64,000 nucleotides of DNA from a virus. Taxonomy: Duplodnaviria > Caudoviricetes. The position numbers were made by a program, and so were the translations under genes. Under the pieces are notes generated by a model, which worked only from the letters and a program-made list of their open reading frames with translations, searched no databases and had not been told where the DNA came from. Below, piece after piece: positions 1-64,000 of the stretch; the stretch's first letter is position 1, and each line of letters begins with the position of its first letter. The stretch is from IMG/VR virus record IMGVR_UViG_2862830631_000005, positions 14,672-78,671 of that record; one strand, written 5' to 3'.

Positions 1-86
1 CGAGGCGATCTCGTTGGCCTGTTCGATGGTGGCCTGATCGATCTCACTCGCGAATGAAACAACCTTCGAGTTCAGCAGTGTGTAGC

Positions 87-293
87 TCACTTGCCCAGCA
101 CCTCCAGGGCCTTCTTCAGCTCCTTGCGCAGCTGCTTGATCTCCCCCACGGTGAGACGGGTGGCCGCCCACCTCGCGTGGTCGGTATCCATCTGCACCAG
201 GATGTCCGCCTCCCGCGTGCCGATGGCGTCGATGTTGACCTCGCCGCCGCTCTTGGTCTTCATGCGGGTGGAAAACTTCTTGGTATTGATCAC
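87..293 (-). CDS. hypothetical protein
   Basis: 68-aa ORF with a 4-bp overlap with the upstream ORF; protein-like composition. Confidence 0.6.
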   Translation of the reverse strand: MINTKKFSTRMKTKSGGEVNIDAIGTREADILVQMDTDHARWAATRLTVGEIKQLRKELKKALEVLGK

Positions 294-601
294 GATTCGA
301 GCAGCTCCTTGATGATGTCGCCAATGAAGTGGTACGTCTTCGTGTGAATGGCCTTCTGGGATGTCTTAGCGCTCTGGTAGATCACGTCCACCTCGAAGTA
401 CACCGAGTCCGTGCCCTCTTCGCAGTAGCCGTTGAATGCAACATCGAAGATTGACCCGTAGCGCTCCCCAACCTCGGATAGAAGCCTGCACCCCAGGCGC
501 TTCGACATCGCATCGAAGCAACCCGGGATGAGGCGTTCCTCCACCGCGGTCACAGAAGGCCCTGACGCTTCAGAAGAGCCCAGATGAGCATCCCGAGCCA
601 C
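290..601 (-). CDS. hypothetical protein (start uncertain)
   Basis: ORF coupled to 87..293; the true start may be internal. Confidence 0.5.
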   Translation of the reverse strand: MARDAHLGSSEASGPSVTAVEERLIPGCFDAMSKRLGCRLLSEVGERYGSIFDVAFNGYCEEGTDSVYFEVDVIYQSAKTSQKAIHTKTYHFIGDIIKELLES

Positions 602-671
602 CGCCAGAAAGTGGGGTTTCCCATTGCCATGTCGAGTACATTACGGGCCCACCTGTTTCACTCCTGAACGC

Positions 672-698
672 AAAAAACCCCAGGTCAGAGACCTGGGG
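672..698 (-). terminator. intrinsic terminator closing the tRNA operon
   Basis: CCCCAGGT-ctctg-ACCTGGGG followed by T6 on the minus strand, just after the last tRNA. Confidence 0.85.
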
Positions 699-704
699 CT
701 GTTG

Positions 705-775
705 CAGTTCGTAGGGGACTCGAACCCCTACCTACAGATTGAGAATCTGGGATGCTGCCTTTACACCAACGAACC
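705..775 (-). tRNA. tRNA-Glu(CTC)
   Basis: GGTTCGT/ACGAACT acceptor, CAGA-TT-CTC-AA-TCTG anticodon arm, TTCGAGT T-loop. Confidence 0.85.
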
Positions 776-1114
776 ATTGCTGACGACCCACTGGCCGTCA
801 TCACGAACCTCCGTCTTAAGGTTCACCGGCCACATGTCGCGCTCAACTCGGGCCTTCAGAAGCGTCTCCTGGCCACACTGACGCTTCACCCATGTGCGGA
901 ACGTTGAGGTTTGCGCCATGCGCTTGAACGCCAACCGCTTGTTCTGCAACTGACTGCGCTCATCGCGAGCCTCACCAACGGCGCCGGAAGCCCTGTGAGT
1001 GACTCGGACACCGGTTTCCCGCTTGTTCTGATTCTGCCCACCCTTGCCGCCGGCACGAAATGTGTCGACCTGGCAGTCATCAAGGGTGACCGAGAATGCT
1101 AGTTCCATACTCAC
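761..1114 (-). CDS. peptide chain release factor-like / ArfB-type peptidyl-tRNA hydrolase
   Basis: FRAGGKGGQNQNK GGQ motif, GVRVTH, ERSQLQNK; 117 aa with no codon-recognition domains. Confidence 0.9.
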   Translation of the reverse strand: MSMELAFSVTLDDCQVDTFRAGGKGGQNQNKRETGVRVTHRASGAVGEARDERSQLQNKRLAFKRMAQTSTFRTWVKRQCGQETLLKARVERDMWPVNLKTEVRDDGQWVVSNGSLV

Positions 1115-1189
1115 GTCCCGACGACGGGATTTGAACCCGTGTATCCACCTCGACAGGGTGGCGTCCTGGGCCGCTAGACGACACCGGGA
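1115..1189 (-). tRNA. tRNA-Asp(GTC)
   Basis: CCACC-CT-GTC-GA-GGTGG anticodon arm; TTCAAAT T-loop. Confidence 0.9.
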
Positions 1190-1265
1190 TTGTTGGACTT
1201 GACGCGTACCTCACGGGTCAACTTTCTGGGAATCAAACCCTGGAGCTGCTTGACCAAAACTCCCG

Positions 1266-1339
1266 CATTCCGAGCGGGATTCGAACCCGCACTCTCCTGA
1301 GTGAAAATCAGGTGGGATGACCAATTACCCTATCGGAAC
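1266..1339 (-). tRNA. tRNA-Glu(TTC)
   Basis: CCTGA-TT-TTC-AC-TCAGG; TTCGAAT T-loop. Confidence 0.88.
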
Positions 1340-1345
1340 ACAATG

Positions 1346-1413
1346 TGGAGTACCGGGGAATCGGACCCCGCCTCTGAGTTTGCAAAACTCGGAGTCTCAC
1401 CAGACAGCACCCC
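1346..1413 (-). tRNA. atypical 68-nt tRNA-Ala(TGC)
   Basis: GGGGTGC/GTACTCC acceptor with G3:U70; mini D arm GTCT-GGTG-AGAC; TT-TGC-AA loop; TCCGATT T-loop. Confidence 0.7.
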
Positions 1414-1414
1414 G

Positions 1415-1531
1415 TTAAGCCGCCTTCCGGCGATGTGGACGACCGTGCCCCTTGTTGCGTGCTCCGTATGTTGGAGTCAACGCATGATGATTGGGGCACA
1501 GCACTCGCAGATTCGCCCGCGAGTTGTTGGT
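1415..1531 (-). pseudogene. HNH endonuclease C-terminal relic
   Basis: Translates TNNSRANLRVLCPNHHALTPTYGARNKGHGRPHRRKAA*; in-frame TAG a few codons upstream and no start codon. Confidence 0.75.
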
Positions 1532-1570
1532 GTAGGTCTCTTGACGGACCTATTGTGCAAAAAAGAGCTG

Positions 1571-1642
1571 AGCCCCTACGACGATTCGAACGCCGCACGC
1601 CGATTTACAAGATCGGAGCTTTTCCTACTAAGCTATAAGGGC
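1571..1642 (-). tRNA. tRNA-Thr(TGT)
   Basis: CCGAT-CT-TGT-AA-ATCGG; canonical T arm. Confidence 0.88.
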
Positions 1643-1643
1643 C

Positions 1644-1714
1644 TGGTAGCCGGTCAAGGAATCAAACCCTGCTTAGTTGGATGTAAGCCAACCTTCGTCT
1701 CAGACTAACCAGCC
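1644..1714 (-). tRNA. atypical tRNA-Val(TAC) with minimal D arm
   Basis: GGCTGGT/ACCGGCT-A-CCA; GGTTGG-CT-TAC-AT-CCAACT 6-bp anticodon stem; TTTGATT T-loop. Confidence 0.72.
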
Positions 1715-1715
1715 A

Positions 1716-1793
1716 TGGAGCATCCGCACGGAATCGAACCGAAACTTTCAGGGTGGAAGCCTGACGTGCTAGACCGTTAAACACTACGGACGC
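1716..1793 (-). tRNA. tRNA-Gly(TCC)
   Basis: TCAGG-CT-TCC-AC-CCTGA; ends in TCCA. Confidence 0.88.
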
Positions 1794-1813
1794 ATAGGTA
1801 TTCAATTATGTTG

Positions 1814-1880
1814 CGCGACAGGAGGGAGTCGAACCCCCATCCGACCGCTTAGGAGGCGGCTGGCCGTCCAGTGCTGCCGC
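1814..1880 (-). tRNA. atypical 67-nt tRNA-Arg(CCT)
   Basis: GCGGCAG/CTGTCGC acceptor; D arm with 4-nt loop; GCCGC-CT-CCT-AA-GCGGT; TTCGACT T-loop. Confidence 0.72.
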
Positions 1881-2043
1881 ATCGGACCTTGCTAATGATC
1901 TCCAAGTCCTCATACTCGCGGGACTCTTCGTAATCCCACTCGCGCCGCCACAGACGATCCTCAGCGGCCCGCTGACGCAACGCCAACATGTCACCGCCAC
2001 AACACCCTCGGCAACACGTCCTACGTCGCAGCATGGATGACAC
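1849..2043 (-). CDS. small hypothetical protein (Cys-rich N-terminus)
   Basis: GGAGGT RBS before GTG 2043 / ATG 2034; the ORF runs into tRNA-Arg(CCT). Confidence 0.5.
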   Translation of the reverse strand: MSSMLRRRTCCRGCCGGDMLALRQRAAEDRLWRREWDYEESREYEDLEIISKVRCGSTGRPAAS

Positions 2044-2056
2044 AGCTACCTCCAAG

Positions 2057-2131
2057 TGGTAGGGACACCGGGTACTGACCCCAGGATGCCGTCTTATCAG
2101 AACGGAGTGATAACCATTTCACTATGTCCCA
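2057..2131 (-). tRNA. tRNA-Ile(GAT)
   Basis: CCGTT-CT-GAT-AA-GACGG; ACCA end; non-canonical T-loop GTCAGTA. Confidence 0.8.
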
Positions 2132-2132
2132 G

Positions 2133-2206
2133 TAGGCCCAGAAGGAATTGAACCCTCGTCCCCGGATTAAGAGTCCGGTGCTATTCCCAACTTCAGCTAT
2201 AGGCCC
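2133..2206 (-). tRNA. tRNA-Lys(CTT)
   Basis: CCGGA-CT-CTT-AA-TCCGG. Confidence 0.9.
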
Positions 2207-2310
2207 ATATCCGGCAGTAACGGGGCCGGGGCCGAGTAGTCTTCAGCCACCCGATGGCCTACTACTACCTCTTTCGTCGTCGCGCCGGGTCAGGGCGGTC
2301 GGGATTTGCG

Positions 2311-2384
2311 TACTCGACGCGAGAGTCGAACTCGCAAGCACCTGAGTTTGAATCAGGCGGCTTTGCCGGTTTGCCTAGTCGAGC
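2311..2384 (-). tRNA. tRNA-Leu(CAA), short variable loop
   Basis: CCTGA-TT-CAA-AC-TCAGG; 5-nt variable loop. Confidence 0.85.
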
Positions 2385-2385
2385 A

Positions 2386-2859
2386 TTACGCCGCAGCTTT
2401 CCACGGCTTGTTTGTGTCGCACTGAGAATGACAGTTGGGACAGAGAAACCTCAGGTTCTCGGCGCGGTTATCGAGAGGGTTGCCGTCTATATGATCAATC
2501 TCCAGAACGATTGGAAGCCCCATCCATGAATCATCCAACCCGCATAGCTCACACACCGCTGGACGACCGATCTCGCTCAGTGCGCGGCGAAGGCGTTTGA
2601 CATCTTCACGGTTACTACCCTCAGGGCGAACCACAAGGATCTCAGTGGCCGCCTTTCGGCGGTTTGACGTCCCTCGACCGGCAGTCGTGTTTCGAAAGTG
2701 GCTTGTATCCAACCCCATGCGTACCACACGATTACGCATATGGAAGTGGCTACCGCCCGCCACCTTGATACCTAGTCTGCGGAGCACGTCTGACATCGAC
2801 GTGCAACTAGCGACCGCATCCGCCACCTGGGCGTCGGTATATGTTCTTTGTCTCCCCAT
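2386..2859 (-). CDS. HNH endonuclease
   Basis: CELCG...LEIDHIDGNPLDNRAENLRFLCPNCHSQ; N-terminal HTH-like region. Confidence 0.92.
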   Translation of the reverse strand: MGRQRTYTDAQVADAVASCTSMSDVLRRLGIKVAGGSHFHMRNRVVRMGLDTSHFRNTTAGRGTSNRRKAATEILVVRPEGSNREDVKRLRRALSEIGRPAVCELCGLDDSWMGLPIVLEIDHIDGNPLDNRAENLRFLCPNCHSQCDTNKPWKAAA

Positions 2860-2863
2860 TGCG

Positions 2864-2936
2864 TACCGAGGGCGGGGGTCGAACCCGCATACACCTGATT
2901 CTAAGTCAGGCGGCTCGCCAGATGGCCTACCTCGGC
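2864..2936 (-). tRNA. tRNA-Leu(TAG), short variable loop
   Basis: CCTGA-CT-TAG-AA-TCAGG. Confidence 0.85.
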
Positions 2937-2981
2937 ATATCGGGGAAGCCCCCGTAGTTCGGGATCCCCCCTGTGACCTAT

Positions 2982-3056
2982 TGGAACCGGGAGTCGGATC
3001 TGCACCGACGTAGGTCGGCTTTGCAGGCCGCCGCTTAACTACTCAGCCATCCCGGC
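2982..3056 (-). tRNA. tRNA-Cys(GCA)
   Basis: CGGC-CT-GCA-AA-GCCG; U73-CCA; T-loop TGCAGAT. Confidence 0.85.
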
Positions 3057-3311
3057 TTGTTCCCACCCCGGCCAATCATGGATGGTGGGAATGCGGCCCT
3101 GAGATCCATTCAGAGCCACGTTCACCTGCAGGGCGTAGGAAAGCCATGGACGAAGGTCATCCACGTCCTCTCCGTTGCCCTCAGCCTCATCTCTGGCAGC
3201 CTGCAGGATCTCTGCTATCTGCTGTCGACGGGCCACGACGGCCGGATGGCTGTTGAACCATTCGATCGCCGGCTGGAGAAACTTGGGATCTTCCTTCAGC
3301 AAGCCAGCCAT
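3039..3311 (-). CDS. hypothetical protein
   Basis: MAGLLKEDPKF... with upstream AGGGGA; the stop codon lies in the tRNA-Cys D-loop. Confidence 0.65.
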   Translation of the reverse strand: MAGLLKEDPKFLQPAIEWFNSHPAVVARRQQIAEILQAARDEAEGNGEDVDDLRPWLSYALQVNVALNGSQGRIPTIHDWPGWEQAGMAE

Positions 3312-3324
3312 CGTTTCCCCTAAG

Positions 3325-3398
3325 TGGTCAGACCGGACGGGCACGATCCGTCCCCTGCACAGTCACAGTGTGCAATGCTTCCGCTACACCACGGCCTT
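3325..3398 (-). tRNA. tRNA-His(GTG), atypical acceptor end
   Basis: GCACA-CT-GTG-AC-TGTGC; ACCA end; T-loop ATCGTGC. Confidence 0.78.
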
Positions 3399-3401
3399 GT
3401 G

Positions 3402-3474
3402 CGCCCCTGAAAGGATTCGAACCTCCACAGGCATGGCTTCGTAGGCCATCGCTCTTCCGTTGAGCTACAGAGGC
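3402..3474 (-). tRNA. tRNA-Arg(ACG)
   Basis: ATGGC-CT-ACG-AA-GCCAT. Confidence 0.9.
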
Positions 3475-3563
3475 AGTTGAGCTTTAACCATCTGCTTTAT
3501 TAGATTGCAGTTAGCGCAAAGGGTTTGATACCCTTCCGGCCAACCGCGATTCCTTAGCTGCTG
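3465..3563 (-). pseudogene. HNH endonuclease C-terminal relic
   Basis: Translates QQLRNRGWPEGYQTLCANCNLIKQMVKAQLPL*, an HNH-type P-x-GYQ-x-LC-x-NCN-x-x-K ending. Confidence 0.65.
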
Positions 3564-3792
3564 GCCGCTCCTGGCTAGCAGGAGCAAGCAAGCACAACGC
3601 TCGATGCAACCAAGTAGCAGCCGCTAAGAGCCCGCCATCCGGGTCGTCCACCGCATAACACGGCAGATCACCAAACTTCTCACGGTACATCTCGATAGCA
3701 GTGGCATGCCCGCCCTCATAAGACCAACCGATGAACGCGCACGCACGCTCAGCCTCAGCCGTAGAAGGCAAGGGCCCCCAGAAGTCAGGCAC
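3511..3792 (-). CDS. hypothetical protein
   Basis: GTG start overlapping the upstream ORF end; the C-terminus runs over the HNH relic. Confidence 0.5.
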   Translation of the reverse strand: MPDFWGPLPSTAEAERACAFIGWSYEGGHATAIEMYREKFGDLPCYAVDDPDGGLLAAATWLHRALCLLAPASQERPAAKESRLAGRVSNPLR

Positions 3793-4039
3793 GGCGCTGC
3801 CACCCATCCATTTCCATCTGACTGCGATGCGAACGGTGGTCGTCATCGTCATAACCAACCGAAACGCAAATCAGGTACCAACCCGGCTTAACCCAAAGCT
3901 CAAGGTTCTCGCCGTGAACATTTAACCCACTATCCTCGGCGACATACAGCAGGGCGTCAATCGACCGCTTAACAGCGTCGGGCGTCATAGCGCTATGACA
4001 GGCGTGATAAAAGAAATGCTTCTCAGGCACACTCGGCAT
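3785..4039 (-). CDS. hypothetical protein
   Basis: GGGGAG RBS then ATG (MPSVPEKHFFYH...). Confidence 0.55.
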   Translation of the reverse strand: MPSVPEKHFFYHACHSAMTPDAVKRSIDALLYVAEDSGLNVHGENLELWVKPGWYLICVSVGYDDDDHRSHRSQMEMDGWQRRA

Positions 4040-4086
4040 GAAACAACTCCCCCGCATACTCGGCGACCATCTTCTTTGATTCCATC

Positions 4087-4160
4087 TGGTTGCGCAGCTG
4101 GGATTCGAACCCAGAGCCTCGGCTTATGAGACCGAGATGTTCCCCTTACACTACCGCGCA
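4087..4160 (-). tRNA. tRNA-Met(CAT)
   Basis: TCGGT-CT-CAT-AA-GCCGA; ACCA end. Confidence 0.88.
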
Positions 4161-4216
4161 ATATCCGGATTGGTTCGCCTCTCACCGGCATCGAGGAGTG
4201 GTTTCCACTTCATACG

Positions 4217-4291
4217 TCGGAACGCTTGGATTCGAACCAAGGGCCTCCCGGGTTTCAACCGGGCGCTCTCACCTCACTGAGCTACGATCCG
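4217..4291 (-). tRNA. tRNA-Phe(GAA)
   Basis: CCCGG-TT-GAA-AC-CCGGG. Confidence 0.9.
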
Positions 4292-4369
4292 AGGAGTCCC
4301 ACCCATTCATGCCAGCCCCTCTGGCAACCTGTATTCACTCTTAGTGGCCACCAGGCGGGTGGGGGTAAG

Positions 4370-4496
4370 CGGAGGGCTGTGGGCACGATCCACACGGGTT
4401 GTCTACCGCGCACCCCTTAGCAGGGGGCCCCAGCTCCCTGGCTGGTTAGCTCTCCAAAGTTCCCGGTCGCTCTGCCAGTTGAGACGTATACCCCTG
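4370..4496 (-). ncRNA. tRNA-like RNA with expanded anticodon arm
   Basis: D-arm-like CTC-AACTGGCA-GAG, ACCG/CGGT stem enclosing two hairpins, T arm TGTGG-ATCGTGC-CCACA. Confidence 0.45.
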
Positions 4497-4555
4497 ACGC
4501 ACCAACAGTCCTTCGCGCGAACTAGGTGTTGGCTCCCACCGTGCACGGCAGGCGA

Positions 4556-4716
4556 CGAGGGCAGGTGGATTCGAACCACCAACCACCAGTTGCGAAGAGC
4601 GGAGGTCTTGATCCCCAAGCAGCATCACCTGCTACCCGGTATTCGACACCGGTCGGGGCACTCGCCCCTGCTTCACTCTCCAGATGCCGGTCGAGTTGCT
4701 TTTACCCTGCGCCTCC
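4556..4716 (-). ncRNA. outer tRNA-like shell enclosing tRNA-Ser(CGA)
   Basis: GGAGGCG/TGCCCTC acceptor, GGGT/ACTC D stem, ACCGG/CTGGT anticodon stem, perfect GGTGG-TTCGAAT-CCACC T arm. Confidence 0.55.
4593..4681 (-). tRNA. atypical tRNA-Ser(CGA)
   Basis: GGAGAGT/GCTCTTC-G acceptor; CCGGT-GT-CGA-AT-ACCGG; long variable arm AGCAG/CTGCT; divergent D and T arms. Confidence 0.72.
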
Positions 4717-4738
4717 CCGGCTTGTGGCGCAGCATGTG

Positions 4739-4812
4739 TGGAGTCACCGAGGCTTGAACTCGGCTCTGCTGGACTGCGAATCCGGCGTTTTACCTTGTTA
4801 AACTACAACCCC
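4739..4812 (-). tRNA. tRNA-Ala(CGC)
   Basis: GGGGTTG/TGACTCC with G3:U70; TT-CGC-AG loop. Confidence 0.85.
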
Positions 4813-5039
4813 ATTGTGCGGTTTCGGGTGTCGCGATTCACCCTACCGAGAGGTCCGCTATCTCGGATCCGTGGTTGGATAACACAGCCAGCGGCATCGG
4901 ACTGCGACCCCGTAAATTAACGTCACCAGGGATCAGGGCGGGTAGTTATCCGATCTACCAACGGCTAGTTCGGTCCGGCCCAGTTTTAACCCGCTCGGGC
5001 CGGGGGTGGGAAGCAGTTTGAATTGATGCTCAACAATCG

Positions 5040-5111
5040 CTGGAAACCCTGGATTCGAACCAAGAATGACGGGTTCAGATCCCGTAGTGTTGCCGGTTAC
5101 ACCAGTCTCCA
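5040..5111 (-). tRNA. tRNA-Gln(CTG)
   Basis: ACGGG-AT-CTG-AA-CCCGT; U1-A72 and G73. Confidence 0.87.
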
Positions 5112-5393
5112 ATGCTGGAAAGGCATTTCGGTCGGCCCACCTCTCCACTGGCCGGTGGGCAGTCGATTCGGGGTCGAGCCCCTCCCTCGTCTGTGTTCCC
5201 CACTAGGACTGGCCTTGCGAGCAGGGGCCCTCATGTTGGTGTCGCAAGCCACGAACGGGTGCCCCGTCAGTCCCAAGATTGGAGACGCTTAGTTCAGTAG
5301 GCCCAGCGTCACTGCCTACACGATCCCAGGCTGGGGACGGTCCTACTTTCCCTCACCGTGCCCACGGGTGGGAGTGGTACCTCTCGTGTGTTG

Positions 5394-5470
5394 TCTCGCC
5401 GTGAGGAGTCGAACCTCCACACCCGAAGGAAGGGCTTTACAGGCCCCGTTGCTCACCTATGCGCGACGAG
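5394..5470 (-). tRNA. tRNA-Tyr(GTA), reduced D arm
   Basis: CTCGTCG/CGGCGAG-A; GGGC-CT-GTA-AA-GCCC; CC-TTCG-GG variable arm. Confidence 0.8.
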
Positions 5471-5763
5471 ATTGGAGGTGCGGCCTACAGACAAATACCG
5501 CACTACCACGCCATTTCACCGGATTATCGTTTCCCGGCTTGTCCCCCAGATCCCTCCAGGAGGCGCGTACGCCTGGTCCTTGTGAACCACTGTTCATGTC
5601 GAAAGCTACTCTGCGGCGTTCCCTTCGCCGTTGGGATGGCCGTCCCATGGCTGCAGTACTGACCTACAAACAGGATCCGCCTTGCGGGCTCGTCCTGCCC
5701 CGATTCTGCTCCACAGTCGGGGATTAAGGCGCTTTAACTCTTCGACAGGGAAAGTCTTTTGCT

Positions 5764-5839
5764 TGGATAACATCACAGGAATTGAACCTGCGACCTTCTG
5801 TTCTCAATACAGATGCTCTACCAATTGAGCTAGATGTTG
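5764..5839 (-). tRNA. tRNA with TGA anticodon (nominally Ser) on a class I body
   Basis: Canonical D and T arms; TCTGT-AT-TGA-GA-ACAGA; 5-nt variable loop; C1:A72 mismatch; U73-CCA. Confidence 0.75.
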
Positions 5840-6242
5840 TGACCGGAGACGTGCTTCCCCATGAAGGTCCGTAACCTTTTGAGCTACAGAATGCTTCACG
5901 CCTCTCGCGCTTCAGGCTGGCGACCTGTTTCGCGCTCTCCCTCAACCGCATGCGAGCCGTCGCCCGTCGCGAGATCGGTCATGGAACCCGCCTTCGCCTG
6001 CCAGGGCTCTGACTCAGTTCCTTCCGCACCCACACCAGCCTTAGTCGATAACACTTTCGGGCCTACGTTAGGTCATGGTGTCCTCAGCACGTTGCCGTTG
6101 GACCATGTGTACCTCGGTGGCGCACCGCCCCTTCGAGGACGGTGTCGGGTTGTGGATTGCATGGATTGCCCTCACGGGTGGCGAGCTGTCACACTCACCT
6201 TTCAGTGCCTTACGGCACCTTATCGGCCATGCCCGAAATCTT

Positions 6243-6346
6243 GATGGGGCCTGGATTCTAACCAGGATCTCCAGGGAATGCCACGTCCGGACGTGGGGCC
6301 TGGGCTCTACCGGGGATCAAGCCGGCTGATCTTGAGCTACACCCTC
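6243..6346 (-). ncRNA. tRNA-like RNA lacking an anticodon loop
   Basis: TA-GCTC...GGTA-GAGC D arm with an inserted hairpin; CCAGG/CCTGG stem capped by CCACGT-CCGG-ACGTGG; T arm CCTGG-TTAGAAT-CCAGG. Confidence 0.6.
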
Positions 6347-6347
6347 G

Positions 6348-6420
6348 CTGGTCCGCCAGGATTCGAACCTGGAACTTCCTGGTTAACAGCCAAGCGTGTT
6401 GCCGGTTACACCACGAACCA
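6348..6420 (-). tRNA. tRNA-Asn(GTT)
   Basis: CTTGG-CT-GTT-AA-CCAGG. Confidence 0.88.
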
Positions 6421-6576
6421 ATGATTGCCGCCAAACCAGGTGGGGGGAGCTTTTGACCGCACGATGGCGGGGTGGCTGTTATGTCACCCGGTTTGGTAAG
6501 TCTTTCCCACCAGTGTGACGACAGGTGGGCGTGCCGGTCCTAAACGGACACACTCAGTTGACACTTTTTCATTGCG

Positions 6577-6648
6577 TCGGGAAGCACAGACTCGAACTGC
6601 GTACGCCCGCATCCGAAGCGGCCATGTTTACCTTTACACCACATCCCG
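6577..6648 (-). tRNA. tRNA-Pro(CGG)
   Basis: CCGC-TT-CGG-AT-GCGG; C1-G72, A73. Confidence 0.87.
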
Positions 6649-6722
6649 ATTGGAAGCATGGCGGATGGAGTGGGCTCTGTACCATCTCTTACCTATGGCC
6701 ATTCCCGACCATGCTTCACGAG

Positions 6723-7160
6723 TGGAGCTGGCGGGAGTCGAACCCGCGTCTTACGTTCTTCGTACTCAGTCTTCTACGTGCGTAGTCCAGACAGGTGTAA
6801 TCCCAGCCAGCTACTGGACATACGGCTGCGGATTTGCTTCGGATTTACCCCCGAGTGGGCTGCAATTTTAGCCTACGGGTGCGCGGGCGCTACGGTCTGC
6901 CAACCATTCCTGCGGTCCCCGTATTAGCGACGCTGGATTGGTAGACGGAACGGGTAAACCGCTCTACCCCAACGGACTTCAGCTAGGCTGCGACGAGAAA
7001 CTCAGCCTCGATGTCCTCAACGGAGAAATCGAGCTCAGCTTCCCAGGCAGCGAAGTCAGCATCAGTATCGACTGCGCTTAATTTGTTTTGCACTGTTACG
7101 GGCGTTGCATCCCGGCACGCTTCCCTGGACTCTGTTCGCAATCGAAACCAGAACAGCCCC
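6723..7160 (-). ncRNA. ssrA: tmRNA
   Basis: 5' GGGGCTGTTCTGGTTTCGA; 3' GGGTTCGACTCCCGCCAGCTCCA with G3:U70; tag frame 7075..6983 AVDTDADFAAWEAELDFSVEDIEAEFLVAA*. Confidence 0.95.
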
Positions 7161-7205
7161 ATGAAACTTACTTGATATCCACTATTTAGTTCTCAAAGTA
7201 CTGAG

Positions 7206-7276
7206 CAGGGTCGGAGGGATTCGAACCCCCATAAGCGGCTTTGGAGACCACGGTCCTGCCGTTGGACGACAACCCT
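7206..7276 (-). tRNA. tRNA-Trp(CCA)
   Basis: GTGGT-CT-CCA-AA-GCCGC. Confidence 0.9.
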
Positions 7277-7412
7277 AAAGCCAGGTATTCGACCACCAGC
7301 CCTGGCGCTGGCTGAACAGGGCACCACCCCTTGGTCTGGGCGGCCCGGTCGAGCGGCTTGGAATTTGTTCGAGCCCGGGCCTTCTGCAACCGCTTCGTGG
7401 TTACGGAAGGTA

Positions 7413-7444
7413 AGATTACAGGCACAAAATCGGGGTGAAACAGG
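7413..7444 (-). promoter_or_regulatory. putative promoter of the RNA operon
   Basis: CCTGTTTCAC-N16-TAATCT immediately downstream of a terminator. Confidence 0.7.
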
Positions 7445-7449
7445 AGAAC

Positions 7450-7490
7450 AAAAAGGGCCCCTAGCCAGCTCATTCGCCGACCGGGGCCCT
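7450..7490 (-). terminator. intrinsic terminator
   Basis: AGGGCCCC...GGGGCCCT followed by TTTTG. Confidence 0.75.
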
Positions 7491-7504
7491 CCTGTGGGCT
7501 TGGG

Positions 7505-7744
7505 TTACTGCTTGGTCGGGAACTTGCGACGCGGACGGCTCGCTGGGGCCTGGCCGGTCACCATCAGATTGAGATCCTCGTTGGTAAACGGATCATGAGG
7601 TCCAGCACCGACGATCGGCTGAACGGACGCAGCCTGAATGGTGGCAGCCTCCGAGCTGCCGGCCACCACTGGCTTCTTCACGGCCGGCTCGACAGCCTCA
7701 ACGGCTGGAGCCTCTTCGGCCTTCTTCGTGGCAGCAGTTGCCAT
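7505..7744 (-). CDS. hypothetical protein
   Basis: GAGGT RBS; Ala/Glu/Lys-rich 79 aa. Confidence 0.7.
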   Translation of the reverse strand: MATAATKKAEEAPAVEAVEPAVKKPVVAGSSEAATIQAASVQPIVGAGPHDPFTNEDLNLMVTGQAPASRPRRKFPTKQ

Positions 7745-7812
7745 GTGTCATTACCTCACAGTGAAATATGTTGCAAGCTCTCTGCGTTTAGTATAGCACG
7801 GAGTTTGCTGGA

Positions 7813-8154
7813 TCAGTCCCGCCAGCGTCGCGACGTGACGTGAGCTGCCTTTTTCTGGGATCCCGCACCGAGACGCTGGTTGCAGACGAGATGCATCGGT
7901 TCCAGATTCTCCACGCTGTACTGCAGAGGGTCATCCCAGGCGAGATCCTTCACCGGGATGATGTGATTCACGGTGGGGGACATTGGATCTGGATACTTGA
8001 GGGATAGGTCGATCAGCTGGCCGCACGCAGGATACTTTCCGTTTCCGCGGAAAGCGCAGATCTGATTCGTACGCAATACGCGATTCTTGGCCTGCTGGAA
8101 TCGAACCCCCGCACGGCCACGTGGACGCGGCCCGTTTTTCGAATGGGTTGGCAT
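7813..8154 (-). CDS. HNH endonuclease-like protein (packaging-associated type)
   Basis: C...CGQLID...PTVNHIIP...NLEPMHLVCN; ends in SRRW. Confidence 0.8.
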   Translation of the reverse strand: MPTHSKNGPRPRGRAGVRFQQAKNRVLRTNQICAFRGNGKYPACGQLIDLSLKYPDPMSPTVNHIIPVKDLAWDDPLQYSVENLEPMHLVCNQRLGAGSQKKAAHVTSRRWRD

Positions 8155-8174
8155 AGAGGGTTCCTCCCTCTATT

Positions 8175-8945
8175 TTACCCCAAATCCCAGATGACGAAGT
8201 TGTCGCTGAACTGGTGGGTGCCATCCTCGGCGAGCCCGAACACCCTGGTAGCCGTGCCATCTGGGTACTGAAGAAGGCTGTTATACCGCTTGTGGTAGTG
8301 GCCGTGAATCAATATCCTTGGCCGTACCCCGTCGCAGATCTTCCGCAACACTGCACGGTGCGCGTTCGATGCGATGATCTCAGACCGGGGCCAGCCGCTG
8401 GTAATCGAGTCGACATCAGGGTCCGCTGCGATTCCGGGGATGTCGACACCGAGGGGGCAGTCGTGCGACACAACCACGTGGACCGGGCCGGCCGAGATTG
8501 CACGATCCACCTCGGCCTCGGTGATGTGCTCCTCATCCCACCACGACACTCCAGGCTTGCGCAGCTGCCGGTCAATGGAGTGGGCCCCACCCATTGCCAT
8601 CCACATGTAGCCACCCAGCTCCCAGCGATAACCGCGGGGAAGGTGCTTGATCCTCGGGTAGGCGGGATCCGACCAAGGTTCACCGCCGGAGGCAGCGACC
8701 CGCTCAACGATCTCCGGGTGGTACTCGTGGTTGCCGTCGACCCACCACAGCTCCATATCGTGACGGGACAGAGCAGAGTTCAGGGTGGACAGGTAGGCTT
8801 CTCGCGGCAACCCTGGGCCCCACCATCCGAAATCGCCGGCGTGAATGATCAGCTCAACACCTCGGTAGGCGAGTGACTCGACTATGTTGGACGCCCACGT
8901 CGAGTTTCCGTGCCAGTCGCCCACGACGGCAACCTTGTTGGTCAT
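8175..8945 (-). CDS. calcineurin-like metallophosphoesterase
   Basis: GDWHG, GDFG, DGNHE, SHDCP, HGHYH motifs. Confidence 0.92.
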   Translation of the reverse strand: MTNKVAVVGDWHGNSTWASNIVESLAYRGVELIIHAGDFGWWGPGLPREAYLSTLNSALSRHDMELWWVDGNHEYHPEIVERVAASGGEPWSDPAYPRIKHLPRGYRWELGGYMWMAMGGAHSIDRQLRKPGVSWWDEEHITEAEVDRAISAGPVHVVVSHDCPLGVDIPGIAADPDVDSITSGWPRSEIIASNAHRAVLRKICDGVRPRILIHGHYHKRYNSLLQYPDGTATRVFGLAEDGTHQFSDNFVIWDLG

Positions 8946-8997
8946 AGAACCATGTACCCTTCGATTCGTGAGAGGCGGATGACGGATATATCCCTAC

Positions 8998-9504
8998 TCA
9001 CGCCGCCAGCTCCGGATAGAACGTCCTCATGAACCCAGCAGATGACTTGTCGAGATCCTCCCAGTCGGTGAGGTTCCGCTCATAGACCGACTGGGCATCG
9101 TTCGCCTCGAAACCGGGGCGCTTCACCTGATGAATCCACTCCAGGTTCGAAGCCGCAGTGTTGGTGACATCCCCATCCTTGAAGCGGATCGTGGAGGCTT
9201 GCCGGCCGAACGGCGGCTCACCATGGAATGCCAGAGCCACCAGGAATGCCACGCGCTGCGCACGCGGAACAGCGGGCTTCCCAACCCGTGGGATCTGCAC
9301 GTTCACATACATGTGCGCAATGTTCGTGTTGTGCTTCCGCAGATACGGCTTCAGGATCTGCTCAGAGAACCTGCGGATGTACGGATTCTCGGAGTGTGGG
9401 CTGTGAACGACGAGCTCATAGGGCAGCCGGCGAACCTCGCCATGCCTGGACGCTTCGAAACGGTGAGGGATGCCGGGAATCTTCCGCCATTCCGTCAGTT
9501 CCAC
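8998..9504 (-). CDS. NUMOD4/HNH-like protein, catalytic His apparently lost
   Basis: WRKIPG...EASRHGEVR; RVAFLVALAF; IRFKDGDVTNTAASNLEW. Confidence 0.7.
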   Translation of the reverse strand: MELTEWRKIPGIPHRFEASRHGEVRRLPYELVVHSPHSENPYIRRFSEQILKPYLRKHNTNIAHMYVNVQIPRVGKPAVPRAQRVAFLVALAFHGEPPFGRQASTIRFKDGDVTNTAASNLEWIHQVKRPGFEANDAQSVYERNLTDWEDLDKSSAGFMRTFYPELAA

Positions 9505-9992
9505 GAAGCTACCTCGGCGGCGAACGCCGGGTTGCACAGCACCGCGGGGGAGCGCACATTGCGGAGATGGGCGACGATGTCTGCGCCGCTCATACCGCCC
9601 TGCATGTAGAGGGCCCTGGCTGTCACCAGGGACGACCGATTCAGTCCAGCCTGGCAATGCACCAGAACAGGCCCATCCTTGCGGCACACGTTGATCCAGG
9701 TGGCAATGGCGTCGATCTGCTCGAACCCCTGGTAGACGGAGTCGTACATTTCGACATAGAGCTCTGAGCTGATCTCCCGCGCCATCTCGTAGCGCTCCCA
9801 CGGGTACACCGACACAACGTGATCGATGTCCTCAGGGAGCATCAGCCCGTCAGCGCATCCGCCCTGCCAGAGGTTGTCGCCGATGTAGGAGATGTACGGC
9901 ACATCGAACGGCGTCAGGCCATGCGTCGCAACACCGGAGATGCGCTGAACGCGCGGGTCGTACTCGATATCGATTGCTGTTGGGTCAGCCAT
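9495..9992 (-). CDS. dual-specificity/tyrosine phosphatase family protein
   Basis: VLVHCQAGLNRS (HCx5R) motif. Confidence 0.9.
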   Translation of the reverse strand: MADPTAIDIEYDPRVQRISGVATHGLTPFDVPYISYIGDNLWQGGCADGLMLPEDIDHVVSVYPWERYEMAREISSELYVEMYDSVYQGFEQIDAIATWINVCRKDGPVLVHCQAGLNRSSLVTARALYMQGGMSGADIVAHLRNVRSPAVLCNPAFAAEVASWN

Positions 9993-10208
9993 CTACCGAC
10001 CTTCCTCTTCCCAGTAGGCTTCCATTACCTTCGTCACGACCTTGAACCAGTCGGGGCGGCCGTTCAGCTCTCCGTCTATCGCATCGAAGTAACTGTCTTC
10101 GGTTGCACTGGCTTCGATCTCGTCATCGAGATACTGGCGGTCAAGCTCGGCGATGAGTACATCCTCGAGCTGCTTGATGAGGACCGTGTCCTCGGCGCGG
10201 ATCGGCAT
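9993..10208 (-). CDS. hypothetical protein
   Basis: Acidic 71-aa ORF, translationally coupled. Confidence 0.65.
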   Translation of the reverse strand: MPIRAEDTVLIKQLEDVLIAELDRQYLDDEIEASATEDSYFDAIDGELNGRPDWFKVVTKVMEAYWEEEGR

Positions 10209-10453
10209 CAGGACTCCGTTGTGTGTCGAGCGATGGCGGCGTTGGCCCAGAACATCGCCTCTTCGAGCTTGGTTATTGCCAGAGACTTCTCACGGCCCGG
10301 TGGGACAATCCGGTCCAGTTCCAATGCGGTTATGTACAGCTCCGATCGCACACTTTCGTGGGCAACGCGCCTGTCTCGCGTCTCAGCAGCGTGAAACTTG
10401 AACCGGTGCTTGAGGTCGCTCGCCGTTGCTGGCGTTGTGTAACTCATCCGCAC
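10208..10453 (-). CDS. Acb2/Tad1-like hairpin protein (putative nucleotide-signal sponge)
   Basis: RFKFH...PPGREKSLAITKLEEAMFWANAAIAR. Confidence 0.7.
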   Translation of the reverse strand: MRMSYTTPATASDLKHRFKFHAAETRDRRVAHESVRSELYITALELDRIVPPGREKSLAITKLEEAMFWANAAIARHTTES

Positions 10454-10458
10454 CCCTC

Positions 10459-11205
10459 CTAGACGACTTCAGACGACTGGACCGACTTGGTGAACTGACC
10501 CCACTTGCCGCAGTCGTTGCAGTGGATCCTCTGGTAGAGGCGTGTGGCAGTCGGGCGGGTGCCCTTCAGGCGGTAGTTGCCGCTACCGCAGTTCGGGCAC
10601 ACCGGCATGCTTCCCTCGGGCTTGAAGAGATTCAGGTTGATGCCCTTCACCCATGGGAGCATGAGGTGGTACAGCTCCTCGGTGAGCTCCACGTCGCGAC
10701 GGTTGTACTTCTCCATCGCCTTGCGGGCCCGAGTGACCACTCCACGCTTCTCGGAGCGCAGGTCAGACCACATCCCGGGTGGAGTCTTGTCCTTGCCGTC
10801 CAAGCCGAGAGTGTCTGCGATGAACGCCATCCGGTTGTAGAGGAACTGAAACTCGCGCTTCAGATTCACCATCAGGTCGATGTCGACATGACTCGCGGGT
10901 GGGAGGATCCCGTATTCGAGGAAGTGCGACCTGAGGTGCTTGATGTCGAACTTCGCCGAGTTCCAGCCGATCACATAGTCGGCTTCATCGAGGACGGCGT
11001 GCGCCTTGCGGATCATTCCCTCATGGGTGTCATCCCATTCGGACGCGAAGTGAATGGCGTCGTCTCCCAGCCACTTCCACGCCAGGCAGATGGTCCTCGG
11101 TGGTTCGCGGAACTGCTCGGGCCTGATGAACTTCGGGGAGAAGTCCCACACTTCAGCCAACCCGGCCTGGCGCTCAATGTCGAGCGTGACGATCCGTGCA
11201 CTCAA
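10459..11205 (-). CDS. RNase H-like/DnaQ-like 3'-5' exonuclease with C-terminal Zn ribbon
   Basis: TLDIE, GWNSAKFD, YNRRDV; CPNCG...CNDCG. Confidence 0.85.
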   Translation of the reverse strand: MSARIVTLDIERQAGLAEVWDFSPKFIRPEQFREPPRTICLAWKWLGDDAIHFASEWDDTHEGMIRKAHAVLDEADYVIGWNSAKFDIKHLRSHFLEYGILPPASHVDIDLMVNLKREFQFLYNRMAFIADTLGLDGKDKTPPGMWSDLRSEKRGVVTRARKAMEKYNRRDVELTEELYHLMLPWVKGINLNLFKPEGSMPVCPNCGSGNYRLKGTRPTATRLYQRIHCNDCGKWGQFTKSVQSSEVV

Positions 11206-11234
11206 TGCGGTCTCCTAATGTATTGGGACACAGT

Positions 11235-11672
11235 CTAGTTAGGCCGGATGAGTCCGTGAAACAGGTCCGGGAAGCGCCCTTCTTCTGGGCTCCCCTTCGA
11301 GCGAGCGGATGGCCGCGAGTCATACTCAGGCTTGTTGACCATGAACCACGCCAGAGCGAAGCAATGCCACGCAGCGGAGACAACATGCTTCGAACCGGTC
11401 TCCGGATCGATGTCCTCGCCGGCCCAGAACGCGTTCAGGTGACGCTGCACGGCTGCATAGGAGTACTTCCAGTCGTACCCGCGCCGCCAGTTGTCATCCT
11501 CATACTTCTCGGCACCCCTGCCGTAGTGCTCGGCGAGCTCCCACAGTACGGTGGGCGGGATGAGGTCGAAACGTGCCAGCTTCGAACCCTTCTCGCCGCC
11601 CGACTCGCTGACGGTGCGAACCTCGCCAGGAACGGAAGTTGGTGGCGTAACAGGATGCTGCCCCTCAGTCAC
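11235..11672 (-). CDS. dATP/dGTP diphosphohydrolase-like protein (DUF5664)
   Basis: KLARFDLIP...GAEKYEDDNWRRG...DPETGSKHVVSAAWH. Confidence 0.85.
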   Translation of the reverse strand: MTEGQHPVTPPTSVPGEVRTVSESGGEKGSKLARFDLIPPTVLWELAEHYGRGAEKYEDDNWRRGYDWKYSYAAVQRHLNAFWAGEDIDPETGSKHVVSAAWHCFALAWFMVNKPEYDSRPSARSKGSPEEGRFPDLFHGLIRPN

Positions 11673-12031
11673 GCAACCGTCTTCCACACCGTGACGGTCT
11701 CCGTGGCTGGGTACACCTCGTCGGTTGGGCCCTCGTAGTAGCCGCCGTCGAACGACGCATACCAGCCGTCGCGCCGAAAGTAGCGGGTCTCGCCCTTCTC
11801 GCCGAGAATCTTCACGACGGCCCAATACTGGTCCCCCTGGCCCTCGCCGCCGAACTGCTCCGAGAGCTCAGCAATTCCGATATCTGGGATGTCGACACAC
11901 TTCTTGCCCCATTCCAGCTCCTCAAGGAAGTCGTCCCACCCATCACAGCAGCCGTACCGGTCGGGGATGTCATTGTCGTCCCACGAGCCCGACGCGATCG
12001 AGGCATCCAGATCTTCGACTGTGTAACTCAT
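11669..12031 (-). CDS. hypothetical protein, tandem paralog 4
   Basis: MSYTVEDLD...IPDIG...GGEGQG...DGWYASFDG...GPTDEV. Confidence 0.8.
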   Translation of the reverse strand: MSYTVEDLDASIASGSWDDNDIPDRYGCCDGWDDFLEELEWGKKCVDIPDIGIAELSEQFGGEGQGDQYWAVVKILGEKGETRYFRRDGWYASFDGGYYEGPTDEVYPATETVTVWKTVA

Positions 12032-12348
12032 AGCTTCTCCCAAACGGTGATGGTCTTCTGTACCGGCTTGACTTCCACGGTTGGCCCATCGAAGGACGAG
12101 CCGACGAACGAGGCATACCAGCCGTGGCGCTTGAAGATTCGCGTGCCGTCAGCGTTCTCGACGGAGAACACGAACCAGCGCTCCTCACCGGAACCCTCGC
12201 CGCCACCCTTCGATTCGAGTACCTTCGCAGTGCCGATCCCAGGTACCCCTACTCCGGTGGACATGTACTCGAACTCATGCCACGACCCACCCCATGGGGC
12301 TTCGTCGTTCTCGATGGCCTCATCGAGCTCCGCGATGGTGTAACTCAC
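12028..12348 (-). CDS. hypothetical protein, tandem paralog 3
   Basis: MSYTIAELD...VPGIG...GGEGSG...HGWYASFVG...GPTVEV. Confidence 0.8.
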   Translation of the reverse strand: MSYTIAELDEAIENDEAPWGGSWHEFEYMSTGVGVPGIGTAKVLESKGGGEGSGEERWFVFSVENADGTRIFKRHGWYASFVGSSFDGPTVEVKPVQKTITVWEKL

Positions 12349-12704
12349 ACTGCCTCCCAAATAGTTCGCTGGACCTTGGCCGGCTTGACTTCCTTCGGCC
12401 CCCCGTAAAACAGGCTGTAACCCGCGTACGACGAGTAGTAGCCAGGCCACTTCCAGAACGTCCTGGAGCCGTCGAAACCTTCGACACGGAACACCAGGTA
12501 TGTGTCACCCTCGTCCCAGTAGTCGCGGTTCTCTTCCTGCTCCTGCTCGAAGAACGCCCACCCGATACCGTCGATGCGGACGGACTCCTGTCCGAGAAGG
12601 GCCTCATAGAACGGGTGGCTGGCGCACCGATCCCGGTCACTGTCAGGCTTCGGGAACTGTTCGAACACCGCCTCTTTCAGCGACTCCACGGTGTATGACT
12701 TCAT
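12345..12704 (-). CDS. hypothetical protein, tandem paralog 2
   Basis: MKSYTVESL...IDGIG...PGYYSSYAG...GPKEVKP. Confidence 0.78.
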   Translation of the reverse strand: MKSYTVESLKEAVFEQFPKPDSDRDRCASHPFYEALLGQESVRIDGIGWAFFEQEQEENRDYWDEGDTYLVFRVEGFDGSRTFWKWPGYYSSYAGYSLFYGGPKEVKPAKVQRTIWEAV

Positions 12705-13024
12705 CAGATCGCCTCCCAGATGCGCGTCCTCATCTCAATTCCCCTGACCTCTTCGAGGTGCCCATGTCCGACCCCGCCGAACGAGTGACTCTTGGAGGTG
12801 ACCTTGAAGAACCGCTCTTCCGAGTAGTCCCGGATACTGAACACAAACCACGACTGGTCGAAGTCCTGGTCAGCTTCGATCAGGACTGCGTCACCTACGC
12901 CGGGGATCCAGACACCACGGCCTCCCGCCTCCTCTAGGCGGTAAAAGAAAGCATCCCAGCCGTGGTCGCCAGTCCAGCGCAGCGTCACGAACTTCTCGAT
13001 GATGCTCAGTGGGTAGGGGTTCAC
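12704..13024 (-). CDS. hypothetical protein, tandem paralog 1 (divergent)
   Basis: IPGVG...WFVFSI...RFFKV...SFGG...EEV...IWEAI. Confidence 0.7.
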   Translation of the reverse strand: MNPYPLSIIEKFVTLRWTGDHGWDAFFYRLEEAGGRGVWIPGVGDAVLIEADQDFDQSWFVFSIRDYSEERFFKVTSKSHSFGGVGHGHLEEVRGIEMRTRIWEAI

Positions 13025-13812
13025 AGCTCCTCCAGGTAACTCTTGTGCAGTTGGTGGTGGCGCACGTAGTCCATGTCCGGTTTCACGAACTCGCCGAAGT
13101 TCGAGACGATGAACTTCGCGCTCTCGCCCTTCGTCAGTGACGTGATAGTTCGACGCAACGCCCACTGATATGCGGCGCCAGGGGAGTGCTGGTAGTTGCG
13201 CGGGATGATGATCCGCTCAAGGGCCGTCACGTAGATCTCCTCACGGAACAGGCGCACCTGCTGGTCGTGAGGGAGGGCCCACACCTTGCCCATATCCATC
13301 TGGACGGTCTTCCCGTCCTTCAGGCAGTCGTCGTAGATCGGCTTTCCTGGGGTGTAGGCGACCGACCGGTGAATCGAGTCGTGGTCGTAGATGCGCGTCA
13401 CAGCGTCCGCGAAGAACTCGTCAGCCTCCATGGTCAGGTCGACGCGCTTCTTGCCGTGGCGGTCCTCCCAGATGGCGTACAGGGTGTCGTGCCAGTCGGG
13501 CAGAAGCTTGGCGCCACCCTTCTGTAGGGTGAGGAGGTCGGCCATGTGCTTCTGCCATGAGCCGTTCCTAAGCTCCCAGTAGGCGTGAGAGTGTTTGATC
13601 GTGTACAGCTCATCCGGTGTGGCGAGACGCTGCTCCCCGCGACCCATGACGTTGTACAGCCTGTCGTCCCAGAACAGGTCGCCGGGAAGCTCACCAGTGA
13701 AAGCTGTGATGACTTGCGGGTCTTCATTGGTGAAGGCATCGAAGTCCTTCGGGTCGCGCCAGTTCGGGAACCACGAGCGGGCCGCTGTCGATCCAATGAC
13801 TAGCGTGGTCAC
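13021..13812 (-). CDS. putative nucleotidyltransferase (pol-beta-like N-terminus)
   Basis: LVIGSTAA...RDPKDFD (GS...DxD); TPDELYTIKHSH; YDHDSIH. Confidence 0.6.
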   Translation of the reverse strand: MTTLVIGSTAARSWFPNWRDPKDFDAFTNEDPQVITAFTGELPGDLFWDDRLYNVMGRGEQRLATPDELYTIKHSHAYWELRNGSWQKHMADLLTLQKGGAKLLPDWHDTLYAIWEDRHGKKRVDLTMEADEFFADAVTRIYDHDSIHRSVAYTPGKPIYDDCLKDGKTVQMDMGKVWALPHDQQVRLFREEIYVTALERIIIPRNYQHSPGAAYQWALRRTITSLTKGESAKFIVSNFGEFVKPDMDYVRHHQLHKSYLEEL

Positions 13813-14081
13813 TGGTGCTTCTTCCGGAGGCGTGCGACGCGGCGACGAATCCGAGACCGGCGGATCTGGGGGACTCCGCGCATCACTCCGCGGATCTGCT
13901 CGCGGTTGGGTACGCGCTCCCAACGTTCCGGGGCGTCCTCGTCATTCTCGGGAACCATCTGCGCGTGAGCGTGGTCGTCGTGGCCGGCGTAGCCACTTGT
14001 CTCGTCAAACTCATCGAGTGCGGCCTGGTCGTTGATCTCGTTGTAGCGCTGTTCGTCGTAGTAGGGGTTCACAGCGTTCAC
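13809..14081 (-). CDS. hypothetical protein
   Basis: GGAGG RBS; acidic N-terminus and basic C-terminus. Confidence 0.6.
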   Translation of the reverse strand: MNAVNPYYDEQRYNEINDQAALDEFDETSGYAGHDDHAHAQMVPENDEDAPERWERVPNREQIRGVMRGVPQIRRSRIRRRVARLRKKHQ

Positions 14082-14299
14082 AGCGTGCCTCCGATGAGCA
14101 TCCATGCTTCCTTCAGCATGTGGAAGACACGCGGAGCGATGCGATCAGTCAGTTCGCTCCACTCTTCGTCTGTGTACTCGTTGGCCTGGTCTGGTGGTAG
14201 TACGTAGGTCCCCAGTATGTCTGCGATATCGTCTACGTCGCAGACAGTTTCCTGGAGATGCCAGAAGACGCACTCCTTGACCATTTCATCCTCGGTCAC
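14078..14299 (-). CDS. hypothetical protein
   Basis: Translationally coupled ORF. Confidence 0.65.
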   Translation of the reverse strand: MTEDEMVKECVFWHLQETVCDVDDIADILGTYVLPPDQANEYTDEEWSELTDRIAPRVFHMLKEAWMLIGGTL

Positions 14300-14760
14300 T
14301 GCTCACCACATCCGTTCCGCTTGTCGAATCGCTTCCAGTGGATCCATCCCTGTGGGCAGTGGAATCCCCACGAGCGGATCTTCGGGCCGGTGAAAATCAA
14401 TGTCCAGGCCGGCTTGTCGCGGCGCACGAAGCCGTCGACCCAGGTCTTCCAGACGCCCGGAACCTTGGCCTCCACTATCTTGGTGTCCAACTCAACGCGG
14501 TGCGCGGTATCAGCTCTGCGGATTGCGAACGACCCGGGCCGCCGCCACCTCATCCAGCCGTCCTCACGGTGCTCCCAGTACCCACCCCTGAGGACTAGTG
14601 ACGCGAACCACCACGGGTGGTCATGTAGAGCTCTGTCTTCATCGGATGACAGGAAGTGATGAAGGTAGATGTTGAAGAACTTGTTCCGTGGAATGATGTG
14701 CCAGCGGCGAAGGTAAGCGCCCCCACTGCTATTCATCAGGACGACATTCGGAGCCTTCAC
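14296..14760 (-). CDS. cupin-like phage protein
   Basis: YLHHFLSSDEDRALHDHPW...GGYWE...HRVEL. Confidence 0.75.
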   Translation of the reverse strand: MKAPNVVLMNSSGGAYLRRWHIIPRNKFFNIYLHHFLSSDEDRALHDHPWWFASLVLRGGYWEHREDGWMRWRRPGSFAIRRADTAHRVELDTKIVEAKVPGVWKTWVDGFVRRDKPAWTLIFTGPKIRSWGFHCPQGWIHWKRFDKRNGCGEQ

Positions 14761-14939
14761 AGTCCCCTCACCTTCTTCTCAACTTCCCAGGCGATGTCGA
14801 GTGCGTGGTCGAGGACCAACACTGCGGTGGAGAAGACGGCAGCTGTGGGTGCCCACTGCAGCACTGGCTTGCAGAGCTGAACACCGTGAAACCTCTCGAT
14901 CGGAGGCATGATGATGTCCGCCACTTTGTCCGTAATCAC
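14757..14939 (-). CDS. hypothetical protein
   Basis: GTG start overlapping the upstream stop. Confidence 0.5.
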   Translation of the reverse strand: MITDKVADIIMPPIERFHGVQLCKPVLQWAPTAAVFSTAVLVLDHALDIAWEVEKKVRGL

Positions 14940-15172
14940 TTGATCGCCTGCATGATTCGTCGGGCGATCCACGGAATGGAGATGACCTGCGTCGGCATGC
15001 CGCCGCGTTCGCATTCCTCGTTTTGCTTGGACCAGTGGGTAACGATCGTCTCTACGTCGCGGAGCTTGGCCTCAGCCTTGTCTGCGCGCGCAGTCTCAAG
15101 GCTCACCTTCTGAGTGAGGTACCTGACTTGACCATCGAGAGACACGTAACCGCCCCAGTAGAACTCATCCAT
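14936..15172 (-). CDS. hypothetical protein
   Basis: ORF directly below a predicted promoter. Confidence 0.6.
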   Translation of the reverse strand: MDEFYWGGYVSLDGQVRYLTQKVSLETARADKAEAKLRDVETIVTHWSKQNEECERGGMPTQVISIPWIARRIMQAIK

Positions 15173-15181
15173 CGGAAAGTG

Positions 15182-15213
15182 AGTCTACGGAGCGGTTTTG
15201 AGTGTGAAACAGG
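15182..15213 (-). promoter_or_regulatory. putative promoter
   Basis: CCTGTTTCAC-N16-TAGACT. Confidence 0.7.
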
Positions 15214-15340
15214 TGAAAAAGTAGAACCCCCCTCGGCGGCGCGTGGACGGCGTCAAGAACATCGAGGGGGGTGCCACCCCGGAGCTAACTCAACAGGGGG
15301 CCATCTCTAGTATACCAGGACACTAAGATGGCCTAACTAG

Positions 15341-15952
15341 TTAGACTCCGAGAGTTGAAAACAGTTCGCGCAGAACGACATTGAACCACGTCGCCTTGCG
15401 GTCCATCTGTGGGGCAAGCTCATCCGCCTTCAACGACGGATTACGCAGCACAAGGTTGACAACCTTCATGCACTCGCCGTGGTCGTGGGAGCCCAAGTAG
15501 CTCCCCAGGTCGAGTTCAAACCCCGGCTTCGACATCAGCAGGTCGCGGGCCTCGCGGGCACGACGCAGACGGTCCTGGTACTTCTTGTTGATCGCAGGGT
15601 TCGGGTGGAGCTGGCTAGTGTCCTCAATCCCGCTGGACGACACAAAACCCTTGATCTGCAACCACACCGGTCGCTGGGCCAGACGTTCCGCCTCGGTCAT
15701 TCCGCCCCACACGCCGTACTGCTCATCGTTCGACAGGGCGAACTCGGCGCAGTCCTGCTTCACCGGACAGATCTCACAGATCTGCTTCGCCTCGGCCTCG
15801 GAGCGAGACACCATGACATCAGCGAGCGTCGGGTCAATCCCCTCCTCGAGGAGGTCGTCCCGGGAATCGAAGTGCGTGTCTTCGGGCTCACACAACCCGC
15901 GTGAACGCCAATCCATGTCCTGTGCGTTGATTCCAAGCGTGGCAGTCACCAC
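15341..15952 (-). CDS. WhiB family transcription factor with C-terminal extension
   Basis: WRSRGLC...AKQICEICPVKQDC...GVWGGMTEAER. Confidence 0.9.
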   Translation of the reverse strand: MVTATLGINAQDMDWRSRGLCEPEDTHFDSRDDLLEEGIDPTLADVMVSRSEAEAKQICEICPVKQDCAEFALSNDEQYGVWGGMTEAERLAQRPVWLQIKGFVSSSGIEDTSQLHPNPAINKKYQDRLRRAREARDLLMSKPGFELDLGSYLGSHDHGECMKVVNLVLRNPSLKADELAPQMDRKATWFNVVLRELFSTLGV

Positions 15953-15968
15953 AATCTCCTTGCTCCCT

Positions 15969-16343
15969 TTAGGTGACCGGAGTGACCGGCACCTTCTTAA
16001 TCAATGCAACCAACTCGGCAACCGTCATCGACACCCACTGCTTCATGGGGTCTGTGGTTCCCTTGCGCTTGTGGATGAAAATCCCCGCCAGCGCCCCGGC
16101 GTTCACGGCCTGCTTCTTCGCGTCTCCTGTTCCATCCGGCAGGTCCAATCGGGCAACATCCTTAGTCTGAATAACTAAATCGTGGCCGTCGATTCGGACG
16201 TTGACGATGTCGCCCTTATCCTTCGCCCCCCAGCGTGGCGCGCGCTGAATGTTTGGATCCCCCAGCGCTTCGCGCAGCCCCTTGGCAATCAAGGATTCGA
16301 ACGCCGAGCCCGCCTGACGTGCGGACTTTGGCTTCCGAGCCAT
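15969..16343 (-). CDS. Holliday junction resolvase (PD-(D/E)xK type)
   Basis: GSAFE...DKGDI...VIQTK...HKRKG. Confidence 0.75.
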   Translation of the reverse strand: MARKPKSARQAGSAFESLIAKGLREALGDPNIQRAPRWGAKDKGDIVNVRIDGHDLVIQTKDVARLDLPDGTGDAKKQAVNAGALAGIFIHKRKGTTDPMKQWVSMTVAELVALIKKVPVTPVT

Positions 16344-16485
16344 AGTTCCAGCTACCTTCCGATACAGGCGTACCGTGCTGTCTACGTAGCCTCTGGCCTG
16401 ACGCTGTCAACATCACGGAGGTTACGTTAGCAGTGGGGTACGACAAACTTACGTAGGGGTTAGCGCGAGTCATATAACGGTTATG

Positions 16486-16848
16486 TCACAGGATGAGATC
16501 CGGCCGGCAAGCCTCCTCGAATGGCAGCGAGTCGATGAGATCCTGCCGCACCTGACTAACCTCACGCTCACGATCAGCGCGACGGCCCTTGGCCGCGGGC
16601 GTAGGCAGCCAGACACCAGCCACCCACACCGAATGCTCCTTGTTGTCGACACAGTTCGCCTTGATGCACTCCGGGCGAACAGGGCACATGCCGCAGACCC
16701 TGTCAATGACCTCGCGATCAGCTACCGGCTTCGGCACCTCATCTGGCCAGCGTATTTCGTCATCACGCGTGGGCGGGAGCGTATGGTCAACAGAACCGTC
16801 ACATGACGCATGTTGCACATACTCATCCCTCGTGCGCCACATCTTCAT
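16486..16848 (-). CDS. WhiB-like protein
   Basis: ASC...VCGMCPVRPEC...VWVAGVWL. Confidence 0.75.
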   Translation of the reverse strand: MKMWRTRDEYVQHASCDGSVDHTLPPTRDDEIRWPDEVPKPVADREVIDRVCGMCPVRPECIKANCVDNKEHSVWVAGVWLPTPAAKGRRADREREVSQVRQDLIDSLPFEEACRPDLIL

Positions 16849-18146
16849 GCGCCCACCGCGTAAAACCCGGGATCGAATCGAGCCTGGTCGAACCGCTCAA
16901 TCAACCTCAACGTTCCCTCGGTACCAGTACGGTTCTTAACCACCGTCAGGTTCATCATCGGGATCTTCGACTCCTCGCCGTTCTCGTCGGCCGGCCGCGA
17001 CAGGACCCACGCAACGTCGGCCGTCTGCTCAAGTCCGCCAGACTCACGAAAGTCTGACTTCACCGGTAGTCGCGGCTTACCGCGGGGATCCTCCAGATTC
17101 CGGTTGAGCTGGGCCGCCATCACCACCACACAGTCCAGCTTGCGGGCGATATTGCGGGCCGCCTGTGCAATATGCGCGACCTGCTGCTCGCGGTTGTCGC
17201 CCTTCGACATCTGCAAGTACTGGGCGTAGTCGATGAACACGCAGTCAAGGCCCTTGCGCTGCTTATGAATCCGACACGCCTGTGCGATCTCCTCGATCGT
17301 GTAATCCGGGGTGTCGTCCACCTCGAAACTCATCCCAGCCGACGCACCAACCCACTGGGAGATCTTCTGCATTGTGTCCGGGGACATCTTGCGCGAAGTG
17401 AGCTCACGGTAGGGGACATGAGCACCGCAGGCCAGCACGCGGCCCATGAGATCTTCCTTGGACAGCTCAAGGGAGAAGACAAGCGTATTCTGGTGCATGA
17501 GAGCGCAATACAACCCGATCTGGGCGCCCATGATTGTCTTTCCGCAACCCGGGCGAGCACCAATCAGGTAGAGACGCTGGCGCTGCAGGCCACCGTTCAG
17601 CTTCTGGTTGAGATGCGGCCATGGCGTCTCCAAAGACGGGCGGTCATCATCCTGGTGTTCAGTCCAGTTGACGAACAGGTCATGGAACGACATCGAAGTC
17701 GCTTCCTGCTCTTCATCAACGTCATCGAGGAACGTGCGGATATCTTCCAGCGCGGCGGGGACCTCATCCGCGTCCGACGTGATCGCCAGCATGCGGCGTC
17801 CAAGATCCTGGGCCTTACGGAGCTTCCACTGATCCTTAATGATGTCCGCGTAGTACGAAACCCCAGCAGATACCGGGGCCTCTTCCATGCACTGATGCAG
17901 GTACGGTGCGCCACCAGCCCGTCGAAGCTCATTGTTCTTCCGCAGCTTCGCGAAAACGGTAGCGGCGTCGATATCTTCGCCGTCCAGGTACATGACCTGG
18001 ATCGTCTCGAAGAGCAGCTGATTCGCGGGAAGGTAGAAGTGCTTCCCCTGGATACCCTTTAGGTCGCCGAAGACTCCGGAATTGTGGAGGATTGCACCGA
18101 TGACACCGCGTTCTGCTCGGGGGTCGTGGGCTGGCTGGTCTGACAC
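16845..18146 (-). CDS. dnaB: DnaB-like replicative helicase
   Basis: GARPGCGKT Walker A, FIDYAQ, AQLNR, FRESGGLEQTAD. Confidence 0.95.
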   Translation of the reverse strand: MSDQPAHDPRAERGVIGAILHNSGVFGDLKGIQGKHFYLPANQLLFETIQVMYLDGEDIDAATVFAKLRKNNELRRAGGAPYLHQCMEEAPVSAGVSYYADIIKDQWKLRKAQDLGRRMLAITSDADEVPAALEDIRTFLDDVDEEQEATSMSFHDLFVNWTEHQDDDRPSLETPWPHLNQKLNGGLQRQRLYLIGARPGCGKTIMGAQIGLYCALMHQNTLVFSLELSKEDLMGRVLACGAHVPYRELTSRKMSPDTMQKISQWVGASAGMSFEVDDTPDYTIEEIAQACRIHKQRKGLDCVFIDYAQYLQMSKGDNREQQVAHIAQAARNIARKLDCVVVMAAQLNRNLEDPRGKPRLPVKSDFRESGGLEQTADVAWVLSRPADENGEESKIPMMNLTVVKNRTGTEGTLRLIERFDQARFDPGFYAVGA

Positions 18147-18634
18147 TCCGGGAACTTGCTCCTAACAACCTCGGTGATCCACAGGCGCGCCTGCTCCTTG
18201 AACCAGATCGACAGCGCCTCCTCGACGGTCACACCGGGCGTGAAGTTCTCGAAGATCTCATCAGGCGGATACACCTTCGGCATCGAGATCTGGAAACGAT
18301 CTTCGACTGCCTTCACATTCGCGGTAGACCACTGCTGGCGCAACCACTTCAGCTGCGCCTCTGACTCGTCGGCGAACAGATCGGTGTCGTCGTAACGCCC
18401 CTGCTGAAGCCAACGATGTGGTGCTGGGACGTAGGTGAGATCTTCCCCGACCTCAGTCGAGTAACGCTTGGCCGCCTTGACGATGTGATGCAGGTCCGCG
18501 CCCTGTTCGGCGAGCTGCGAGAACACACGCTCAGCTTCAGTCGGCGCGACATGCTTCGGGTACGCCGCCCAGAACGCGTCGAAAGCCTTGCGATGCTTCC
18601 TACGTGCCTGGGCCGGCGTCAGCCTCTCGATCAC
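18059..18634 (-). CDS. putative replication initiator/helicase loader
   Basis: FDAFWAAYPK...YVPAPHRWLQQGRYDD; lies upstream of dnaB. Confidence 0.65.
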   Translation of the reverse strand: MIERLTPAQARRKHRKAFDAFWAAYPKHVAPTEAERVFSQLAEQGADLHHIVKAAKRYSTEVGEDLTYVPAPHRWLQQGRYDDTDLFADESEAQLKWLRQQWSTANVKAVEDRFQISMPKVYPPDEIFENFTPGVTVEEALSIWFKEQARLWITEVVRSKFPECQTSQPTTPEQNAVSSVQSSTIPESSAT

Positions 18635-19050
18635 CAGTCAGGGGTGTCGTTCGATCCCCACGGATCCGCGGCCTGAGTGGACCCGGAAGACTGGCCACGG
18701 TCGATGCGGGCCGTTGCGAAGCGCAGGCTCGGGCCGATCTCGTACAGCTCGACCTCAAGCACGGTGCGGTTCTGACCGTCCTTCTCGTAGCTGCGCTGCT
18801 TCAGGACTCCGGTGCCGATGACCTTCGACCCCTTCGTGAGTGTCTCCGCGACATGCTCAGCGTAGTCACCCCAGATGCTGCACCGCAGGAACGTGGCGTC
18901 GCCGTCCTCCCACTGGCCGGTCTGCTGATTCTTGCGGCGAGAGTTGTTGGCGATGTTCATCGAAGCGACCGCCTTGCCGCCCTGCGTGAACCGCAACTCA
19001 GGGTCAGCGGTCAGCGTCCCATCCTTGATCGTTACCTCAGGCAGGCTCAA
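18631..19050 (-). CDS. ssb: single-stranded DNA-binding protein
   Basis: LTADPELRFT...GVLKQRSYE...EIGPSLR; acidic tail. Confidence 0.95.
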   Translation of the reverse strand: MSLPEVTIKDGTLTADPELRFTQGGKAVASMNIANNSRRKNQQTGQWEDGDATFLRCSIWGDYAEHVAETLTKGSKVIGTGVLKQRSYEKDGQNRTVLEVELYEIGPSLRFATARIDRGQSSGSTQAADPWGSNDTPDW

Positions 19051-19424
19051 TGTTCATCCCCTTCGACGTGCCAGTCTTCAAGCTCGTAGTTCGCTAGTCG
19101 TTGGTCAGTGTAGGAGGGCTCATCTGGCGTGAAACAGGTAGAAAAACGCCGGTACAACAGCACCGGGACAGTCGCGGGATCCTCCCACGACTTCAGCGCG
19201 AATCCCTCTTCGCGGGCGAGCCTGGGGTGCGACTCAATCCACCCATGACAGCCCGTCGTACCTGATCCACAGACGGCCGTGATGTTTGTGAGCGACCAAG
19301 GTCCGCCATGGCTGCGCTTAACACGGTGGTGCATAGTAGTAGGGCCGTATCGACCGCAGCGTTCACAACGGCCACCTGATCGCTGCGCGACAAGCCGTCG
19401 AGCTTCCCGCTCATCCCTTCTCAC
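19047..19424 (-). CDS. HNH endonuclease
   Basis: CERCG...HHRVKRSHGG...CGSGTTGCHGWIE. Confidence 0.88.
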   Translation of the reverse strand: MRRDEREARRLVAQRSGGRCERCGRYGPTTMHHRVKRSHGGPWSLTNITAVCGSGTTGCHGWIESHPRLAREEGFALKSWEDPATVPVLLYRRFSTCFTPDEPSYTDQRLANYELEDWHVEGDEH

Positions 19425-19593
19425 GCCGCCTGCTGTTCAGTTCCTCGCAGTGGTGTGCTCGCATGCGCTTGAGGACAGTTCCAAACTTCTCCGTCCGACC
19501 GGAGAACACCAGCTGCCCATTCTTGTCGTACACAGGAGCCCCGTCAGGAAGTCGCGCCGGCATCGCTGGCGCGTGGAAGTGTGACGGCCTCAT
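19411..19593 (-). CDS. hypothetical protein
   Basis: Coupled small ORF. Confidence 0.5.
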   Translation of the reverse strand: MRPSHFHAPAMPARLPDGAPVYDKNGQLVFSGRTEKFGTVLKRMRAHHCEELNSRRREKG

Positions 19594-19952
19594 CGACCCA
19601 CCGACCTGTACTCGATGTCGAAATCGTGGTCACCCTCCAGGTGTGAGTAGGGGAACCAGCGCCGCGGGAACTCCCAACCGTGCGCCTCGAACCACTCCTG
19701 ATCCCATTCGGGTGTCGCAGTGGCCCAGGCATACTCACCGTCGGGCATCATCGCCACGGATGTCCGGACGTTGACCTCCTCGCCGAACTCGCGCATGTAG
19801 TCGCCCATGTAGTCGCAGTACCACGCCCCAGGCTTCAGGTCGATCTCGACCAGGCCGTCATGATCCCTGTCAAGCACCCAGCGGCGCAGAAAATTGTGTG
19901 CAAAGAACGCTGCTACCGCGCCGAGCACGGTGGCAATGAGCTTCTTCACCAT
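19590..19952 (-). CDS. hypothetical membrane-anchored protein
   Basis: N-terminal hydrophobic segment. Confidence 0.65.
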   Translation of the reverse strand: MVKKLIATVLGAVAAFFAHNFLRRWVLDRDHDGLVEIDLKPGAWYCDYMGDYMREFGEEVNVRTSVAMMPDGEYAWATATPEWDQEWFEAHGWEFPRRWFPYSHLEGDHDFDIEYRSVGR

Positions 19953-20446
19953 GGCTTCTCCTCAAGATCCTCAGGAACTTCCTGGGTGATGTCAGTTGTG
20001 GTAGACGACCAGCTGCGCAGACGGCCGCCCGTGGGCTCTGGCCCCGGGGCCCAGCGGGCAACGACCTTCACGCCGAGCTGGAAGTTCTCCAGATCGTTCG
20101 GCATGTACTTGTCTGCGAATGCCCACGCGAGTCGCGTATCGATGAGACGGTAAGACACCCAACCGTTCTTGGCGTACAAGGTGAGCAACGGAACCCCGAA
20201 TGGGGTAGTCGACACCTCCACCAGCGGGTCGGTCCACTCCACTCCGAATCCGCGGCGAAGCAACGTCACGTTCGGAGCTGCCAGGCAAACACCGTCCTCG
20301 ACAACAAGATTGTCGACAGGACCGTACGCGGACATGACGATGTCGTTGTAGTGCTCGACTCCATCAGAGTCCACATACCCGTCAGGGCCGTACGGGCCCG
20401 TGATCGTCAGGAGTTCCTTCTTCACCAAGTTCACGGGTCCACTCAT
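19946..20446 (-). CDS. hypothetical protein
   Basis: AAGGTG RBS-like sequence before MSGPVNLV. Confidence 0.65.
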   Translation of the reverse strand: MSGPVNLVKKELLTITGPYGPDGYVDSDGVEHYNDIVMSAYGPVDNLVVEDGVCLAAPNVTLLRRGFGVEWTDPLVEVSTTPFGVPLLTLYAKNGWVSYRLIDTRLAWAFADKYMPNDLENFQLGVKVVARWAPGPEPTGGRLRSWSSTTTDITQEVPEDLEEKPW

Positions 20447-20726
20447 CGAAATCACCTTCCCGTTTCTCGCTCTCGGCGGTGCGCGCATTCAGCCATCGCC
20501 TCAAAGCTTCCGCAGCTGCCGCTGTGTACTTGGGGCCGCTCTTCAGGCCCTTCTTCTGCAGCACTTCCCGACGTTCCCTGTCGTACATGTCGAGTAGCGC
20601 CCGCACGTTTTCGACCTTGCCGGCGGGGTAGTCTGTGGTCTCTTCCACCTCGGCGATCGTCAACGAGAACGCCACGAAGAGCAGCTCCGCAATCCTCAGC
20701 GGGACAGTGGGTTCACCGGTCGCCAT
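20382..20726 (-). CDS. hypothetical protein
   Basis: ORF in a contiguous operon. Confidence 0.6.
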   Translation of the reverse strand: MATGEPTVPLRIAELLFVAFSLTIAEVEETTDYPAGKVENVRALLDMYDRERREVLQKKGLKSGPKYTAAAAEALRRWLNARTAESEKREGDFDEWTRELGEEGTPDDHGPVRP

Positions 20727-21069
20727 CGTCGTTCATGTCGTCCTCGAGCTTGGAGAACAGGTCGTCGGCGAACTCCTGCTGGGCCGCGCGGATCTCCTCG
20801 CGCAGATGCTCTTCCATCACGATCGACAGTGCGTTCGCCTGGTAGGCGGCCTCCAGGCCGTAGTTCGAGATGATGTAGCTGGCCAGCGTAGTGTTGTACA
20901 CGTCGAGCCATGCAGCGATCGCATTTCGGTACTGGTCGGGGATCCGAGAGTGACTGCTCAGCATATCCAGGAAGACCCGCGGCCAATCGGCCAGACCGTG
21001 CGGCAACATCACCCCACCAATGGGACTGTTTTCCGGCAACTGCATCGGCTCAGGTAGCTTGTTAGCCAC
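20713..21069 (-). CDS. hypothetical protein
   Basis: GAGGA RBS before GTG. Confidence 0.65.
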   Translation of the reverse strand: MANKLPEPMQLPENSPIGGVMLPHGLADWPRVFLDMLSSHSRIPDQYRNAIAAWLDVYNTTLASYIISNYGLEAAYQANALSIVMEEHLREEIRAAQQEFADDLFSKLEDDMNDDGDR

Positions 21070-21229
21070 GACTATTCCTCTCTGCCTCGGTGATCCCAGC
21101 GAGAAAGTCACCCACCGCGGACGGCGGCATAATCGCTGAGACATTCACGCGCACAAGACCACTCTCGTACAACTCCGTATCGGTGTTGCTGACACTGACC
21201 TGCTTCGGCCACGCTGTAGGCCAACTCAC
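21062..21229 (-). CDS. hypothetical protein
   Basis: GTGA overlap with the upstream stop. Confidence 0.5.
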   Translation of the reverse strand: MSWPTAWPKQVSVSNTDTELYESGLVRVNVSAIMPPSAVGDFLAGITEAERNSRG

Positions 21230-21597
21230 GAGAACGCTCCAATGTTCAACAACTTGTTCCGCAGTGCGAGATTGATGGCGTCCTTCTCCAATGAATGGAT
21301 TCGGCGCTCGCACAACCCAAGCTGGGCGTGCGCAATGTCCATCTTGATCCGGGCGTCGATTACGGCCGGTTCCGTCTGCGCGTAAGCCTTCGCCTTACCG
21401 ACAGCTCCACCCCAGCGCATCGTCGCCTCAGCTTCCTTGAGGGCGTGCTGGGTTTCGAAGTAGCGCGCCTGTGCTCGGTGCCAGGCGATCATCTTGTCCC
21501 ACTTGTCAACCAGGTAGGAGTTCTTGTCCAGGCGCGTGTCGAGGAGATAGGGATTCATCTCCGTGTAGACGTACTCGGCGTCGTCATCCCAGGTCAT
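21226..21597 (-). CDS. hypothetical coiled-coil protein
   Basis: TGATG coupling to the clpP-like gene. Confidence 0.65.
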   Translation of the reverse strand: MTWDDDAEYVYTEMNPYLLDTRLDKNSYLVDKWDKMIAWHRAQARYFETQHALKEAEATMRWGGAVGKAKAYAQTEPAVIDARIKMDIAHAQLGLCERRIHSLEKDAINLALRNKLLNIGAFS

Positions 21598-22118
21598 CAG
21601 GCAACCTCGTCAACCAGCTGAAGACTCAATGCTTCAGATCCGAGGATCTCGCGGTCCCAGGGCTGCGAGAGTGACCTGATGTCCCAGTAGGAAACCCCAC
21701 AACGCTCGGCGATCAGTTCAGCGGTGCGGCGCTCATAGTTCTCCATTGATTCCAACCTGGCCTTCAGGACCGACTGAAATTCGTCGCGCGCACTCATCGA
21801 CGGCTCGTGCCACATCTGCACATCGAGCTCGCCCTGGACGCGATGATCGCCGGCCTGAACCAGCAGGGTTGCGATCGATCCAGCCCACCCACGAACCTTC
21901 GTGACGATGTGGAATCGCCCATTGCCGGCGTGCTCAGAAAGTGCCCGCAACTCAGAGAACAGCGCTGTACCGTCAGGGACCGATCCGCCACCACTGTTGA
22001 TGATGAACTCGATCTCCTTGATCGATGGATGATCTGCGATATCCCGTAGCTCCATGATGGCCGCGCGCACGGACTCCTCATCGACCTCTGCGTCAAAGTA
22101 GATGGAATGCGTGCTCAT
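21597..22118 (-). CDS. ClpP-like protease
   Basis: IINSGGGSV; GWAGSIAT (catalytic Ser); MWHEP (His); EALSLQLVD. Confidence 0.85.
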   Translation of the reverse strand: MSTHSIYFDAEVDEESVRAAIMELRDIADHPSIKEIEFIINSGGGSVPDGTALFSELRALSEHAGNGRFHIVTKVRGWAGSIATLLVQAGDHRVQGELDVQMWHEPSMSARDEFQSVLKARLESMENYERRTAELIAERCGVSYWDIRSLSQPWDREILGSEALSLQLVDEVA

Positions 22119-23017
22119 AGCGTGATCCTCTTGAACTCAGGGACGATTCGGAGCTTGCGCGCCCACTGGCCGCACCTGACGATGTCTCGCCCGCGGCCCA
22201 GCGGAACCATGTGGATGGTCCACACCCACTCACCCCAGTCGTCGGGCTGCTGAGGGCAGTGGAACATCAATGCGGTGGCATAGTCACAGTCATGCGAGGC
22301 AAACTCGGCTGTACTGTCTGCGTTGGGATACCAGTCCGCCCATGGGATGCTCTGGCACACAATGTCATCCCGGTACAGCTGCCCCTCGACGTAGAGGGCG
22401 AGCTGGCCCGACACACCCATTCGGTATGCGTCGTCCTTACCGGTCTTGATGTCAACCATGTAGCGCTCGCCGTCAATCTCGGCGATACGGTCAGCTGAGC
22501 CGGCGGCCCGCAGGGTCGACTGCCGGCCATCGGGCAGTAGGATCGTCCGGTTCGCCTGCAGGAATACCTCGCGAGCGAGGATCCTCAACCGTGAACTCGA
22601 AGCGATGTACTTGTGGTAGCCATCCAACGGGCCCTTGAACTCCTCCGGAACCAGAGACCAGTCCAGAGTGTCCGTCTCCACAGCCTCACAGAAGTCGTGG
22701 ATAGCGGTGCCGCGGTCAGCCTTCGTGTCCGACCCGCCGATCTTCTCCGCAGTGCCGATGACATCCTTGAAGTCACCCTTTGCGGTGTCCCAGTCGCCAC
22801 CCTTGGCTACCAACGCCTTGACGCGCGCCTCAACAGACTTGTCGCGCGCCATGCCGATCATGGCCTTCGTCTGGTAGTACTGGAACAGCCCGTCCGACGC
22901 CTTGTCGATGTCCTTCGCTAGCGTCGAGGGTCGCGAATATCCGATGCGCTTGCCACCCTCCGGTGGGTAGAGCATCGGTCGCTTGTAGCGATCCCGAGGG
23001 ATGTTCCAGTCGGTGAT
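22115..23017 (-). CDS. RecE/Cas4-like PD-(D/E)xK exonuclease (probable non-canonical start)
   Basis: RGTAIH, AGSADRI, VDIKTG, QLALY; the frame extends upstream to ATC-ACC-GAC-TGG after AGGA. Confidence 0.82.
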   Translation of the reverse strand: MTDWNIPRDRYKRPMLYPPEGGKRIGYSRPSTLAKDIDKASDGLFQYYQTKAMIGMARDKSVEARVKALVAKGGDWDTAKGDFKDVIGTAEKIGGSDTKADRGTAIHDFCEAVETDTLDWSLVPEEFKGPLDGYHKYIASSSRLRILAREVFLQANRTILLPDGRQSTLRAAGSADRIAEIDGERYMVDIKTGKDDAYRMGVSGQLALYVEGQLYRDDIVCQSIPWADWYPNADSTAEFASHDCDYATALMFHCPQQPDDWGEWVWTIHMVPLGRGRDIVRCGQWARKLRIVPEFKRITL

Positions 23018-23027
23018 GGTTGTATTC

Positions 23028-23096
23028 CTAAGAGGCGAAGAGTAGGACGGCTATCAGCAACCAAAAGCCAACGAGCATAACGTAATACTGGCTCAC
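23028..23096 (-). CDS. 22-aa membrane peptide
   Basis: MSQYYVMLVGFWLLIAVLLFAS*, GTGA-coupled. Confidence 0.45.
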   Translation of the reverse strand: MSQYYVMLVGFWLLIAVLLFAS

Positions 23097-23173
23097 GGCA
23101 TTGAGAGGACGACGATGAGCAAGGCGAGGCCGATGGAGAAGAGGTAGCTCGACAGCACGTAGCCGCCTTCCAT
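23093..23173 (-). CDS. 26-aa membrane peptide
   Basis: MEGGYVLSSYLFSIGLALLIVVLSMP*. Confidence 0.45.
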   Translation of the reverse strand: MEGGYVLSSYLFSIGLALLIVVLSMP

Positions 23174-23175
23174 CT

Positions 23176-23850
23176 TTACTTCTCCTCCGCGCCGAGAACG
23201 TTCTTCGCTACCAGCTCGCGGTAGTGGTCGGCGGTGGCGCTCAACGCCTCCACATTCGTTGAGGTCAGCAGGTTCTCGCCGTACTTCTCCTTGAAGTAGG
23301 CGGTTGCCTCCTTGGAGGTCTGACCCGCTTCCTTCACCGCGTCCTTGACGACCGCGAGAGCCTTTCGGACAGCAGCAGTCTGGGCGTCATCGGCGTTCGG
23401 TGCAGGCTTCGGGCGGGACTTCGCACGCCCAGAGGCCGCGTTGCCGTCATCGTCATTGTCGGCGACCAAGCCGAGGACAGCCATGTAGGCGTAGCGGCGC
23501 GCGTAGGTGATCGCCGAGCCCTGCGCCTGCGGGTCGTTCTTCACAGGCCGAAGGATCATCTCCGAGGTGATGGAGTCCCATCCGGAGGCCCCACCCTCCC
23601 ATACCACAACGGTGCGCAAGGTGTCGTACGGCTTGCCCTCGATGACGGTGTAGCTGGGCAGCTGCGTGACGGCCAGCCCATGCTTGGCCAGGACCGGCTG
23701 AGCTTCCTTCATCACCGCGGGAAGGTCGGCGTAGGTGCTCTTGAAGAACGGGTTCGCCGTATCCTTCGCAACGACGCCGAACTCGGCCTGCGCGGCAACG
23801 AGTGCCTCGGTGAGTCTGCCGTGGATGTACTTGCTTTCAGTCTCGGTCAA
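23176..23850 (-). CDS. ERF family ssDNA-annealing recombinase
   Basis: NPFFKSTYADL...DPQAQGSAITYARRY...DDDGN. Confidence 0.93.
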   Translation of the reverse strand: MTETESKYIHGRLTEALVAAQAEFGVVAKDTANPFFKSTYADLPAVMKEAQPVLAKHGLAVTQLPSYTVIEGKPYDTLRTVVVWEGGASGWDSITSEMILRPVKNDPQAQGSAITYARRYAYMAVLGLVADNDDDGNAASGRAKSRPKPAPNADDAQTAAVRKALAVVKDAVKEAGQTSKEATAYFKEKYGENLLTSTNVEALSATADHYRELVAKNVLGAEEK

Positions 23851-23935
23851 AGAGGGCTCCTGCGTAGAGAATTAGCCCGAATGGCACCCATAGTTGCCAC
23901 GGGATGAAGAAGATCGGACTGATGAGGTCAGTCAA
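23837..23935 (-). CDS. 32-aa membrane peptide
   Basis: MTDLISPIFFIPWQLWVPFGLILYAGALFDRD*. Confidence 0.4.
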   Translation of the reverse strand: MTDLISPIFFIPWQLWVPFGLILYAGALFDRD

Positions 23936-24110
23936 AGAGGATGCCGGCGAGCATTCCGACGAAGAACAGGATCACCACTGATACCCCGAACGCGGCAAGC
24001 GTGGGTGCAGCGACAAGCCACCACGACCACGCCGCGATAGGGTCCACCCCGGCCAGCTTGAGGATGGTGAGGACAATACTGGCGATGATGCCCAGTCCGG
24101 TGATGTTCAC
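23928..24110 (-). CDS. small two-TM membrane protein
   Basis: LTILKLAGV..IAAWSWWLVAAP, a common phage membrane motif. Confidence 0.75.
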   Translation of the reverse strand: MNITGLGIIASIVLTILKLAGVDPIAAWSWWLVAAPTLAAFGVSVVILFFVGMLAGILFD

Positions 24111-24436
24111 GCGCGGATACCCTTCTGTTGGGCACGGTTGATGGTGCCCTGATCACGGATGGTGTCGGCAAGGATCGCGAGGACGGACTCGCTCGACGCG
24201 TCGCTGCCGTTCGGGATATGTCGGGCTACCGCCTTGTAGGCAGACCACCAGGTGCGCTCTTCATCAACAGCGCCCGCGCGGGGGAGTGCCTTGTCGAGCG
24301 CCTGGAGGAAGGAGAGCTTCTCCTCAACCATCAACCTCTTGGCGATGTTGAGGGCAGCTAGTAGCCCATCCGGGTCGCTCGTGATAACACCGTTGTGGCG
24401 CTTAGCTACTCGCCTCAGTGTTGCCGGATAACCCAT
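24107..24436 (-). CDS. hypothetical protein
   Basis: First ORF of the leftward operon. Confidence 0.6.
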   Translation of the reverse strand: MGYPATLRRVAKRHNGVITSDPDGLLAALNIAKRLMVEEKLSFLQALDKALPRAGAVDEERTWWSAYKAVARHIPNGSDASSESVLAILADTIRDQGTINRAQQKGIRA

Positions 24437-24839
24437 GTACCACATTCTTAGAGGGCACATCGGGTGGTGTGAAACAGGTGGGAGCGCCCCGGGTCACGAC
24501 TCCCGGGGCGGCGCGCCTGCGCACCTGACCTTCAGCGGGGAAGGGAGTTCGCCGCGTCGTCAGGCCCCTCGGTAAGTGTAAGGGGTGCCCATCGTAGTTG
24601 TTGACACCCGTCACCGACGGAAAACTGAGAGTTCCCTGTGAGAATATGACAGCGGGGGCGTAAATGTCCAGTTCGTGGACGTGTACCTGTTTCACACCCC
24701 ACGAGTCTCAAGGTAGCGTCCTCGCGCAGAGAGGATTGGCGAGGCAACGAGCACCTAGCGAAGCCCTAGCCTTCGGGATCGAAGGCGTCTACGGGAGCGG
24801 GTCGGCTGGTACGAGCGCCTGAAACGAAACGTAGCTCAT

Positions 24840-24945
24840 ACCAACAATCCCAACAGTACTTGTTTCTACTTCGAAAATACTTATATCCCAAGATATCCCG
24901 TTACTTACGTAACCAACCTACGTAACGCGCGCGCGCGAGACAGCG
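24840..24945. other. AT-rich intergenic element, candidate replication origin
   Basis: Repeated TACTT, ATATCCC x2, TACGTAAC x2 and a GC-dinucleotide run between divergent operons. Confidence 0.35.
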
Positions 24946-24986
24946 ACCTGTTTCACGCAAAAAAATCCCTGCAAAACTCACTTCCC

Positions 24987-25388
24987 GTGAGCAAAATTGT
25001 GACCACCGAGAGAAAGCCAGCAGTCGCGGCCGTGCCCGCTACCAAGACGCTGATCCTGGAGGAGGGACGCATCACCTTCACCGAGTCGGAAGACGGTCGG
25101 AGGTGGGACGGCGTGGTAGGCACGCCAGTGACCTTCCACACCGAGGATGCGTTGAACCTGTTCCTCGCGGCTCTCGCCAAGATCGCTGACACGTCGTCCC
25201 CAAAGATCGTCAGAAACAGCGAGGAGCTGGCCGAACAGCCGGAGGGGATTCGCTGGAAGTCCAGCTACAACGGTGGGACGTACACCGTCAAAGACGGTGC
25301 AGTCCGTTACGCACCGACGTGGGAAGCTAGCGCGTCGGCACCGGTTAAGTGCGTGACGCCGAAGGCATTCCCGCTGGTGCGTGCCTGA
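24987..25388 (+). CDS. hypothetical protein
   Basis: First ORF of the plus-strand island. Confidence 0.7.
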   Translation: MSKIVTTERKPAVAAVPATKTLILEEGRITFTESEDGRRWDGVVGTPVTFHTEDALNLFLAALAKIADTSSPKIVRNSEELAEQPEGIRWKSSYNGGTYTVKDGAVRYAPTWEASASAPVKCVTPKAFPLVRA

Positions 25389-26191
25389 TGGGAAAGCACA
25401 ACACGCAGTGGCATGCCGAAATCGCCAAAAGCAACATCATCCTCCTCACCGAAGTTGGATCCGGACTACACGGAGTCACCATCTCCGGGACCGATGACCA
25501 CGACGAGATGGGTGTGTGCATCACCCCACCAGAGTGCGTCATCGGCACGCAGAAGTTCGAGCAGTACCAGGACCGCTGGCACCTCGATGGTCTGCGCATC
25601 GCCGAGGGACAGAGATCCGGCCCGGGTGACACAGACCACGTCACCTACTCCCTGCAGAAGTACGCGCGACTGGCCGCGGACGGCAACCCGACCGTACTGA
25701 TGCCTCTCTTCGCGCCGCGGGAGAAGACCTACGTCGAGACCGAACTCGGCGCAGAGTTGCGGGCGAATCGCGACCTGTTCCTCAGCAAGCAAGCCGGCGC
25801 GCGATTCCTCGGATACCTTGTCGCACAGCGTGAACGGGCACAGGGCCTCCGCGGCAAGAAGCACACCAACCGCCGCGAGCTGGTCGAGAAGTTCGGCTAC
25901 GACACCAAAATGATGTACCACGCCATCCGGCTGGCCATCCAGGGAACACAACTGATGGACATCGGAGTGGTGGTTCTTCCGATGATGAAGACTCACCGAG
26001 AGCTCCTACTGCGCGTCCGCGAAGGTGCCTTCTCACTGGAGCATGCACTCGACATCCTCGCGGCCCTCACGGACGACCTACGCGAGGCCATCGCGTACAG
26101 CACGCTACCGGACAAGCCCAACACCGATGAGCTCGATGACTTCCTCATCGGCATGCACAACCGTCACTGGACATCGAAAGGAATGCTATGA
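25388..26191 (+). CDS. nucleotidyltransferase (pol-beta superfamily, YcgL/RlaP-like)
   Basis: VGSGLHG...DDHDEMG; GNPT; GYDTKMMYHAIRL; LPDKP. Confidence 0.88.
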   Translation: MGKHNTQWHAEIAKSNIILLTEVGSGLHGVTISGTDDHDEMGVCITPPECVIGTQKFEQYQDRWHLDGLRIAEGQRSGPGDTDHVTYSLQKYARLAADGNPTVLMPLFAPREKTYVETELGAELRANRDLFLSKQAGARFLGYLVAQRERAQGLRGKKHTNRRELVEKFGYDTKMMYHAIRLAIQGTQLMDIGVVVLPMMKTHRELLLRVREGAFSLEHALDILAALTDDLREAIAYSTLPDKPNTDELDDFLIGMHNRHWTSKGML

Positions 26192-26502
26192 GCTCCAAGC
26201 TGAACCCCACCCCAGGTCTGCATCAGGTCGTCCCGAACGTCGACCCAGAGCTGGCTGTGAAGATCACCGGACGCAACGCCGGGGCGATCACATACCTGCT
26301 GTCCCTCACCGCGGAGAAGCTCGGGATGGGTGTGGACGTTACCTTCAGCTTCGCATCCGACGGCTCACTACAGGAGGTCGTCACCACCAACGAAACAGGG
26401 TGGACCGCGGTTGCGCGCCAGGGTGAGTACGTCGTCACCAACGAAGAGGGCGCAGCGTTCATCACCCAGGCTGAGTACGAGTCGGAATTGCGCGCACTGT
26501 GA
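26188..26502 (+). CDS. hypothetical protein
   Basis: Coupled ORF; ARQGEYVV resembles the HPGDWIV motif of its neighbour. Confidence 0.65.
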   Translation: MSSKLNPTPGLHQVVPNVDPELAVKITGRNAGAITYLLSLTAEKLGMGVDVTFSFASDGSLQEVVTTNETGWTAVARQGEYVVTNEEGAAFITQAEYESELRAL

Positions 26503-26771
26503 GCGGATTCCAAACCTACACCCACAACCCAACAGAGGTTGACGCGCTGCAGGTGGCGAAGCCGTGGAACAAGATCAAGGTCCACGTCCCGTTCGCACAC
26601 CCGGTCTACCAGGCGAACGGCCGCACCATCGAGTACTTCAAGATCTCAACCCCAGGTGAGCTGACGGTGAAGAAGGCCCATCCTGGCGACTGGATCGTGA
26701 AGTACCCCACTGGGTGCGTCTCGGTGCTCACCGATGAGCAGTTCCAGCGCTACTACGGCGAGGGGGAGTGA
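26499..26771 (+). CDS. PGDYG-like phage protein
   Basis: EVDALQ...AHPGDWIVK...EQFQRYY. Confidence 0.7.
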   Translation: MSGFQTYTHNPTEVDALQVAKPWNKIKVHVPFAHPVYQANGRTIEYFKISTPGELTVKKAHPGDWIVKYPTGCVSVLTDEQFQRYYGEGE

Positions 26772-27016
26772 TGCGCAGTAACGGCGCGCTCGTCTACGTG
26801 GGGATCATTGTGTGGCTGGTCGTCATCGTTGCGACTGCTATCGCACTGGCCGGCTGTCAGCCGGCCGAATCACCCAACCATGATGTCGGCACCTACGAAC
26901 CATCCGACCCGGGTGGGTTTGTGGTCACACCCCGCGGAGGGGTTGGCATCGACCTTGGTGGTGGTGTGTATATCGACCCTGCTACCGGCGGGGTCGGAGT
27001 CGGGATCCCGTTCTGA
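26768..27016 (+). CDS. putative lipoprotein
   Basis: Hydrophobic signal with LAGC lipobox; Gly-rich C-terminus. Confidence 0.7.
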   Translation: MMRSNGALVYVGIIVWLVVIVATAIALAGCQPAESPNHDVGTYEPSDPGGFVVTPRGGVGIDLGGGVYIDPATGGVGVGIPF

Positions 27017-27657
27017 TGAGCCAGCCAGACATCCTGAAGTACATCAGATTCGCTGAAGAGAATCTGGAGGAGGTTGTTCTCCCGAACTCCTACGGCGACT
27101 TCCACGCCAAGGGGTTGGACTACCTGTGCCTCTACCGGTCTCCGGGATACACCGTGAAAGTGTACCTCTTCCCTGATGGGATGGAGAATCAGGAGTATGG
27201 CGAGGTAGTGAATCCGCACGACCACCGATACGACTTCCACACGCGATGCCTATCCGGTGTGATCGAGAACCAGTGGTACCGGATCCCTCCCTGCTGGGAT
27301 GGTGAATCCGAGGGTGACGAGTGCGGACAGATGTACAACGTATTCGCTTGGGACACACCACTGCTGGGTGGCGATGGCTTCCGTTACATGGATCGCGTCC
27401 CGCTTCAGCGAAACGAGGTTCGGCAGTTCCCGAAGGGGCAGACATACTACATGTCCGCCGAGGAATACCACACGATCCGCGTTGTCGAACCAGAGACGGC
27501 GATACTTCTGGTTCAGTACGAGGATGTCATCCCAGTTGGTTTGCCGACACTGACGTTCACACAGTCCGACAAGGCCCCATCGATCGACGGGCTCTACAGC
27601 GGGTTCACCGCAGACCAGGCGCTCGACAAGCTGCAACTTCTGAAGGATCTCCTATGA
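27016..27657 (+). CDS. cupin-fold hypothetical protein
   Basis: FHAKGLDYLCL; NPHDHRYDF; EYHTI. Confidence 0.7.
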   Translation: MSQPDILKYIRFAEENLEEVVLPNSYGDFHAKGLDYLCLYRSPGYTVKVYLFPDGMENQEYGEVVNPHDHRYDFHTRCLSGVIENQWYRIPPCWDGESEGDECGQMYNVFAWDTPLLGGDGFRYMDRVPLQRNEVRQFPKGQTYYMSAEEYHTIRVVEPETAILLVQYEDVIPVGLPTLTFTQSDKAPSIDGLYSGFTADQALDKLQLLKDLL

Positions 27658-27965
27658 AGAGCATGAAAGACCTCACCTCCGAGCTCGCTGCCGCTGAGAA
27701 GGTCGTGGAGAACATCAAGCTGGAGATCGAGAACTTCGATGACTACCCGCTGGGCACTGTCTTGAAGCGTACGGACGACCGTCTCTTTGGGACGTTCGTG
27801 TACGCAATCAAGATGGCGAGCATCAACAGCGCGCACCTGGAGAAGTCCCATGTGCCAGTTTGGCGGGTTATCTACGATGACTTCTCCGGATTCAGCGATA
27901 CTCTTCCGGGCCTGAAGAGCGAAGGAACCTGGAAGGTGGCCTACATGCCCGAGGGGACGTGGTGA
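27654..27965 (+). CDS. hypothetical protein
   Basis: AAGGA RBS; ATGA coupling. Confidence 0.65.
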   Translation: MKSMKDLTSELAAAEKVVENIKLEIENFDDYPLGTVLKRTDDRLFGTFVYAIKMASINSAHLEKSHVPVWRVIYDDFSGFSDTLPGLKSEGTWKVAYMPEGTW

Positions 27966-28175
27966 TTCTCGGAATGACAGGGACGAGGAATCCCCTGACG
28001 AGACAGCAGCTGAAGTGGCTGGATGTGAATGCATGAGTGGGAGGCGTTGGGCTGAGGGGGATTCAGCAAGCCAGGCGCAGGGACACCTCTACACCCTGTC
28101 CGACGCCGATATTGACGGTGACAGTGGAGACCAGCTCGTCGGTAGCCTGGAAGTTGACGCAGGCTCCAGATAGGG

Positions 28176-28222
28176 CACAAAAACAAACCCCCCAACCCAT
28201 CACAGCGGGTTGGGGGGTTTCG
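28176..28222. terminator. bidirectional terminator
   Basis: AAACCCCCCAACCC-atcacagc-GGGTTGGGGGGTTT between convergent operons. Confidence 0.85.
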
Positions 28223-28238
28223 TCTGTCTCCGTGGCTC

Positions 28239-28490
28239 TCAGGCGGCCACAGGCACAGCCTGAGTGAGCTCACGAATCTTGTCGATACGGAAGTCTCCCC
28301 ACCAGTCATCGGTCTCGGCGACATGCACCACAGGGGCCACCTCGAAGCCGCGCGCCTTCAACGCTGCAGCAGCCTCGTGATCCTGGTCGATCCGCACCTC
28401 CGTGAACATCACACCCCCCCGGGTCAACTGGCTCTTCGTGAGGTTGCACTTGTGGCAGTTCGGGCCAGTTGTGAACACAGTGACGGTCAT
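28239..28490 (-). CDS. nrdH: NrdH-like glutaredoxin
   Basis: CHKC active site; APVV; WGDFRIDKI. Confidence 0.88.
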   Translation of the reverse strand: MTVTVFTTGPNCHKCNLTKSQLTRGGVMFTEVRIDQDHEAAAALKARGFEVAPVVHVAETDDWWGDFRIDKIRELTQAVPVAA

Positions 28491-29509
28491 CGGATCCCTT
28501 CAGCGACCGACCGCAAGAAACGCACCGCGGGGTCGAGGTTGTAGTTACAGTGAGGTGCCGTGGCGAACGGCTGAGTAGTGATGAACTGACCGCCCAAGAT
28601 GATCGCGTAGAACATCGCCGGGATCTCCACCACCGGCCGGCGCAGAATCTCACCGATCTGCTCCAACAGCGAATCGGTGCCGACCCATAGTCCGTCGAGA
28701 TTCTGCACCACCTTGTAGATGGCCGTCATCATCTCACCGGCATTGGAATCCGGTGTGTCAGTGTAGATGTCGCGGCCGAATCCACTGTTCGCGCCGTGAG
28801 CGAAGTCGAACCACCAATCAGGAGTATCGACTAGCAGATCATCCGAAATGCCCTGACCATCAGGGATCGGAACACCCTCATACAGGTTACCATTCGCGAC
28901 GCCAAGTTCGCGCATAGGATTACCGAGCGTTACCGCGGCGATCACATCGCCGAGTCGGTCGTGCAGCTCGCCACCCTCGGCGAGGATGTCGTACTTCCAC
29001 ACCAACGAGATGACGATCGCTCCCTGGCTGTACCCGATCAGCGCAAACTTGCCCTTGCGGAGCTTGATCTGCTTGATAAGCTCGCGCCGGCCCTTCTGCA
29101 CCGAAGGGCCCATAGGGAAGGCGTCGGCCGGGTAGTTGCCGATCGGCTGCCACTCCCATAGGTCCAGCAGCTGCCTTGCGATGTCGGCGGGATACCCGGG
29201 GCCCACCGGGTCACGCTGTCCCGTCCCGTGGACAGTGAACAGAACCGGCTTCGCGCGTTCGATCAGACCCAACGCGACCTGTGTGGCCCAGTCCAGAACG
29301 CCATCGGTGCGCAGATCGGTCCCGTACTGAATGTTGTACCGAACCTGGAACTGCTTAAGCACCTGGACGAATGTGACCGTTGCCAGGTCTCCGTCAGGGC
29401 CGTACGGGTCTTCGAGGATCTTCCCGTACGAGTACTTGGCCTTCAGCTTGCGCTTCGCCTCACGCACGGGCTCGCCGCGCATGCCGAGCTCCCACCCAAT
29501 CCAAGCCAT
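28487..29509 (-). CDS. lysB: lysin B (mycolylarabinogalactan esterase)
   Basis: N-terminal PG-binding region; GYSQGA; GNPMR. Confidence 0.92.
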   Translation of the reverse strand: MAWIGWELGMRGEPVREAKRKLKAKYSYGKILEDPYGPDGDLATVTFVQVLKQFQVRYNIQYGTDLRTDGVLDWATQVALGLIERAKPVLFTVHGTGQRDPVGPGYPADIARQLLDLWEWQPIGNYPADAFPMGPSVQKGRRELIKQIKLRKGKFALIGYSQGAIVISLVWKYDILAEGGELHDRLGDVIAAVTLGNPMRELGVANGNLYEGVPIPDGQGISDDLLVDTPDWWFDFAHGANSGFGRDIYTDTPDSNAGEMMTAIYKVVQNLDGLWVGTDSLLEQIGEILRRPVVEIPAMFYAIILGGQFITTQPFATAPHCNYNLDPAVRFLRSVAEGIR

Positions 29510-29530
29510 GGGTTACCTTCTTTCGTGCAG

Positions 29531-29565
29531 AACAAACAAGCCCCTCCGCGAAACACGCAGGGGCC
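29531..29565 (-). terminator. possible terminator between holin and lysB
   Basis: GCCCCTGCG/CGCGGAGGGGC followed by TTGTTTGTT. Confidence 0.45.
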
Positions 29566-29580
29566 GTTCGTTGTTAGGTG

Positions 29581-29889
29581 TCAGTCCTTGTAGGACGCGA
29601 TTAGGCGTTCAACCACATCTGGGTTCCGCGCCGCAGCGACAGCCGCCTCCGTAGCGATCTCCGGGTTGTTATCGATGGCGTTGAGAACCTGGTCCACGGT
29701 CGCCTCGTTGCGGACAAACCACGTCGCAGCACCAACCACGGCTGAGACACCGACAGCGATGGCGTGAATCCACGGCATGTCGCTGGAAGCGTCGATAGCC
29801 GCACCCAGTCCCTCCATGCCGGCGAACGACACAGAGAACGCCGCAACGGCCTTCTTAACCTCGCGGACGCGAGTCATGAACGTAGTCAC
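29581..29889 (-). CDS. holin
   Basis: Two hydrophobic segments ending ATWFVRN; between lysA and lysB. Confidence 0.75.
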   Translation of the reverse strand: MTTFMTRVREVKKAVAAFSVSFAGMEGLGAAIDASSDMPWIHAIAVGVSAVVGAATWFVRNEATVDQVLNAIDNNPEIATEAAVAAARNPDVVERLIASYKD

Positions 29890-31259
29890 GCAACCTCCCC
29901 TTCATATGCCTCGAGCACCTCATCCGGGATGGCGTCAAGGTCGCGACGTGCGCGAGCCATCACCGTTGGGTTGTCGCCGTACTTTCCGTCGCCGTGAGCT
30001 GCGCGGCGAATGCGGTCGATCGCATCGGCATCCCCGTCCTCGGCGTCCTCCTTGACGGTCGCGCGGTGCCGCATGCCGTCAACGTTCAGCAGCATGCCGA
30101 CCAGCGTGTCGACAGGCCCCTCACCAGGTGTCGCGTACATCGAACGCGACTCCCACTTGGCGGTCAGCTCGAAATGCACGCGCTTCAGCAGCTCACGATC
30201 AGCGTCAGTGAACATGTCGTCCTCTTCTGTTGCACCCGCATAGAACATCTGCAGGTAGGTGTTAAATAGGTCCCATGGGAATCCAGCACCAACATCGGTG
30301 TGGTTGGTGAACCCCAACCCGACATTGATTCCGTAGTGGTCGGTGACACCGCTGCTGGAACGTAGGCTCTGGTATCCGCTCGCGCTCTTGCCAACGCGCA
30401 CAATCGGATCGATGCCGTACTTGTGGCAGTCCTGGGCGGCGAGGAACGCGGCGATCTTGATGCCGGTCCCCATGTTGTCGATCCACTGCTGGCGCGTCCA
30501 CGACGCATACGACGGTGTGAACACCAGGTTGATCGTGACGTTGTTGCCGCCACCGACAGACCACGCGGCGCGATCGGTGTCAACGAGATCCCAGGCAACA
30601 CCATCGTTTCCGACTAGATAGTGGTACGAGCGGTCGCCCATACCGTCCATCCAGCGGTCCAAGTCGAGGCCAGTCATGTTGCCCTCCTCGGTGTGGAGGA
30701 CGAACAGGCGCGGCTTCAGGCCACCGCGGGATTGCGATCCGCTTCCGTCGATGATGTTGTGCTCCGTGAAGAACGCTGACGGCGCAGAAGGTGTGCCGCC
30801 AGACACGACCCTGTTGTACAGCGCGACAGCCTCGCCCCACGCCTCGTCGTAGCGGTGCTTGAATTCCTCGGCGCAGTTCTGAACGTCGTAGACCCACATG
30901 CCAGGAGTACGGGAATCGTCGTCATAGGGACGCTTCAGGAGTTCATCGAAGAACATCCGCGTCGACTCAACGACATCCATCCTCTTGGAGGCGCCTTCAT
31001 AACCAGTGCCACCCCACCACGGAGGCTGCTGCTGGTACGGTCCAGAGGACAACCCATCGGATCCAATCTTGTCGTACGGAAACGCAAGAGTGTCAGGATC
31101 CTTCGCATTCGCATACATCACGAAGTTGCACTCAACCTTGACGCACGCGACCGCCATCTTCTGGCCGATGGGCTTCACACCCATCTCGTTTCCCACCTTG
31201 ATGATGGTGGACACATACTGCTCAGGGGTCAGGTATGGCCCAGGGGTAACCAATGGCAT
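29886..31259 (-). CDS. lysA: lysin A (N-terminal catalytic domain + amidase)
   Basis: SSGPYQQQPPWWG; VLHTEEG, SYHY, HTDVGAGFPWD. Confidence 0.92.
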   Translation of the reverse strand: MPLVTPGPYLTPEQYVSTIIKVGNEMGVKPIGQKMAVACVKVECNFVMYANAKDPDTLAFPYDKIGSDGLSSGPYQQQPPWWGGTGYEGASKRMDVVESTRMFFDELLKRPYDDDSRTPGMWVYDVQNCAEEFKHRYDEAWGEAVALYNRVVSGGTPSAPSAFFTEHNIIDGSGSQSRGGLKPRLFVLHTEEGNMTGLDLDRWMDGMGDRSYHYLVGNDGVAWDLVDTDRAAWSVGGGNNVTINLVFTPSYASWTRQQWIDNMGTGIKIAAFLAAQDCHKYGIDPIVRVGKSASGYQSLRSSSGVTDHYGINVGLGFTNHTDVGAGFPWDLFNTYLQMFYAGATEEDDMFTDADRELLKRVHFELTAKWESRSMYATPGEGPVDTLVGMLLNVDGMRHRATVKEDAEDGDADAIDRIRRAAHGDGKYGDNPTVMARARRDLDAIPDEVLEAYEGEVA

Positions 31260-31267
31260 GGCAGTCC

Positions 31268-32239
31268 TTACGGTGTGTCGCCGATAATCCAGTCCGACAC
31301 CTGGATTCCGGCAGCTGCGAGATCTGAGCGGAAGCCGAACCCGACATGCTGCTCACCCTCTCCGTGATCGATCAATCCGGTGTTGTCGGTCCACGTGACG
31401 ATCGGAGTTAGACTTGTCCCCTTGTAGAGGCTGTAGGTGTCGGTAAGAGGGTTGTAGACACCCGTGTAGTTCGTGTTGTTCGAGGTGTCACCCTCGACCT
31501 CGGCGCGGATCGAAAACTCAGTCGGACCAGTTCCGGTGATGATGCCGATGCGGTCGTTGTCCCACGACCCCAATCCCCACACCTGCTTGTGATAGAAGCC
31601 AACCCAGTTGGTCATGTCGTAGTTCGAACACACAACAGCCCAGGCGTAGCCGTTCGAGTTCGCACCGCCACGAATCGTGTTGTACGTCAAGCGAACAGCG
31701 TCGGACTTTAGTGGTGCGAAGTAGAGCATCGCCACGTCCTTGTAGAACGCGCCGGCTGCAACGCCATTCGGAAGTGAACGACCGGAGTTGTCGTACACCG
31801 TTGGTGTGCCATCCATGATCCGCCAAGCTGGGTCATGAACTGGACCAACGTTCGCGAACGAGTAGCGGTACTGCACGCCCTCGAACTCGGTGCTGTTCGC
31901 TGGGGCGTCCGGGAACGGTGCCTCATTGCGGATCACAATGCCCTGAACGCGCAGCGTCACCTCGCCGCCGTACTCAGTTGACAGAGTCCACGTCGCACCG
32001 CGGGGGAGCTTGTCGGTCACCTCGGCCGGCTCATAGAACGAGATCTCACCGCCATTGACGACGCCGCTGAACACGCCAAGTGTCTGACCGTAAGAGTTGC
32101 TCACAGTCAGGTAAGCGGTTGTGCTGTAGGGGAAAGTCTTACCGCGACCAAGAGAGTAGACGTAGCGCAGCGGGTTCCCGCGGCTCAGCTCAAGCGAGCG
32201 GTTACTCTCGACACGGACCTGGGGACGCCAAACGCCCAT
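31268..32239 (-). CDS. minor tail protein
   Basis: Position at the end of the tail module; beta-rich. Confidence 0.65.
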   Translation of the reverse strand: MGVWRPQVRVESNRSLELSRGNPLRYVYSLGRGKTFPYSTTAYLTVSNSYGQTLGVFSGVVNGGEISFYEPAEVTDKLPRGATWTLSTEYGGEVTLRVQGIVIRNEAPFPDAPANSTEFEGVQYRYSFANVGPVHDPAWRIMDGTPTVYDNSGRSLPNGVAAGAFYKDVAMLYFAPLKSDAVRLTYNTIRGGANSNGYAWAVVCSNYDMTNWVGFYHKQVWGLGSWDNDRIGIITGTGPTEFSIRAEVEGDTSNNTNYTGVYNPLTDTYSLYKGTSLTPIVTWTDNTGLIDHGEGEQHVGFGFRSDLAAAGIQVSDWIIGDTP

Positions 32240-32266
32240 TAAGTCCTCACCTTCATTTTATCACGC

Positions 32267-32632
32267 TTAAGTAGCGCGCTTAACCTTGTTGATGCGCTGG
32301 CGAAGGGCGAGACGCTCGTCATCCGTCAGCCCAGTGATCTTCGGGAAGTAGTCATCCAAGGTGTCCGTCAAGCCAGTCACGGCGTCGACCACCTTGTCCA
32401 TACGCTCCCGCAACTCGTTATTCTCATTGCGCACTTCCTCACGGAAAGCGGCAGACAACTTCTGCAGTGTCTGGACCTCATCGAGCTCGTGCTGCTCGCG
32501 GGCCGCCTCCTCCTCCCGATGACGCTTCTTCCACCCAAACAGGGTGTCCCACACAGCCTTCAGCGCTCCACCACTGAGGAATGCGGAAAGTACACCGATA
32601 AGAGCGACGGCCAAATTGATGTCAATAGTCAC
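32267..32632 (-). CDS. membrane protein with coiled coil
   Basis: N-terminal TM segment followed by a coiled coil. Confidence 0.7.
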   Translation of the reverse strand: MTIDINLAVALIGVLSAFLSGGALKAVWDTLFGWKKRHREEEAAREQHELDEVQTLQKLSAAFREEVRNENNELRERMDKVVDAVTGLTDTLDDYFPKITGLTDDERLALRQRINKVKRAT

Positions 32633-32638
32633 GGATAA

Positions 32639-34609
32639 TCACCCTGTGTCGATGTCGTACTGTTCCAACACCCACTTCCAGAACCAGTTTTCGGTTGGTG
32701 TCACCACGACAGGGACATCATCAGCTGGCCGGCGAGGAGTTCCTTGGTATGCCTCCTCGACCTTCTCCTTCATCTGTGAGGCCGCGTTCGGGCTCACCCA
32801 CCACTGCCCCTTCAGGTAAGGCAAGTCCTCCTGAGTGAGCACATATGTGGTGTTCTCGAAGTTCCACGCAATGTGGCTAGGGTCGAACAGGTCAGGCTCG
32901 TCGTAAGCCGTGTGATATTCCGACTTTCCCTTGTCAGCGTTCTTCATCGCCAACACGTTCGTGTGATCGGCAGGGGAGTCCGCCCAACCGTCGTACCGTC
33001 GCGCAAAGTCGATGACGTGCCAACGCGTATTCGTCAGGGTCGCTTCACCGATGGTTTCGCCGACCTCTACAGTCCCGATGCCACCGCCACCGCCAGTGGA
33101 GCGCAACGGATTACCGGTGAGGATAAACATCAGCTCATCCGCAGGCGGTGCAGTGTCGTCATCCCAGTGCAGTGCCAGCCAATGCGACACAACCTGCGCG
33201 CCCTGGGACTGAGCTAGGACGATCTTCTTCCCAGGCGTGCTCCGCACTGCGGCATCGAGCATTGCGACACCGTCAGAGATTGAGGTGCTCTTCAACGATG
33301 CGGGGTACTTGATCTGCACCATGTTGTACGGCGCGGATGCAAACCTGCCCTGGAACTTCTCAGGCATGTCGTTGTACAGGTTGAAGCACAGACCCGAAAG
33401 CGTGAAGACAGTCCCGGACTCGAACACCTGGAATGCCCGGCCAGCCATCATGTGCAGGTGCGACAAGTCAGCTGCCATCGCACCCGCCAGGCTGATAGCC
33501 GACCCAGCGAGGATAGAGTCGACACCACGGACAGACGCCACGATGCCGCCATAGAATGGCTGCGCCCCGTAGCCAACAATCAGCGGATTAGCGAGCGTTG
33601 CGCCCATGCTTCCGGTCTCCACCTCGACACCCGACATGCCGGCAGTAGGCGTAGCTAGAAGAGCTGCCAATGCGGAATCAGCCGGGATGTTCTCCCCGAC
33701 GAGCCCCGCGGCAGGTGCCTGCAGGTCAGCGGAGATCGCTGCGTCGAGTTCGTGCTCACCAGTGAGCGACGCCGTCACTGCGCTCAACTGGGAGGCCACA
33801 GAGCCTCGCTGCGACTGTCCGCCCGTCATGACCGACTTGAGGATCCCCAATGCAGCGCCGAGCGTTCCTGGGTAGCTCTGCGCCGCGGGAAGGCTGGCCA
33901 GTACGGGACGCAGGGATGCCGACATCGCCCCCTGGGGGGTCAGCGGATACATCTCGAAGGCCGCGCCGGCATAGTCTGCACCACTGACGCGGCTCGCGGT
34001 GAACGTCACCGACGACGCTCCAGGTGCATAGCCGACGACGCCCTGACAGTACTGACCAACGTCCATGTACGTGATCAGCGTCTGGTTGTAGTCAGACACC
34101 GCGGTCGAGAACAACGGCTCCATGTGGCCGGCGTGATGGATCATCCGCTCAGCCGCCGATGACATAGTCAACGAGAACGTCGAACCGGACTCAGTTCCCG
34201 CCGCGATCGTGTGGCCGCCAACACTGTCAACGCCGCGATACAGGGTCGCCTCAGCGTTGATGCGGAACACTGCAGAGGTGCTCTCCAGAGTCCACTCGAT
34301 ATACACCGGGTGGGTGCCGCCTACTGGATTCGCCAACACGAAATGCTGAATGTGTCCAGTGCTCGACAAACCGGTGTCGTTGTCACCCCACGCCATCGGG
34401 AATGGCGTCATCTCGGTGCCATTCCACTGCACCGTGTAGTCGATCGTGCCAGTGTTACTGGTGGAGTAGCCGATGATGGTTACGACCAGAAGGTCGTAAG
34501 GCATGGTCGTGCCAGCGGCGAAGTCTGACGTAGTGTTGTACGCGCTGCCGCTGAACTCTAGGTAGTCGCCCCCGGTGAGGCTGGCGGAACCAACATGGGA
34601 GATAGGCAT
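32639..34609 (-). CDS. minor tail protein with C-terminal PE-PPE/cutinase-like hydrolase
   Basis: YPAS...AQSQGA...LTGNP...YDGWADSP...HTAY. Confidence 0.75.
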   Translation of the reverse strand: MPISHVGSASLTGGDYLEFSGSAYNTTSDFAAGTTMPYDLLVVTIIGYSTSNTGTIDYTVQWNGTEMTPFPMAWGDNDTGLSSTGHIQHFVLANPVGGTHPVYIEWTLESTSAVFRINAEATLYRGVDSVGGHTIAAGTESGSTFSLTMSSAAERMIHHAGHMEPLFSTAVSDYNQTLITYMDVGQYCQGVVGYAPGASSVTFTASRVSGADYAGAAFEMYPLTPQGAMSASLRPVLASLPAAQSYPGTLGAALGILKSVMTGGQSQRGSVASQLSAVTASLTGEHELDAAISADLQAPAAGLVGENIPADSALAALLATPTAGMSGVEVETGSMGATLANPLIVGYGAQPFYGGIVASVRGVDSILAGSAISLAGAMAADLSHLHMMAGRAFQVFESGTVFTLSGLCFNLYNDMPEKFQGRFASAPYNMVQIKYPASLKSTSISDGVAMLDAAVRSTPGKKIVLAQSQGAQVVSHWLALHWDDDTAPPADELMFILTGNPLRSTGGGGGIGTVEVGETIGEATLTNTRWHVIDFARRYDGWADSPADHTNVLAMKNADKGKSEYHTAYDEPDLFDPSHIAWNFENTTYVLTQEDLPYLKGQWWVSPNAASQMKEKVEEAYQGTPRRPADDVPVVVTPTENWFWKWVLEQYDIDTG

Positions 34610-34630
34610 TCAGGCCCCTAGGAGAGGCCC

Positions 34631-35059
34631 TTATGGACCCTCAGGAAGATCGATGGTCGCCGACGAAATCGACACAGTCGAACCGGCAGTGATCGAAGTG
34701 GTATTCATGATCAGGTCAGCGCTGGACGTGCCGACAGTTCCCTGGAACACGGCCGAACCGCCGGTCTGCGTCTTGATGCGGAAGTACCCAGCTGTTCCAG
34801 TCGCATCAGCCGAGGCGTCGGCAGTGATTGACGCGAAGGTGGCGCGGGCACCAGTACCAGTGTCGGTCAGGCCGGAGAATGCAGTGGCCTGGCATGTCAG
34901 GCTCGCCAGGAGCGTTCCGGTCTGAGATGCATCGGCGTTCGCCGGGGCAGCCCCAGAGTAGATCTCGATGACAGCTGCACTGCCGGCATCGATAGCAGCA
35001 CCGAGCGCGGTAAGCATCTGCTGTGCTGCGGAGTTCGTGATGTATGCGGCGTTAGCCAT
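34631..35059 (-). CDS. minor tail/virion protein
   Basis: IYSGAAPA...DASADATGTAGYFRI...QGTVG. Confidence 0.7.
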   Translation of the reverse strand: MANAAYITNSAAQQMLTALGAAIDAGSAAVIEIYSGAAPANADASQTGTLLASLTCQATAFSGLTDTGTGARATFASITADASADATGTAGYFRIKTQTGGSAVFQGTVGTSSADLIMNTTSITAGSTVSISSATIDLPEGP

Positions 35060-35402
35060 TCGGAATCCTCACCTTAACCTTCGCGGCCCCACCGATGTCC
35101 TGAGGCTCAAACCGATGCAGGAGCCACACATCGAGCTTCAGCTTGTTTGAATCAGCAGTCACAGCATGGGCATTCAGCCCGCGCGAGCGGAACGTCGCCG
35201 CAGCATCGCGGAATACGTCGACCGCCGCTACGCACTCCTCAAGACTCCACGCCTCGAACTCACTGAAGTCGTCCGGGTGGGCTGCGACATACTCGTCGCA
35301 CACCTTCCTGGCGGCAGCCTCGTCACGTCCGCCTCCGGTCGTCTTGTCCCACGCATCGAACAGCGCGTCCAGCGCGGTAGCATCATTCTTCTTCGTCGCC
35401 AT
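35052..35402 (-). CDS. hypothetical protein
   Basis: GAGGAG RBS before MATKK. Confidence 0.65.
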   Translation of the reverse strand: MATKKNDATALDALFDAWDKTTGGGRDEAAARKVCDEYVAAHPDDFSEFEAWSLEECVAAVDVFRDAAATFRSRGLNAHAVTADSNKLKLDVWLLHRFEPQDIGGAAKVKVRIPNG

Positions 35403-35413
35403 AGCTTCTCCTC

Positions 35414-35782
35414 TTAGATCTCGGCGGTCGGGTCGTAGACGCACTTCCACTCGTCCTCCGGAAGCAGCACCGGCTCGGTACTGAAGGTTGGGCTCCCCAG
35501 ACCGCTGAACTCCCACAACGGAAGTCCGGCCGAGTTCGTGATCCTTGTAGCTGAAATCCCAGTCCTGTGGTTGCGTAGAATCGTCCCCTCAGGCGAACCT
35601 GTCCACAGAAGCTTCGCCTTAGCGCACGCGTCGCGAGCCATCTGTCGAACTGCAGACATCACGTCGTCCGACGACCCGGCCTGCAGCGCCGTCTGGAGGT
35701 CTTCGGATGGCCCAGTGGTGTAAAGGTTGTGGTCAACCTGTGTTGCGTACGCGTCGTACGCGATGTCGATATCGCTGATCAA
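35414..35782 (-). CDS. hypothetical tail-module protein
   Basis: Coupled to the minor tail gene. Confidence 0.65.
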   Translation of the reverse strand: MISDIDIAYDAYATQVDHNLYTTGPSEDLQTALQAGSSDDVMSAVRQMARDACAKAKLLWTGSPEGTILRNHRTGISATRITNSAGLPLWEFSGLGSPTFSTEPVLLPEDEWKCVYDPTAEI

Positions 35783-37599
35783 TTCGTGACTCCTGTCCTG
35801 GCGATTCCCCAGTACGTCTTCGCGCCAGAGCCCTCGCCAGTGATCAAGCTGGAGGCAGCTGAAGGCGAGTAGTAGCCGAGCTGCACCCAGTCGTTCGCGT
35901 CGAGGTATAGCGACACGGAGGCGAAGATTCCCTCCGGGTAATCCGGTGAGTAGTAGGTATCTCCACCGCCGGTGATCCTGGTTCCAGAGAAGTGGCCGAC
36001 CGGCTGTCCGATGTACATCTCGGGAGCATCGTTGTGGTAGAGGATCAGCGACAGGTTGTTCGGCGTGTTACCAGCGAGGGATACGCGCGCATAGACGGTG
36101 TACCAACCCTTCACCGATACGGTGAACTTTCCAGTTGTGAAGTCGTACAGGATGTCCGACGTGCTGGCGTAGACGTTGTCGAAGAAGTTGTCAGGGAATA
36201 GGTGTGTCCCGCTGGAGATGGACAGCTCTGCGGTGTCGGCGCGGAACATGCGAGCACCGGATCCGGTTACCTCGGCCGGCTGGTTGTCACCGCCAGCGAA
36301 TGCCCACATCGTGCCGGGTGGAATGGTTCCAGACGCAGAAGCGTAGGCGAATCCCAACCCACCAGTACCGCGGTACGACATGCCGACCTGTGAGGTGGTG
36401 CCAACCTCGGTGTGCGTGAGGATGACCTTGCTGCCCTCTAGGAGGCGGAAGACGCGCAAGCCGCCGATCGTTCCACACTCCAACGCGTACAAACCCTGTG
36501 CCTTGTAGCTGAAGCCTGTTGTCTTCGTTGCCCAGATGATGCGGGTGCCGCCAACTACGCAGCCGAGCTCTGCGCGGTACTTCTCCATCGACGCGTACAC
36601 GTACGTATCACCGGCAGCGTTCTTGCGTCCGTGGATCTCATTGCGTCCACTGTTGCCCAGGAATGTGACCGGCGCTGAGCCAGACACCATCCAAATCTTC
36701 TGGTAGTCGGTCGCGGTCGCCAAAGCGTTGTACACGTAGGCATCTGTCGCGTCCGTGTCGTTGACTGAATGCCAGTCGGCGCCGACACCGTTGACGATCT
36801 CAAAGTGGCCGCCACCGCCAGTGCGGATGTGCGTGAAGTCCGATCCGAACGTAGAACCGCTAGGTAGAGCGGTGAAGTCCACCAGGAAGGACACGCCGCC
36901 GACAGCCTGGTTGTTCTGATTGCTTTGCAACGCAGTCACCTGCGCACTCAGCGCCGAGATTGTCGACGCCGCATCCTGCATCGCCTGCTGCGCCTGGTCG
37001 TGATCGAACAGGTTGCCAACCCAGCCGAAGAAGCTGGTCACGATATTGTCGATGGTCTGCTGAATGTCGTAGCGGATCTGCAGTCCCCACGTTCCAAGGT
37101 CTGTGGTGTCACCGTCCTCGACGCCGCTGAGAACCTCGATGATGTCGCCGATGATTGGGACCTGCTGAAGCATCTGAGCAAACGCTTGTGCAGCCGCCTG
37201 AATGGCCGCGATGAGGGCGTTGAAGAACGTGCCCAGATCGTTGTAGTCGCCGTCCTCAACGCCAGTGATGACTTCGATCAGCTCACCGAGGAACGGCACC
37301 TTGCCCAGCGTGTTCAGCAGTTCGGACGTGTGTCCGATCCCTGACTGGTCAACGTCCGGGAAGAGCTTGGCACTGAAAGCCGCGAGGGCCGCATGAATGA
37401 TCCCCTTGGAGGCATCGACACCCTCGAACACCTGGTCCGAGTATCCGGACATCTGTCCGCGTACTTCGGCCTTCTTGGCGGCCTCAACGTTTTCCCGAGT
37501 CCGATTAGCGAGGACAGAAAGCCCTGCGCCAACAACCGCGCCGTCATGGCCGGTGATGTCGTAGCCAGAGGGATCGCTACCCGAAGGGATAGCACCCAT
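35779..37599 (-). CDS. minor tail protein
   Basis: Duplicated IEVxxGVEDGDxxDLGT motif; beta-rich C-terminus. Confidence 0.85.
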   Translation of the reverse strand: MGAIPSGSDPSGYDITGHDGAVVGAGLSVLANRTRENVEAAKKAEVRGQMSGYSDQVFEGVDASKGIIHAALAAFSAKLFPDVDQSGIGHTSELLNTLGKVPFLGELIEVITGVEDGDYNDLGTFFNALIAAIQAAAQAFAQMLQQVPIIGDIIEVLSGVEDGDTTDLGTWGLQIRYDIQQTIDNIVTSFFGWVGNLFDHDQAQQAMQDAASTISALSAQVTALQSNQNNQAVGGVSFLVDFTALPSGSTFGSDFTHIRTGGGGHFEIVNGVGADWHSVNDTDATDAYVYNALATATDYQKIWMVSGSAPVTFLGNSGRNEIHGRKNAAGDTYVYASMEKYRAELGCVVGGTRIIWATKTTGFSYKAQGLYALECGTIGGLRVFRLLEGSKVILTHTEVGTTSQVGMSYRGTGGLGFAYASASGTIPPGTMWAFAGGDNQPAEVTGSGARMFRADTAELSISSGTHLFPDNFFDNVYASTSDILYDFTTGKFTVSVKGWYTVYARVSLAGNTPNNLSLILYHNDAPEMYIGQPVGHFSGTRITGGGDTYYSPDYPEGIFASVSLYLDANDWVQLGYYSPSAASSLITGEGSGAKTYWGIARTGVTN

Positions 37600-37602
37600 T
37601 GG

Positions 37603-38064
37603 TTACTCCTGTTTTGGCTTACTGCTGATGTAATTCACCAGCGTGATCAGCTTCTTGATCTCGCCCTCGTACTGCTTCGCGAACTTCGCGCGCTCCTCGT
37701 CGGACCCAACGGAATGGATCTTCTTCAGGAGTTCCGCGTACTCCGGGTGCTCATCGGCGAGCATCTCGAGAACCTCTTCGGCCGCCTGCTCCATCGTCTG
37801 CGGTTCAGCGTCCGCAGGCTTCTCGTCAACAATCTCGGCCGGCTGGAACTGCCCACCCCCGACAGCCCACTTCGTCGCGAGCTCGGGGTGCCATCGAATC
37901 CCCAAGTCCCAATAGAGCTCAGAAGTTGGCTCCCAGGACTGGATCACAGCGCCAGGCTGATTGGGGTGAACACCAGGTCGCGGGTCCACGAACCCAACGC
38001 CCAGAAGCCACGCCAATCCCTTCGGGTGGTCAGGGTCGGGTGGATGCACATTGAAAGGTGCCAT
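37603..38064 (-). CDS. minor tail protein (DUF2744-like)
   Basis: YWDLGIRWHPEL; position in the tail module. Confidence 0.7.
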   Translation of the reverse strand: MAPFNVHPPDPDHPKGLAWLLGVGFVDPRPGVHPNQPGAVIQSWEPTSELYWDLGIRWHPELATKWAVGGGQFQPAEIVDEKPADAEPQTMEQAAEEVLEMLADEHPEYAELLKKIHSVGSDEERAKFAKQYEGEIKKLITLVNYISSKPKQE

Positions 38065-38116
38065 AAGTCTGCTCCTACACTACTTTCTATTCTAGCAAAC
38101 TAATTAGCGCACCTAG

Positions 38117-39853
38117 TTATGCGATGAGGTGGACGCCGATGTTCTGAACGATGTCGCGGATCTTCTTCGCGAGACGGGCGATCCGCTCACCAACGCTCAT
38201 CGCAGCCTTGTTCTGGCCGAACTTCGCCTGAACGGTCAACGGTGTATCCCCGGAGTGATCCCAGGACGGGATGATCTCCTCGCACTGGTTGACGAAAATG
38301 ATGTTGTGGTATCCGCGAGAGGTCGAACCAACGCGGGAACCGATCTCGAAGTGCGAGCCGGGGATGATCCAACTGTTGCCGTTCATCGAGATGAGATGCG
38401 AAGTCTCAGAGCGCGTTGCAAGGAACCCACCACGCAGCGCTGCGATGGCACTCAGGCTCCACACATTGTTCTCAGCGCCCTGCTGGTAGACCTCCCAGAG
38501 ATGCACCCAGCCGAGCTGCTTTGCGCGGCCTACGTTCTTCCAGTCAATCCACGCCAGGATCGTCCCCACCAGGAACGGCATGATCACGTCCGCCGCGATG
38601 TCGCCGGCTGAGGAGAAACCGCCAAGTAGGAAGTACCCCAGGATGTTTCCGGTGGTCGAGATGATCAACCGCGCGATAGCGTCAGCTGCCGGGTTGTCAC
38701 CACCGATCACAACATTCGGCGCGGTAGCTGGACTCCACGTCAACTCCGATGTTTCCATCGGAGTCCATGAGTTGTCCCTGACTACAAGCCAGGGAGCCTG
38801 GGCAAGGGTGGCCAACCACCCCGATCCGTAGTACTCGTCAGGGTAGTAGGTCTCATCGTCTGCGATCGTCCTCGCAGTGTCCTCAACGAACCCGCCGACA
38901 TACTGAACAACGCTGCGCGCCATTCCATCGACAATCGATCCGCCAAGGAAAGTTCCGCCGAGAGCCTCGTTGTAGTAGCCGGAATCGTCGTCAAGCCAGA
39001 AGACGAGTGCACCGTTCTTTGGCTGATCAACGAACAGCAACCCATCCTCGGTCTCACCTTCGTCGGTGAAGCAGCGGCGGTACTTGAGGGTCAGCTGCGC
39101 ATCATCCAAAGCATCAGCGAGAACCGAGTCGATCGGGTTCATACGGGTGCCCAGGACGGTCCACAGCGACGAGTCATCTAGTGGGAGGGCCTTAGCCTTA
39201 ACGTGGACCTGCCAGTTCTCCCACTGGCCTGGAGCCCACCCAATCCACTCGGACAGATCGAATGGATCATCCGGCAGCGTCCACAAATTGCCCTCGCGGC
39301 GAATGAGATTCAGCAAGATCATGGTAGAACAGGCCCACTTCGCAGGGCCCAAAATAGGTAGCACCCTCGGCCACTGGAAGAGACCAAGTGGCAGAGCAGG
39401 ATTCGGGGGTCCTAGCAAGAACTGCAGGAACTGCAAGTCGTCGTTGAACGTCAGTTCCATATAGTGGATGCCGTCACGCTGCTTCTTCGCGTGATGGTGC
39501 AGAAGGCCCGTCCAGCGCAGCTTCCCGCCGAACATATCCACGCGGATTACTACGTTCTTGCACTGATTAGGATCGTTTGGGATCTCCCGCATCCACTCCG
39601 AGATGTAGTGGTCGAAACGCAACTCCATGACCGCGGTGGTTGAGACGTTCTTCTTGAACGGGAACGATGCTCGAATGGTGTCGTTGTAGTGGACGCGGCC
39701 GAAGTACTCCAAGCCTTCGGATCCATCAGCAGGGTTGCGGTAGAAGGTGATAGTCGGCTTAGCCGCGCGCATCCATGCGAGTTCCTGACGCCAAGAGGCG
39801 ACATTGGTCTCGATAGAATCTAGTGCCTTAGCACGCTCAAGCGTGAGGGTCAT
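38117..39853 (-). CDS. minor tail protein (baseplate hub, Gp37-like)
   Basis: PNPALP...QWPR...GPAKWA; typical mycobacteriophage post-Dit gene. Confidence 0.85.
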   Translation of the reverse strand: MTLTLERAKALDSIETNVASWRQELAWMRAAKPTITFYRNPADGSEGLEYFGRVHYNDTIRASFPFKKNVSTTAVMELRFDHYISEWMREIPNDPNQCKNVVIRVDMFGGKLRWTGLLHHHAKKQRDGIHYMELTFNDDLQFLQFLLGPPNPALPLGLFQWPRVLPILGPAKWACSTMILLNLIRREGNLWTLPDDPFDLSEWIGWAPGQWENWQVHVKAKALPLDDSSLWTVLGTRMNPIDSVLADALDDAQLTLKYRRCFTDEGETEDGLLFVDQPKNGALVFWLDDDSGYYNEALGGTFLGGSIVDGMARSVVQYVGGFVEDTARTIADDETYYPDEYYGSGWLATLAQAPWLVVRDNSWTPMETSELTWSPATAPNVVIGGDNPAADAIARLIISTTGNILGYFLLGGFSSAGDIAADVIMPFLVGTILAWIDWKNVGRAKQLGWVHLWEVYQQGAENNVWSLSAIAALRGGFLATRSETSHLISMNGNSWIIPGSHFEIGSRVGSTSRGYHNIIFVNQCEEIIPSWDHSGDTPLTVQAKFGQNKAAMSVGERIARLAKKIRDIVQNIGVHLIA

Positions 39854-39871
39854 CTTGGATCAAACCTCTAG

Positions 39872-40864
39872 TTAGAGAACGCCAATGGGGCGCGACCACG
39901 GCCTCGTGTACCACTTGGGAATCTCCAGGCGCATCGCATAGCCGGCGACCGCGTCGCGAACCTTGACCGGGATGGTTGAGTAAGTCCCACCAGGGATCGG
40001 GTACAGCAAGTCCTGTCCCTTCCAGAGGCCCTGGAGGTGCATCCTGTTGGCTGCGAGCAGGGTCTGGACTCGCGGATCCGAGTCAGCGACGCAGCCTGCG
40101 TCGACTGGAAGAAACGGCAGTTCGACGGTGCGGCCGGAATCCATTACGCCGCGCGCGTACTCCTGGTTTCCGAACGAGAAATCAGGAAGTCGCCATCGGG
40201 CCTGATCGGTAAGAGTCCACTTCGGCCACACCGGGACATCGCAATCGACATCGAGGCGCACCGAAGTCTTCCCGATGCTTCCGTCGCCCTCCCACTCATA
40301 GAAGTCGGATGGCCCCACGAAGAATGGCAACTCGGCTGCCACCGTCATCACAACGGTCGACATGGCGTAGAGAGCCGGATCCTTCCCCTCCCATGAAGCT
40401 GACTCGTATGCCTGCGGTTCCTCCAGGAGGCGAACCTTGAGGTCGCGATAGCCATCCGACGTGGTGAAACGAATCGTGCTCTCCTGCACGTAATCCCATG
40501 CGAAACGCCACTTCGAGTCGATGGTCCTCCACGTCTCAGGGTCGTCGTCGTCGGCGAAGATGTTGACCGTGAAGACGACATCGCGTCGCTCCCAGCGAAA
40601 GTCAACGAATGTCTGGCCGAACGCTCCAGGTAGCCACAATGACTTCACCGGGGCGTCGATTGCACCCTTCAGGTTCGGCATGAGCTCGACGCCCTGGTCG
40701 CCCTTTCCATGGCCAGAGATCACGAAGTGCTCTCCATGGACGCCGAAGATCTCAATCCTGGCGGTGCGCTCCGAAAACTGGCCTGCCCCAGCGGGGAATG
40801 AACCAGTGGGAGGTAGCGGTCCACCGCCTAGCTGAATGGGGAGTAGTTCACTTACCTTTCCCAC
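39872..40864 (-). CDS. distal tail protein
   Basis: GDQGVEL...DAPVK...RDLKVRL...WYTRPW. Confidence 0.82.
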   Translation of the reverse strand: MGKVSELLPIQLGGGPLPPTGSFPAGAGQFSERTARIEIFGVHGEHFVISGHGKGDQGVELMPNLKGAIDAPVKSLWLPGAFGQTFVDFRWERRDVVFTVNIFADDDDPETWRTIDSKWRFAWDYVQESTIRFTTSDGYRDLKVRLLEEPQAYESASWEGKDPALYAMSTVVMTVAAELPFFVGPSDFYEWEGDGSIGKTSVRLDVDCDVPVWPKWTLTDQARWRLPDFSFGNQEYARGVMDSGRTVELPFLPVDAGCVADSDPRVQTLLAANRMHLQGLWKGQDLLYPIPGGTYSTIPVKVRDAVAGYAMRLEIPKWYTRPWSRPIGVL

Positions 40865-40879
40865 ACCAGCCCCTCTCTA

Positions 40880-42559
40880 CTAGTTAATGTCGACCGCGTA
40901 CGCGTTGAGCTGGTCGAACTCGGCGTAGGACTGCCACGAGTAGAGGCCGAAGATTTGCTCGTTATGCGACGTGGTGAAGCTGCCAACGGGATGCCAGTCA
41001 GTAGCCCCGTCAAAGCGGAAGAACGCGGTACGCTTGGACCCCTCGACACGCATCGCCAACCACACCCACGTGTCAGTGAGGTCTGTTCCGTCACCGATGT
41101 TCATCACGAACGGCTGGTCGAAACCGTCGAAAGCCTTGACCTGCCAGTTGTTTACAGATGCCCTCACGAGTGAGACATGAGTAGCGCCGCCGAAGTATCC
41201 GTCCGTTCCCGACCCGGAAACCATCAACCCAGCAGATAGGTCGTTGAACTCTCCGCGGATCCGCATCTTCGTCTCAACCCAGTAGTTCTCGGGAAGGAAG
41301 ACATACTTGCGCGCAATACGCATATCCTGACCAGGCTCAGTTGCAGCAGTTGGGAACGAGATGGTCGTCCCCGTGCACACCGCCTGGGTCCTGTCGGGTG
41401 GCTGGGTCCACAAGTCGGTGGGGACAGTGCCGATCGGATAGTCAAGGTTGTCCTCAAGCAGGACCACATTGCGCATGGTCTGCGGGACGGGTGCTCGGTC
41501 AGGCTTGTCGTCCAACCACATGCCGGCCGACGCGGACACCTTCAGCGTCGCTGGCGTCATGGTGCCCTGGTTGTACTGACCGATCGGCATCACAACCTTG
41601 ACGTGACTGTTGAACCGAATTGGGTCAGCCGTGAAGAACCGGTACATCGTCTGGTGCGTGCCCGCGGTGATATCAGTGTCCGGGGCGCGGCCAGCTGGAT
41701 ATCCACCCTCAGGCATGGCATACCAACCGCCAGTGAAGAAATCCTCGGTGCCTGAAGCCATTACAGCGGCGATGAGCTCGCCGTCAACGAAGATCTGCAC
41801 GTTCCCCTCAAGGAACGTCGCCTCAAAATCCTGCGCAGACGACACCGACAGGTAGAGGTGCTCAAGCTGGCCCGACCCATCAATATCAACGACAGTCAGC
41901 TTGCCGCGCGCCGGGAACGCATCATTCTTGACGCTGGCAACCTTGTACGTCTGGAACGCCCGCGGAGCATTGTCGTAGCGGAACTTGACATGCCCGTACA
42001 CCGCGCCAAGGTCTGAGCTTGTCTTGTTGATCATCTCAACGCGCATGTAGCGGCTGAACGGAGCGAACAAGTTTCGGTACGCCGAAGCCTGGCCAGAGTC
42101 GAATCCACGCTTCGTGCGTCCAACGCTCGGGGTGGAGAACTCACCACCGCGCGGCCCGTACATGAAGAAGTCGTTGATGGACAAGTCGATGGCCGGCACA
42201 GTGTTGTTATCCAGGTAGACGCGGATTCGTCCGCCGTCCTCAACGAACGAATCGCGCGTCATGTCACCGCCGTTCGCGGCGAACCACACCTGCTCAAGTA
42301 CGCCAGAACCGTGTGCCTCACCGAGGATCAGAGGCTTCTCACCAGCTGGGGCGGTAGCGTCAGCACGCGCAACACCAAGCTCCTGCGCCGTCAGGACAGT
42401 TCGTCCATGCGCAACGGCGAACCCCGGTGGAGTGACGCCAGCAGACCCGGATTCGAGATATCCAAACCTGGCCTCATGCTTGTTGACCTGCTTGGCGATA
42501 TCGTTCACAGCGTCAGCTGGGAGGTACTCGCCATCAATCCAGTCGATCTTGAGAGTCAT
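40880..42559 (-). CDS. DUF2961/GH172-like glycoside hydrolase with tail-type N-terminus
   Basis: GSGVLEQVW, IRVYLD, DFF, PFSR; FLEGNVQIFVDGE; SGTEDFFTGGWY; YRFFTADPIRF. Confidence 0.78.
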   Translation of the reverse strand: MTLKIDWIDGEYLPADAVNDIAKQVNKHEARFGYLESGSAGVTPPGFAVAHGRTVLTAQELGVARADATAPAGEKPLILGEAHGSGVLEQVWFAANGGDMTRDSFVEDGGRIRVYLDNNTVPAIDLSINDFFMYGPRGGEFSTPSVGRTKRGFDSGQASAYRNLFAPFSRYMRVEMINKTSSDLGAVYGHVKFRYDNAPRAFQTYKVASVKNDAFPARGKLTVVDIDGSGQLEHLYLSVSSAQDFEATFLEGNVQIFVDGELIAAVMASGTEDFFTGGWYAMPEGGYPAGRAPDTDITAGTHQTMYRFFTADPIRFNSHVKVVMPIGQYNQGTMTPATLKVSASAGMWLDDKPDRAPVPQTMRNVVLLEDNLDYPIGTVPTDLWTQPPDRTQAVCTGTTISFPTAATEPGQDMRIARKYVFLPENYWVETKMRIRGEFNDLSAGLMVSGSGTDGYFGGATHVSLVRASVNNWQVKAFDGFDQPFVMNIGDGTDLTDTWVWLAMRVEGSKRTAFFRFDGATDWHPVGSFTTSHNEQIFGLYSWQSYAEFDQLNAYAVDIN

Positions 42560-42568
42560 TCTTTGTCC

Positions 42569-45500
42569 TTAAACGCCGTACTTGCCGATGTAAGGCATCG
42601 CTTCCTGCGCAGCGGTTGTGCGCTGCTGACGCTTGAACTCGTCAAGGTTCGTCAGCTGATAGACGTTGTCGCCGTTGTGAACACGGCCCTGAACCATCGA
42701 AGGAACGCCCGAGGTATCTGGCTGGGCCGGCAGTAGGGGAGTGCCAGATGCACTTGCAGTTGATCCGTTCGTCGCAGTTCCCACGAGCAGCGACGACAAG
42801 ACGTTCGTCAAGCCAGTTGCGATCTGGCCGCCGATCTGGAATCCGGCCTGAATGCCAGCCCCGGCGAGCTGCCCACCAGCGCCACCAGCGAGTCCGCCTG
42901 CGCCGGCAGTCGCGCCCATCGAGGCTCCAGACGCGGCCATCGATGCAGCGGTAGCCACGAGAGACCCGACATGGTTCCACGCACCCTGAATGCCTGAACT
43001 CAACGCAGGGAGGTTGTGCTCCTGCGATGAAGGTGCAGCACCAAGGCTTGCCCGAGGGTCAGCCGACTGCGACGCATCAGCGCCAGGCTGTGCCGAACCA
43101 ACGCCGCCGGTTCCCGAGAGCAGCCCAGCCAGGCCACCGACGTTCGTCAGTGCGTCCTGCACGCCAGGGAGAGCACCAGGGTCTGGAGCGGGAGCAGTCG
43201 CCCCAGGCCCCGGTGCACCTCCGGTCGAAGGGGTGGTGCCAGCACCAGCCCCAAGTGTGAGAGGCCCGGGAGTAGCGGGCTGCGGAACGCCTGGCTGCTG
43301 GCCTGGCTCAGGTGGAGCGGGAGGCTGCGGCGTCTGCGGGAGCGGACCTGGAGTCTGCCCCGGGTAAGGCTGCGGCATCCACCAGCCGCCACCCTCGAAC
43401 TGGCCGGCGTTCACCAGATGCATGAAGTCCAGGCCGTACTTCTTCACGGCGTAGTCGCGCATCATGAACTCGCCCTTGGACCCCATCAGTGGGACAGAGT
43501 CCGAGCGCCCAGTGCCAGGCCCGGTGATCAGTCCACCGCCGGCCTTACCTGGAATAGGTAGCCCAAGCTGTGGCGGATTCCACTGCGCGAAGACCCGGGC
43601 ACCCCTACCCTCTGGTCGCACATCGAAAGGCGTGTAGCTGCCACCGCGTGGAAGTAGGAGCTCATTCTCTGCTCGCCCGAAGTGCGAGAGAGACTCGCGT
43701 CCAGCACGTCCAGACAGCCACAACCCGTGGGAGCCGCGCGGTACAAGCAGCTGCATTACATACGGCGAAGGACGCCCACCAGCGCCGACACTGGTTGATG
43801 TGTATCCGGGATCGGAGAATGTGCGGCCGAGCAACCTGGTCAGGTCGTCATTGGGGTGGATGTTCCCGAAGCCGGCTGCGTCGAGCTCGCGGTTGACAAC
43901 GAAGTCGTCCGGTACGCGGTTTGCCTTCCCGAACGCGCTGTCAATCCCGGCTACCTGCCGCAGATGCTCTGATAGCGCGTCACTGCCGACCAGGTGACCC
44001 TTGCCGCTGGCAAGCGCTCGGAGCGTGCCGTTGACACCAGACCCCTTTGTGTACCCGTAGATGGCGTCGAGCTCGGCCGGAGTGAACGGGTTGTCCGACT
44101 TGCTGTACGGCCAGATATCGTTCGCGTACGCCCGCGCCCTGCCGAGATCCATCGCATCCGGGGCGGTGTGCGCGTGCGCAGGGGTGGCACCCTTCAGGAA
44201 TCCGCGACGTGCAGCACTGCTCGCCACCGAGCCTGCACGTGTTCCCTTCAGTGCCGCGCCACCAGGAACGAACGCCGACGCGATGTCAAACGCGGACATA
44301 CCGGCCGCGCGAGCAGGGTTACGACCCCACTCATCCCAGTGGACGGTGTTCTTACCGAACTGCCTCCACGCATCCCCAACAGATGGGGAACCGCCTCCAC
44401 CGAGCCCAACAAGTGGTGCTAGACCGCGTGCAGCGCCACCGACCGCCATGGCTGGGTTGCCGACAGCCTGGTAGATCCCCTTACCTGCATCCCAAGCCGA
44501 GGACCCGACGCCGCCGAGGAAGTCTCCGACCTTTCCGAAGAACCCTCCACCCGAGAAGCGTGGTAGCCGGCGAGCGTTCAGATCATCGAACAGCTGCTTG
44601 CCGTAGTAGCGGGTGGCATCCCTATTGGTGACGAACTCACCACGCGACAGCCACGCCAAACCACTATTCGGATGACCACCGCTCTTGAACCCGTGCCCCT
44701 GGCCGATCTGGTTTGGAACGCCAGTGTTCGGGTCCTGCCCGTACTGCGACTTCGTGTAGGCAATCGCCGCGACGATCTGAGACCACGGGTCATTGATCGA
44801 TCCGCCGACAGCGTTGTAGGAGTCAAACGTCGATGGCAGGAAGTTGAACAGACCCATGACCTGCTGGGTTCCGCCCTGTCCGTCGGAGTCATTCCCGTTG
44901 AACGAGAACGGATCACCGCCAGACTCAGTATCGATCTGCTTGACGAGAGCGTTCTCCCACGCGGCAGCGTTGGTGATTCCAAGCTGAGGCCCGTACATCT
45001 GCAGCGCCTGACGGATCATGGCGCGATAAGCGTTTCCGCCCTTCTTGCCAGGTGAAGCGAGACCACCGCCCTGCTGAAGAAGGTTGTCGTTGAATGCGAT
45101 CGGCTGGATAGGAAGACCAGTCGAAGGGTCAACCTCGATAGGCAGCTGCCCGTTGCCGTACAGGAACTGGTTCAGGTACTGCCCTGATCCACCGTCACCA
45201 ACGACATTGCCGAGTCCGCCGATGCCCTGCTGGAGCAGCTGCGAGAAGACATCCCCACCGCCGCCACCTGAGGAACCGCCAAGGTTCAGCCACCCTGACG
45301 CTGCCTGGCCGGCGCCATTGCCCACCTGTCGGGTGAGATCAGCAAGCCAATTGAAGTTGATCCCAGTGAGGTCGGTGAGCAGCTGCGTGCCGATCCCGAG
45401 CAGGCTGGAACCGATATTCCCAGCCTGGCCAACCAGGAACTGGGCGATGTTCGAAGGCTGCATAAAGTCGGGCAGCCCAGCGATATTCCCGAAGAGGCCG

Positions 45501-48500
45501 CCGCTGGAATCTCCAGTCAGCATGTCAGCAGTGACGCCGCCAGGTAGTCCACCCGGGTACTGCTGCATCAAACCTGGCAGCATGTACTGCTCGGCCCCGG
45601 TTGGGTAACCACCTCCAGTGGTCTTCACGTGAATGTGATCGCGATGACCCTGCGTATCGCCAGAACGGCCCAACGCATGGCCGTCCCCACCCACTGGCTG
45701 CCAGAAGTCCTGCCAGATGGTGGAATCCACGCCCATGGCAGCACCGTTGGCCTGAAGCCACTGGTTGATCTGATCTCCGAGCGCCTTACCCTCTGGGGTG
45801 TTGTAGTTCGGGATCATGATGTCGATGGCCTTGCCAGACGGGTGATCCTCGATGGCGTCCTCGCGGTAGCCGCCGATGTTCGCGATCTGTGGGAACATCG
45901 CTTCGACCGCGCGCTTCACGCCGATCGTGTTGACCTGCAGGTTGCCCTCACCGCCCAGGCGTGACTGCAGCGGCACGCCTGCCATCTGACCGCCGACGCT
46001 GGCCAGTGGGTTCATCAACCCGGCCACGGGGATCCCGTTGATCTGCGGCATGCCGGCAGCTGCGACCACGCCGGGGATTACCGGGGTGATGCCGGCGTTA
46101 TTGACGCCCGGGTATCCGCCAGTTAGGTGCGTGCTCGACACGGTCGACGCAGGGGGTGCCGAAACAGGCCCTGGCTGCCCCTGAGGAGCTCCAGAACTGT
46201 TTGCTGGGGTGGTTGGCTTAGGGGACTGAACTGGAGGCGCAGGAGTGGCCTCAGGGGCCTTCGGTGAAACTCCCGGAGTCAACCCAAGGAAGTCCTTCGC
46301 ATATGCGTCGAAGAACCCACGAGGACGTGAACCTGGAGCACCACTCTGGCCGAGGTCATACCCATGCTGGGCATCCAAAGCGCTACGCGACAACTTCGTG
46401 TTCGCGTACGGTGGCTTCTCCCAGTTAGGAGTGATATCAACCGGCCCAGCCTTAGTGGCAAGGTTGTCCTCATACCAGTGCCAGCCCTGCTTGATTGAGT
46501 CAATGGCAGCACGGCCGAAAGTCACGCGCTCATCCATGCGCGTAGAGCTGTTGGCAACACCCGCCTTGTTCTTAGGCTGAGGGCGATCCAAAATCGACGG
46601 AGTGACAGGACCGAACCATCCACCCGAGTCGAAGCGCGGAAGCTCCATACCATTCAGGCGGTTAAAGAAGTCGACGCCGTAGTACTTCACCGCGGCTGCA
46701 TTGGTCACATGCTCACCGCGCGACAGCATCGCCAGGTTCGCATCATCGCGAGGGCCGCCGACGCCACCAACAAGGCCACCATCGGCGAACTTGTCAATGT
46801 ACTTCTCGGTACCGTCAACAGTGAGGTTCGTGCGGAAACGTCCATCACCGTTCGGTGCGACAGTCCCATCCTCGGCCGGCACAGCAGGCTTGCGGTCAGT
46901 GATGACGACCGCATTGCCGGCATCATCGATATGAACCTCAGAAACACCAGAGCCGGCGAACACGCCAACACCTGGCTTCACCGACCCGAGGCCGTTGGCA
47001 AGTGTGTTCACCTGCTGGGCCTGCGCGGCACCAGCGCTCAAGCTGTTCGGGATGTCGCGCAACGCAGATAGCGACGCAAAGAGATCGCCCTGGCCGGTCG
47101 ACTTCACCACGCCCTGAAGGTCATCCGGGAGGTTTCCAGTCGCACGCTTTCCAGCGATAACCCCCTGCTTAGCTACTTCAGGTAGCCAGGACGGAATGTT
47201 TTGGTCAACGAGCATCGCTGAGTACGCAGCGCGAACCTTGTCGAGTGCCTTCTGGTCCGTACTGGCTGCAAGTGCTAGATCACGAGCACTGACGCCGTAC
47301 TTCTCCCAGATATCACCCGACTTCTTCCAAGAATCCGAGTTCTGGACGGCCTTCGTTGCCATGTCGTTGCCGCGCTGAAGAACGCTCTGACGCTCGGCGT
47401 CGTTGATCGGCAGGAGGGCCCGACCGAACTGGTTAGGGCCAGCGAGCCCAGAACGGGCAGCCGCATCAATCGTGTTGACCTGGCCCTGGCCCTGGAACGT
47501 GAACGTCTGGGCAGCCTGCAACGCGGCAGCCTTGTCAGCCGAACCCGTAGTCTGATCTACGGTCGTCTGCAGCTGCTTCAGAGCCTCGTTATGGGCATCG
47601 GCATCCTGCGCAGCCTTACGGTGAGCATCACCGAGAGCGCTGATACCCAAGGTCAGTGCGGAGATTGCAGCCGAGAAAGCAAGACCTGGGCCGATGAACA
47701 ACCCGAGCCCCTTCAGGGCGCCGAGAAGCGATCCACGCCCAGCGCTACCGATCTTCCCGGCAGCGACGACGGCTGCCCCGCCGGCATTCTCGAACTGCTT
47801 CGTCAGATCCTTCGTTGACGACAACGCTGGGAAGGCAGCCTTGTCGACATTCTTCACAGCCTCGGCCGACAACTTGATCGGCTTAGCGGCACCAGCTGCA
47901 ACCCCGCCCAGCGACTGCAAATTCGCCTTGAACTCGTTCAGCCCACGGTTCATCGGACCGAAGAAGTTCGAGGTGCGGTGATACTGGGCCAGACCGCCCA
48001 TCACCTTGCCGTAGTTCTGCCACGCAGTGGTCAAACCCTCAACGATCGGGCGAGCAGTACGCCACGACAGATAAGCGATCAGCAGGTTCTTCGCCAGGCC
48101 AGTGTTCTTCTCGACCCATCCGGCGATCTTCGAGAACGTTCCCAGCACCGAGAAGAGGACAGTGGACCATTCGCGTGCGGTCTCAACCATGTCCCCGATG
48201 AACGGACGCATATCCTTGACGGCGGACAGAATCTGACCGACAAGATCGCGTGCACGTGAGAAGTAGTTAGTCAACCCCTGCTGGGTCGAAGGCTCCTTCA
48301 GGAAGTCAGCCAGCCTCGACGTAGCGCGCTCGATGGTGGTGATGAAACCGCCCTCGAACCCGGTGGTCTGCGCGAATGCACGCGACACCGAGGAGATGAT
48401 CGAAGCGATGTTCAACAGCGTGTTGCCAAGCGCAGTAAGCGAATCAAGACCAGAGTCGATCCACTCATTCAGCGTCCCGTCATCGGAAACTCGCTGAGTG

Positions 48501-49813
48501 AATGCATCGAACCTGTCGAGCACGCGCGTGAATGCGTCGGCGATGCGCGGAAGGAACTGCGCTGAATCGGAAGTCAGGCGCAGAACGCCGTCGATCAACG
48601 GCTGGAAGGCAGCGGAGAAACGCTGCAAAGCAGTGCCATTGGCACCAAAAATGCGGTCCAGGAACGACTGATTCTGATCAGTCCCCAAAGACGCGGCCAG
48701 AGCCTTCAGATTGGCATTCAGGCCGGAAGCAGTACGACTCAACCCACGATCAAGCGTGGGCAGCGCCTTGTTACCAAGATTCGTGATCGTACGATCCAAA
48801 TCCTGGAACAGGTTGTTCTGAGAGTTGCCAGACAGGCGATTCCATGCGCCCTTGAAGTCCAGAAGCGCGCGCACAGCAGACTGTGCATTCGGAGCAAGCT
48901 TCTCCATGGCCTTGTCGAGCTCGGAGATGTTGCCCTTCTCGACAGTGTCGAGGGCGTCAGAGATGCGATCGAGCGCATCAACTACAGAGTCGGCGTTCTG
49001 CACGCCCTTCTGGTTTGCGTCGAAAGTATCCTCGGCAACGCGCTTCGCGCGGACCTGCACATCCTGCAGATGGTCAACAGCCTGCAGGTAGCTCAACTGA
49101 TCACGGCGAAGTTCCAGCAGCGAACGCTGTCCGCCCTCGCGCAGGCGCTGAGCAGCCTCCTGCACGCCCAGAACCGCGTCAGCGACATTCAGCGACGAGC
49201 GACGGTTCTCGCGGTTAAGATCCTGGATCTCGCGGATCGTGTCGCGGACGGCCGAACGGTAATCACGGTACGAGCGCTCAAGGTCGCGATTCGCCCGCTG
49301 CTGGTCACGAGCGTTCTGCTCTGCATTCTTCGAATCAGTCGCGTACGCCTGGAATGCGGCCCCGAGACCGCGCATACCAACCGCAAGGGCACCCACCGAT
49401 GCGGCAGCACCACCCAACAATCCGGGCAGCGCAAAAGCGCTCTTCCCCAACGCATCCAACGCAGACGTTGCGGAACCAGCCGCATACGCGAGCGCTGGAA
49501 GCGCATCAAGTCCGATTACCTTGACATTGAGGCGAAGAGCCCGAGAAAGCGAATTACGCTTGAAAATGTGCTCAACCGTGGACAGATCACGGCGAAACTG
49601 CTGAAAGTCAGCACGAACGGGAACGGTGACAGGATCGAGCTCCTGCCGGCGGCGCCACGCGGCTACCTCAGCGGAAGCCCCCGCCATGTTGGCTTCAAAG
49701 TCGATCTCGACAGGATCGAAGCGCATGGCAGCGAGCTTCGTATCAGCCTCTACCTTGAATCGCTTCAGGGTAGGGATGATTCGAATGGCGGCTTCACCAG
49801 CCAACACAGCCAT
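42569..49813 (-). CDS. tape measure protein with peptidase-like, transglycosylase and ADP-ribosyltransferase domains
   Basis: 2414 aa following the tail chaperones; Ala-rich helical N-half; HPSGKAID/HIH; IDTESGGDP/GLFNFLPSTF; R...STS...ENE. Confidence 0.93.
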   Translation of the reverse strand: MAVLAGEAAIRIIPTLKRFKVEADTKLAAMRFDPVEIDFEANMAGASAEVAAWRRRQELDPVTVPVRADFQQFRRDLSTVEHIFKRNSLSRALRLNVKVIGLDALPALAYAAGSATSALDALGKSAFALPGLLGGAAASVGALAVGMRGLGAAFQAYATDSKNAEQNARDQQRANRDLERSYRDYRSAVRDTIREIQDLNRENRRSSLNVADAVLGVQEAAQRLREGGQRSLLELRRDQLSYLQAVDHLQDVQVRAKRVAEDTFDANQKGVQNADSVVDALDRISDALDTVEKGNISELDKAMEKLAPNAQSAVRALLDFKGAWNRLSGNSQNNLFQDLDRTITNLGNKALPTLDRGLSRTASGLNANLKALAASLGTDQNQSFLDRIFGANGTALQRFSAAFQPLIDGVLRLTSDSAQFLPRIADAFTRVLDRFDAFTQRVSDDGTLNEWIDSGLDSLTALGNTLLNIASIISSVSRAFAQTTGFEGGFITTIERATSRLADFLKEPSTQQGLTNYFSRARDLVGQILSAVKDMRPFIGDMVETAREWSTVLFSVLGTFSKIAGWVEKNTGLAKNLLIAYLSWRTARPIVEGLTTAWQNYGKVMGGLAQYHRTSNFFGPMNRGLNEFKANLQSLGGVAAGAAKPIKLSAEAVKNVDKAAFPALSSTKDLTKQFENAGGAAVVAAGKIGSAGRGSLLGALKGLGLFIGPGLAFSAAISALTLGISALGDAHRKAAQDADAHNEALKQLQTTVDQTTGSADKAAALQAAQTFTFQGQGQVNTIDAAARSGLAGPNQFGRALLPINDAERQSVLQRGNDMATKAVQNSDSWKKSGDIWEKYGVSARDLALAASTDQKALDKVRAAYSAMLVDQNIPSWLPEVAKQGVIAGKRATGNLPDDLQGVVKSTGQGDLFASLSALRDIPNSLSAGAAQAQQVNTLANGLGSVKPGVGVFAGSGVSEVHIDDAGNAVVITDRKPAVPAEDGTVAPNGDGRFRTNLTVDGTEKYIDKFADGGLVGGVGGPRDDANLAMLSRGEHVTNAAAVKYYGVDFFNRLNGMELPRFDSGGWFGPVTPSILDRPQPKNKAGVANSSTRMDERVTFGRAAIDSIKQGWHWYEDNLATKAGPVDITPNWEKPPYANTKLSRSALDAQHGYDLGQSGAPGSRPRGFFDAYAKDFLGLTPGVSPKAPEATPAPPVQSPKPTTPANSSGAPQGQPGPVSAPPASTVSSTHLTGGYPGVNNAGITPVIPGVVAAAGMPQINGIPVAGLMNPLASVGGQMAGVPLQSRLGGEGNLQVNTIGVKRAVEAMFPQIANIGGYREDAIEDHPSGKAIDIMIPNYNTPEGKALGDQINQWLQANGAAMGVDSTIWQDFWQPVGGDGHALGRSGDTQGHRDHIHVKTTGGGYPTGAEQYMLPGLMQQYPGGLPGGVTADMLTGDSSGGLFGNIAGLPDFMQPSNIAQFLVGQAGNIGSSLLGIGTQLLTDLTGINFNWLADLTRQVGNGAGQAASGWLNLGGSSGGGGGDVFSQLLQQGIGGLGNVVGDGGSGQYLNQFLYGNGQLPIEVDPSTGLPIQPIAFNDNLLQQGGGLASPGKKGGNAYRAMIRQALQMYGPQLGITNAAAWENALVKQIDTESGGDPFSFNGNDSDGQGGTQQVMGLFNFLPSTFDSYNAVGGSINDPWSQIVAAIAYTKSQYGQDPNTGVPNQIGQGHGFKSGGHPNSGLAWLSRGEFVTNRDATRYYGKQLFDDLNARRLPRFSGGGFFGKVGDFLGGVGSSAWDAGKGIYQAVGNPAMAVGGAARGLAPLVGLGGGGSPSVGDAWRQFGKNTVHWDEWGRNPARAAGMSAFDIASAFVPGGAALKGTRAGSVASSAARRGFLKGATPAHAHTAPDAMDLGRARAYANDIWPYSKSDNPFTPAELDAIYGYTKGSGVNGTLRALASGKGHLVGSDALSEHLRQVAGIDSAFGKANRVPDDFVVNRELDAAGFGNIHPNDDLTRLLGRTFSDPGYTSTSVGAGGRPSPYVMQLLVPRGSHGLWLSGRAGRESLSHFGRAENELLLPRGGSYTPFDVRPEGRGARVFAQWNPPQLGLPIPGKAGGGLITGPGTGRSDSVPLMGSKGEFMMRDYAVKKYGLDFMHLVNAGQFEGGGWWMPQPYPGQTPGPLPQTPQPPAPPEPGQQPGVPQPATPGPLTLGAGAGTTPSTGGAPGPGATAPAPDPGALPGVQDALTNVGGLAGLLSGTGGVGSAQPGADASQSADPRASLGAAPSSQEHNLPALSSGIQGAWNHVGSLVATAASMAASGASMGATAGAGGLAGGAGGQLAGAGIQAGFQIGGQIATGLTNVLSSLLVGTATNGSTASASGTPLLPAQPDTSGVPSMVQGRVHNGDNVYQLTNLDEFKRQQRTTAAQEAMPYIGKYGV

Positions 49814-50304
49814 TACGTCCCCTTAGCAGATTGCAAACGGCGGTTCTGACGGCGCATCTCACGCTCTGCCTTTGCGACATTGCGTGCCTGCGCGCGTTCG
49901 ACCGCGCTGAGCGTGCGCTTACGTGAGCGCTGCTTCCGCAACTCCAGCCCAGGAATGACAGGACGCGGCAAGGACTTACCGACCTTCACCTCGATGAGGG
50001 TCTTCAGAAGCGAAATCTCCTCGGTGTGACCGAAGATTCGCGGCCTTGACGGACCATCGTCATCCCGCGTGCGAGACCCCATCCATTCAATAGTTTCTGG
50101 GTCGCAGAGGACGGCTTCGTTGGTCATGGTGCCCGGCATATTCATCAGGACACCGAAGAATCCGAGTAGCTCCTCGACGGGGCGCTTGCGCCTCCAGGAC
50201 GTGGGGCCAGCAGGAACCCACTGGAAGTACTCGTAAGCAGAGAAACTCAGAAGATGCTGGAAGTCCCAGCAGATCGCTGACCAGTATCGGTCAACGACCT
50301 GCAT
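49813..50304 (-). CDS. tail assembly chaperone, frameshifted C-terminal part
   Basis: In the -1 frame relative to the upstream chaperone; precedes the TMP. Confidence 0.8.
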   Translation of the reverse strand: MQVVDRYWSAICWDFQHLLSFSAYEYFQWVPAGPTSWRRKRPVEELLGFFGVLMNMPGTMTNEAVLCDPETIEWMGSRTRDDDGPSRPRIFGHTEEISLLKTLIEVKVGKSLPRPVIPGLELRKQRSRKRTLSAVERAQARNVAKAEREMRRQNRRLQSAKGT

Positions 50305-50591
50305 CAGCCTTTTAGGTCATCGTCCTCAGAGGTACCGAAGAAGTGCTTCAGGTACAGGACGTTGAAGTTCTCCCAGATGTGGTTCGGCAGATCATCGAAC
50401 AGCGCATGAATGGCGTCGAACTGATCACCGAACAGGGCCTTCTCGCCCTCTTCGACCGACTTCGCATTGCGCCAGGCGTCGATCTGCCTCTTGGTTGGCT
50501 CAGTCAGGGTGATGCCATTGAACTCCAGAGCCGGAACCTCGTTCTCGGTCTGCAGCTTCTCCCAGACGGAATCCTTCTTAACGGTTGCCAC
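50304..50591 (-). CDS. tail assembly chaperone
   Basis: Between the major tail gene and the TMP; ends C-CTA-AAA-GGC-TGA. Confidence 0.82.
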   Translation of the reverse strand: MATVKKDSVWEKLQTENEVPALEFNGITLTEPTKRQIDAWRNAKSVEEGEKALFGDQFDAIHALFDDLPNHIWENFNVLYLKHFFGTSEDDDLKG

Positions 50592-50623
50592 TTCATCTGC
50601 TCCTATCTAAAGTGGACAGGTGG

Positions 50624-50660
50624 AAACCCCAGCCCCGCAACAGACGTCACAGGGCCGGGG
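50624..50660 (-). terminator. terminator after the major tail gene
   Basis: CCCCGGCCC...GGGCTGGGG followed by TTT. Confidence 0.55.
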
Positions 50661-50670
50661 CCACAACTAC

Positions 50671-51570
50671 TTACGAAGTAGTGACGGTGAAATCCACGTC
50701 ATCGGTCTGGCCGTCGAACGCGGCGGTGACGGTCGCAGAACCAGCCGCGAGTGCCGTCACAAGACCGGACTGGTCAACCTTCACAGCAGCGCCAGCGGAG
50801 ACGGTGTACTTGGTGATAGGCGTGTAGTTCAAGGTGTTCGAGCCAGTCACAGTGATCTGCTCGGTGTCGCCAACGACAATCGACGCAGACGAAGCTGCAG
50901 CGGTAATCGAGGTCACCGGAGCCACGAATCCGGCCTTCGCCACGAGACGCAGCCAGCCAGGTCCGCACCAGCCCTGAAGGACCGAGAACCCCATGGTCTT
51001 GTCCTTCGTCGCACGGAAGGTGATGCTGTACGACACGGCACCGTCATCCTGCGACTGCTGAGTGTCGACGTTCACAAGCTTCACGCGCGGCATGATGTAG
51101 TAGGCGTACAGCTCGTCGCCGTTCACATCGTCGGTCGCAACCAGGTAGGCGCGGTAGTGGATGTTTCCAGGGCGATCAGGAGCCTTGATAGTCACACCAC
51201 CTCCGGTGCTCACATCAAGGTTGTCGTCATCGAACTCGATGCCCCAGAACTTCTCCAGCACAACCTTGTTGGTCTCCAGGAAGTTCGCCTGGAACTCGAT
51301 CACACGCTTGGAGATGACCGTACGCACAGGCTCGGAATCTCCGTAGCCCTCGATGTCGCTCGACTCGATGTTGTGAGTGAGGGACACGCCGGCCTGCTTC
51401 TCGATGATTCCGGCCGACTCTGCGGTCGCGGGGATGTCAAGATCGCCGGTGACAGTGTCCTCGAGAGTGCTCACGGACGCGTTGTCCATGTTGTCGAACA
51501 GGATCGCGAACTCCATGTGCACGCGCACAAGGTCGTTCTTTGCGTCCCGAATGGTCTCAAAGTCAGCCAT
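50671..51570 (-). CDS. major tail protein with C-terminal Ig-like domain
   Basis: IEGYGDSEPVRT; C-terminal VDQSGLVTALAAGSATVTA. Confidence 0.9.
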   Translation of the reverse strand: MADFETIRDAKNDLVRVHMEFAILFDNMDNASVSTLEDTVTGDLDIPATAESAGIIEKQAGVSLTHNIESSDIEGYGDSEPVRTVISKRVIEFQANFLETNKVVLEKFWGIEFDDDNLDVSTGGGVTIKAPDRPGNIHYRAYLVATDDVNGDELYAYYIMPRVKLVNVDTQQSQDDGAVSYSITFRATKDKTMGFSVLQGWCGPGWLRLVAKAGFVAPVTSITAAASSASIVVGDTEQITVTGSNTLNYTPITKYTVSAGAAVKVDQSGLVTALAAGSATVTAAFDGQTDDVDFTVTTS

Positions 51571-51584
51571 TTAGGTGAATCCTC

Positions 51585-52091
51585 TTAGTGGGAAAGGGTT
51601 TTCAGAATCCCCGCATAGTTGGGGAGATCAGCGGGCTCACGGATGCCCAACTTGAACGTGACCGGAATGAACTTCTCGTCCACATAGCGCTCAGGGACGA
51701 CCTGAGGTCCGGTCCACTCATCTGACGACACAAACCTGTGCTTCGAACCATCCGGAAGATGGATCGGAGTCGAAAGTAGAACCTTCTCGTCCATCATCCT
51801 GCGAACGAAATTCGTTAGCTTCCAGGACTCATGCCTCGTCGGAGTGATAGCCGCGATCTGAACAAGGCACTGATCAATACGAGTCTGATCATCGACCTTG
51901 CCTGGCTGTCGCCAAACCCGCAGAGTAGGCTGCGTACCTCCGAACTCTTCTCCAGGGCTGAGCTCGTAGTGACCTGGCTTCATCCAGGTGCACAAAAAGA
52001 CCCTGTCTCCGAGTAGCCACTCAAAGTAGCTGACCACCAACTGTTCTACGTCGATGTAACCGCCCTCGAACCAGTCAGGCAGTTCGAGCAC
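51585..52091 (-). CDS. tail terminator
   Basis: LPDWFEGGYIDVEQLV; synteny. Confidence 0.75.
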   Translation of the reverse strand: MLELPDWFEGGYIDVEQLVVSYFEWLLGDRVFLCTWMKPGHYELSPGEEFGGTQPTLRVWRQPGKVDDQTRIDQCLVQIAAITPTRHESWKLTNFVRRMMDEKVLLSTPIHLPDGSKHRFVSSDEWTGPQVVPERYVDEKFIPVTFKLGIREPADLPNYAGILKTLSH

Positions 52092-52099
52092 GACATCTC

Positions 52100-52489
52100 C
52101 TAGATTGCTGGTAGGTGCTCGTACAGGGAGTCTCGAAGATCGTGACTTCCCTCGTACGGGTTGTAGCTGTGGCGGCCGAACTCATCAGCCGCGGCGTACT
52201 CAACGGCGACGGTGATCTGGCCTACCCAGCGGTCATCCCTGTAGCCGCCGATGAACACTTCGCCGTAGACCGAGTTCGCCATGCTTGTCGCGTCGTGGTC
52301 CGAGTCGGGACTTCGCGCGTAGAGCTTCGCGATGTAGGTCTCCATCACGCGAGTCACGTAATCCGAGACCAACGTGAAAACGTGATCGCCAGTGAGGATC
52401 TTCGCCAGGCCAGGGTTTGGATCAGCGTAGAAGTAAGCGCTGCCACCCTCCGCGTTGCGGATCAGGCCGTTGTCCCTAGTCAACGCCAC
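52100..52489 (-). CDS. neck/head-tail joining protein
   Basis: YAAADEFG; synteny. Confidence 0.6.
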   Translation of the reverse strand: MALTRDNGLIRNAEGGSAYFYADPNPGLAKILTGDHVFTLVSDYVTRVMETYIAKLYARSPDSDHDATSMANSVYGEVFIGGYRDDRWVGQITVAVEYAAADEFGRHSYNPYEGSHDLRDSLYEHLPAI

Positions 52490-52844
52490 CCACCACCTGA
52501 ACCCAGTGATACTGCGGGCGCGACCCCGACATCGAGTGCTCGTAATCCCACCTCGGCGGTGAGATCACCTTGTAGGAGAAACCATCGATCAGGAGCTGGT
52601 CTCCGAACTTGACCTTGATCCCATTGCGCTTGTTGGGGATCCCGATCATTCCCTCAGTGTTCGATGACTCGCCCCTGCGCATCGAAGGAGACGCAGATAG
52701 GCCACCGAGCATGACGCCCTTGACGGTTCCCACGTGGCCGAAACCGTTCGGACCAACCCTGGTGACTTCACCAGACTCGTTGACGGGATCTCCATACTTG
52801 TCGCGCTTCACCGCGCGATACACCTCGGCCTCGGGGCGACTCAC
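52476..52844 (-). CDS. head-to-tail stopper
   Basis: RDKYGDP; synteny. Confidence 0.7.
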   Translation of the reverse strand: MSRPEAEVYRAVKRDKYGDPVNESGEVTRVGPNGFGHVGTVKGVMLGGLSASPSMRRGESSNTEGMIGIPNKRNGIKVKFGDQLLIDGFSYKVISPPRWDYEHSMSGSRPQYHWVQVVGGVD

Positions 52845-53323
52845 GAGTGCTCCGATTCCTCCCAGCCGGGATCGCCAGGATTGAAGTACGGGATCGCCTT
52901 GCCCAAGCCCATGGCCCGGACATAGCCGAGTGTCATGTCAAAATCGTCGCGGTAGGTGCCCTGAGTCCAGAGACCACCGCCAGGACGGAAACGCCGGAAG
53001 TAGGCGTACTCAACGTCCGTAAAGAAGCCCGGGGGATATGCTCGCTGATTCAACGACGCGGACTCGGGGCCCTTTACGTCGTAGATCACCTTCCGAGGAT
53101 TCTCGAACTCGCGCCGCGAGGCGGCGAGCACGATCCCCTTGACAGTCGGTGGGAGATCAGCAGCATCCCGATCGGGCCACATCTTGCCGGCGATGTCGCG
53201 AGCCCACCAGGATGCGTAACGGAGAATCATCTCCGCACGCGACACCTCATCAGTGTCGAACTCTTCGTTCATCCAGGTGGCAAGCTCTGCGACAGTGGCA
53301 AGCTGATCAGCCGAATCAGCCAC
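52841..53323 (-). CDS. head-to-tail adaptor
   Basis: LATVAEL...RREFENP; follows the capsid gene. Confidence 0.78.
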   Translation of the reverse strand: MADSADQLATVAELATWMNEEFDTDEVSRAEMILRYASWWARDIAGKMWPDRDAADLPPTVKGIVLAASRREFENPRKVIYDVKGPESASLNQRAYPPGFFTDVEYAYFRRFRPGGGLWTQGTYRDDFDMTLGYVRAMGLGKAIPYFNPGDPGWEESEHS

Positions 53324-53335
53324 TGCTACCCCCGG

Positions 53336-54487
53336 TTACGCTACGGTCAGTTCCCAAGTCTTGGTCACTCCACCAACCACTGCGGTGATGGTGGTGGTGC
53401 CAGCGGCAACACCAGTGACAAGACCCGCATCGACAGTCGCCTTGGTCGGATCCGAGGAGTCCCAAGTGGCCTCCCACGCGCGATCGTCGTCATGGTCATC
53501 AATCAGCGTCAGCTGGCGCGTGTTGTTGGCGCCAGCAGCCGCGGTCACAGCCCCGGTGTTACCCAGGTCGGTGCCGGCCGAAGTGATTGCCAGCTGCAGA
53601 CGCGTCGCGCGGACGAAGCCAGGATCGGGATCCACAACAGCCTTGTAGCCGCACCAGGTATCCACCAACGAGCGGTCAGTGGTCAGGCTCGAGTCGTAGT
53701 CACCCAGCCAGCGCAGGGCGACGCCGTTCTCCGAAGCGACAGCCGAAGTGGCCACCACATTTGAGAAAGGCTTGCCGGGAGCGCGGGTAACCATCACGAA
53801 GGCAGTCGGATGGAACAGGAACGCAGCGCCGTGAGGAATCGTGTCGACCACAACAACCTCGTAGTTCGCGATGCGACCGATGCGAGCAGTCTGCAGACGC
53901 GACGCGCCAGGCTCGCCGGCCGAGTCGTAACGCACGAAACGGTCATCGAGAAGCAAAGCCTCTTCCACAGCCGAACCAACCAGCAGGAAGCGACCCTCGC
54001 GGGGAACCTTGGCATCGTTCAGCTGACGGCGGGCACGGATCACGCCGTTGTAGATCGCGTCATCAGCAACCGAAAGGATCTGCTGATAAGGCGCATTCTT
54101 GATGGTGTCGGCGACGCCGAACTCCAGCTGCTCAGAAACCGAGCGCACCTGGCGTGGAAGAACATCCACTCCGAAGCTGCGCACGTCGAGCTCGCGCTCT
54201 TCGTCGGTCAGGGCGATCAGGTTGTAGACAACATCGGTCAGCTTGACATCGATGGTGGTCTCAGTCAGATCGCTGACCTGCATCAGACGGTCAGCGCCAG
54301 TGGCACGAAGCTGACGCGTGTGGGCGATGGTCGGCTGCGGGATACGGATGGTGATGGTATCGTTGTGCTTGCCGGCGAAGTCCCCTAGGCCGTCCTTCCA
54401 TACGTAGTATGGGAGCACAAGGTCTTCCTGCAGCATGCCGAGGATCGTATTGATGATCGCATTCGGCTTCACAAAGGCGTTTGCCAT
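53336..54487 (-). CDS. major capsid protein with C-terminal Ig-like domain
   Basis: DTITIRIP, LNDAKVPREGR; WDSSDPTKATVDAGLVTGVAAGTTTIT. Confidence 0.9.
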   Translation of the reverse strand: MANAFVKPNAIINTILGMLQEDLVLPYYVWKDGLGDFAGKHNDTITIRIPQPTIAHTRQLRATGADRLMQVSDLTETTIDVKLTDVVYNLIALTDEERELDVRSFGVDVLPRQVRSVSEQLEFGVADTIKNAPYQQILSVADDAIYNGVIRARRQLNDAKVPREGRFLLVGSAVEEALLLDDRFVRYDSAGEPGASRLQTARIGRIANYEVVVVDTIPHGAAFLFHPTAFVMVTRAPGKPFSNVVATSAVASENGVALRWLGDYDSSLTTDRSLVDTWCGYKAVVDPDPGFVRATRLQLAITSAGTDLGNTGAVTAAAGANNTRQLTLIDDHDDDRAWEATWDSSDPTKATVDAGLVTGVAAGTTTITAVVGGVTKTWELTVA

Positions 54488-54522
54488 TTGTTGCTATCCT
54501 CTAGGATCGAATTGATGGATTA

Positions 54523-55308
54523 TCAACGGCGCGTAGTCAAGCCGCCGTTCTTGCGGTCCTTGCGAATCTCTTCCAGAATCGACGCTGCAATCGCGTCGTC
54601 ACTGTCGTCGTCATCGGGACCGCCACCACCAGGTCGCAGGAAATTGGCCTCGTCCTTGTCGGACTCCCTGGGAGCCTTCGGCTTCGGTGCCTGCTTGGTG
54701 TGAGTACCGCTCTCACTCAGAGCGTCGAGTAGATCAGACATGTTCGTGCGGACAGTGTCCTCGTCACCATCGGTGACAACGAACTTGAGGAACTTCGCAT
54801 CCAAGCCAACCTCGTCGGCTAGATTGCGAATCATGGTCTCGCGCTCGGTATTCTGCTTGAATGCAAGGAGTTCAGCGATCTGCTGATCCTTGGCAGTCTC
54901 ACGAGCATCGCGCTTCTCAGCGTCGGTCATCGCAGCCTCTTCAAAAGGCTTCAAGCGCTCGACCTCTGCCTTAAGTGTATCACGTTCCTGCGTAACCGGA
55001 TCCAGCTTCGTCCTACGATCACGCGTCAAACGCTCGGTCACCATCTTGTTTCCCCATGCAACAGCGGCGTCCTTATCGGCGAACTTCCACCATTCAGCCG
55101 CCTCTGGAGGGGTGATCTCTGAAGCCGAATCAGGCTCAGCGACAGAGGAAGTCGATGTGCTGGCTGCGTCCCCGCCATCTGGCGATCCATCGGCTGCACC
55201 ATCTGGAGCACCACCGATCACAGGCCACACAGGACCGCGGGAAGTCATCCCAAGGGCGCGCATACCGGTAGTTGGGTGAATCGGCAAAACGGCATCGTCA
55301 TACATCAC
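54523..55308 (-). CDS. scaffolding protein
   Basis: Charged helical protein upstream of the capsid gene. Confidence 0.8.
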   Translation of the reverse strand: MMYDDAVLPIHPTTGMRALGMTSRGPVWPVIGGAPDGAADGSPDGGDAASTSTSSVAEPDSASEITPPEAAEWWKFADKDAAVAWGNKMVTERLTRDRRTKLDPVTQERDTLKAEVERLKPFEEAAMTDAEKRDARETAKDQQIAELLAFKQNTERETMIRNLADEVGLDAKFLKFVVTDGDEDTVRTNMSDLLDALSESGTHTKQAPKPKAPRESDKDEANFLRPGGGGPDDDDSDDAIAASILEEIRKDRKNGGLTTRR

Positions 55309-55357
55309 GTAATCTCATTTCTCCGAACGAATTTCGGCTGTTCGTCAACCGCCCTGG

Positions 55358-56455
55358 CTAGGTAGCCAGTGCATCTAGCTGCCCGCGAGTCCATTCGACC
55401 TGCGGGCTGAAAGGGGTAAACCCCTGCTCCTCAAGCGCATTCAATCGCTGCTCTAGGTCAATGCGCGCACTCTGTACGCTGGCGCGCTCAGCGGTGTAAG
55501 GCTCGTACGCCTTGCGGAACTCCTGAATGATCTTGTCGTTCGACTTCCAGTAGTGCTTCCGACTGATGTCGTCCCACATATCTCGGTAGTACAAAGCCTC
55601 AGCGTCCCAAGTTTGTGCATTCGAATACACCGGCCGCAGTTGGCAACGACAGTTGTCATGAACCTTCGCGACATTCGTGTATCCCTTGGGGAGCTCGCGC
55701 GCTTCAGGGTTGGCCTTGAAATCCCTGTCAGCCTTGGTAAGAGTCCCATTCCACTTACGGCGGCCACCCTGGTTGAACGAGTACTTCCGATAGACAGCCC
55801 CGCGCGAGGCGAGGAGCGCGCAGAAGTAGCATGGGTTTCCGTCAGTCACCCGGGCCCAACCAATGAGCCGCTCATCTCGTTCAGCGGTGCGCCCCATAGC
55901 ATTGCGCCCGCCGTTCATTGCGTGACGGATTCCAGCACCAGCGCTATTCGCCAACCCCGAGTACATCAAGTCAGATTCCTTGCCCGGCATCTGCGCCTTG
56001 ATATTCGAATTGCCCTGGATCGCCAGCGACGTAGAGGCGTCAGCCTCGGGGAATGGATCCAACTCCACCGGCTGCATACCATCGGATGGCGCGCTGGGGA
56101 TGTGGGTAGTCGCGAACCTCACCGCGGGTACACGGCCAGGTGACTCCACGTCGGGAACAATGATGGGCAACGGGTCAGCGGATCCGACGCTCGCGAATCG
56201 CACGTCCTCGATGAACACGGACGCCACACGCTGACTCTGCAGATATGCGGTCCTGACCAATGGGACTGCCGCGCTCAACCACAGTGGCGTGCTCAGGTCG
56301 AGTTCCTCGAACCGCTGAATCGCCCACACCGGGTATAGCGCAACAGCTAGTGCCGCAGCGATCGAATCCTGATCCTCGCGGTGTAGCAGAGTTCGATATG
56401 CGACGTACGCCTCAAGCGCGGAGAGTCCCTGGTCTTCCTCTACAGGGGCCGTCAT
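55358..56455 (-). CDS. capsid maturation protease/MuF-like head protein
   Basis: GWARV...CYFCALLASRG...HDNCRC. Confidence 0.8.
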   Translation of the reverse strand: MTAPVEEDQGLSALEAYVAYRTLLHREDQDSIAAALAVALYPVWAIQRFEELDLSTPLWLSAAVPLVRTAYLQSQRVASVFIEDVRFASVGSADPLPIIVPDVESPGRVPAVRFATTHIPSAPSDGMQPVELDPFPEADASTSLAIQGNSNIKAQMPGKESDLMYSGLANSAGAGIRHAMNGGRNAMGRTAERDERLIGWARVTDGNPCYFCALLASRGAVYRKYSFNQGGRRKWNGTLTKADRDFKANPEARELPKGYTNVAKVHDNCRCQLRPVYSNAQTWDAEALYYRDMWDDISRKHYWKSNDKIIQEFRKAYEPYTAERASVQSARIDLEQRLNALEEQGFTPFSPQVEWTRGQLDALAT

Positions 56456-57960
56456 GCCGCGGTCTTCGGCTGGCCGGTGTCGTTCCTGGTCGAAGGAGTG
56501 TTGCGGCTGGAGCCAGGTCGGCCGGCATCAGAGCCGCGCCCGAGTGAATCACCAGCAACTGGCTTGACACCCGCCACTTCGCGCAAGTACTTGTAGACCG
56601 GCTCGTCAGATAGGTAGTTGTCCTTCCAGCCCTTGACCTCGGACTGCTCGACACCAGGGATCTTCTCCCAGGCAGCCCACTTCGGAACCCCAAGCTGATC
56701 CACGATCTTGCCCCACGCATCGGCGAACTGCGCCAGCGATCGCACCTCAACGTCCTGCCAGTGCACGCGTGCATGGAAGTCGTCGGCATCCTCGCCACGA
56801 CCCTCAACGTATGCCGCCAAGCGCATGACCTGTGCATGCGACTCACCCATCACGGTCTGCTTCTCGAACAGGCGCTGGTAGGTCTGCCGGCGCGCGCCAT
56901 CCAACGCGTCAGCGGCAACGTTGACCACCTGGCCCAGAAGGTTCGGCGGAAGCTGCATCACGGCAGCGAACGTCTCCAGATCGGCCTTGTAGGCCGCAAT
57001 GAAGCCATCCATGGTGGTCTCATCGAGCGTGCCAAACCTGGCCTGCACGTCCGACGCAATGAGGATGTCCTCATTGGAGATACGGATCTTGTCCTGCTCA
57101 ACACCCTCGGGTGTGTCAGCCTGCTCGAGGCCAGTGGCCCACCGCACCTTGAAGCTGTTGAAGTGCTGCACCAGCAGACGATCGAATGCCGTCTTGTCGA
57201 TACGCGCAGCCAAGTCAATGACCGGCTCAACATCTGACCAGCAGCGGCCCTCAAGGTCGATCTGGTTGATATACCGTACGAACGGTGGCTTACCGTACTT
57301 GGTCTCGACCTCTTCACCGACCGAGAACTTGTTGCGAACGCGGGTCAGCTTGATGTAGTTACCGTCAGGTAGCCACCAGCGCCACTGCCCATTCGGCAGC
57401 TTCTCCAGCGCATACTCCGGGTACTCGTCCCCGTACGGATCCTCGTACAGTGCGAACACGCCCATGGGGGAGACGGCGCGCAACACCGCCATGTCACTGG
57501 TCGTGCCCTCGTCGGAATCGACAGTTCCGGACGTGACGCGCACATAGGCGTAGCCGAACGTCATCACAGCACGGTTGATGGCGATCTGCTGAGACCCCAT
57601 CTTGTTGCGATTCCAGGTCTCCCAGGACTTCTCGGCGTTCTCAGTCTCGCCGGCCTTGCGATATCCATCCACGATCATCTGCTGCGCAAACGTGGAGATC
57701 ATCAACGGAATCCACGGCGTGCGAGCCATCTTCTGCAACACAGCACGCTCAGTGTTCCGCTTCAGCGGCTTCACCTCAGGCTGCTTACCGGAGGCCCACA
57801 ACTCCAGGAATCGGAGCCGGTTCTTCTCGTTCTCAAACTCCGGGTAGACGGTCTTATTGAGGAACTTCTCCAGCTCCTTGCCACGCAGATCGCCATCCGG
57901 GAAAGTGATCGGGGCAGGGGAGTACTCAGGGATGAATGGGTCAAGATTGTTGTAGATCAC
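56452..57960 (-). CDS. portal protein
   Basis: 502 aa after the terminase; SPP1 gp6-like features. Confidence 0.92.
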   Translation of the reverse strand: MIYNNLDPFIPEYSPAPITFPDGDLRGKELEKFLNKTVYPEFENEKNRLRFLELWASGKQPEVKPLKRNTERAVLQKMARTPWIPLMISTFAQQMIVDGYRKAGETENAEKSWETWNRNKMGSQQIAINRAVMTFGYAYVRVTSGTVDSDEGTTSDMAVLRAVSPMGVFALYEDPYGDEYPEYALEKLPNGQWRWWLPDGNYIKLTRVRNKFSVGEEVETKYGKPPFVRYINQIDLEGRCWSDVEPVIDLAARIDKTAFDRLLVQHFNSFKVRWATGLEQADTPEGVEQDKIRISNEDILIASDVQARFGTLDETTMDGFIAAYKADLETFAAVMQLPPNLLGQVVNVAADALDGARRQTYQRLFEKQTVMGESHAQVMRLAAYVEGRGEDADDFHARVHWQDVEVRSLAQFADAWGKIVDQLGVPKWAAWEKIPGVEQSEVKGWKDNYLSDEPVYKYLREVAGVKPVAGDSLGRGSDAGRPGSSRNTPSTRNDTGQPKTAA

Positions 57961-59414
57961 CAGACACGTCCTCCTCGAGGCTTACCCTCATATGGCTTCT
58001 TCTCGGTGAGAGCCTCAGCCCGCTTCATGTTCAAGCCCCACAGGGCGTAACTCACGGCACAGACGCCAGTGATGTCGATAGTTGTGTCGGCGCGGGCCCA
58101 ACCCCAGCCGTTGTACTCATCCTCGCCGACCTTGCCGCCGATCATGTACTGGCGAGCACCAGCAAGACCCACCTTCAGGGAGTCATCCCCTAGATGGACG
58201 AGCGTCTCGTCTGTGCAGGAGTCGTAGAAGAATCCAGTGGCCCCCATGATCTCTCGGGTGCCGAACGGGATCACCTCAATGCCAAGCGCTTCCAGCTCGG
58301 GGATCAACGCGCCGGCCCGTCCGCCAGCCTGTACAACCACCGCTAGCGGCTGTTCACTGTTGATGGCCTTGTAGATCGAATCGACAGCCTCGACACACCA
58401 CGAGATGCCACGCCCGGACGACTCAACCTCGACCTGCTTGCGGCCGTCAGCTGTGTAGCCGGCGAGAGCGATAGATGCCTTCGATCGATCTGGGGCAGCA
58501 TCGACAGCGAGAACAATGCGAGAGGTGATCTTGGAGTCTGGGTCCTTCAGTGACTCCCACAGATCAGCGTCAATCGGGGCCTTGATCGAGGCGTCAGCCC
58601 ACAATCCGAGGCGTTCCCGAGCGAACTTCTTGTCATCGAGCGACCCGCGCTCAACTGATGCGATGTAGTCCTCATCGAGGCGAATGCCAAGCGCTGGGTT
58701 TGCCTTGTACCACTGCTCGCGGTCATCGAGCTTGCACTTCGGATCGGCGCACCACTCGAATAGCGCGATGCGCTCCTCGTGATTCATTCCGCGATCCCGG
58801 GCGCGCAGCAGCACCTCGGAGTCCTCATCGCCGGTTGAGGATGTGTAAATGACCTGTGGGTTCTTCCGCGCAGACAGCGCAGGGATGAGTGCGGCCATCA
58901 TCTCGGGATCCAAATCGTATGCCTCATCGAGGATTACGAGATCACCGGAGAATCCGCGGCCCTGGCCCTTTCCTCGGGCCTTGTAGAGCAGCCGCGCGCC
59001 GTTGTGAAGCTCAATGCCCACGTTTCCATTGCCGGAACGCTTCTGCTTGACATACTTGTCAAGGCCAGGGCATTCCTCAATGATCGCGCACATGCGCAAG
59101 TACGACTCGAACGCTGTATCGAACAGCTGAGCCGTGTGGATGATCAGTTTGGATCCGAACAGGAACAGATGCACCAAGGCCAAAGCCTCGGTAATCGCCG
59201 TCTTTCCATTCTGACGTGGGACCAGGAGTACGGCCTCCATCGAGGCCCACTTGCCAGTTACCGTCTCTCCCAACAAGTCCCGGAGGACAAGCTGCTGCCA
59301 CTCGTCTAGGTAGTAGCCGATGGCGTTGAGGAACGCGATGGCGCGGTCGCCGCGAGAGCGGACATACTCAGGCACCCAGTAATTCGGGGGTACTTGATTC
59401 CCGATTCGTCCCAT
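57957..59414 (-). CDS. terminase large subunit
   Basis: VPRQNGKT Walker A; VILDEA; KANPALG; RERLG. Confidence 0.95.
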   Translation of the reverse strand: MGRIGNQVPPNYWVPEYVRSRGDRAIAFLNAIGYYLDEWQQLVLRDLLGETVTGKWASMEAVLLVPRQNGKTAITEALALVHLFLFGSKLIIHTAQLFDTAFESYLRMCAIIEECPGLDKYVKQKRSGNGNVGIELHNGARLLYKARGKGQGRGFSGDLVILDEAYDLDPEMMAALIPALSARKNPQVIYTSSTGDEDSEVLLRARDRGMNHEERIALFEWCADPKCKLDDREQWYKANPALGIRLDEDYIASVERGSLDDKKFARERLGLWADASIKAPIDADLWESLKDPDSKITSRIVLAVDAAPDRSKASIALAGYTADGRKQVEVESSGRGISWCVEAVDSIYKAINSEQPLAVVVQAGGRAGALIPELEALGIEVIPFGTREIMGATGFFYDSCTDETLVHLGDDSLKVGLAGARQYMIGGKVGEDEYNGWGWARADTTIDITGVCAVSYALWGLNMKRAEALTEKKPYEGKPRGGRVW

Positions 59415-59438
59415 AGGGCGAACCGTCCGTTTCTTGGA

Positions 59439-59840
59439 TTACTCCGGAAGCGCGAAGTTAGCGATCAACTTGTCCAGCGTGGACTGGCCTTCCGTACCTG
59501 CCTCGGTATTGCCGAGTTTCAACTGCGCCAACAACTGACGCAGAGCGAGCCGCTGCTGGCGGATCTCGCTGATGATGGGGTTAACCACCAGATGCACCTC
59601 GGCGACTTCCATGCCGCCAGTGCTCACCTGAAGTGCGGTAGCGATGTCGTCGGACAACTTAATCCACTCAGTGGACTTGCCCTTCAGCATTCCGCTCAGG
59701 CGCTCGATGATGTCTGCGGTCCTGCATGCCTCAGCTAGGATGAAGTAACCGGCCGCATCAAACTCGGTTGACTCAGTAACGTCATCCCACAGCTTCTTAC
59801 CCCAGGGGTTAAGCCCCTTTGGTGGCTGCGGCTCCGACAT
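59439..59840 (-). CDS. terminase small subunit
   Basis: GKKLW...EACRTAD...NPIISEIRQQR. Confidence 0.8.
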   Translation of the reverse strand: MSEPQPPKGLNPWGKKLWDDVTESTEFDAAGYFILAEACRTADIIERLSGMLKGKSTEWIKLSDDIATALQVSTGGMEVAEVHLVVNPIISEIRQQRLALRQLLAQLKLGNTEAGTEGQSTLDKLIANFALPE

Positions 59841-60096
59841 TCATCATCTCCCGATACCAGGACCAGTGAGTGTCCTGTGCGTGTTCCCAGCCCGCGATGA
59901 GGCGGTGCAGCTGATAGTCCGGGGTCCGGTACTGGTCAGTCGCACACTTACGCTCATCCTCGGCCTGTAGCGAGTAGAGGCGCTGAAGCTCAGCAACATC
60001 AGCTGCGATGCATCCCTTGACATCCTCGAGCGACAGGCGGCCCTTCCAGATGGGCTTGACCTTCTCTGTGTCGAACGAAACGGATGGAGCGGGCAT
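59809..60096 (-). CDS. hypothetical protein
   Basis: GGAGGT RBS. Confidence 0.65.
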   Translation of the reverse strand: MPAPSVSFDTEKVKPIWKGRLSLEDVKGCIAADVAELQRLYSLQAEDERKCATDQYRTPDYQLHRLIAGWEHAQDTHWSWYREMMNVGAAATKGA

Positions 60097-60155
60097 ACTT
60101 CAGACCTCCCTGGCTACAGTATATCAGCAAACACGTTAGATGTGCTTTCAAAGAT

Positions 60156-60187
60156 CCTGTTTCACACCACAAGTCGTCTCGTAATGT
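60156..60187 (+). promoter_or_regulatory. putative promoter of the rightward operon
   Basis: CCTGTTTCAC-N16-TAATGT. Confidence 0.7.
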
Positions 60188-60242
60188 GACTCCACGAGAG
60201 CGTATGAGGAACACAGCCACATACCTGTTCCACGGAGGATGA

Positions 60243-60497
60243 GTGCGCGGATACCTAGACCAGAAACACCACGTCAGTGTCAAACACTGGGCGGTATCGA
60301 AGGTGACGAACAACCTAGGCGACTGGGATGAACGGCTCGTGGTCCCAGAGGGGATGCACTGGATCGTGATACCACCGTTCGGGACCTGTTTCTCCCCGGA
60401 CGTTGAGTGGTTCCCGACCGGCAGCCGAGCGCACGCATACCTTCAGTCCATGAAGAACGACCTCGACCTGAATCCGATTGGAGCTCAAGCGAAGTGA
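60243..60497 (+). CDS. hypothetical protein
   Basis: GGAGG RBS. Confidence 0.65.
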   Translation: MRGYLDQKHHVSVKHWAVSKVTNNLGDWDERLVVPEGMHWIVIPPFGTCFSPDVEWFPTGSRAHAYLQSMKNDLDLNPIGAQAK

Positions 60498-61012
60498 TAG
60501 GCGAGAACTTTCTCGATTTCAAAGCTTCAAATTTTGTCGATGTCAAAGCTTCATACGTCGAGAACTGCCTGGAGCCGCAAGTCGTTCGGCTGCGAGCACG
60601 ATCCGCTCTGCGCACCAAGACATTCGACACGCTAGTAGGGCGAGGAATGTCCGGTACGCTCCCACTCATGGCGACGGCAATGTCGCTCAAGGTGAACATG
60701 CTGGCAATCCGCAAGACTGGCACACAGTCACACTCGAACGGACTCGGCGAGGGCCGTCTCGGACTGCAGTGGGTCTTCTTCGATGACTTCATCTCCAGCG
60801 GAGCGACATTCGTTGAAGTGCACAAGGCGGTCAGCGCAATCGCCAAGCGAAACAAGTTCAAGACCGAGTGCGTCGGCGCGTTCCTGTACGAGGCGAAGCC
60901 ACGGAACCGGTTCAAGACGATCGAGGACCTTCGTCACGGCTACTGCCGCATCGGGAACTACCTGTCCGACCTGGAGAAAGCGCAGACGAAGAAGTGGACC
61001 GTGGCAGCATGA
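60494..61012 (+). CDS. phosphoribosyltransferase-like protein
   Basis: VGRGMSG; WVFFDDFISSGAT PRPP-binding loop. Confidence 0.8.
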   Translation: MIGENFLDFKASNFVDVKASYVENCLEPQVVRLRARSALRTKTFDTLVGRGMSGTLPLMATAMSLKVNMLAIRKTGTQSHSNGLGEGRLGLQWVFFDDFISSGATFVEVHKAVSAIAKRNKFKTECVGAFLYEAKPRNRFKTIEDLRHGYCRIGNYLSDLEKAQTKKWTVAA

Positions 61013-61266
61013 CGACGAAAGTCGACGCACCCAATGGGACGACGTGGCAAATCACAGTGCCTGATGCCACAACGATCACCGTCTGTTTGGTAGACCAAAC
61101 GTATTCCCCGCTGTGTGGAGTCATAGCCAGAGACACAATCGGAGTCGGCGCAGCAGACAGCGATGACAGAGTTCGACTCGCGATCGCATCCGCACAACTG
61201 CGGATGGTGCACAGGTACTACAGGAAACGGCGACTTCAGAAGCTGGTGAAGGAGTTCACCGAGTGA
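61009..61266 (+). CDS. hypothetical protein
   Basis: ATGA coupling. Confidence 0.6.
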   Translation: MTTKVDAPNGTTWQITVPDATTITVCLVDQTYSPLCGVIARDTIGVGAADSDDRVRLAIASAQLRMVHRYYRKRRLQKLVKEFTE

Positions 61267-61508
61267 AATGGATCAACGTCTCTGACGAGAACCCCGGATT
61301 CAGCGCCTACTACGCGAAGCCAGACGACAATCGCCTCTACGTCATCCGCCGCAAGAAGCCGACCGAAACCTACAAGTCGGTCATCTGGCGACTCTTCACC
61401 CGATCAGGCGGCGAACCGCTGCGCGTCATCTACACGTCGCAGACGTTGAAGCAGGCGAAGGCATTCGCCGACGAACTAGAGAAAGCAAGGGAAGGTGAGT
61501 CCGCGTGA
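61263..61508 (+). CDS. hypothetical protein
   Basis: AGGAG RBS; GTGA coupling. Confidence 0.65.
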   Translation: MKWINVSDENPGFSAYYAKPDDNRLYVIRRKKPTETYKSVIWRLFTRSGGEPLRVIYTSQTLKQAKAFADELEKAREGESA

Positions 61509-61741
61509 GCTACAAGCTTCCAGACAAGGAGATCGAGAAGATCCTCCGAATCGTCAAGACCAACTGTCAGATCCACATCGAGAACGTCAAGCGACTACCG
61601 CAAGACGCAGGAGATGAGAGCAGCTGGCACAGTCTCACATGCCGGGACTCTGTCATCAGTCACCTCACCTCCGCGATCGACGCGCTGGACCTGTATGCCA
61701 TGCAGCGTGGAGTCGAGATCCTGAGGACGATGCCCACATGA
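61505..61741 (+). CDS. hypothetical protein
   Basis: GTGA coupling. Confidence 0.6.
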   Translation: MSYKLPDKEIEKILRIVKTNCQIHIENVKRLPQDAGDESSWHSLTCRDSVISHLTSAIDALDLYAMQRGVEILRTMPT

Positions 61742-61911
61742 TGCCAGTCATCTGCCCAGCCTGCCTCACCCTAATCGGCTACGGCACAGAGGAGACGGCC
61801 CCCATGTACGCAGCGAGCCACACACCACTGTGTACGGCGACCGATGACGAGCGGGAGGCCGCCGCCATGAACATGCGATTCAAGACGATCATCAGCGGAC
61901 TCAACCTGTGA
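61738..61911 (+). CDS. small Zn-binding-like hypothetical protein
   Basis: CPAC...HTPLC. Confidence 0.55.
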   Translation: MMPVICPACLTLIGYGTEETAPMYAASHTPLCTATDDEREAAAMNMRFKTIISGLNL

Positions 61912-62060
61912 TCAAGGCAATCCGATACGGCATGTGGGGCGTTGTAGCTGTCGGGTGCATAGCCGGCTGCGTCAGCTGTGTTGTCGAGAAGCCAGTCGAC
62001 ACCCCCGACTTCCACGGAGACGACGTTCCCACAACGCTTGTGTGTACAGAAGTCGAGTAG
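61908..62060 (+). CDS. small membrane/lipoprotein
   Basis: MIKAIRYGMWGVVAVGCIAGC...; GTGA coupling. Confidence 0.5.
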   Translation: MIKAIRYGMWGVVAVGCIAGCVSCVVEKPVDTPDFHGDDVPTTLVCTEVE

Positions 62061-62080
62061 TCCAGCTAGACTGGCGAGCC

Positions 62081-62440
62081 ATGAAACGGATCCCCGTCGC
62101 GCTCGCCAGTCTGGCACTTCTCACAGCACCAACCGCTGGCGCAGATGAGATGGAAGATCTCTTTGACTTCGCCATGCAGGAGGCCGGCGTAGATATCCCG
62201 GGCTCCAAGGAACTCGAGCTAGGAGTAGCTAGGCAAAACTGTGAGCTACTGCGAGGCGGTGTGTCGCCACAGGCAGTAGTCACCAATGTGGTAGTTCTGT
62301 ATCCAACGCTTTCCACTGACGAAGCGATTACTTTCACACAAATGTCGGTGAATCTGCTATGCCCTGACCAACTTCAGATGGGGTACAGTCCTCGCTATGG
62401 CACGCGAGACCTTAGTCCGAATGTGGGACGACTTAGATAA
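62081..62440 (+). CDS. DUF732-like secreted protein
   Basis: Signal peptide APTAGAD; C..L.GG...F...SV..LCP. Confidence 0.75.
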   Translation: MKRIPVALASLALLTAPTAGADEMEDLFDFAMQEAGVDIPGSKELELGVARQNCELLRGGVSPQAVVTNVVVLYPTLSTDEAITFTQMSVNLLCPDQLQMGYSPRYGTRDLSPNVGRLR

Positions 62441-62822
62441 GAGCCAGTTAGCAGACACCACACGAGAGCTCGGCTGGGACGGTCAGATCTACGTCCTGGA
62501 CCTCACAGAGGAGCACGCTGAAGAGCTTCAGTCCCTTCTTCAGCCTTACCTCGATTCGGCGCACGAACGACTCCGATGGACTAAGGGCCGTCGTGGAGCA
62601 AGAGGCGCCACATCAGCTCCTGTAACGCAGTCAGGTAGAGGGACCTCCTCTTCTACCCGATCGTTCGGGGACAAAGAGACCCGTGCAGCAATCCGACAGT
62701 GGGGGCGGGACAACGGGTACGAGGTCTCCGATCGAGGCTTCCTTCCCTCTTCCCTTGTAGAGGCTTATCAGGAAGCTCACGAAAAACGCCGGCCGAGGGG
62801 CAGTCGTAAGCGTGCCCAATAA
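62397..62822 (+). CDS. lsr2: Lsr2-like DNA-bridging protein
   Basis: DDLD...DGQIYVLDL; AIRQWGRDNGYEVSDRG. Confidence 0.9.
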   Translation: MARETLVRMWDDLDKSQLADTTRELGWDGQIYVLDLTEEHAEELQSLLQPYLDSAHERLRWTKGRRGARGATSAPVTQSGRGTSSSTRSFGDKETRAAIRQWGRDNGYEVSDRGFLPSSLVEAYQEAHEKRRPRGSRKRAQ

Positions 62823-63102
62823 CCGCGCAGGTGACATAGACCCTCATTTCAGAATGTGTCGCGTTTTCGGTCACGCATGGAACTACACAACCGTTAAGCG
62901 CGACGGCCGCGACTTCATCCAGGGCCTAGCCTGCATTCGATGTGGGACTGAGCGCTATATCAGAATCGACCGGAGGACTGGTGAAGCGTCCGGAAGTCGA
63001 TATGCTTACCCGACTGGGTACCTTCTATCCGAAGGTGGCGCTCTGACCCCCAGGGAGAGGTCTGAATTGCGCCTCACTGAAGTAAGTACCCACGTCAAAT
63101 AG
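62812..63102 (+). CDS. hypothetical Zn-finger protein
   Basis: CRVFGHAW...CIRCGTER...YAYPTGY. Confidence 0.65.
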   Translation: MPNNRAGDIDPHFRMCRVFGHAWNYTTVKRDGRDFIQGLACIRCGTERYIRIDRRTGEASGSRYAYPTGYLLSEGGALTPRERSELRLTEVSTHVK

Positions 63103-63116
63103 ATAGGCGGTTAACG

Positions 63117-63476
63117 GTGAGGGCCATAGTGATATGTCCAGATCTGCAGTCATGTGAGATCGAAGACGTTGAATCAGATGGATTGAATGCGATCCAACTG
63201 ATCGTCGGGGGGGACGTAGACGTTGTCACTACTCCTCATGCGAGCCTCTTTATGAATCGAAACGCGAAAGACTTGAAGCTGCCCATCAACGAGCTCGCAA
63301 CGTACCTGTGGTGGCGGTTAAACCCCGCTATGGAGGCTGTCGACGTAATCGGGGGGAAGTGCGTCGTAATGGGCCCCACATCGCACGGAGAGCCAACAGA
63401 CTGCACAGAGCCAGTGATTGTCCTGTGCGGCGAGATGGAGCGCATAGCTAAAGCGATCCGCGCTTCGTCACCCTGA
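63117..63476 (+). CDS. DUF3846-like protein
   Basis: LNAIQLIVGG...LPINELAT...DVIGGKCVVMG. Confidence 0.7.
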   Translation: MRAIVICPDLQSCEIEDVESDGLNAIQLIVGGDVDVVTTPHASLFMNRNAKDLKLPINELATYLWWRLNPAMEAVDVIGGKCVVMGPTSHGEPTDCTEPVIVLCGEMERIAKAIRASSP

Positions 63477-63746
63477 TCGCAGTCCCAGTGAAGCAAGTAG
63501 AGCCTCTTCGCGCGCAAACGGACGAACACGTGCGCGGAGGGGCTTTACCTTTGCTGTAGATCGCCGCCGGCACGACCCGCCTGGGCCTTCCTCGTAGTGG
63601 ACATACCCGCGAATCGGGGCGTCCATGTCGTCTCCGTTGCGCCATCGGCGGTAGTGGGTGCTGCAGAAGCCGCGGGAGCAGACCTTTCGCCGGCATGGTT
63701 CTCCGCAAACTGTACTTCGACAGCGTGGCATGGGTGCGACCTGCAC
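63468..63746 (-). CDS. hypothetical Zn-finger protein
   Basis: C....C......RGFCSTHYRRWR. Confidence 0.5.
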   Translation of the reverse strand: MQVAPMPRCRSTVCGEPCRRKVCSRGFCSTHYRRWRNGDDMDAPIRGYVHYEEGPGGSCRRRSTAKVKPLRARVRPFAREEALLASLGLRSG

Positions 63747-64000
63747 TTTCTGAGCATTTATCTGGGCATTTACAGTGTATCAGCAATTTGAATTTGAATA
63801 GCTACGACTGTTTTTTGCCGGAGAGAGAGGCGATGATTTGCAAGAGGTGTCCCGGTGCCGCCGGCCGAGGGGGCATCCCCCAGGGGTATGGAGATGGGCT
63901 AAGCACATGCCCTGACGTGCTGTTATGTCCATGCGATTGGGTCTGTGGCTGCCTGTCGTGTGGTGCCCTGTCGGGTGTGGTGTGGTGTGTGCTGGTGTGA

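Follow-up and report, generated by a model that had tools for sequence, protein, structure and literature searches.

Described D-arabinan hydrolases and lectin-tipped fibres

MycGH172 is an exo-alpha-D-arabinofuranosidase, trimeric by SEC-LS, that frees arabinose from AG and LAM, according to the account given by Al-Jourani et al. (2023, PMC10115798). Its gene is chromosomal, in a Saccharibacteria epibiont that attacks mycolic-acid bacteria.

Several other members of GH172 have solved structures. These are 8ic8 (an ExoMA-type exo-alpha-D-arabinofuranosidase from Microbacterium arabinogalactanolyticum), 8ah3 (DgGH172c/Dg79), 4kq7 (BACUNI_00161) and 7v1v (alphaFFase1). They are proteins of some 370-450 amino acids, assembled into hexamers or dodecamers by helices or loops at the C-terminus. 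A trimer is the minimal catalytic unit of the family as outlined in a 2026 preprint. The family also takes in alpha-D-fructofuranosidases.

Phages have D-arabinan hydrolases of a different kind. As far as the treatment in PMC10115798 extends, the phage enzymes in the literature are lysis-cassette GH183 (DUF4185) proteins only. One of them, from Gordonia phage GMA6, resembles the protein considered here in being a phage-encoded hydrolase of Mycobacteriales D-arabinan; it differs in family, in fold, in acting as an endo-D-arabinanase, and in lying in a lysis cassette rather than a tail operon. Proteins with DUF2961, in turn, are stated in PMC8812541 to be absent from viruses, from proviruses and from the vicinity of viral genes.

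Tailspike and tail-fibre depolymerases and lectin-tipped fibres follow a modular plan, in which a variable N-terminal adaptor carries an enzymatic or binding head. The central fibre gp20 of mycobacteriophage Douge (PDB 8zdp/8zdq), for example, has a ConA-like tip. Little is known of the way in which mycobacteriophages recognize the mycolyl-arabinogalactan envelope and pass through it.

A GH172 gene in a prophage tail operon

The gene considered here, which encodes a protein that we call P0001, lies in a stretch of viral DNA 64,000 nucleotides long (the window). Its carrier is an integrated mycobacterial prophage of ~80 kb, Reyvirus-like and presumably cluster-M-like, with a GC content of 0.60 versus 0.69 in the host. 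An 18-nt direct repeat (contig positions 26673 and 108551) was considered as its att site and rejected; the repeat matches the right GC step, but falls 2.3 kb outside the left one. The features that concern us, in window coordinates, are:

38117-39853, minus strand: Tal-like minor tail protein, 578 aa (Pfam Sipho_Gp37, E 3.6e-41; phrog_110, E 4e-164; 79% identity to Nanosmite gp32)
39872-40864, minus strand: Dit-like minor tail protein, 330 aa, immediately downstream of P0001 (phrog_106, E 6.4e-82; 83% identity to Nanosmite gp31)
40880-42559, minus strand: GH172 gene P0001, a single intact ORF of 559 aa, ATG start, TAG stop
40886-41482, minus strand: ConA-like C-terminal beta-sandwich of P0001, residues 360-558 (structural matches; strands 366-555 in the model)
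41501-42424, minus strand: GH172 double-jelly-roll catalytic domain, residues 46-353 (structural match to solved GH172)
41741-41746, minus strand: E272-D273 codons (GTEDFF), predicted nucleophile and adjacent essential Asp, aligned to alphaFFase1 E291-D292 and DgGH172c E254-D255
41807-41809, minus strand: E251 codon (FLEGN), predicted acid/base, aligned to alphaFFase1 E270 and DgGH172c E233
42410-42559, minus strand: N-terminal segment, residues 1-50 (pLDDT 34-54; one predicted helix, 15-31)
42569-49813, minus strand: tape measure protein (TMP), 2414 aa, immediately upstream of P0001 (phrog_3547, E 0)

The plus-strand frame over 40880-42559 is crowded with stops. An earlier, sequence-only reading of this DNA had left the strand unstated; the strings that it quoted are all present, with DWIDGEYLPADAVNDIAKQVN at residue 6, FLEGN at 249 and GTEDFF at 270. 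It had also proposed that the gene is an insertion between the tape measure and distal tail genes, and the surroundings bear this out. Just 9 nt lie between the TMP stop and the P0001 start, and 15 nt between the P0001 stop and the GTG start of the Dit-like gene. In Nanosmite, the nearest sequenced phage, the TMP gene abuts the Dit-like homologue, and an equivalent of P0001 is absent at that spot. The TMP is itself 59.7% identical to that of Nanosmite across its first ~610-620 residues. The Dit-like protein has an N-terminus ~27 residues longer than its Nanosmite counterpart.

This setting speaks for a role in the tail. The gaps are short, P0001 has the GC of the neighbouring tail genes, and the flanking minor tail genes are those found side by side in Nanosmite. 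P0001 would then be co-transcribed with the tail genes of the integrated prophage.

A prophage gene might instead be a moron, expressed from the prophage so that its product remodels the LAM or arabinan of the lysogen itself, superinfection being one thing that this could prevent. In favour of a moron are the integrated state of the prophage, the lack of the gene in the nearest sequenced phage, and the fact that P0001 is the sole match when the DUF2961 HMM is run against the whole host genome. Against this, 38000-44000 holds no promoter-like site, and the 9 nt upstream leave no space for one. Terminator-like sites in that interval are not above those in shuffles (6 versus 3.9, sd 2.0), and none beside P0001 stands out from chance; the GC is that of the tail genes, and a hydrophobic signal-peptide stretch is not evident at the N-terminus when the sequence is judged by eye. 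We consider a moron very improbable here, and continue with P0001 as a gene of the tail operon.

Fold and predicted catalytic residues

A Pfam search of P0001 returns DUF2961 (PF11175) alone, matched by residues 111-328 with 111.1 bits (E 7.6e-32), where the curated cut-off is 27 bits. The Pfam accessions precomputed for the family of P0001 are PF28588 and PF28589.

The AlphaFold (AF2) model of P0001 has a mean pLDDT of 84.9 and a pTM of 0.80. Its layout is an N-terminal segment, then a double-jelly-roll GH172 core, then a ConA-like C-terminal domain. Compared by VIA-align, the core has its top match in 8ic8_A (Z 28.8, rmsd 2.4, 283 aligned), and the other solved GH172 enzymes follow closely (4kq7, Z 28.4; 7v1v, Z 28.3; 8ah3, Z 28.2). 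Foldseek gives E values of 1.8e-16 to 4e-13 for the core against the solved set, to which P0001 is only 18-22% identical in sequence.

The predicted acid/base, E251, stands 21 residues upstream of the predicted nucleophile, E272. In both alphaFFase1 and DgGH172c, mutating the residues that align to the catalytic Glu/Glu/Asp of P0001 abolishes activity; in Dg67, the Glu equivalent to E272 is a nucleophile that has been trapped covalently. E251, E272, D273 and W279, the last of which corresponds to W298 of alphaFFase1, are kept in all 26 relatives in alignment A2. The tryptophan that serves the -1/+1 subsite of alphaFFase1, W267, is not kept in P0001, which has T248/F249 there, and the position is variable across the subfamily. 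W298 and W267 belong to the -1 subsite of alphaFFase1, as does Y187', for which P0001 offers no confidently placed counterpart.

P0001 is therefore a member of GH172 by sequence, fold and catalytic residues, with both glutamates in place, as had been claimed from the letters of the DNA. Because E251, E272 and D273 are strictly kept, the alignment argues for catalysis, and P0001 is predicted to be a competent enzyme. It shares the double jelly roll and the aligned catalytic residues with the solved enzymes; it differs from them in that a 200-aa lectin-like domain replaces the oligomerizing C-terminal region.

Relatives and their distribution

Residues 39-551 of P0001 align with P0019 (QHN43218.1) at 43% identity (E 2e-129). 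P0019 is the only protein with DUF2961 in Ca. Mycosynbacter amalyticus, and its mass of 66.2 kDa fits the 67.4 kDa reported for the tagged MycGH172 monomer (PMC10115798). Judged by organism, family name and mass, P0019 is probably MycGH172 (GII36_05205). From the GH172 core through the ConA-like C-domain the two proteins are colinear, with the catalytic Glu/Glu/Asp common to both. They differ in what precedes the core, which is a ~95-aa module (MARLPQPGGD...) in P0019 and an unrelated 38-aa N-terminus in P0001. It is this 43% sequence link to a Ca. M. amalyticus protein matching MycGH172 that is new here.

By sequence, P0001 belongs to a small two-domain subfamily that includes P0019; among 1.84 billion representatives, just 36 score E<=1e-30. 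In the tree, P0001 and P0019 fall in different clades, and the clade nearest to P0001 is that of P0002, P0004 and P0059. The majority of the relatives are from Saccharibacteria, at cellular loci, and a metagenome scan for the full-length family returned Saccharibacteria-type loci only (L083-L088). The other mycobacterial copy, L013 of Mycolicibacterium sp. S2-37, has phage replication genes around it and is not part of a tail operon.

Among 50,697 phage records, tblastn gave three weak matches only, at 23-26% identity, all in faecal contigs named "Bacteriophage sp." One of these, MT835583.1, was considered as a phage relative. The contig is a Bacteroidetes polysaccharide-utilization locus (SusC/SusD, GH116, GH3, GH20), so it was discarded as phage evidence. 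A scan of IMG/VR with the family alignment gave 82 pattern matches and 0 relatives, the scan being one of two peptide patterns that weak relatives may escape.

The C-terminal domain and the likely substrate

The C-terminal domain had been called beta-rich, and the model agrees. Its best structural match is CBM66 4azz_A (VIA-align, Z 18.8, rmsd 2.5, 157 aligned). The C-terminal domains of GH43 proteins (Z 16-18) and residues 690-878 of Douge gp20 (Z 17.6, rmsd 2.6) are close as well, and in BFVD the domain matches minor tail proteins of actinophages, in their ConA-like domains. The domain is thus, on the strength of these modelled likenesses, a probable carbohydrate-binding domain.

Which carbohydrate is a separate question. 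CBM66 binds terminal fructofuranose, and the mycobacterial host envelope is rich in D-Araf. P0001 could be a tail receptor-binding protein for a sugar other than alpha-D-Araf (another furanoside, for example), or a binder with no useful turnover. The match to CBM66 would suit this, as would the existence of alpha-D-fructofuranosidases within GH172, the identity of only 18-22% to any solved member, and the loss of the W267 equivalent. Yet the closest characterized homologue, 43% identical over its full length and identified as above, is an alpha-D-arabinofuranosidase; the catalytic Glu/Glu/Asp is invariant among the relatives; and D-Araf is abundant in the envelope that the phage meets. Another sugar, or binding without turnover, seems to us quite unlikely.

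D-arabinan is accordingly the substrate that we prefer to consider, although 43% identity is the distance over which it is extrapolated. It had been guessed from the DNA, and the finding of P0019, probably MycGH172, makes the guess a much stronger one. The same reading spoke of a "depolymerase." The characterized relatives are exo-acting trimmers of sugars, so this word overstates what is known.

The N-terminus and the case for a tail protein

The sequence-only reading further described the N-terminus as "tail-appendage-like." Here the searches gave it no support. Residues 1-55 and 1-70 have zero PHROG matches at E<=10; tblastn of the N-terminus against phage records has a best E of only 2; the ESM Atlas offers sub-threshold leads only (0.75); and a second copy is absent from the other ORFs of the prophage and the host genome. 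Residues 1-50 are at present a candidate for an attachment or trimerization segment.

The relatives present a fuller picture. The N-termini of P0002, P0004, P0015, P0059, P0063, P0065, P0069 and P0075 match known tail proteins, through Pfam Mtd_N and through PHROGs for phage tail fibres, tail spikes or minor tail proteins. PHROG matches never fall in the GH172 body. Such architecture is the modular plan of tailspikes and lectin-tipped fibres. P0001 differs from tailspikes in its head, where a capsid-like double jelly roll takes the place of the classical beta-helix; it differs from Douge gp20, with which it would share a ConA-like tip and an expected trimeric state, in that homology is found nowhere beyond the tip domain.

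P0001 may instead be a soluble late protein outside the virion, made alongside the tail proteins and freed at lysis, which would strip wall or debris of its arabinan. By analogy with the GH183 (DUF4185) enzymes of actinophage lysis cassettes, it could in that case help the cell to burst, or keep progeny off dead cells. That the known phage D-arabinan hydrolases, in the coverage of PMC10115798, are confined to lysis cassettes fits such a role, as do the N-terminus of P0001, which has no tail-protein homologue, and the position of L013 outside a tail operon. P0001 itself stands apart from the lysis cassette: LysA, holin and LysB occupy 28487-31259, ~9.6 kb away with eight ORFs between, and Pfam finds no DUF4185 domain in P0001, which is therefore not an arabinanase of the lysis-cassette type. 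Its place, wedged between TMP and Dit, the tail-fibre N-termini on its relatives, and a C-domain akin to fibre tips also tell against a soluble enzyme, and we think that role unlikely.

P0001 is probably virion-associated, judging by gene position and family architecture, with the cellular loci of most relatives weighing on the other side. We lean, by a modest degree, towards a catalytically competent GH172 that is carried on the tail, where it binds and trims D-arabinan and so assists adsorption or envelope passage. Here, P0001 would assemble as a trimer and be held at the tail tip by its short N-terminal segment. The lectin-like domain would bind D-arabinan, presented as LAM, arabinomannan or exposed arabinogalactan, while E272 as nucleophile and E251 as acid/base would clip terminal alpha-D-Araf residues. 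The trimer, the specificity for D-Araf, the attachment to the virion and the part played in infection are steps that we infer. Exo-acting enzymes take off single sugars, so a role in penetration is uncertain.

Implications

The presence of P0001 in a prophage tail operon contradicts the absence of DUF2961 from viruses as stated in PMC8812541. A GH172 in that position would suggest that the virion itself deals with D-arabinan (in LAM or AG), whether as receptor or as barrier. A phage gene is also connected in this way with the enzyme that a Saccharibacteria predator of mycolata uses against its hosts.

A broader hypothesis can be entertained, although we hold it to be doubtful. The trimeric arabinofuranosidase, with its capsid fold and its lectin tip, may be a mobile head for attacking hosts. 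It would be swapped between mycobacterial tailed phages and those Saccharibacteria epibionts that are predators of mycolic-acid bacteria, with an N-terminal adaptor of its own supplied by each. Were this true, P0001 would be the first virion-borne D-arabinan hydrolase and, for DUF2961, the first protein from a bona fide virus. Saccharibacteria, for their part, would be using phage-fibre-like proteins as organelles of attachment or feeding, with an N-terminal module common to several heads and sometimes found beside tailspike homologues.

Reagents for such enzymes exist, in the form of pNP-alpha-D-Araf and of aziridine activity-based probes (the latter described in a 2026 preprint). Even if P0001 were merely a soluble late enzyme, it would still be a new and compact source of a D-arabinan-trimming activity for cell-wall analysis.

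A GH172 gene in a prophage tail operon

P0001, a GH172-like protein of 559 amino acids, is encoded by a single intact ORF; the plus strand of the same interval has stop codons throughout.

Window 40880-42559, minus strand: P0001, ATG start, TAG stop
Window 42569-49813, minus strand: tape measure protein (TMP), 2414 aa
Window 39872-40864, minus strand: Dit-like protein, 83% identity to Nanosmite gp31

The entire window is phage-like. It encodes both terminase subunits (small and large), portal, protease, scaffold, capsid, connectors, major tail protein, chaperones and TMP. After TMP come P0001, minor tail proteins, LysA, holin, LysB and replication genes. All of this lies at 43786-107785 of C178, a 111-kb contig from a genome of 6.23 Mb. 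On the contig, GC is near 0.60 from about 28.9 to 108.5 kb; the flanks have 0.69-0.73, and the genome as a whole 0.694. The steps from 0.70-0.73 to 0.60 are the edges of an integrated prophage roughly 80 kb long. An 18-nt direct repeat (26673 and 108551) agrees with the right GC step, but its left copy is 2.3 kb beyond the left step, and it was not accepted as att.

The closest records are Mycobacterium phages Nanosmite (classified under Reyvirus), MrMagoo and GardenSalsa, whose minor tail genes match those of the window at about 74% nucleotide identity. Window proteins of 330, 578 and 153 aa share 83%, 79% and 67% identity with Nanosmite gp31, gp32 and gp33. The protein-level comparison found no counterpart of P0001 in Nanosmite, where the TMP gene immediately adjoins gp31. 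Thus, the insertion between TMP and a distal tail gene that was proposed from the sequence alone holds: P0001 lies between TMP and the gp31 homologue, starting 9 nt past the TMP stop and ending 15 nt ahead of the homologue's GTG.

One rival reading, an unlikely one, makes P0001 a moron. Window 38000-44000 contains no promoter-like sites, and its 6 terminator-like sites do not exceed the number in shuffled sequence (3.9, sd 2.0). The GC of the gene, 0.58-0.60, is that of the tail genes. The host has no DUF2961 gene besides P0001. Of 400 further genomes from the host's family, 8 carry GH172 genes, all distant (25-28% identity), and none of 36 genomes of the same genus has any match.

Fold and catalytic residues

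Pfam finds one family only in P0001, DUF2961 (GH172), at residues 111-328 (111.1 bits, cut-off 27, E 7.6e-32); PHROGs gives no match. HMMER searches against solved structures return alphaFFase1 (7v1v, E 6e-14), BACUNI_00161 (4kq7) and the D. gadei GH172 (8ah3). An AlphaFold2 model built with 26 relatives as input (mean pLDDT 84.9, pTM 0.80) has poorly defined residues 1-50, with one helix at 15-31, and a beta-rich core at 53-349. Its top seven Foldseek rows against the PDB are all GH172 entries (E 1.8e-16 to 4e-13). By VIA-align, residues from about 28/46 to 353 superpose on 8ic8_A, the exo-alpha-D-arabinofuranosidase of Microbacterium arabinogalactanolyticum, with Z 28.8 (rmsd 2.4, 283 aligned), and on 4kq7, 7v1v and 8ah3 with Z 28.4, 28.3 and 28.2.

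The beta-rich C-terminal domain of the sequence-only reading is, in the model, a second beta domain at residues 366-555. Residues 360-558 align with CBM66 4azz_A (Z 18.8, rmsd 2.5, 157 aligned), with the C-terminal domains of GH43 enzymes (Z 16-18), with lectins of the ERGIC-53 type (about Z 17) and with the central fibre gp20 of mycobacteriophage Douge at its residues 690-878 (Z 17.6, rmsd 2.6, 170 aligned).

The three motif strings reported earlier are present, at residues 6, 249 (FLEGN) and 270 (GTEDFF). In HMMER alignments counted by hand, P0001 E251, E272 and D273 correspond to E270, E291 and D292 of alphaFFase1 and to E233, E254 and D255 of 8ah3. For alphaFFase1, Kashima et al. (2021, PMC8605356) identify E291 as the nucleophile and E270 as the acid/base residue, and show that the E270A, E291Q and D292A/N variants lose activity. 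The same is described for E233 and E254 of DgGH172c (Al-Jourani et al., 2023, PMC10115798), and a preprint describes covalent trapping of the second Glu, in Dg67 (2026, 10.64898/2026.08.13.744632). E251, E272, D273 and W279, the last equivalent to alphaFFase1 W298, are each invariant in all 26 rows of an alignment of relatives; the W267 position is not conserved there. Family membership is borne out by Pfam, solved structures and catalytic residues alike.

Relatives and exchanged N-termini

Searched by word index, 5.8 billion proteins yielded just 16 besides P0001, 14 of them full-length relatives (34-51% identity). Exhaustive HMMER over 1.84 billion representatives gave 998 matches at E<=1e-3, of which no more than 36 reach E<=1e-30, so that proteins joining GH172 to this C-domain form a small subfamily. 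One member of the P0006 cluster is P0019 (622 aa, QHN43218.1, "DUF2961 domain-containing protein") of Candidatus Mycosynbacter amalyticus, 43% identical to P0001 over residues 39-551 (E 2e-129) and colinear across both domains. Al-Jourani et al. (PMC10115798) describe "a DUF2961 homolog" of this organism, GII36_05205, as MycGH172, a plain trimer of 67,372 Da per tagged monomer and an exo-alpha-D-arabinofuranosidase that acts on arabinogalactan and LAM. P0019, at 66,249 Da, is probably this protein.

Across 185,579 species, each represented by a single genome, 271 stretches code for relatives; among the best 80, the full-length ones come from 12 Saccharibacteria/Patescibacteria MAGs and from Mycolicibacterium sp. 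S2-37. Full-length homologues occur in 4 of 301 sampled genomes of the Saccharibacteria class. At three Saccharibacteria loci, of four loci examined, the GH172 gene sits amid cellular genes (MarR, fasciclin, thioredoxin, FtsH, MurJ, LepA). The S2-37 copy (L013:7545-9524, 659 aa, 38% identity) neighbours phage replication genes: class II RNR (phrog_367, E 0), a polymerase exonuclease subunit and HNH. In a quick tree by maximum likelihood (48 rows, 551 columns, SH-aLRT support only), it falls inside a Saccharibacteria clade, a hint that the gene has moved among epibiont, phage and host lineages. In this tree P0001 groups with P0002 and P0003 (support 95), next with P0004, P0059 and P0082 (96), separate from two Saccharibacteria clades; the deep branching is unresolved.

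N-termini are freely exchanged among these relatives. The first 35-150 residues of P0002, P0004, P0015, P0059, P0063, P0065, P0069 and P0075 match PHROGs of tail protein, tail spike, tail fibre or minor tail type, and P0004 and P0015 carry Pfam Mtd_N; the GH172 body never matches PHROGs.

In one Saccharibacteria genome (G401, the genome of L008), three other large ORFs (612-727 aa) begin with a copy of the first 64-103 residues of the MycGH172-type protein. Elsewhere in Saccharibacteria the GH172 gene adjoins a full-length tailspike homologue (phrog_27786, E 3e-45, Phage_depo_C) or, in another genome, two proteins of ~740 aa with tail-protein C-termini, in neighbourhoods otherwise cellular. 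This suggests that these epibionts have a set of phage-fibre-like surface proteins.

G401, C1:299182-299373, 715763-716056 and 1011749-1012012: repeated N-terminal module
L004:3750-6056 and L006:2981-7496: tailspike homologue and ~740-aa proteins beside the GH172 gene

A possible role at the tail tip

Phage fibres and spikes are usually trimers that combine a variable adaptor at the N-terminus with a lectin domain at the far end. GH172 enzymes are described as needing a trimer to complete their active sites (10.64898/2026.08.13.744632), and MycGH172 is trimeric; therefore, P0001 is read as a tail-tip trimer, and its presence in the virion is proposed. Such a trimer would attach to D-arabinan and, acting as a retaining enzyme, remove terminal alpha-D-Araf; E272 would serve as the nucleophile and E251 as the acid/base residue. 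At 43% identity to P0019, D-arabinan is the putative substrate. GH172 also cleaves alpha-D-fructofuranosides (PMC8605356), and a less likely rival reading has P0001 binding another sugar. A further rival, also less likely, is a soluble late enzyme. Against the tail-tip reading, the second mycobacterial copy sits outside a tail operon, and the N-terminus of P0001 itself, earlier described as tail-appendage-like, proved to have no homologue in PHROGs, phage tblastn or the host genome.

The GH172 family, its activity and tail-borne glycosidases are already known. Krupovic et al. (2022, PMC8812541) reported that DUF2961 homologues occur across the three domains "but not viruses", and that their surroundings contain no virus-specific genes; the phage D-arabinan enzymes treated by Al-Jourani et al. 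(PMC10115798) are GH183, not GH172. A full-text literature search returned no report of a phage GH172, and phage collections yielded no bona fide relative: IMG/VR, scanned with two peptide patterns, gave 82 matches, all unrelated, and tblastn against 50,697 phage records gave three faecal contigs at 23-26% identity. BFVD has one unnamed 367-aa entry with a GH172-like fold. The one of the three faecal contigs that was examined, MT835583.1 (7919-26683; "UNVERIFIED: Bacteriophage sp." in GenBank), which has a DUF2961 gene, was rejected as a phage relative: the locus, with SusC/SusD, two GH116, GH3 and GH20, is a Bacteroidetes polysaccharide-utilisation locus, bacterial DNA within a virome set.

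Other genes of the prophage

Residues ~1760-2090 of TMP, about window 43540-44535, minus strand: ADP-ribosyltransferase (ART) segment, PF03496, phrog_3895
Window 32639-34609, minus strand: 656-aa protein of the tail-to-lysis region, PF08237
Window 35779-37599, minus strand: minor tail protein, 606 aa, DUF7257
Window 704-7276, minus strand: 21 tRNA genes in 6.6 kb
Window 761-1114, minus strand: RF-1-domain protein, phrog_3122, E 2.5e-56

TMP contains an ADP-ribosyltransferase exoenzyme-type domain (PF03496, E 4.6e-14, residues 1906-2061; phrog_3895, E 1.9e-20), with R, STS and ExE-like motifs visible in translation. The segment is GC-rich (0.64-0.68 vs about 0.59), has no counterpart in the Nanosmite TMP, and could be delivered at infection. 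The 656-aa protein, also without a Nanosmite counterpart, ends in a PE-PPE/cutinase-like domain (PF08237, E 1.7e-19, residues 435-600), and may be a second LysB-like esterase besides the canonical LysB at 28487-29509.

The Dit-like protein begins about 27 residues before the gp31 start and has no alternative in-frame start; that this extension is a docking site, in a phage also bearing an extra GH172 gene, is pure speculation. The 606-aa minor tail protein has only its first ~120 residues in common with Nanosmite gp34 (896 aa), at 52%, the remainder being replaced, and is another swapped fibre head on the same tail. The 21 tRNAs and the RF-1-domain protein are typical of cluster M mycobacteriophages.
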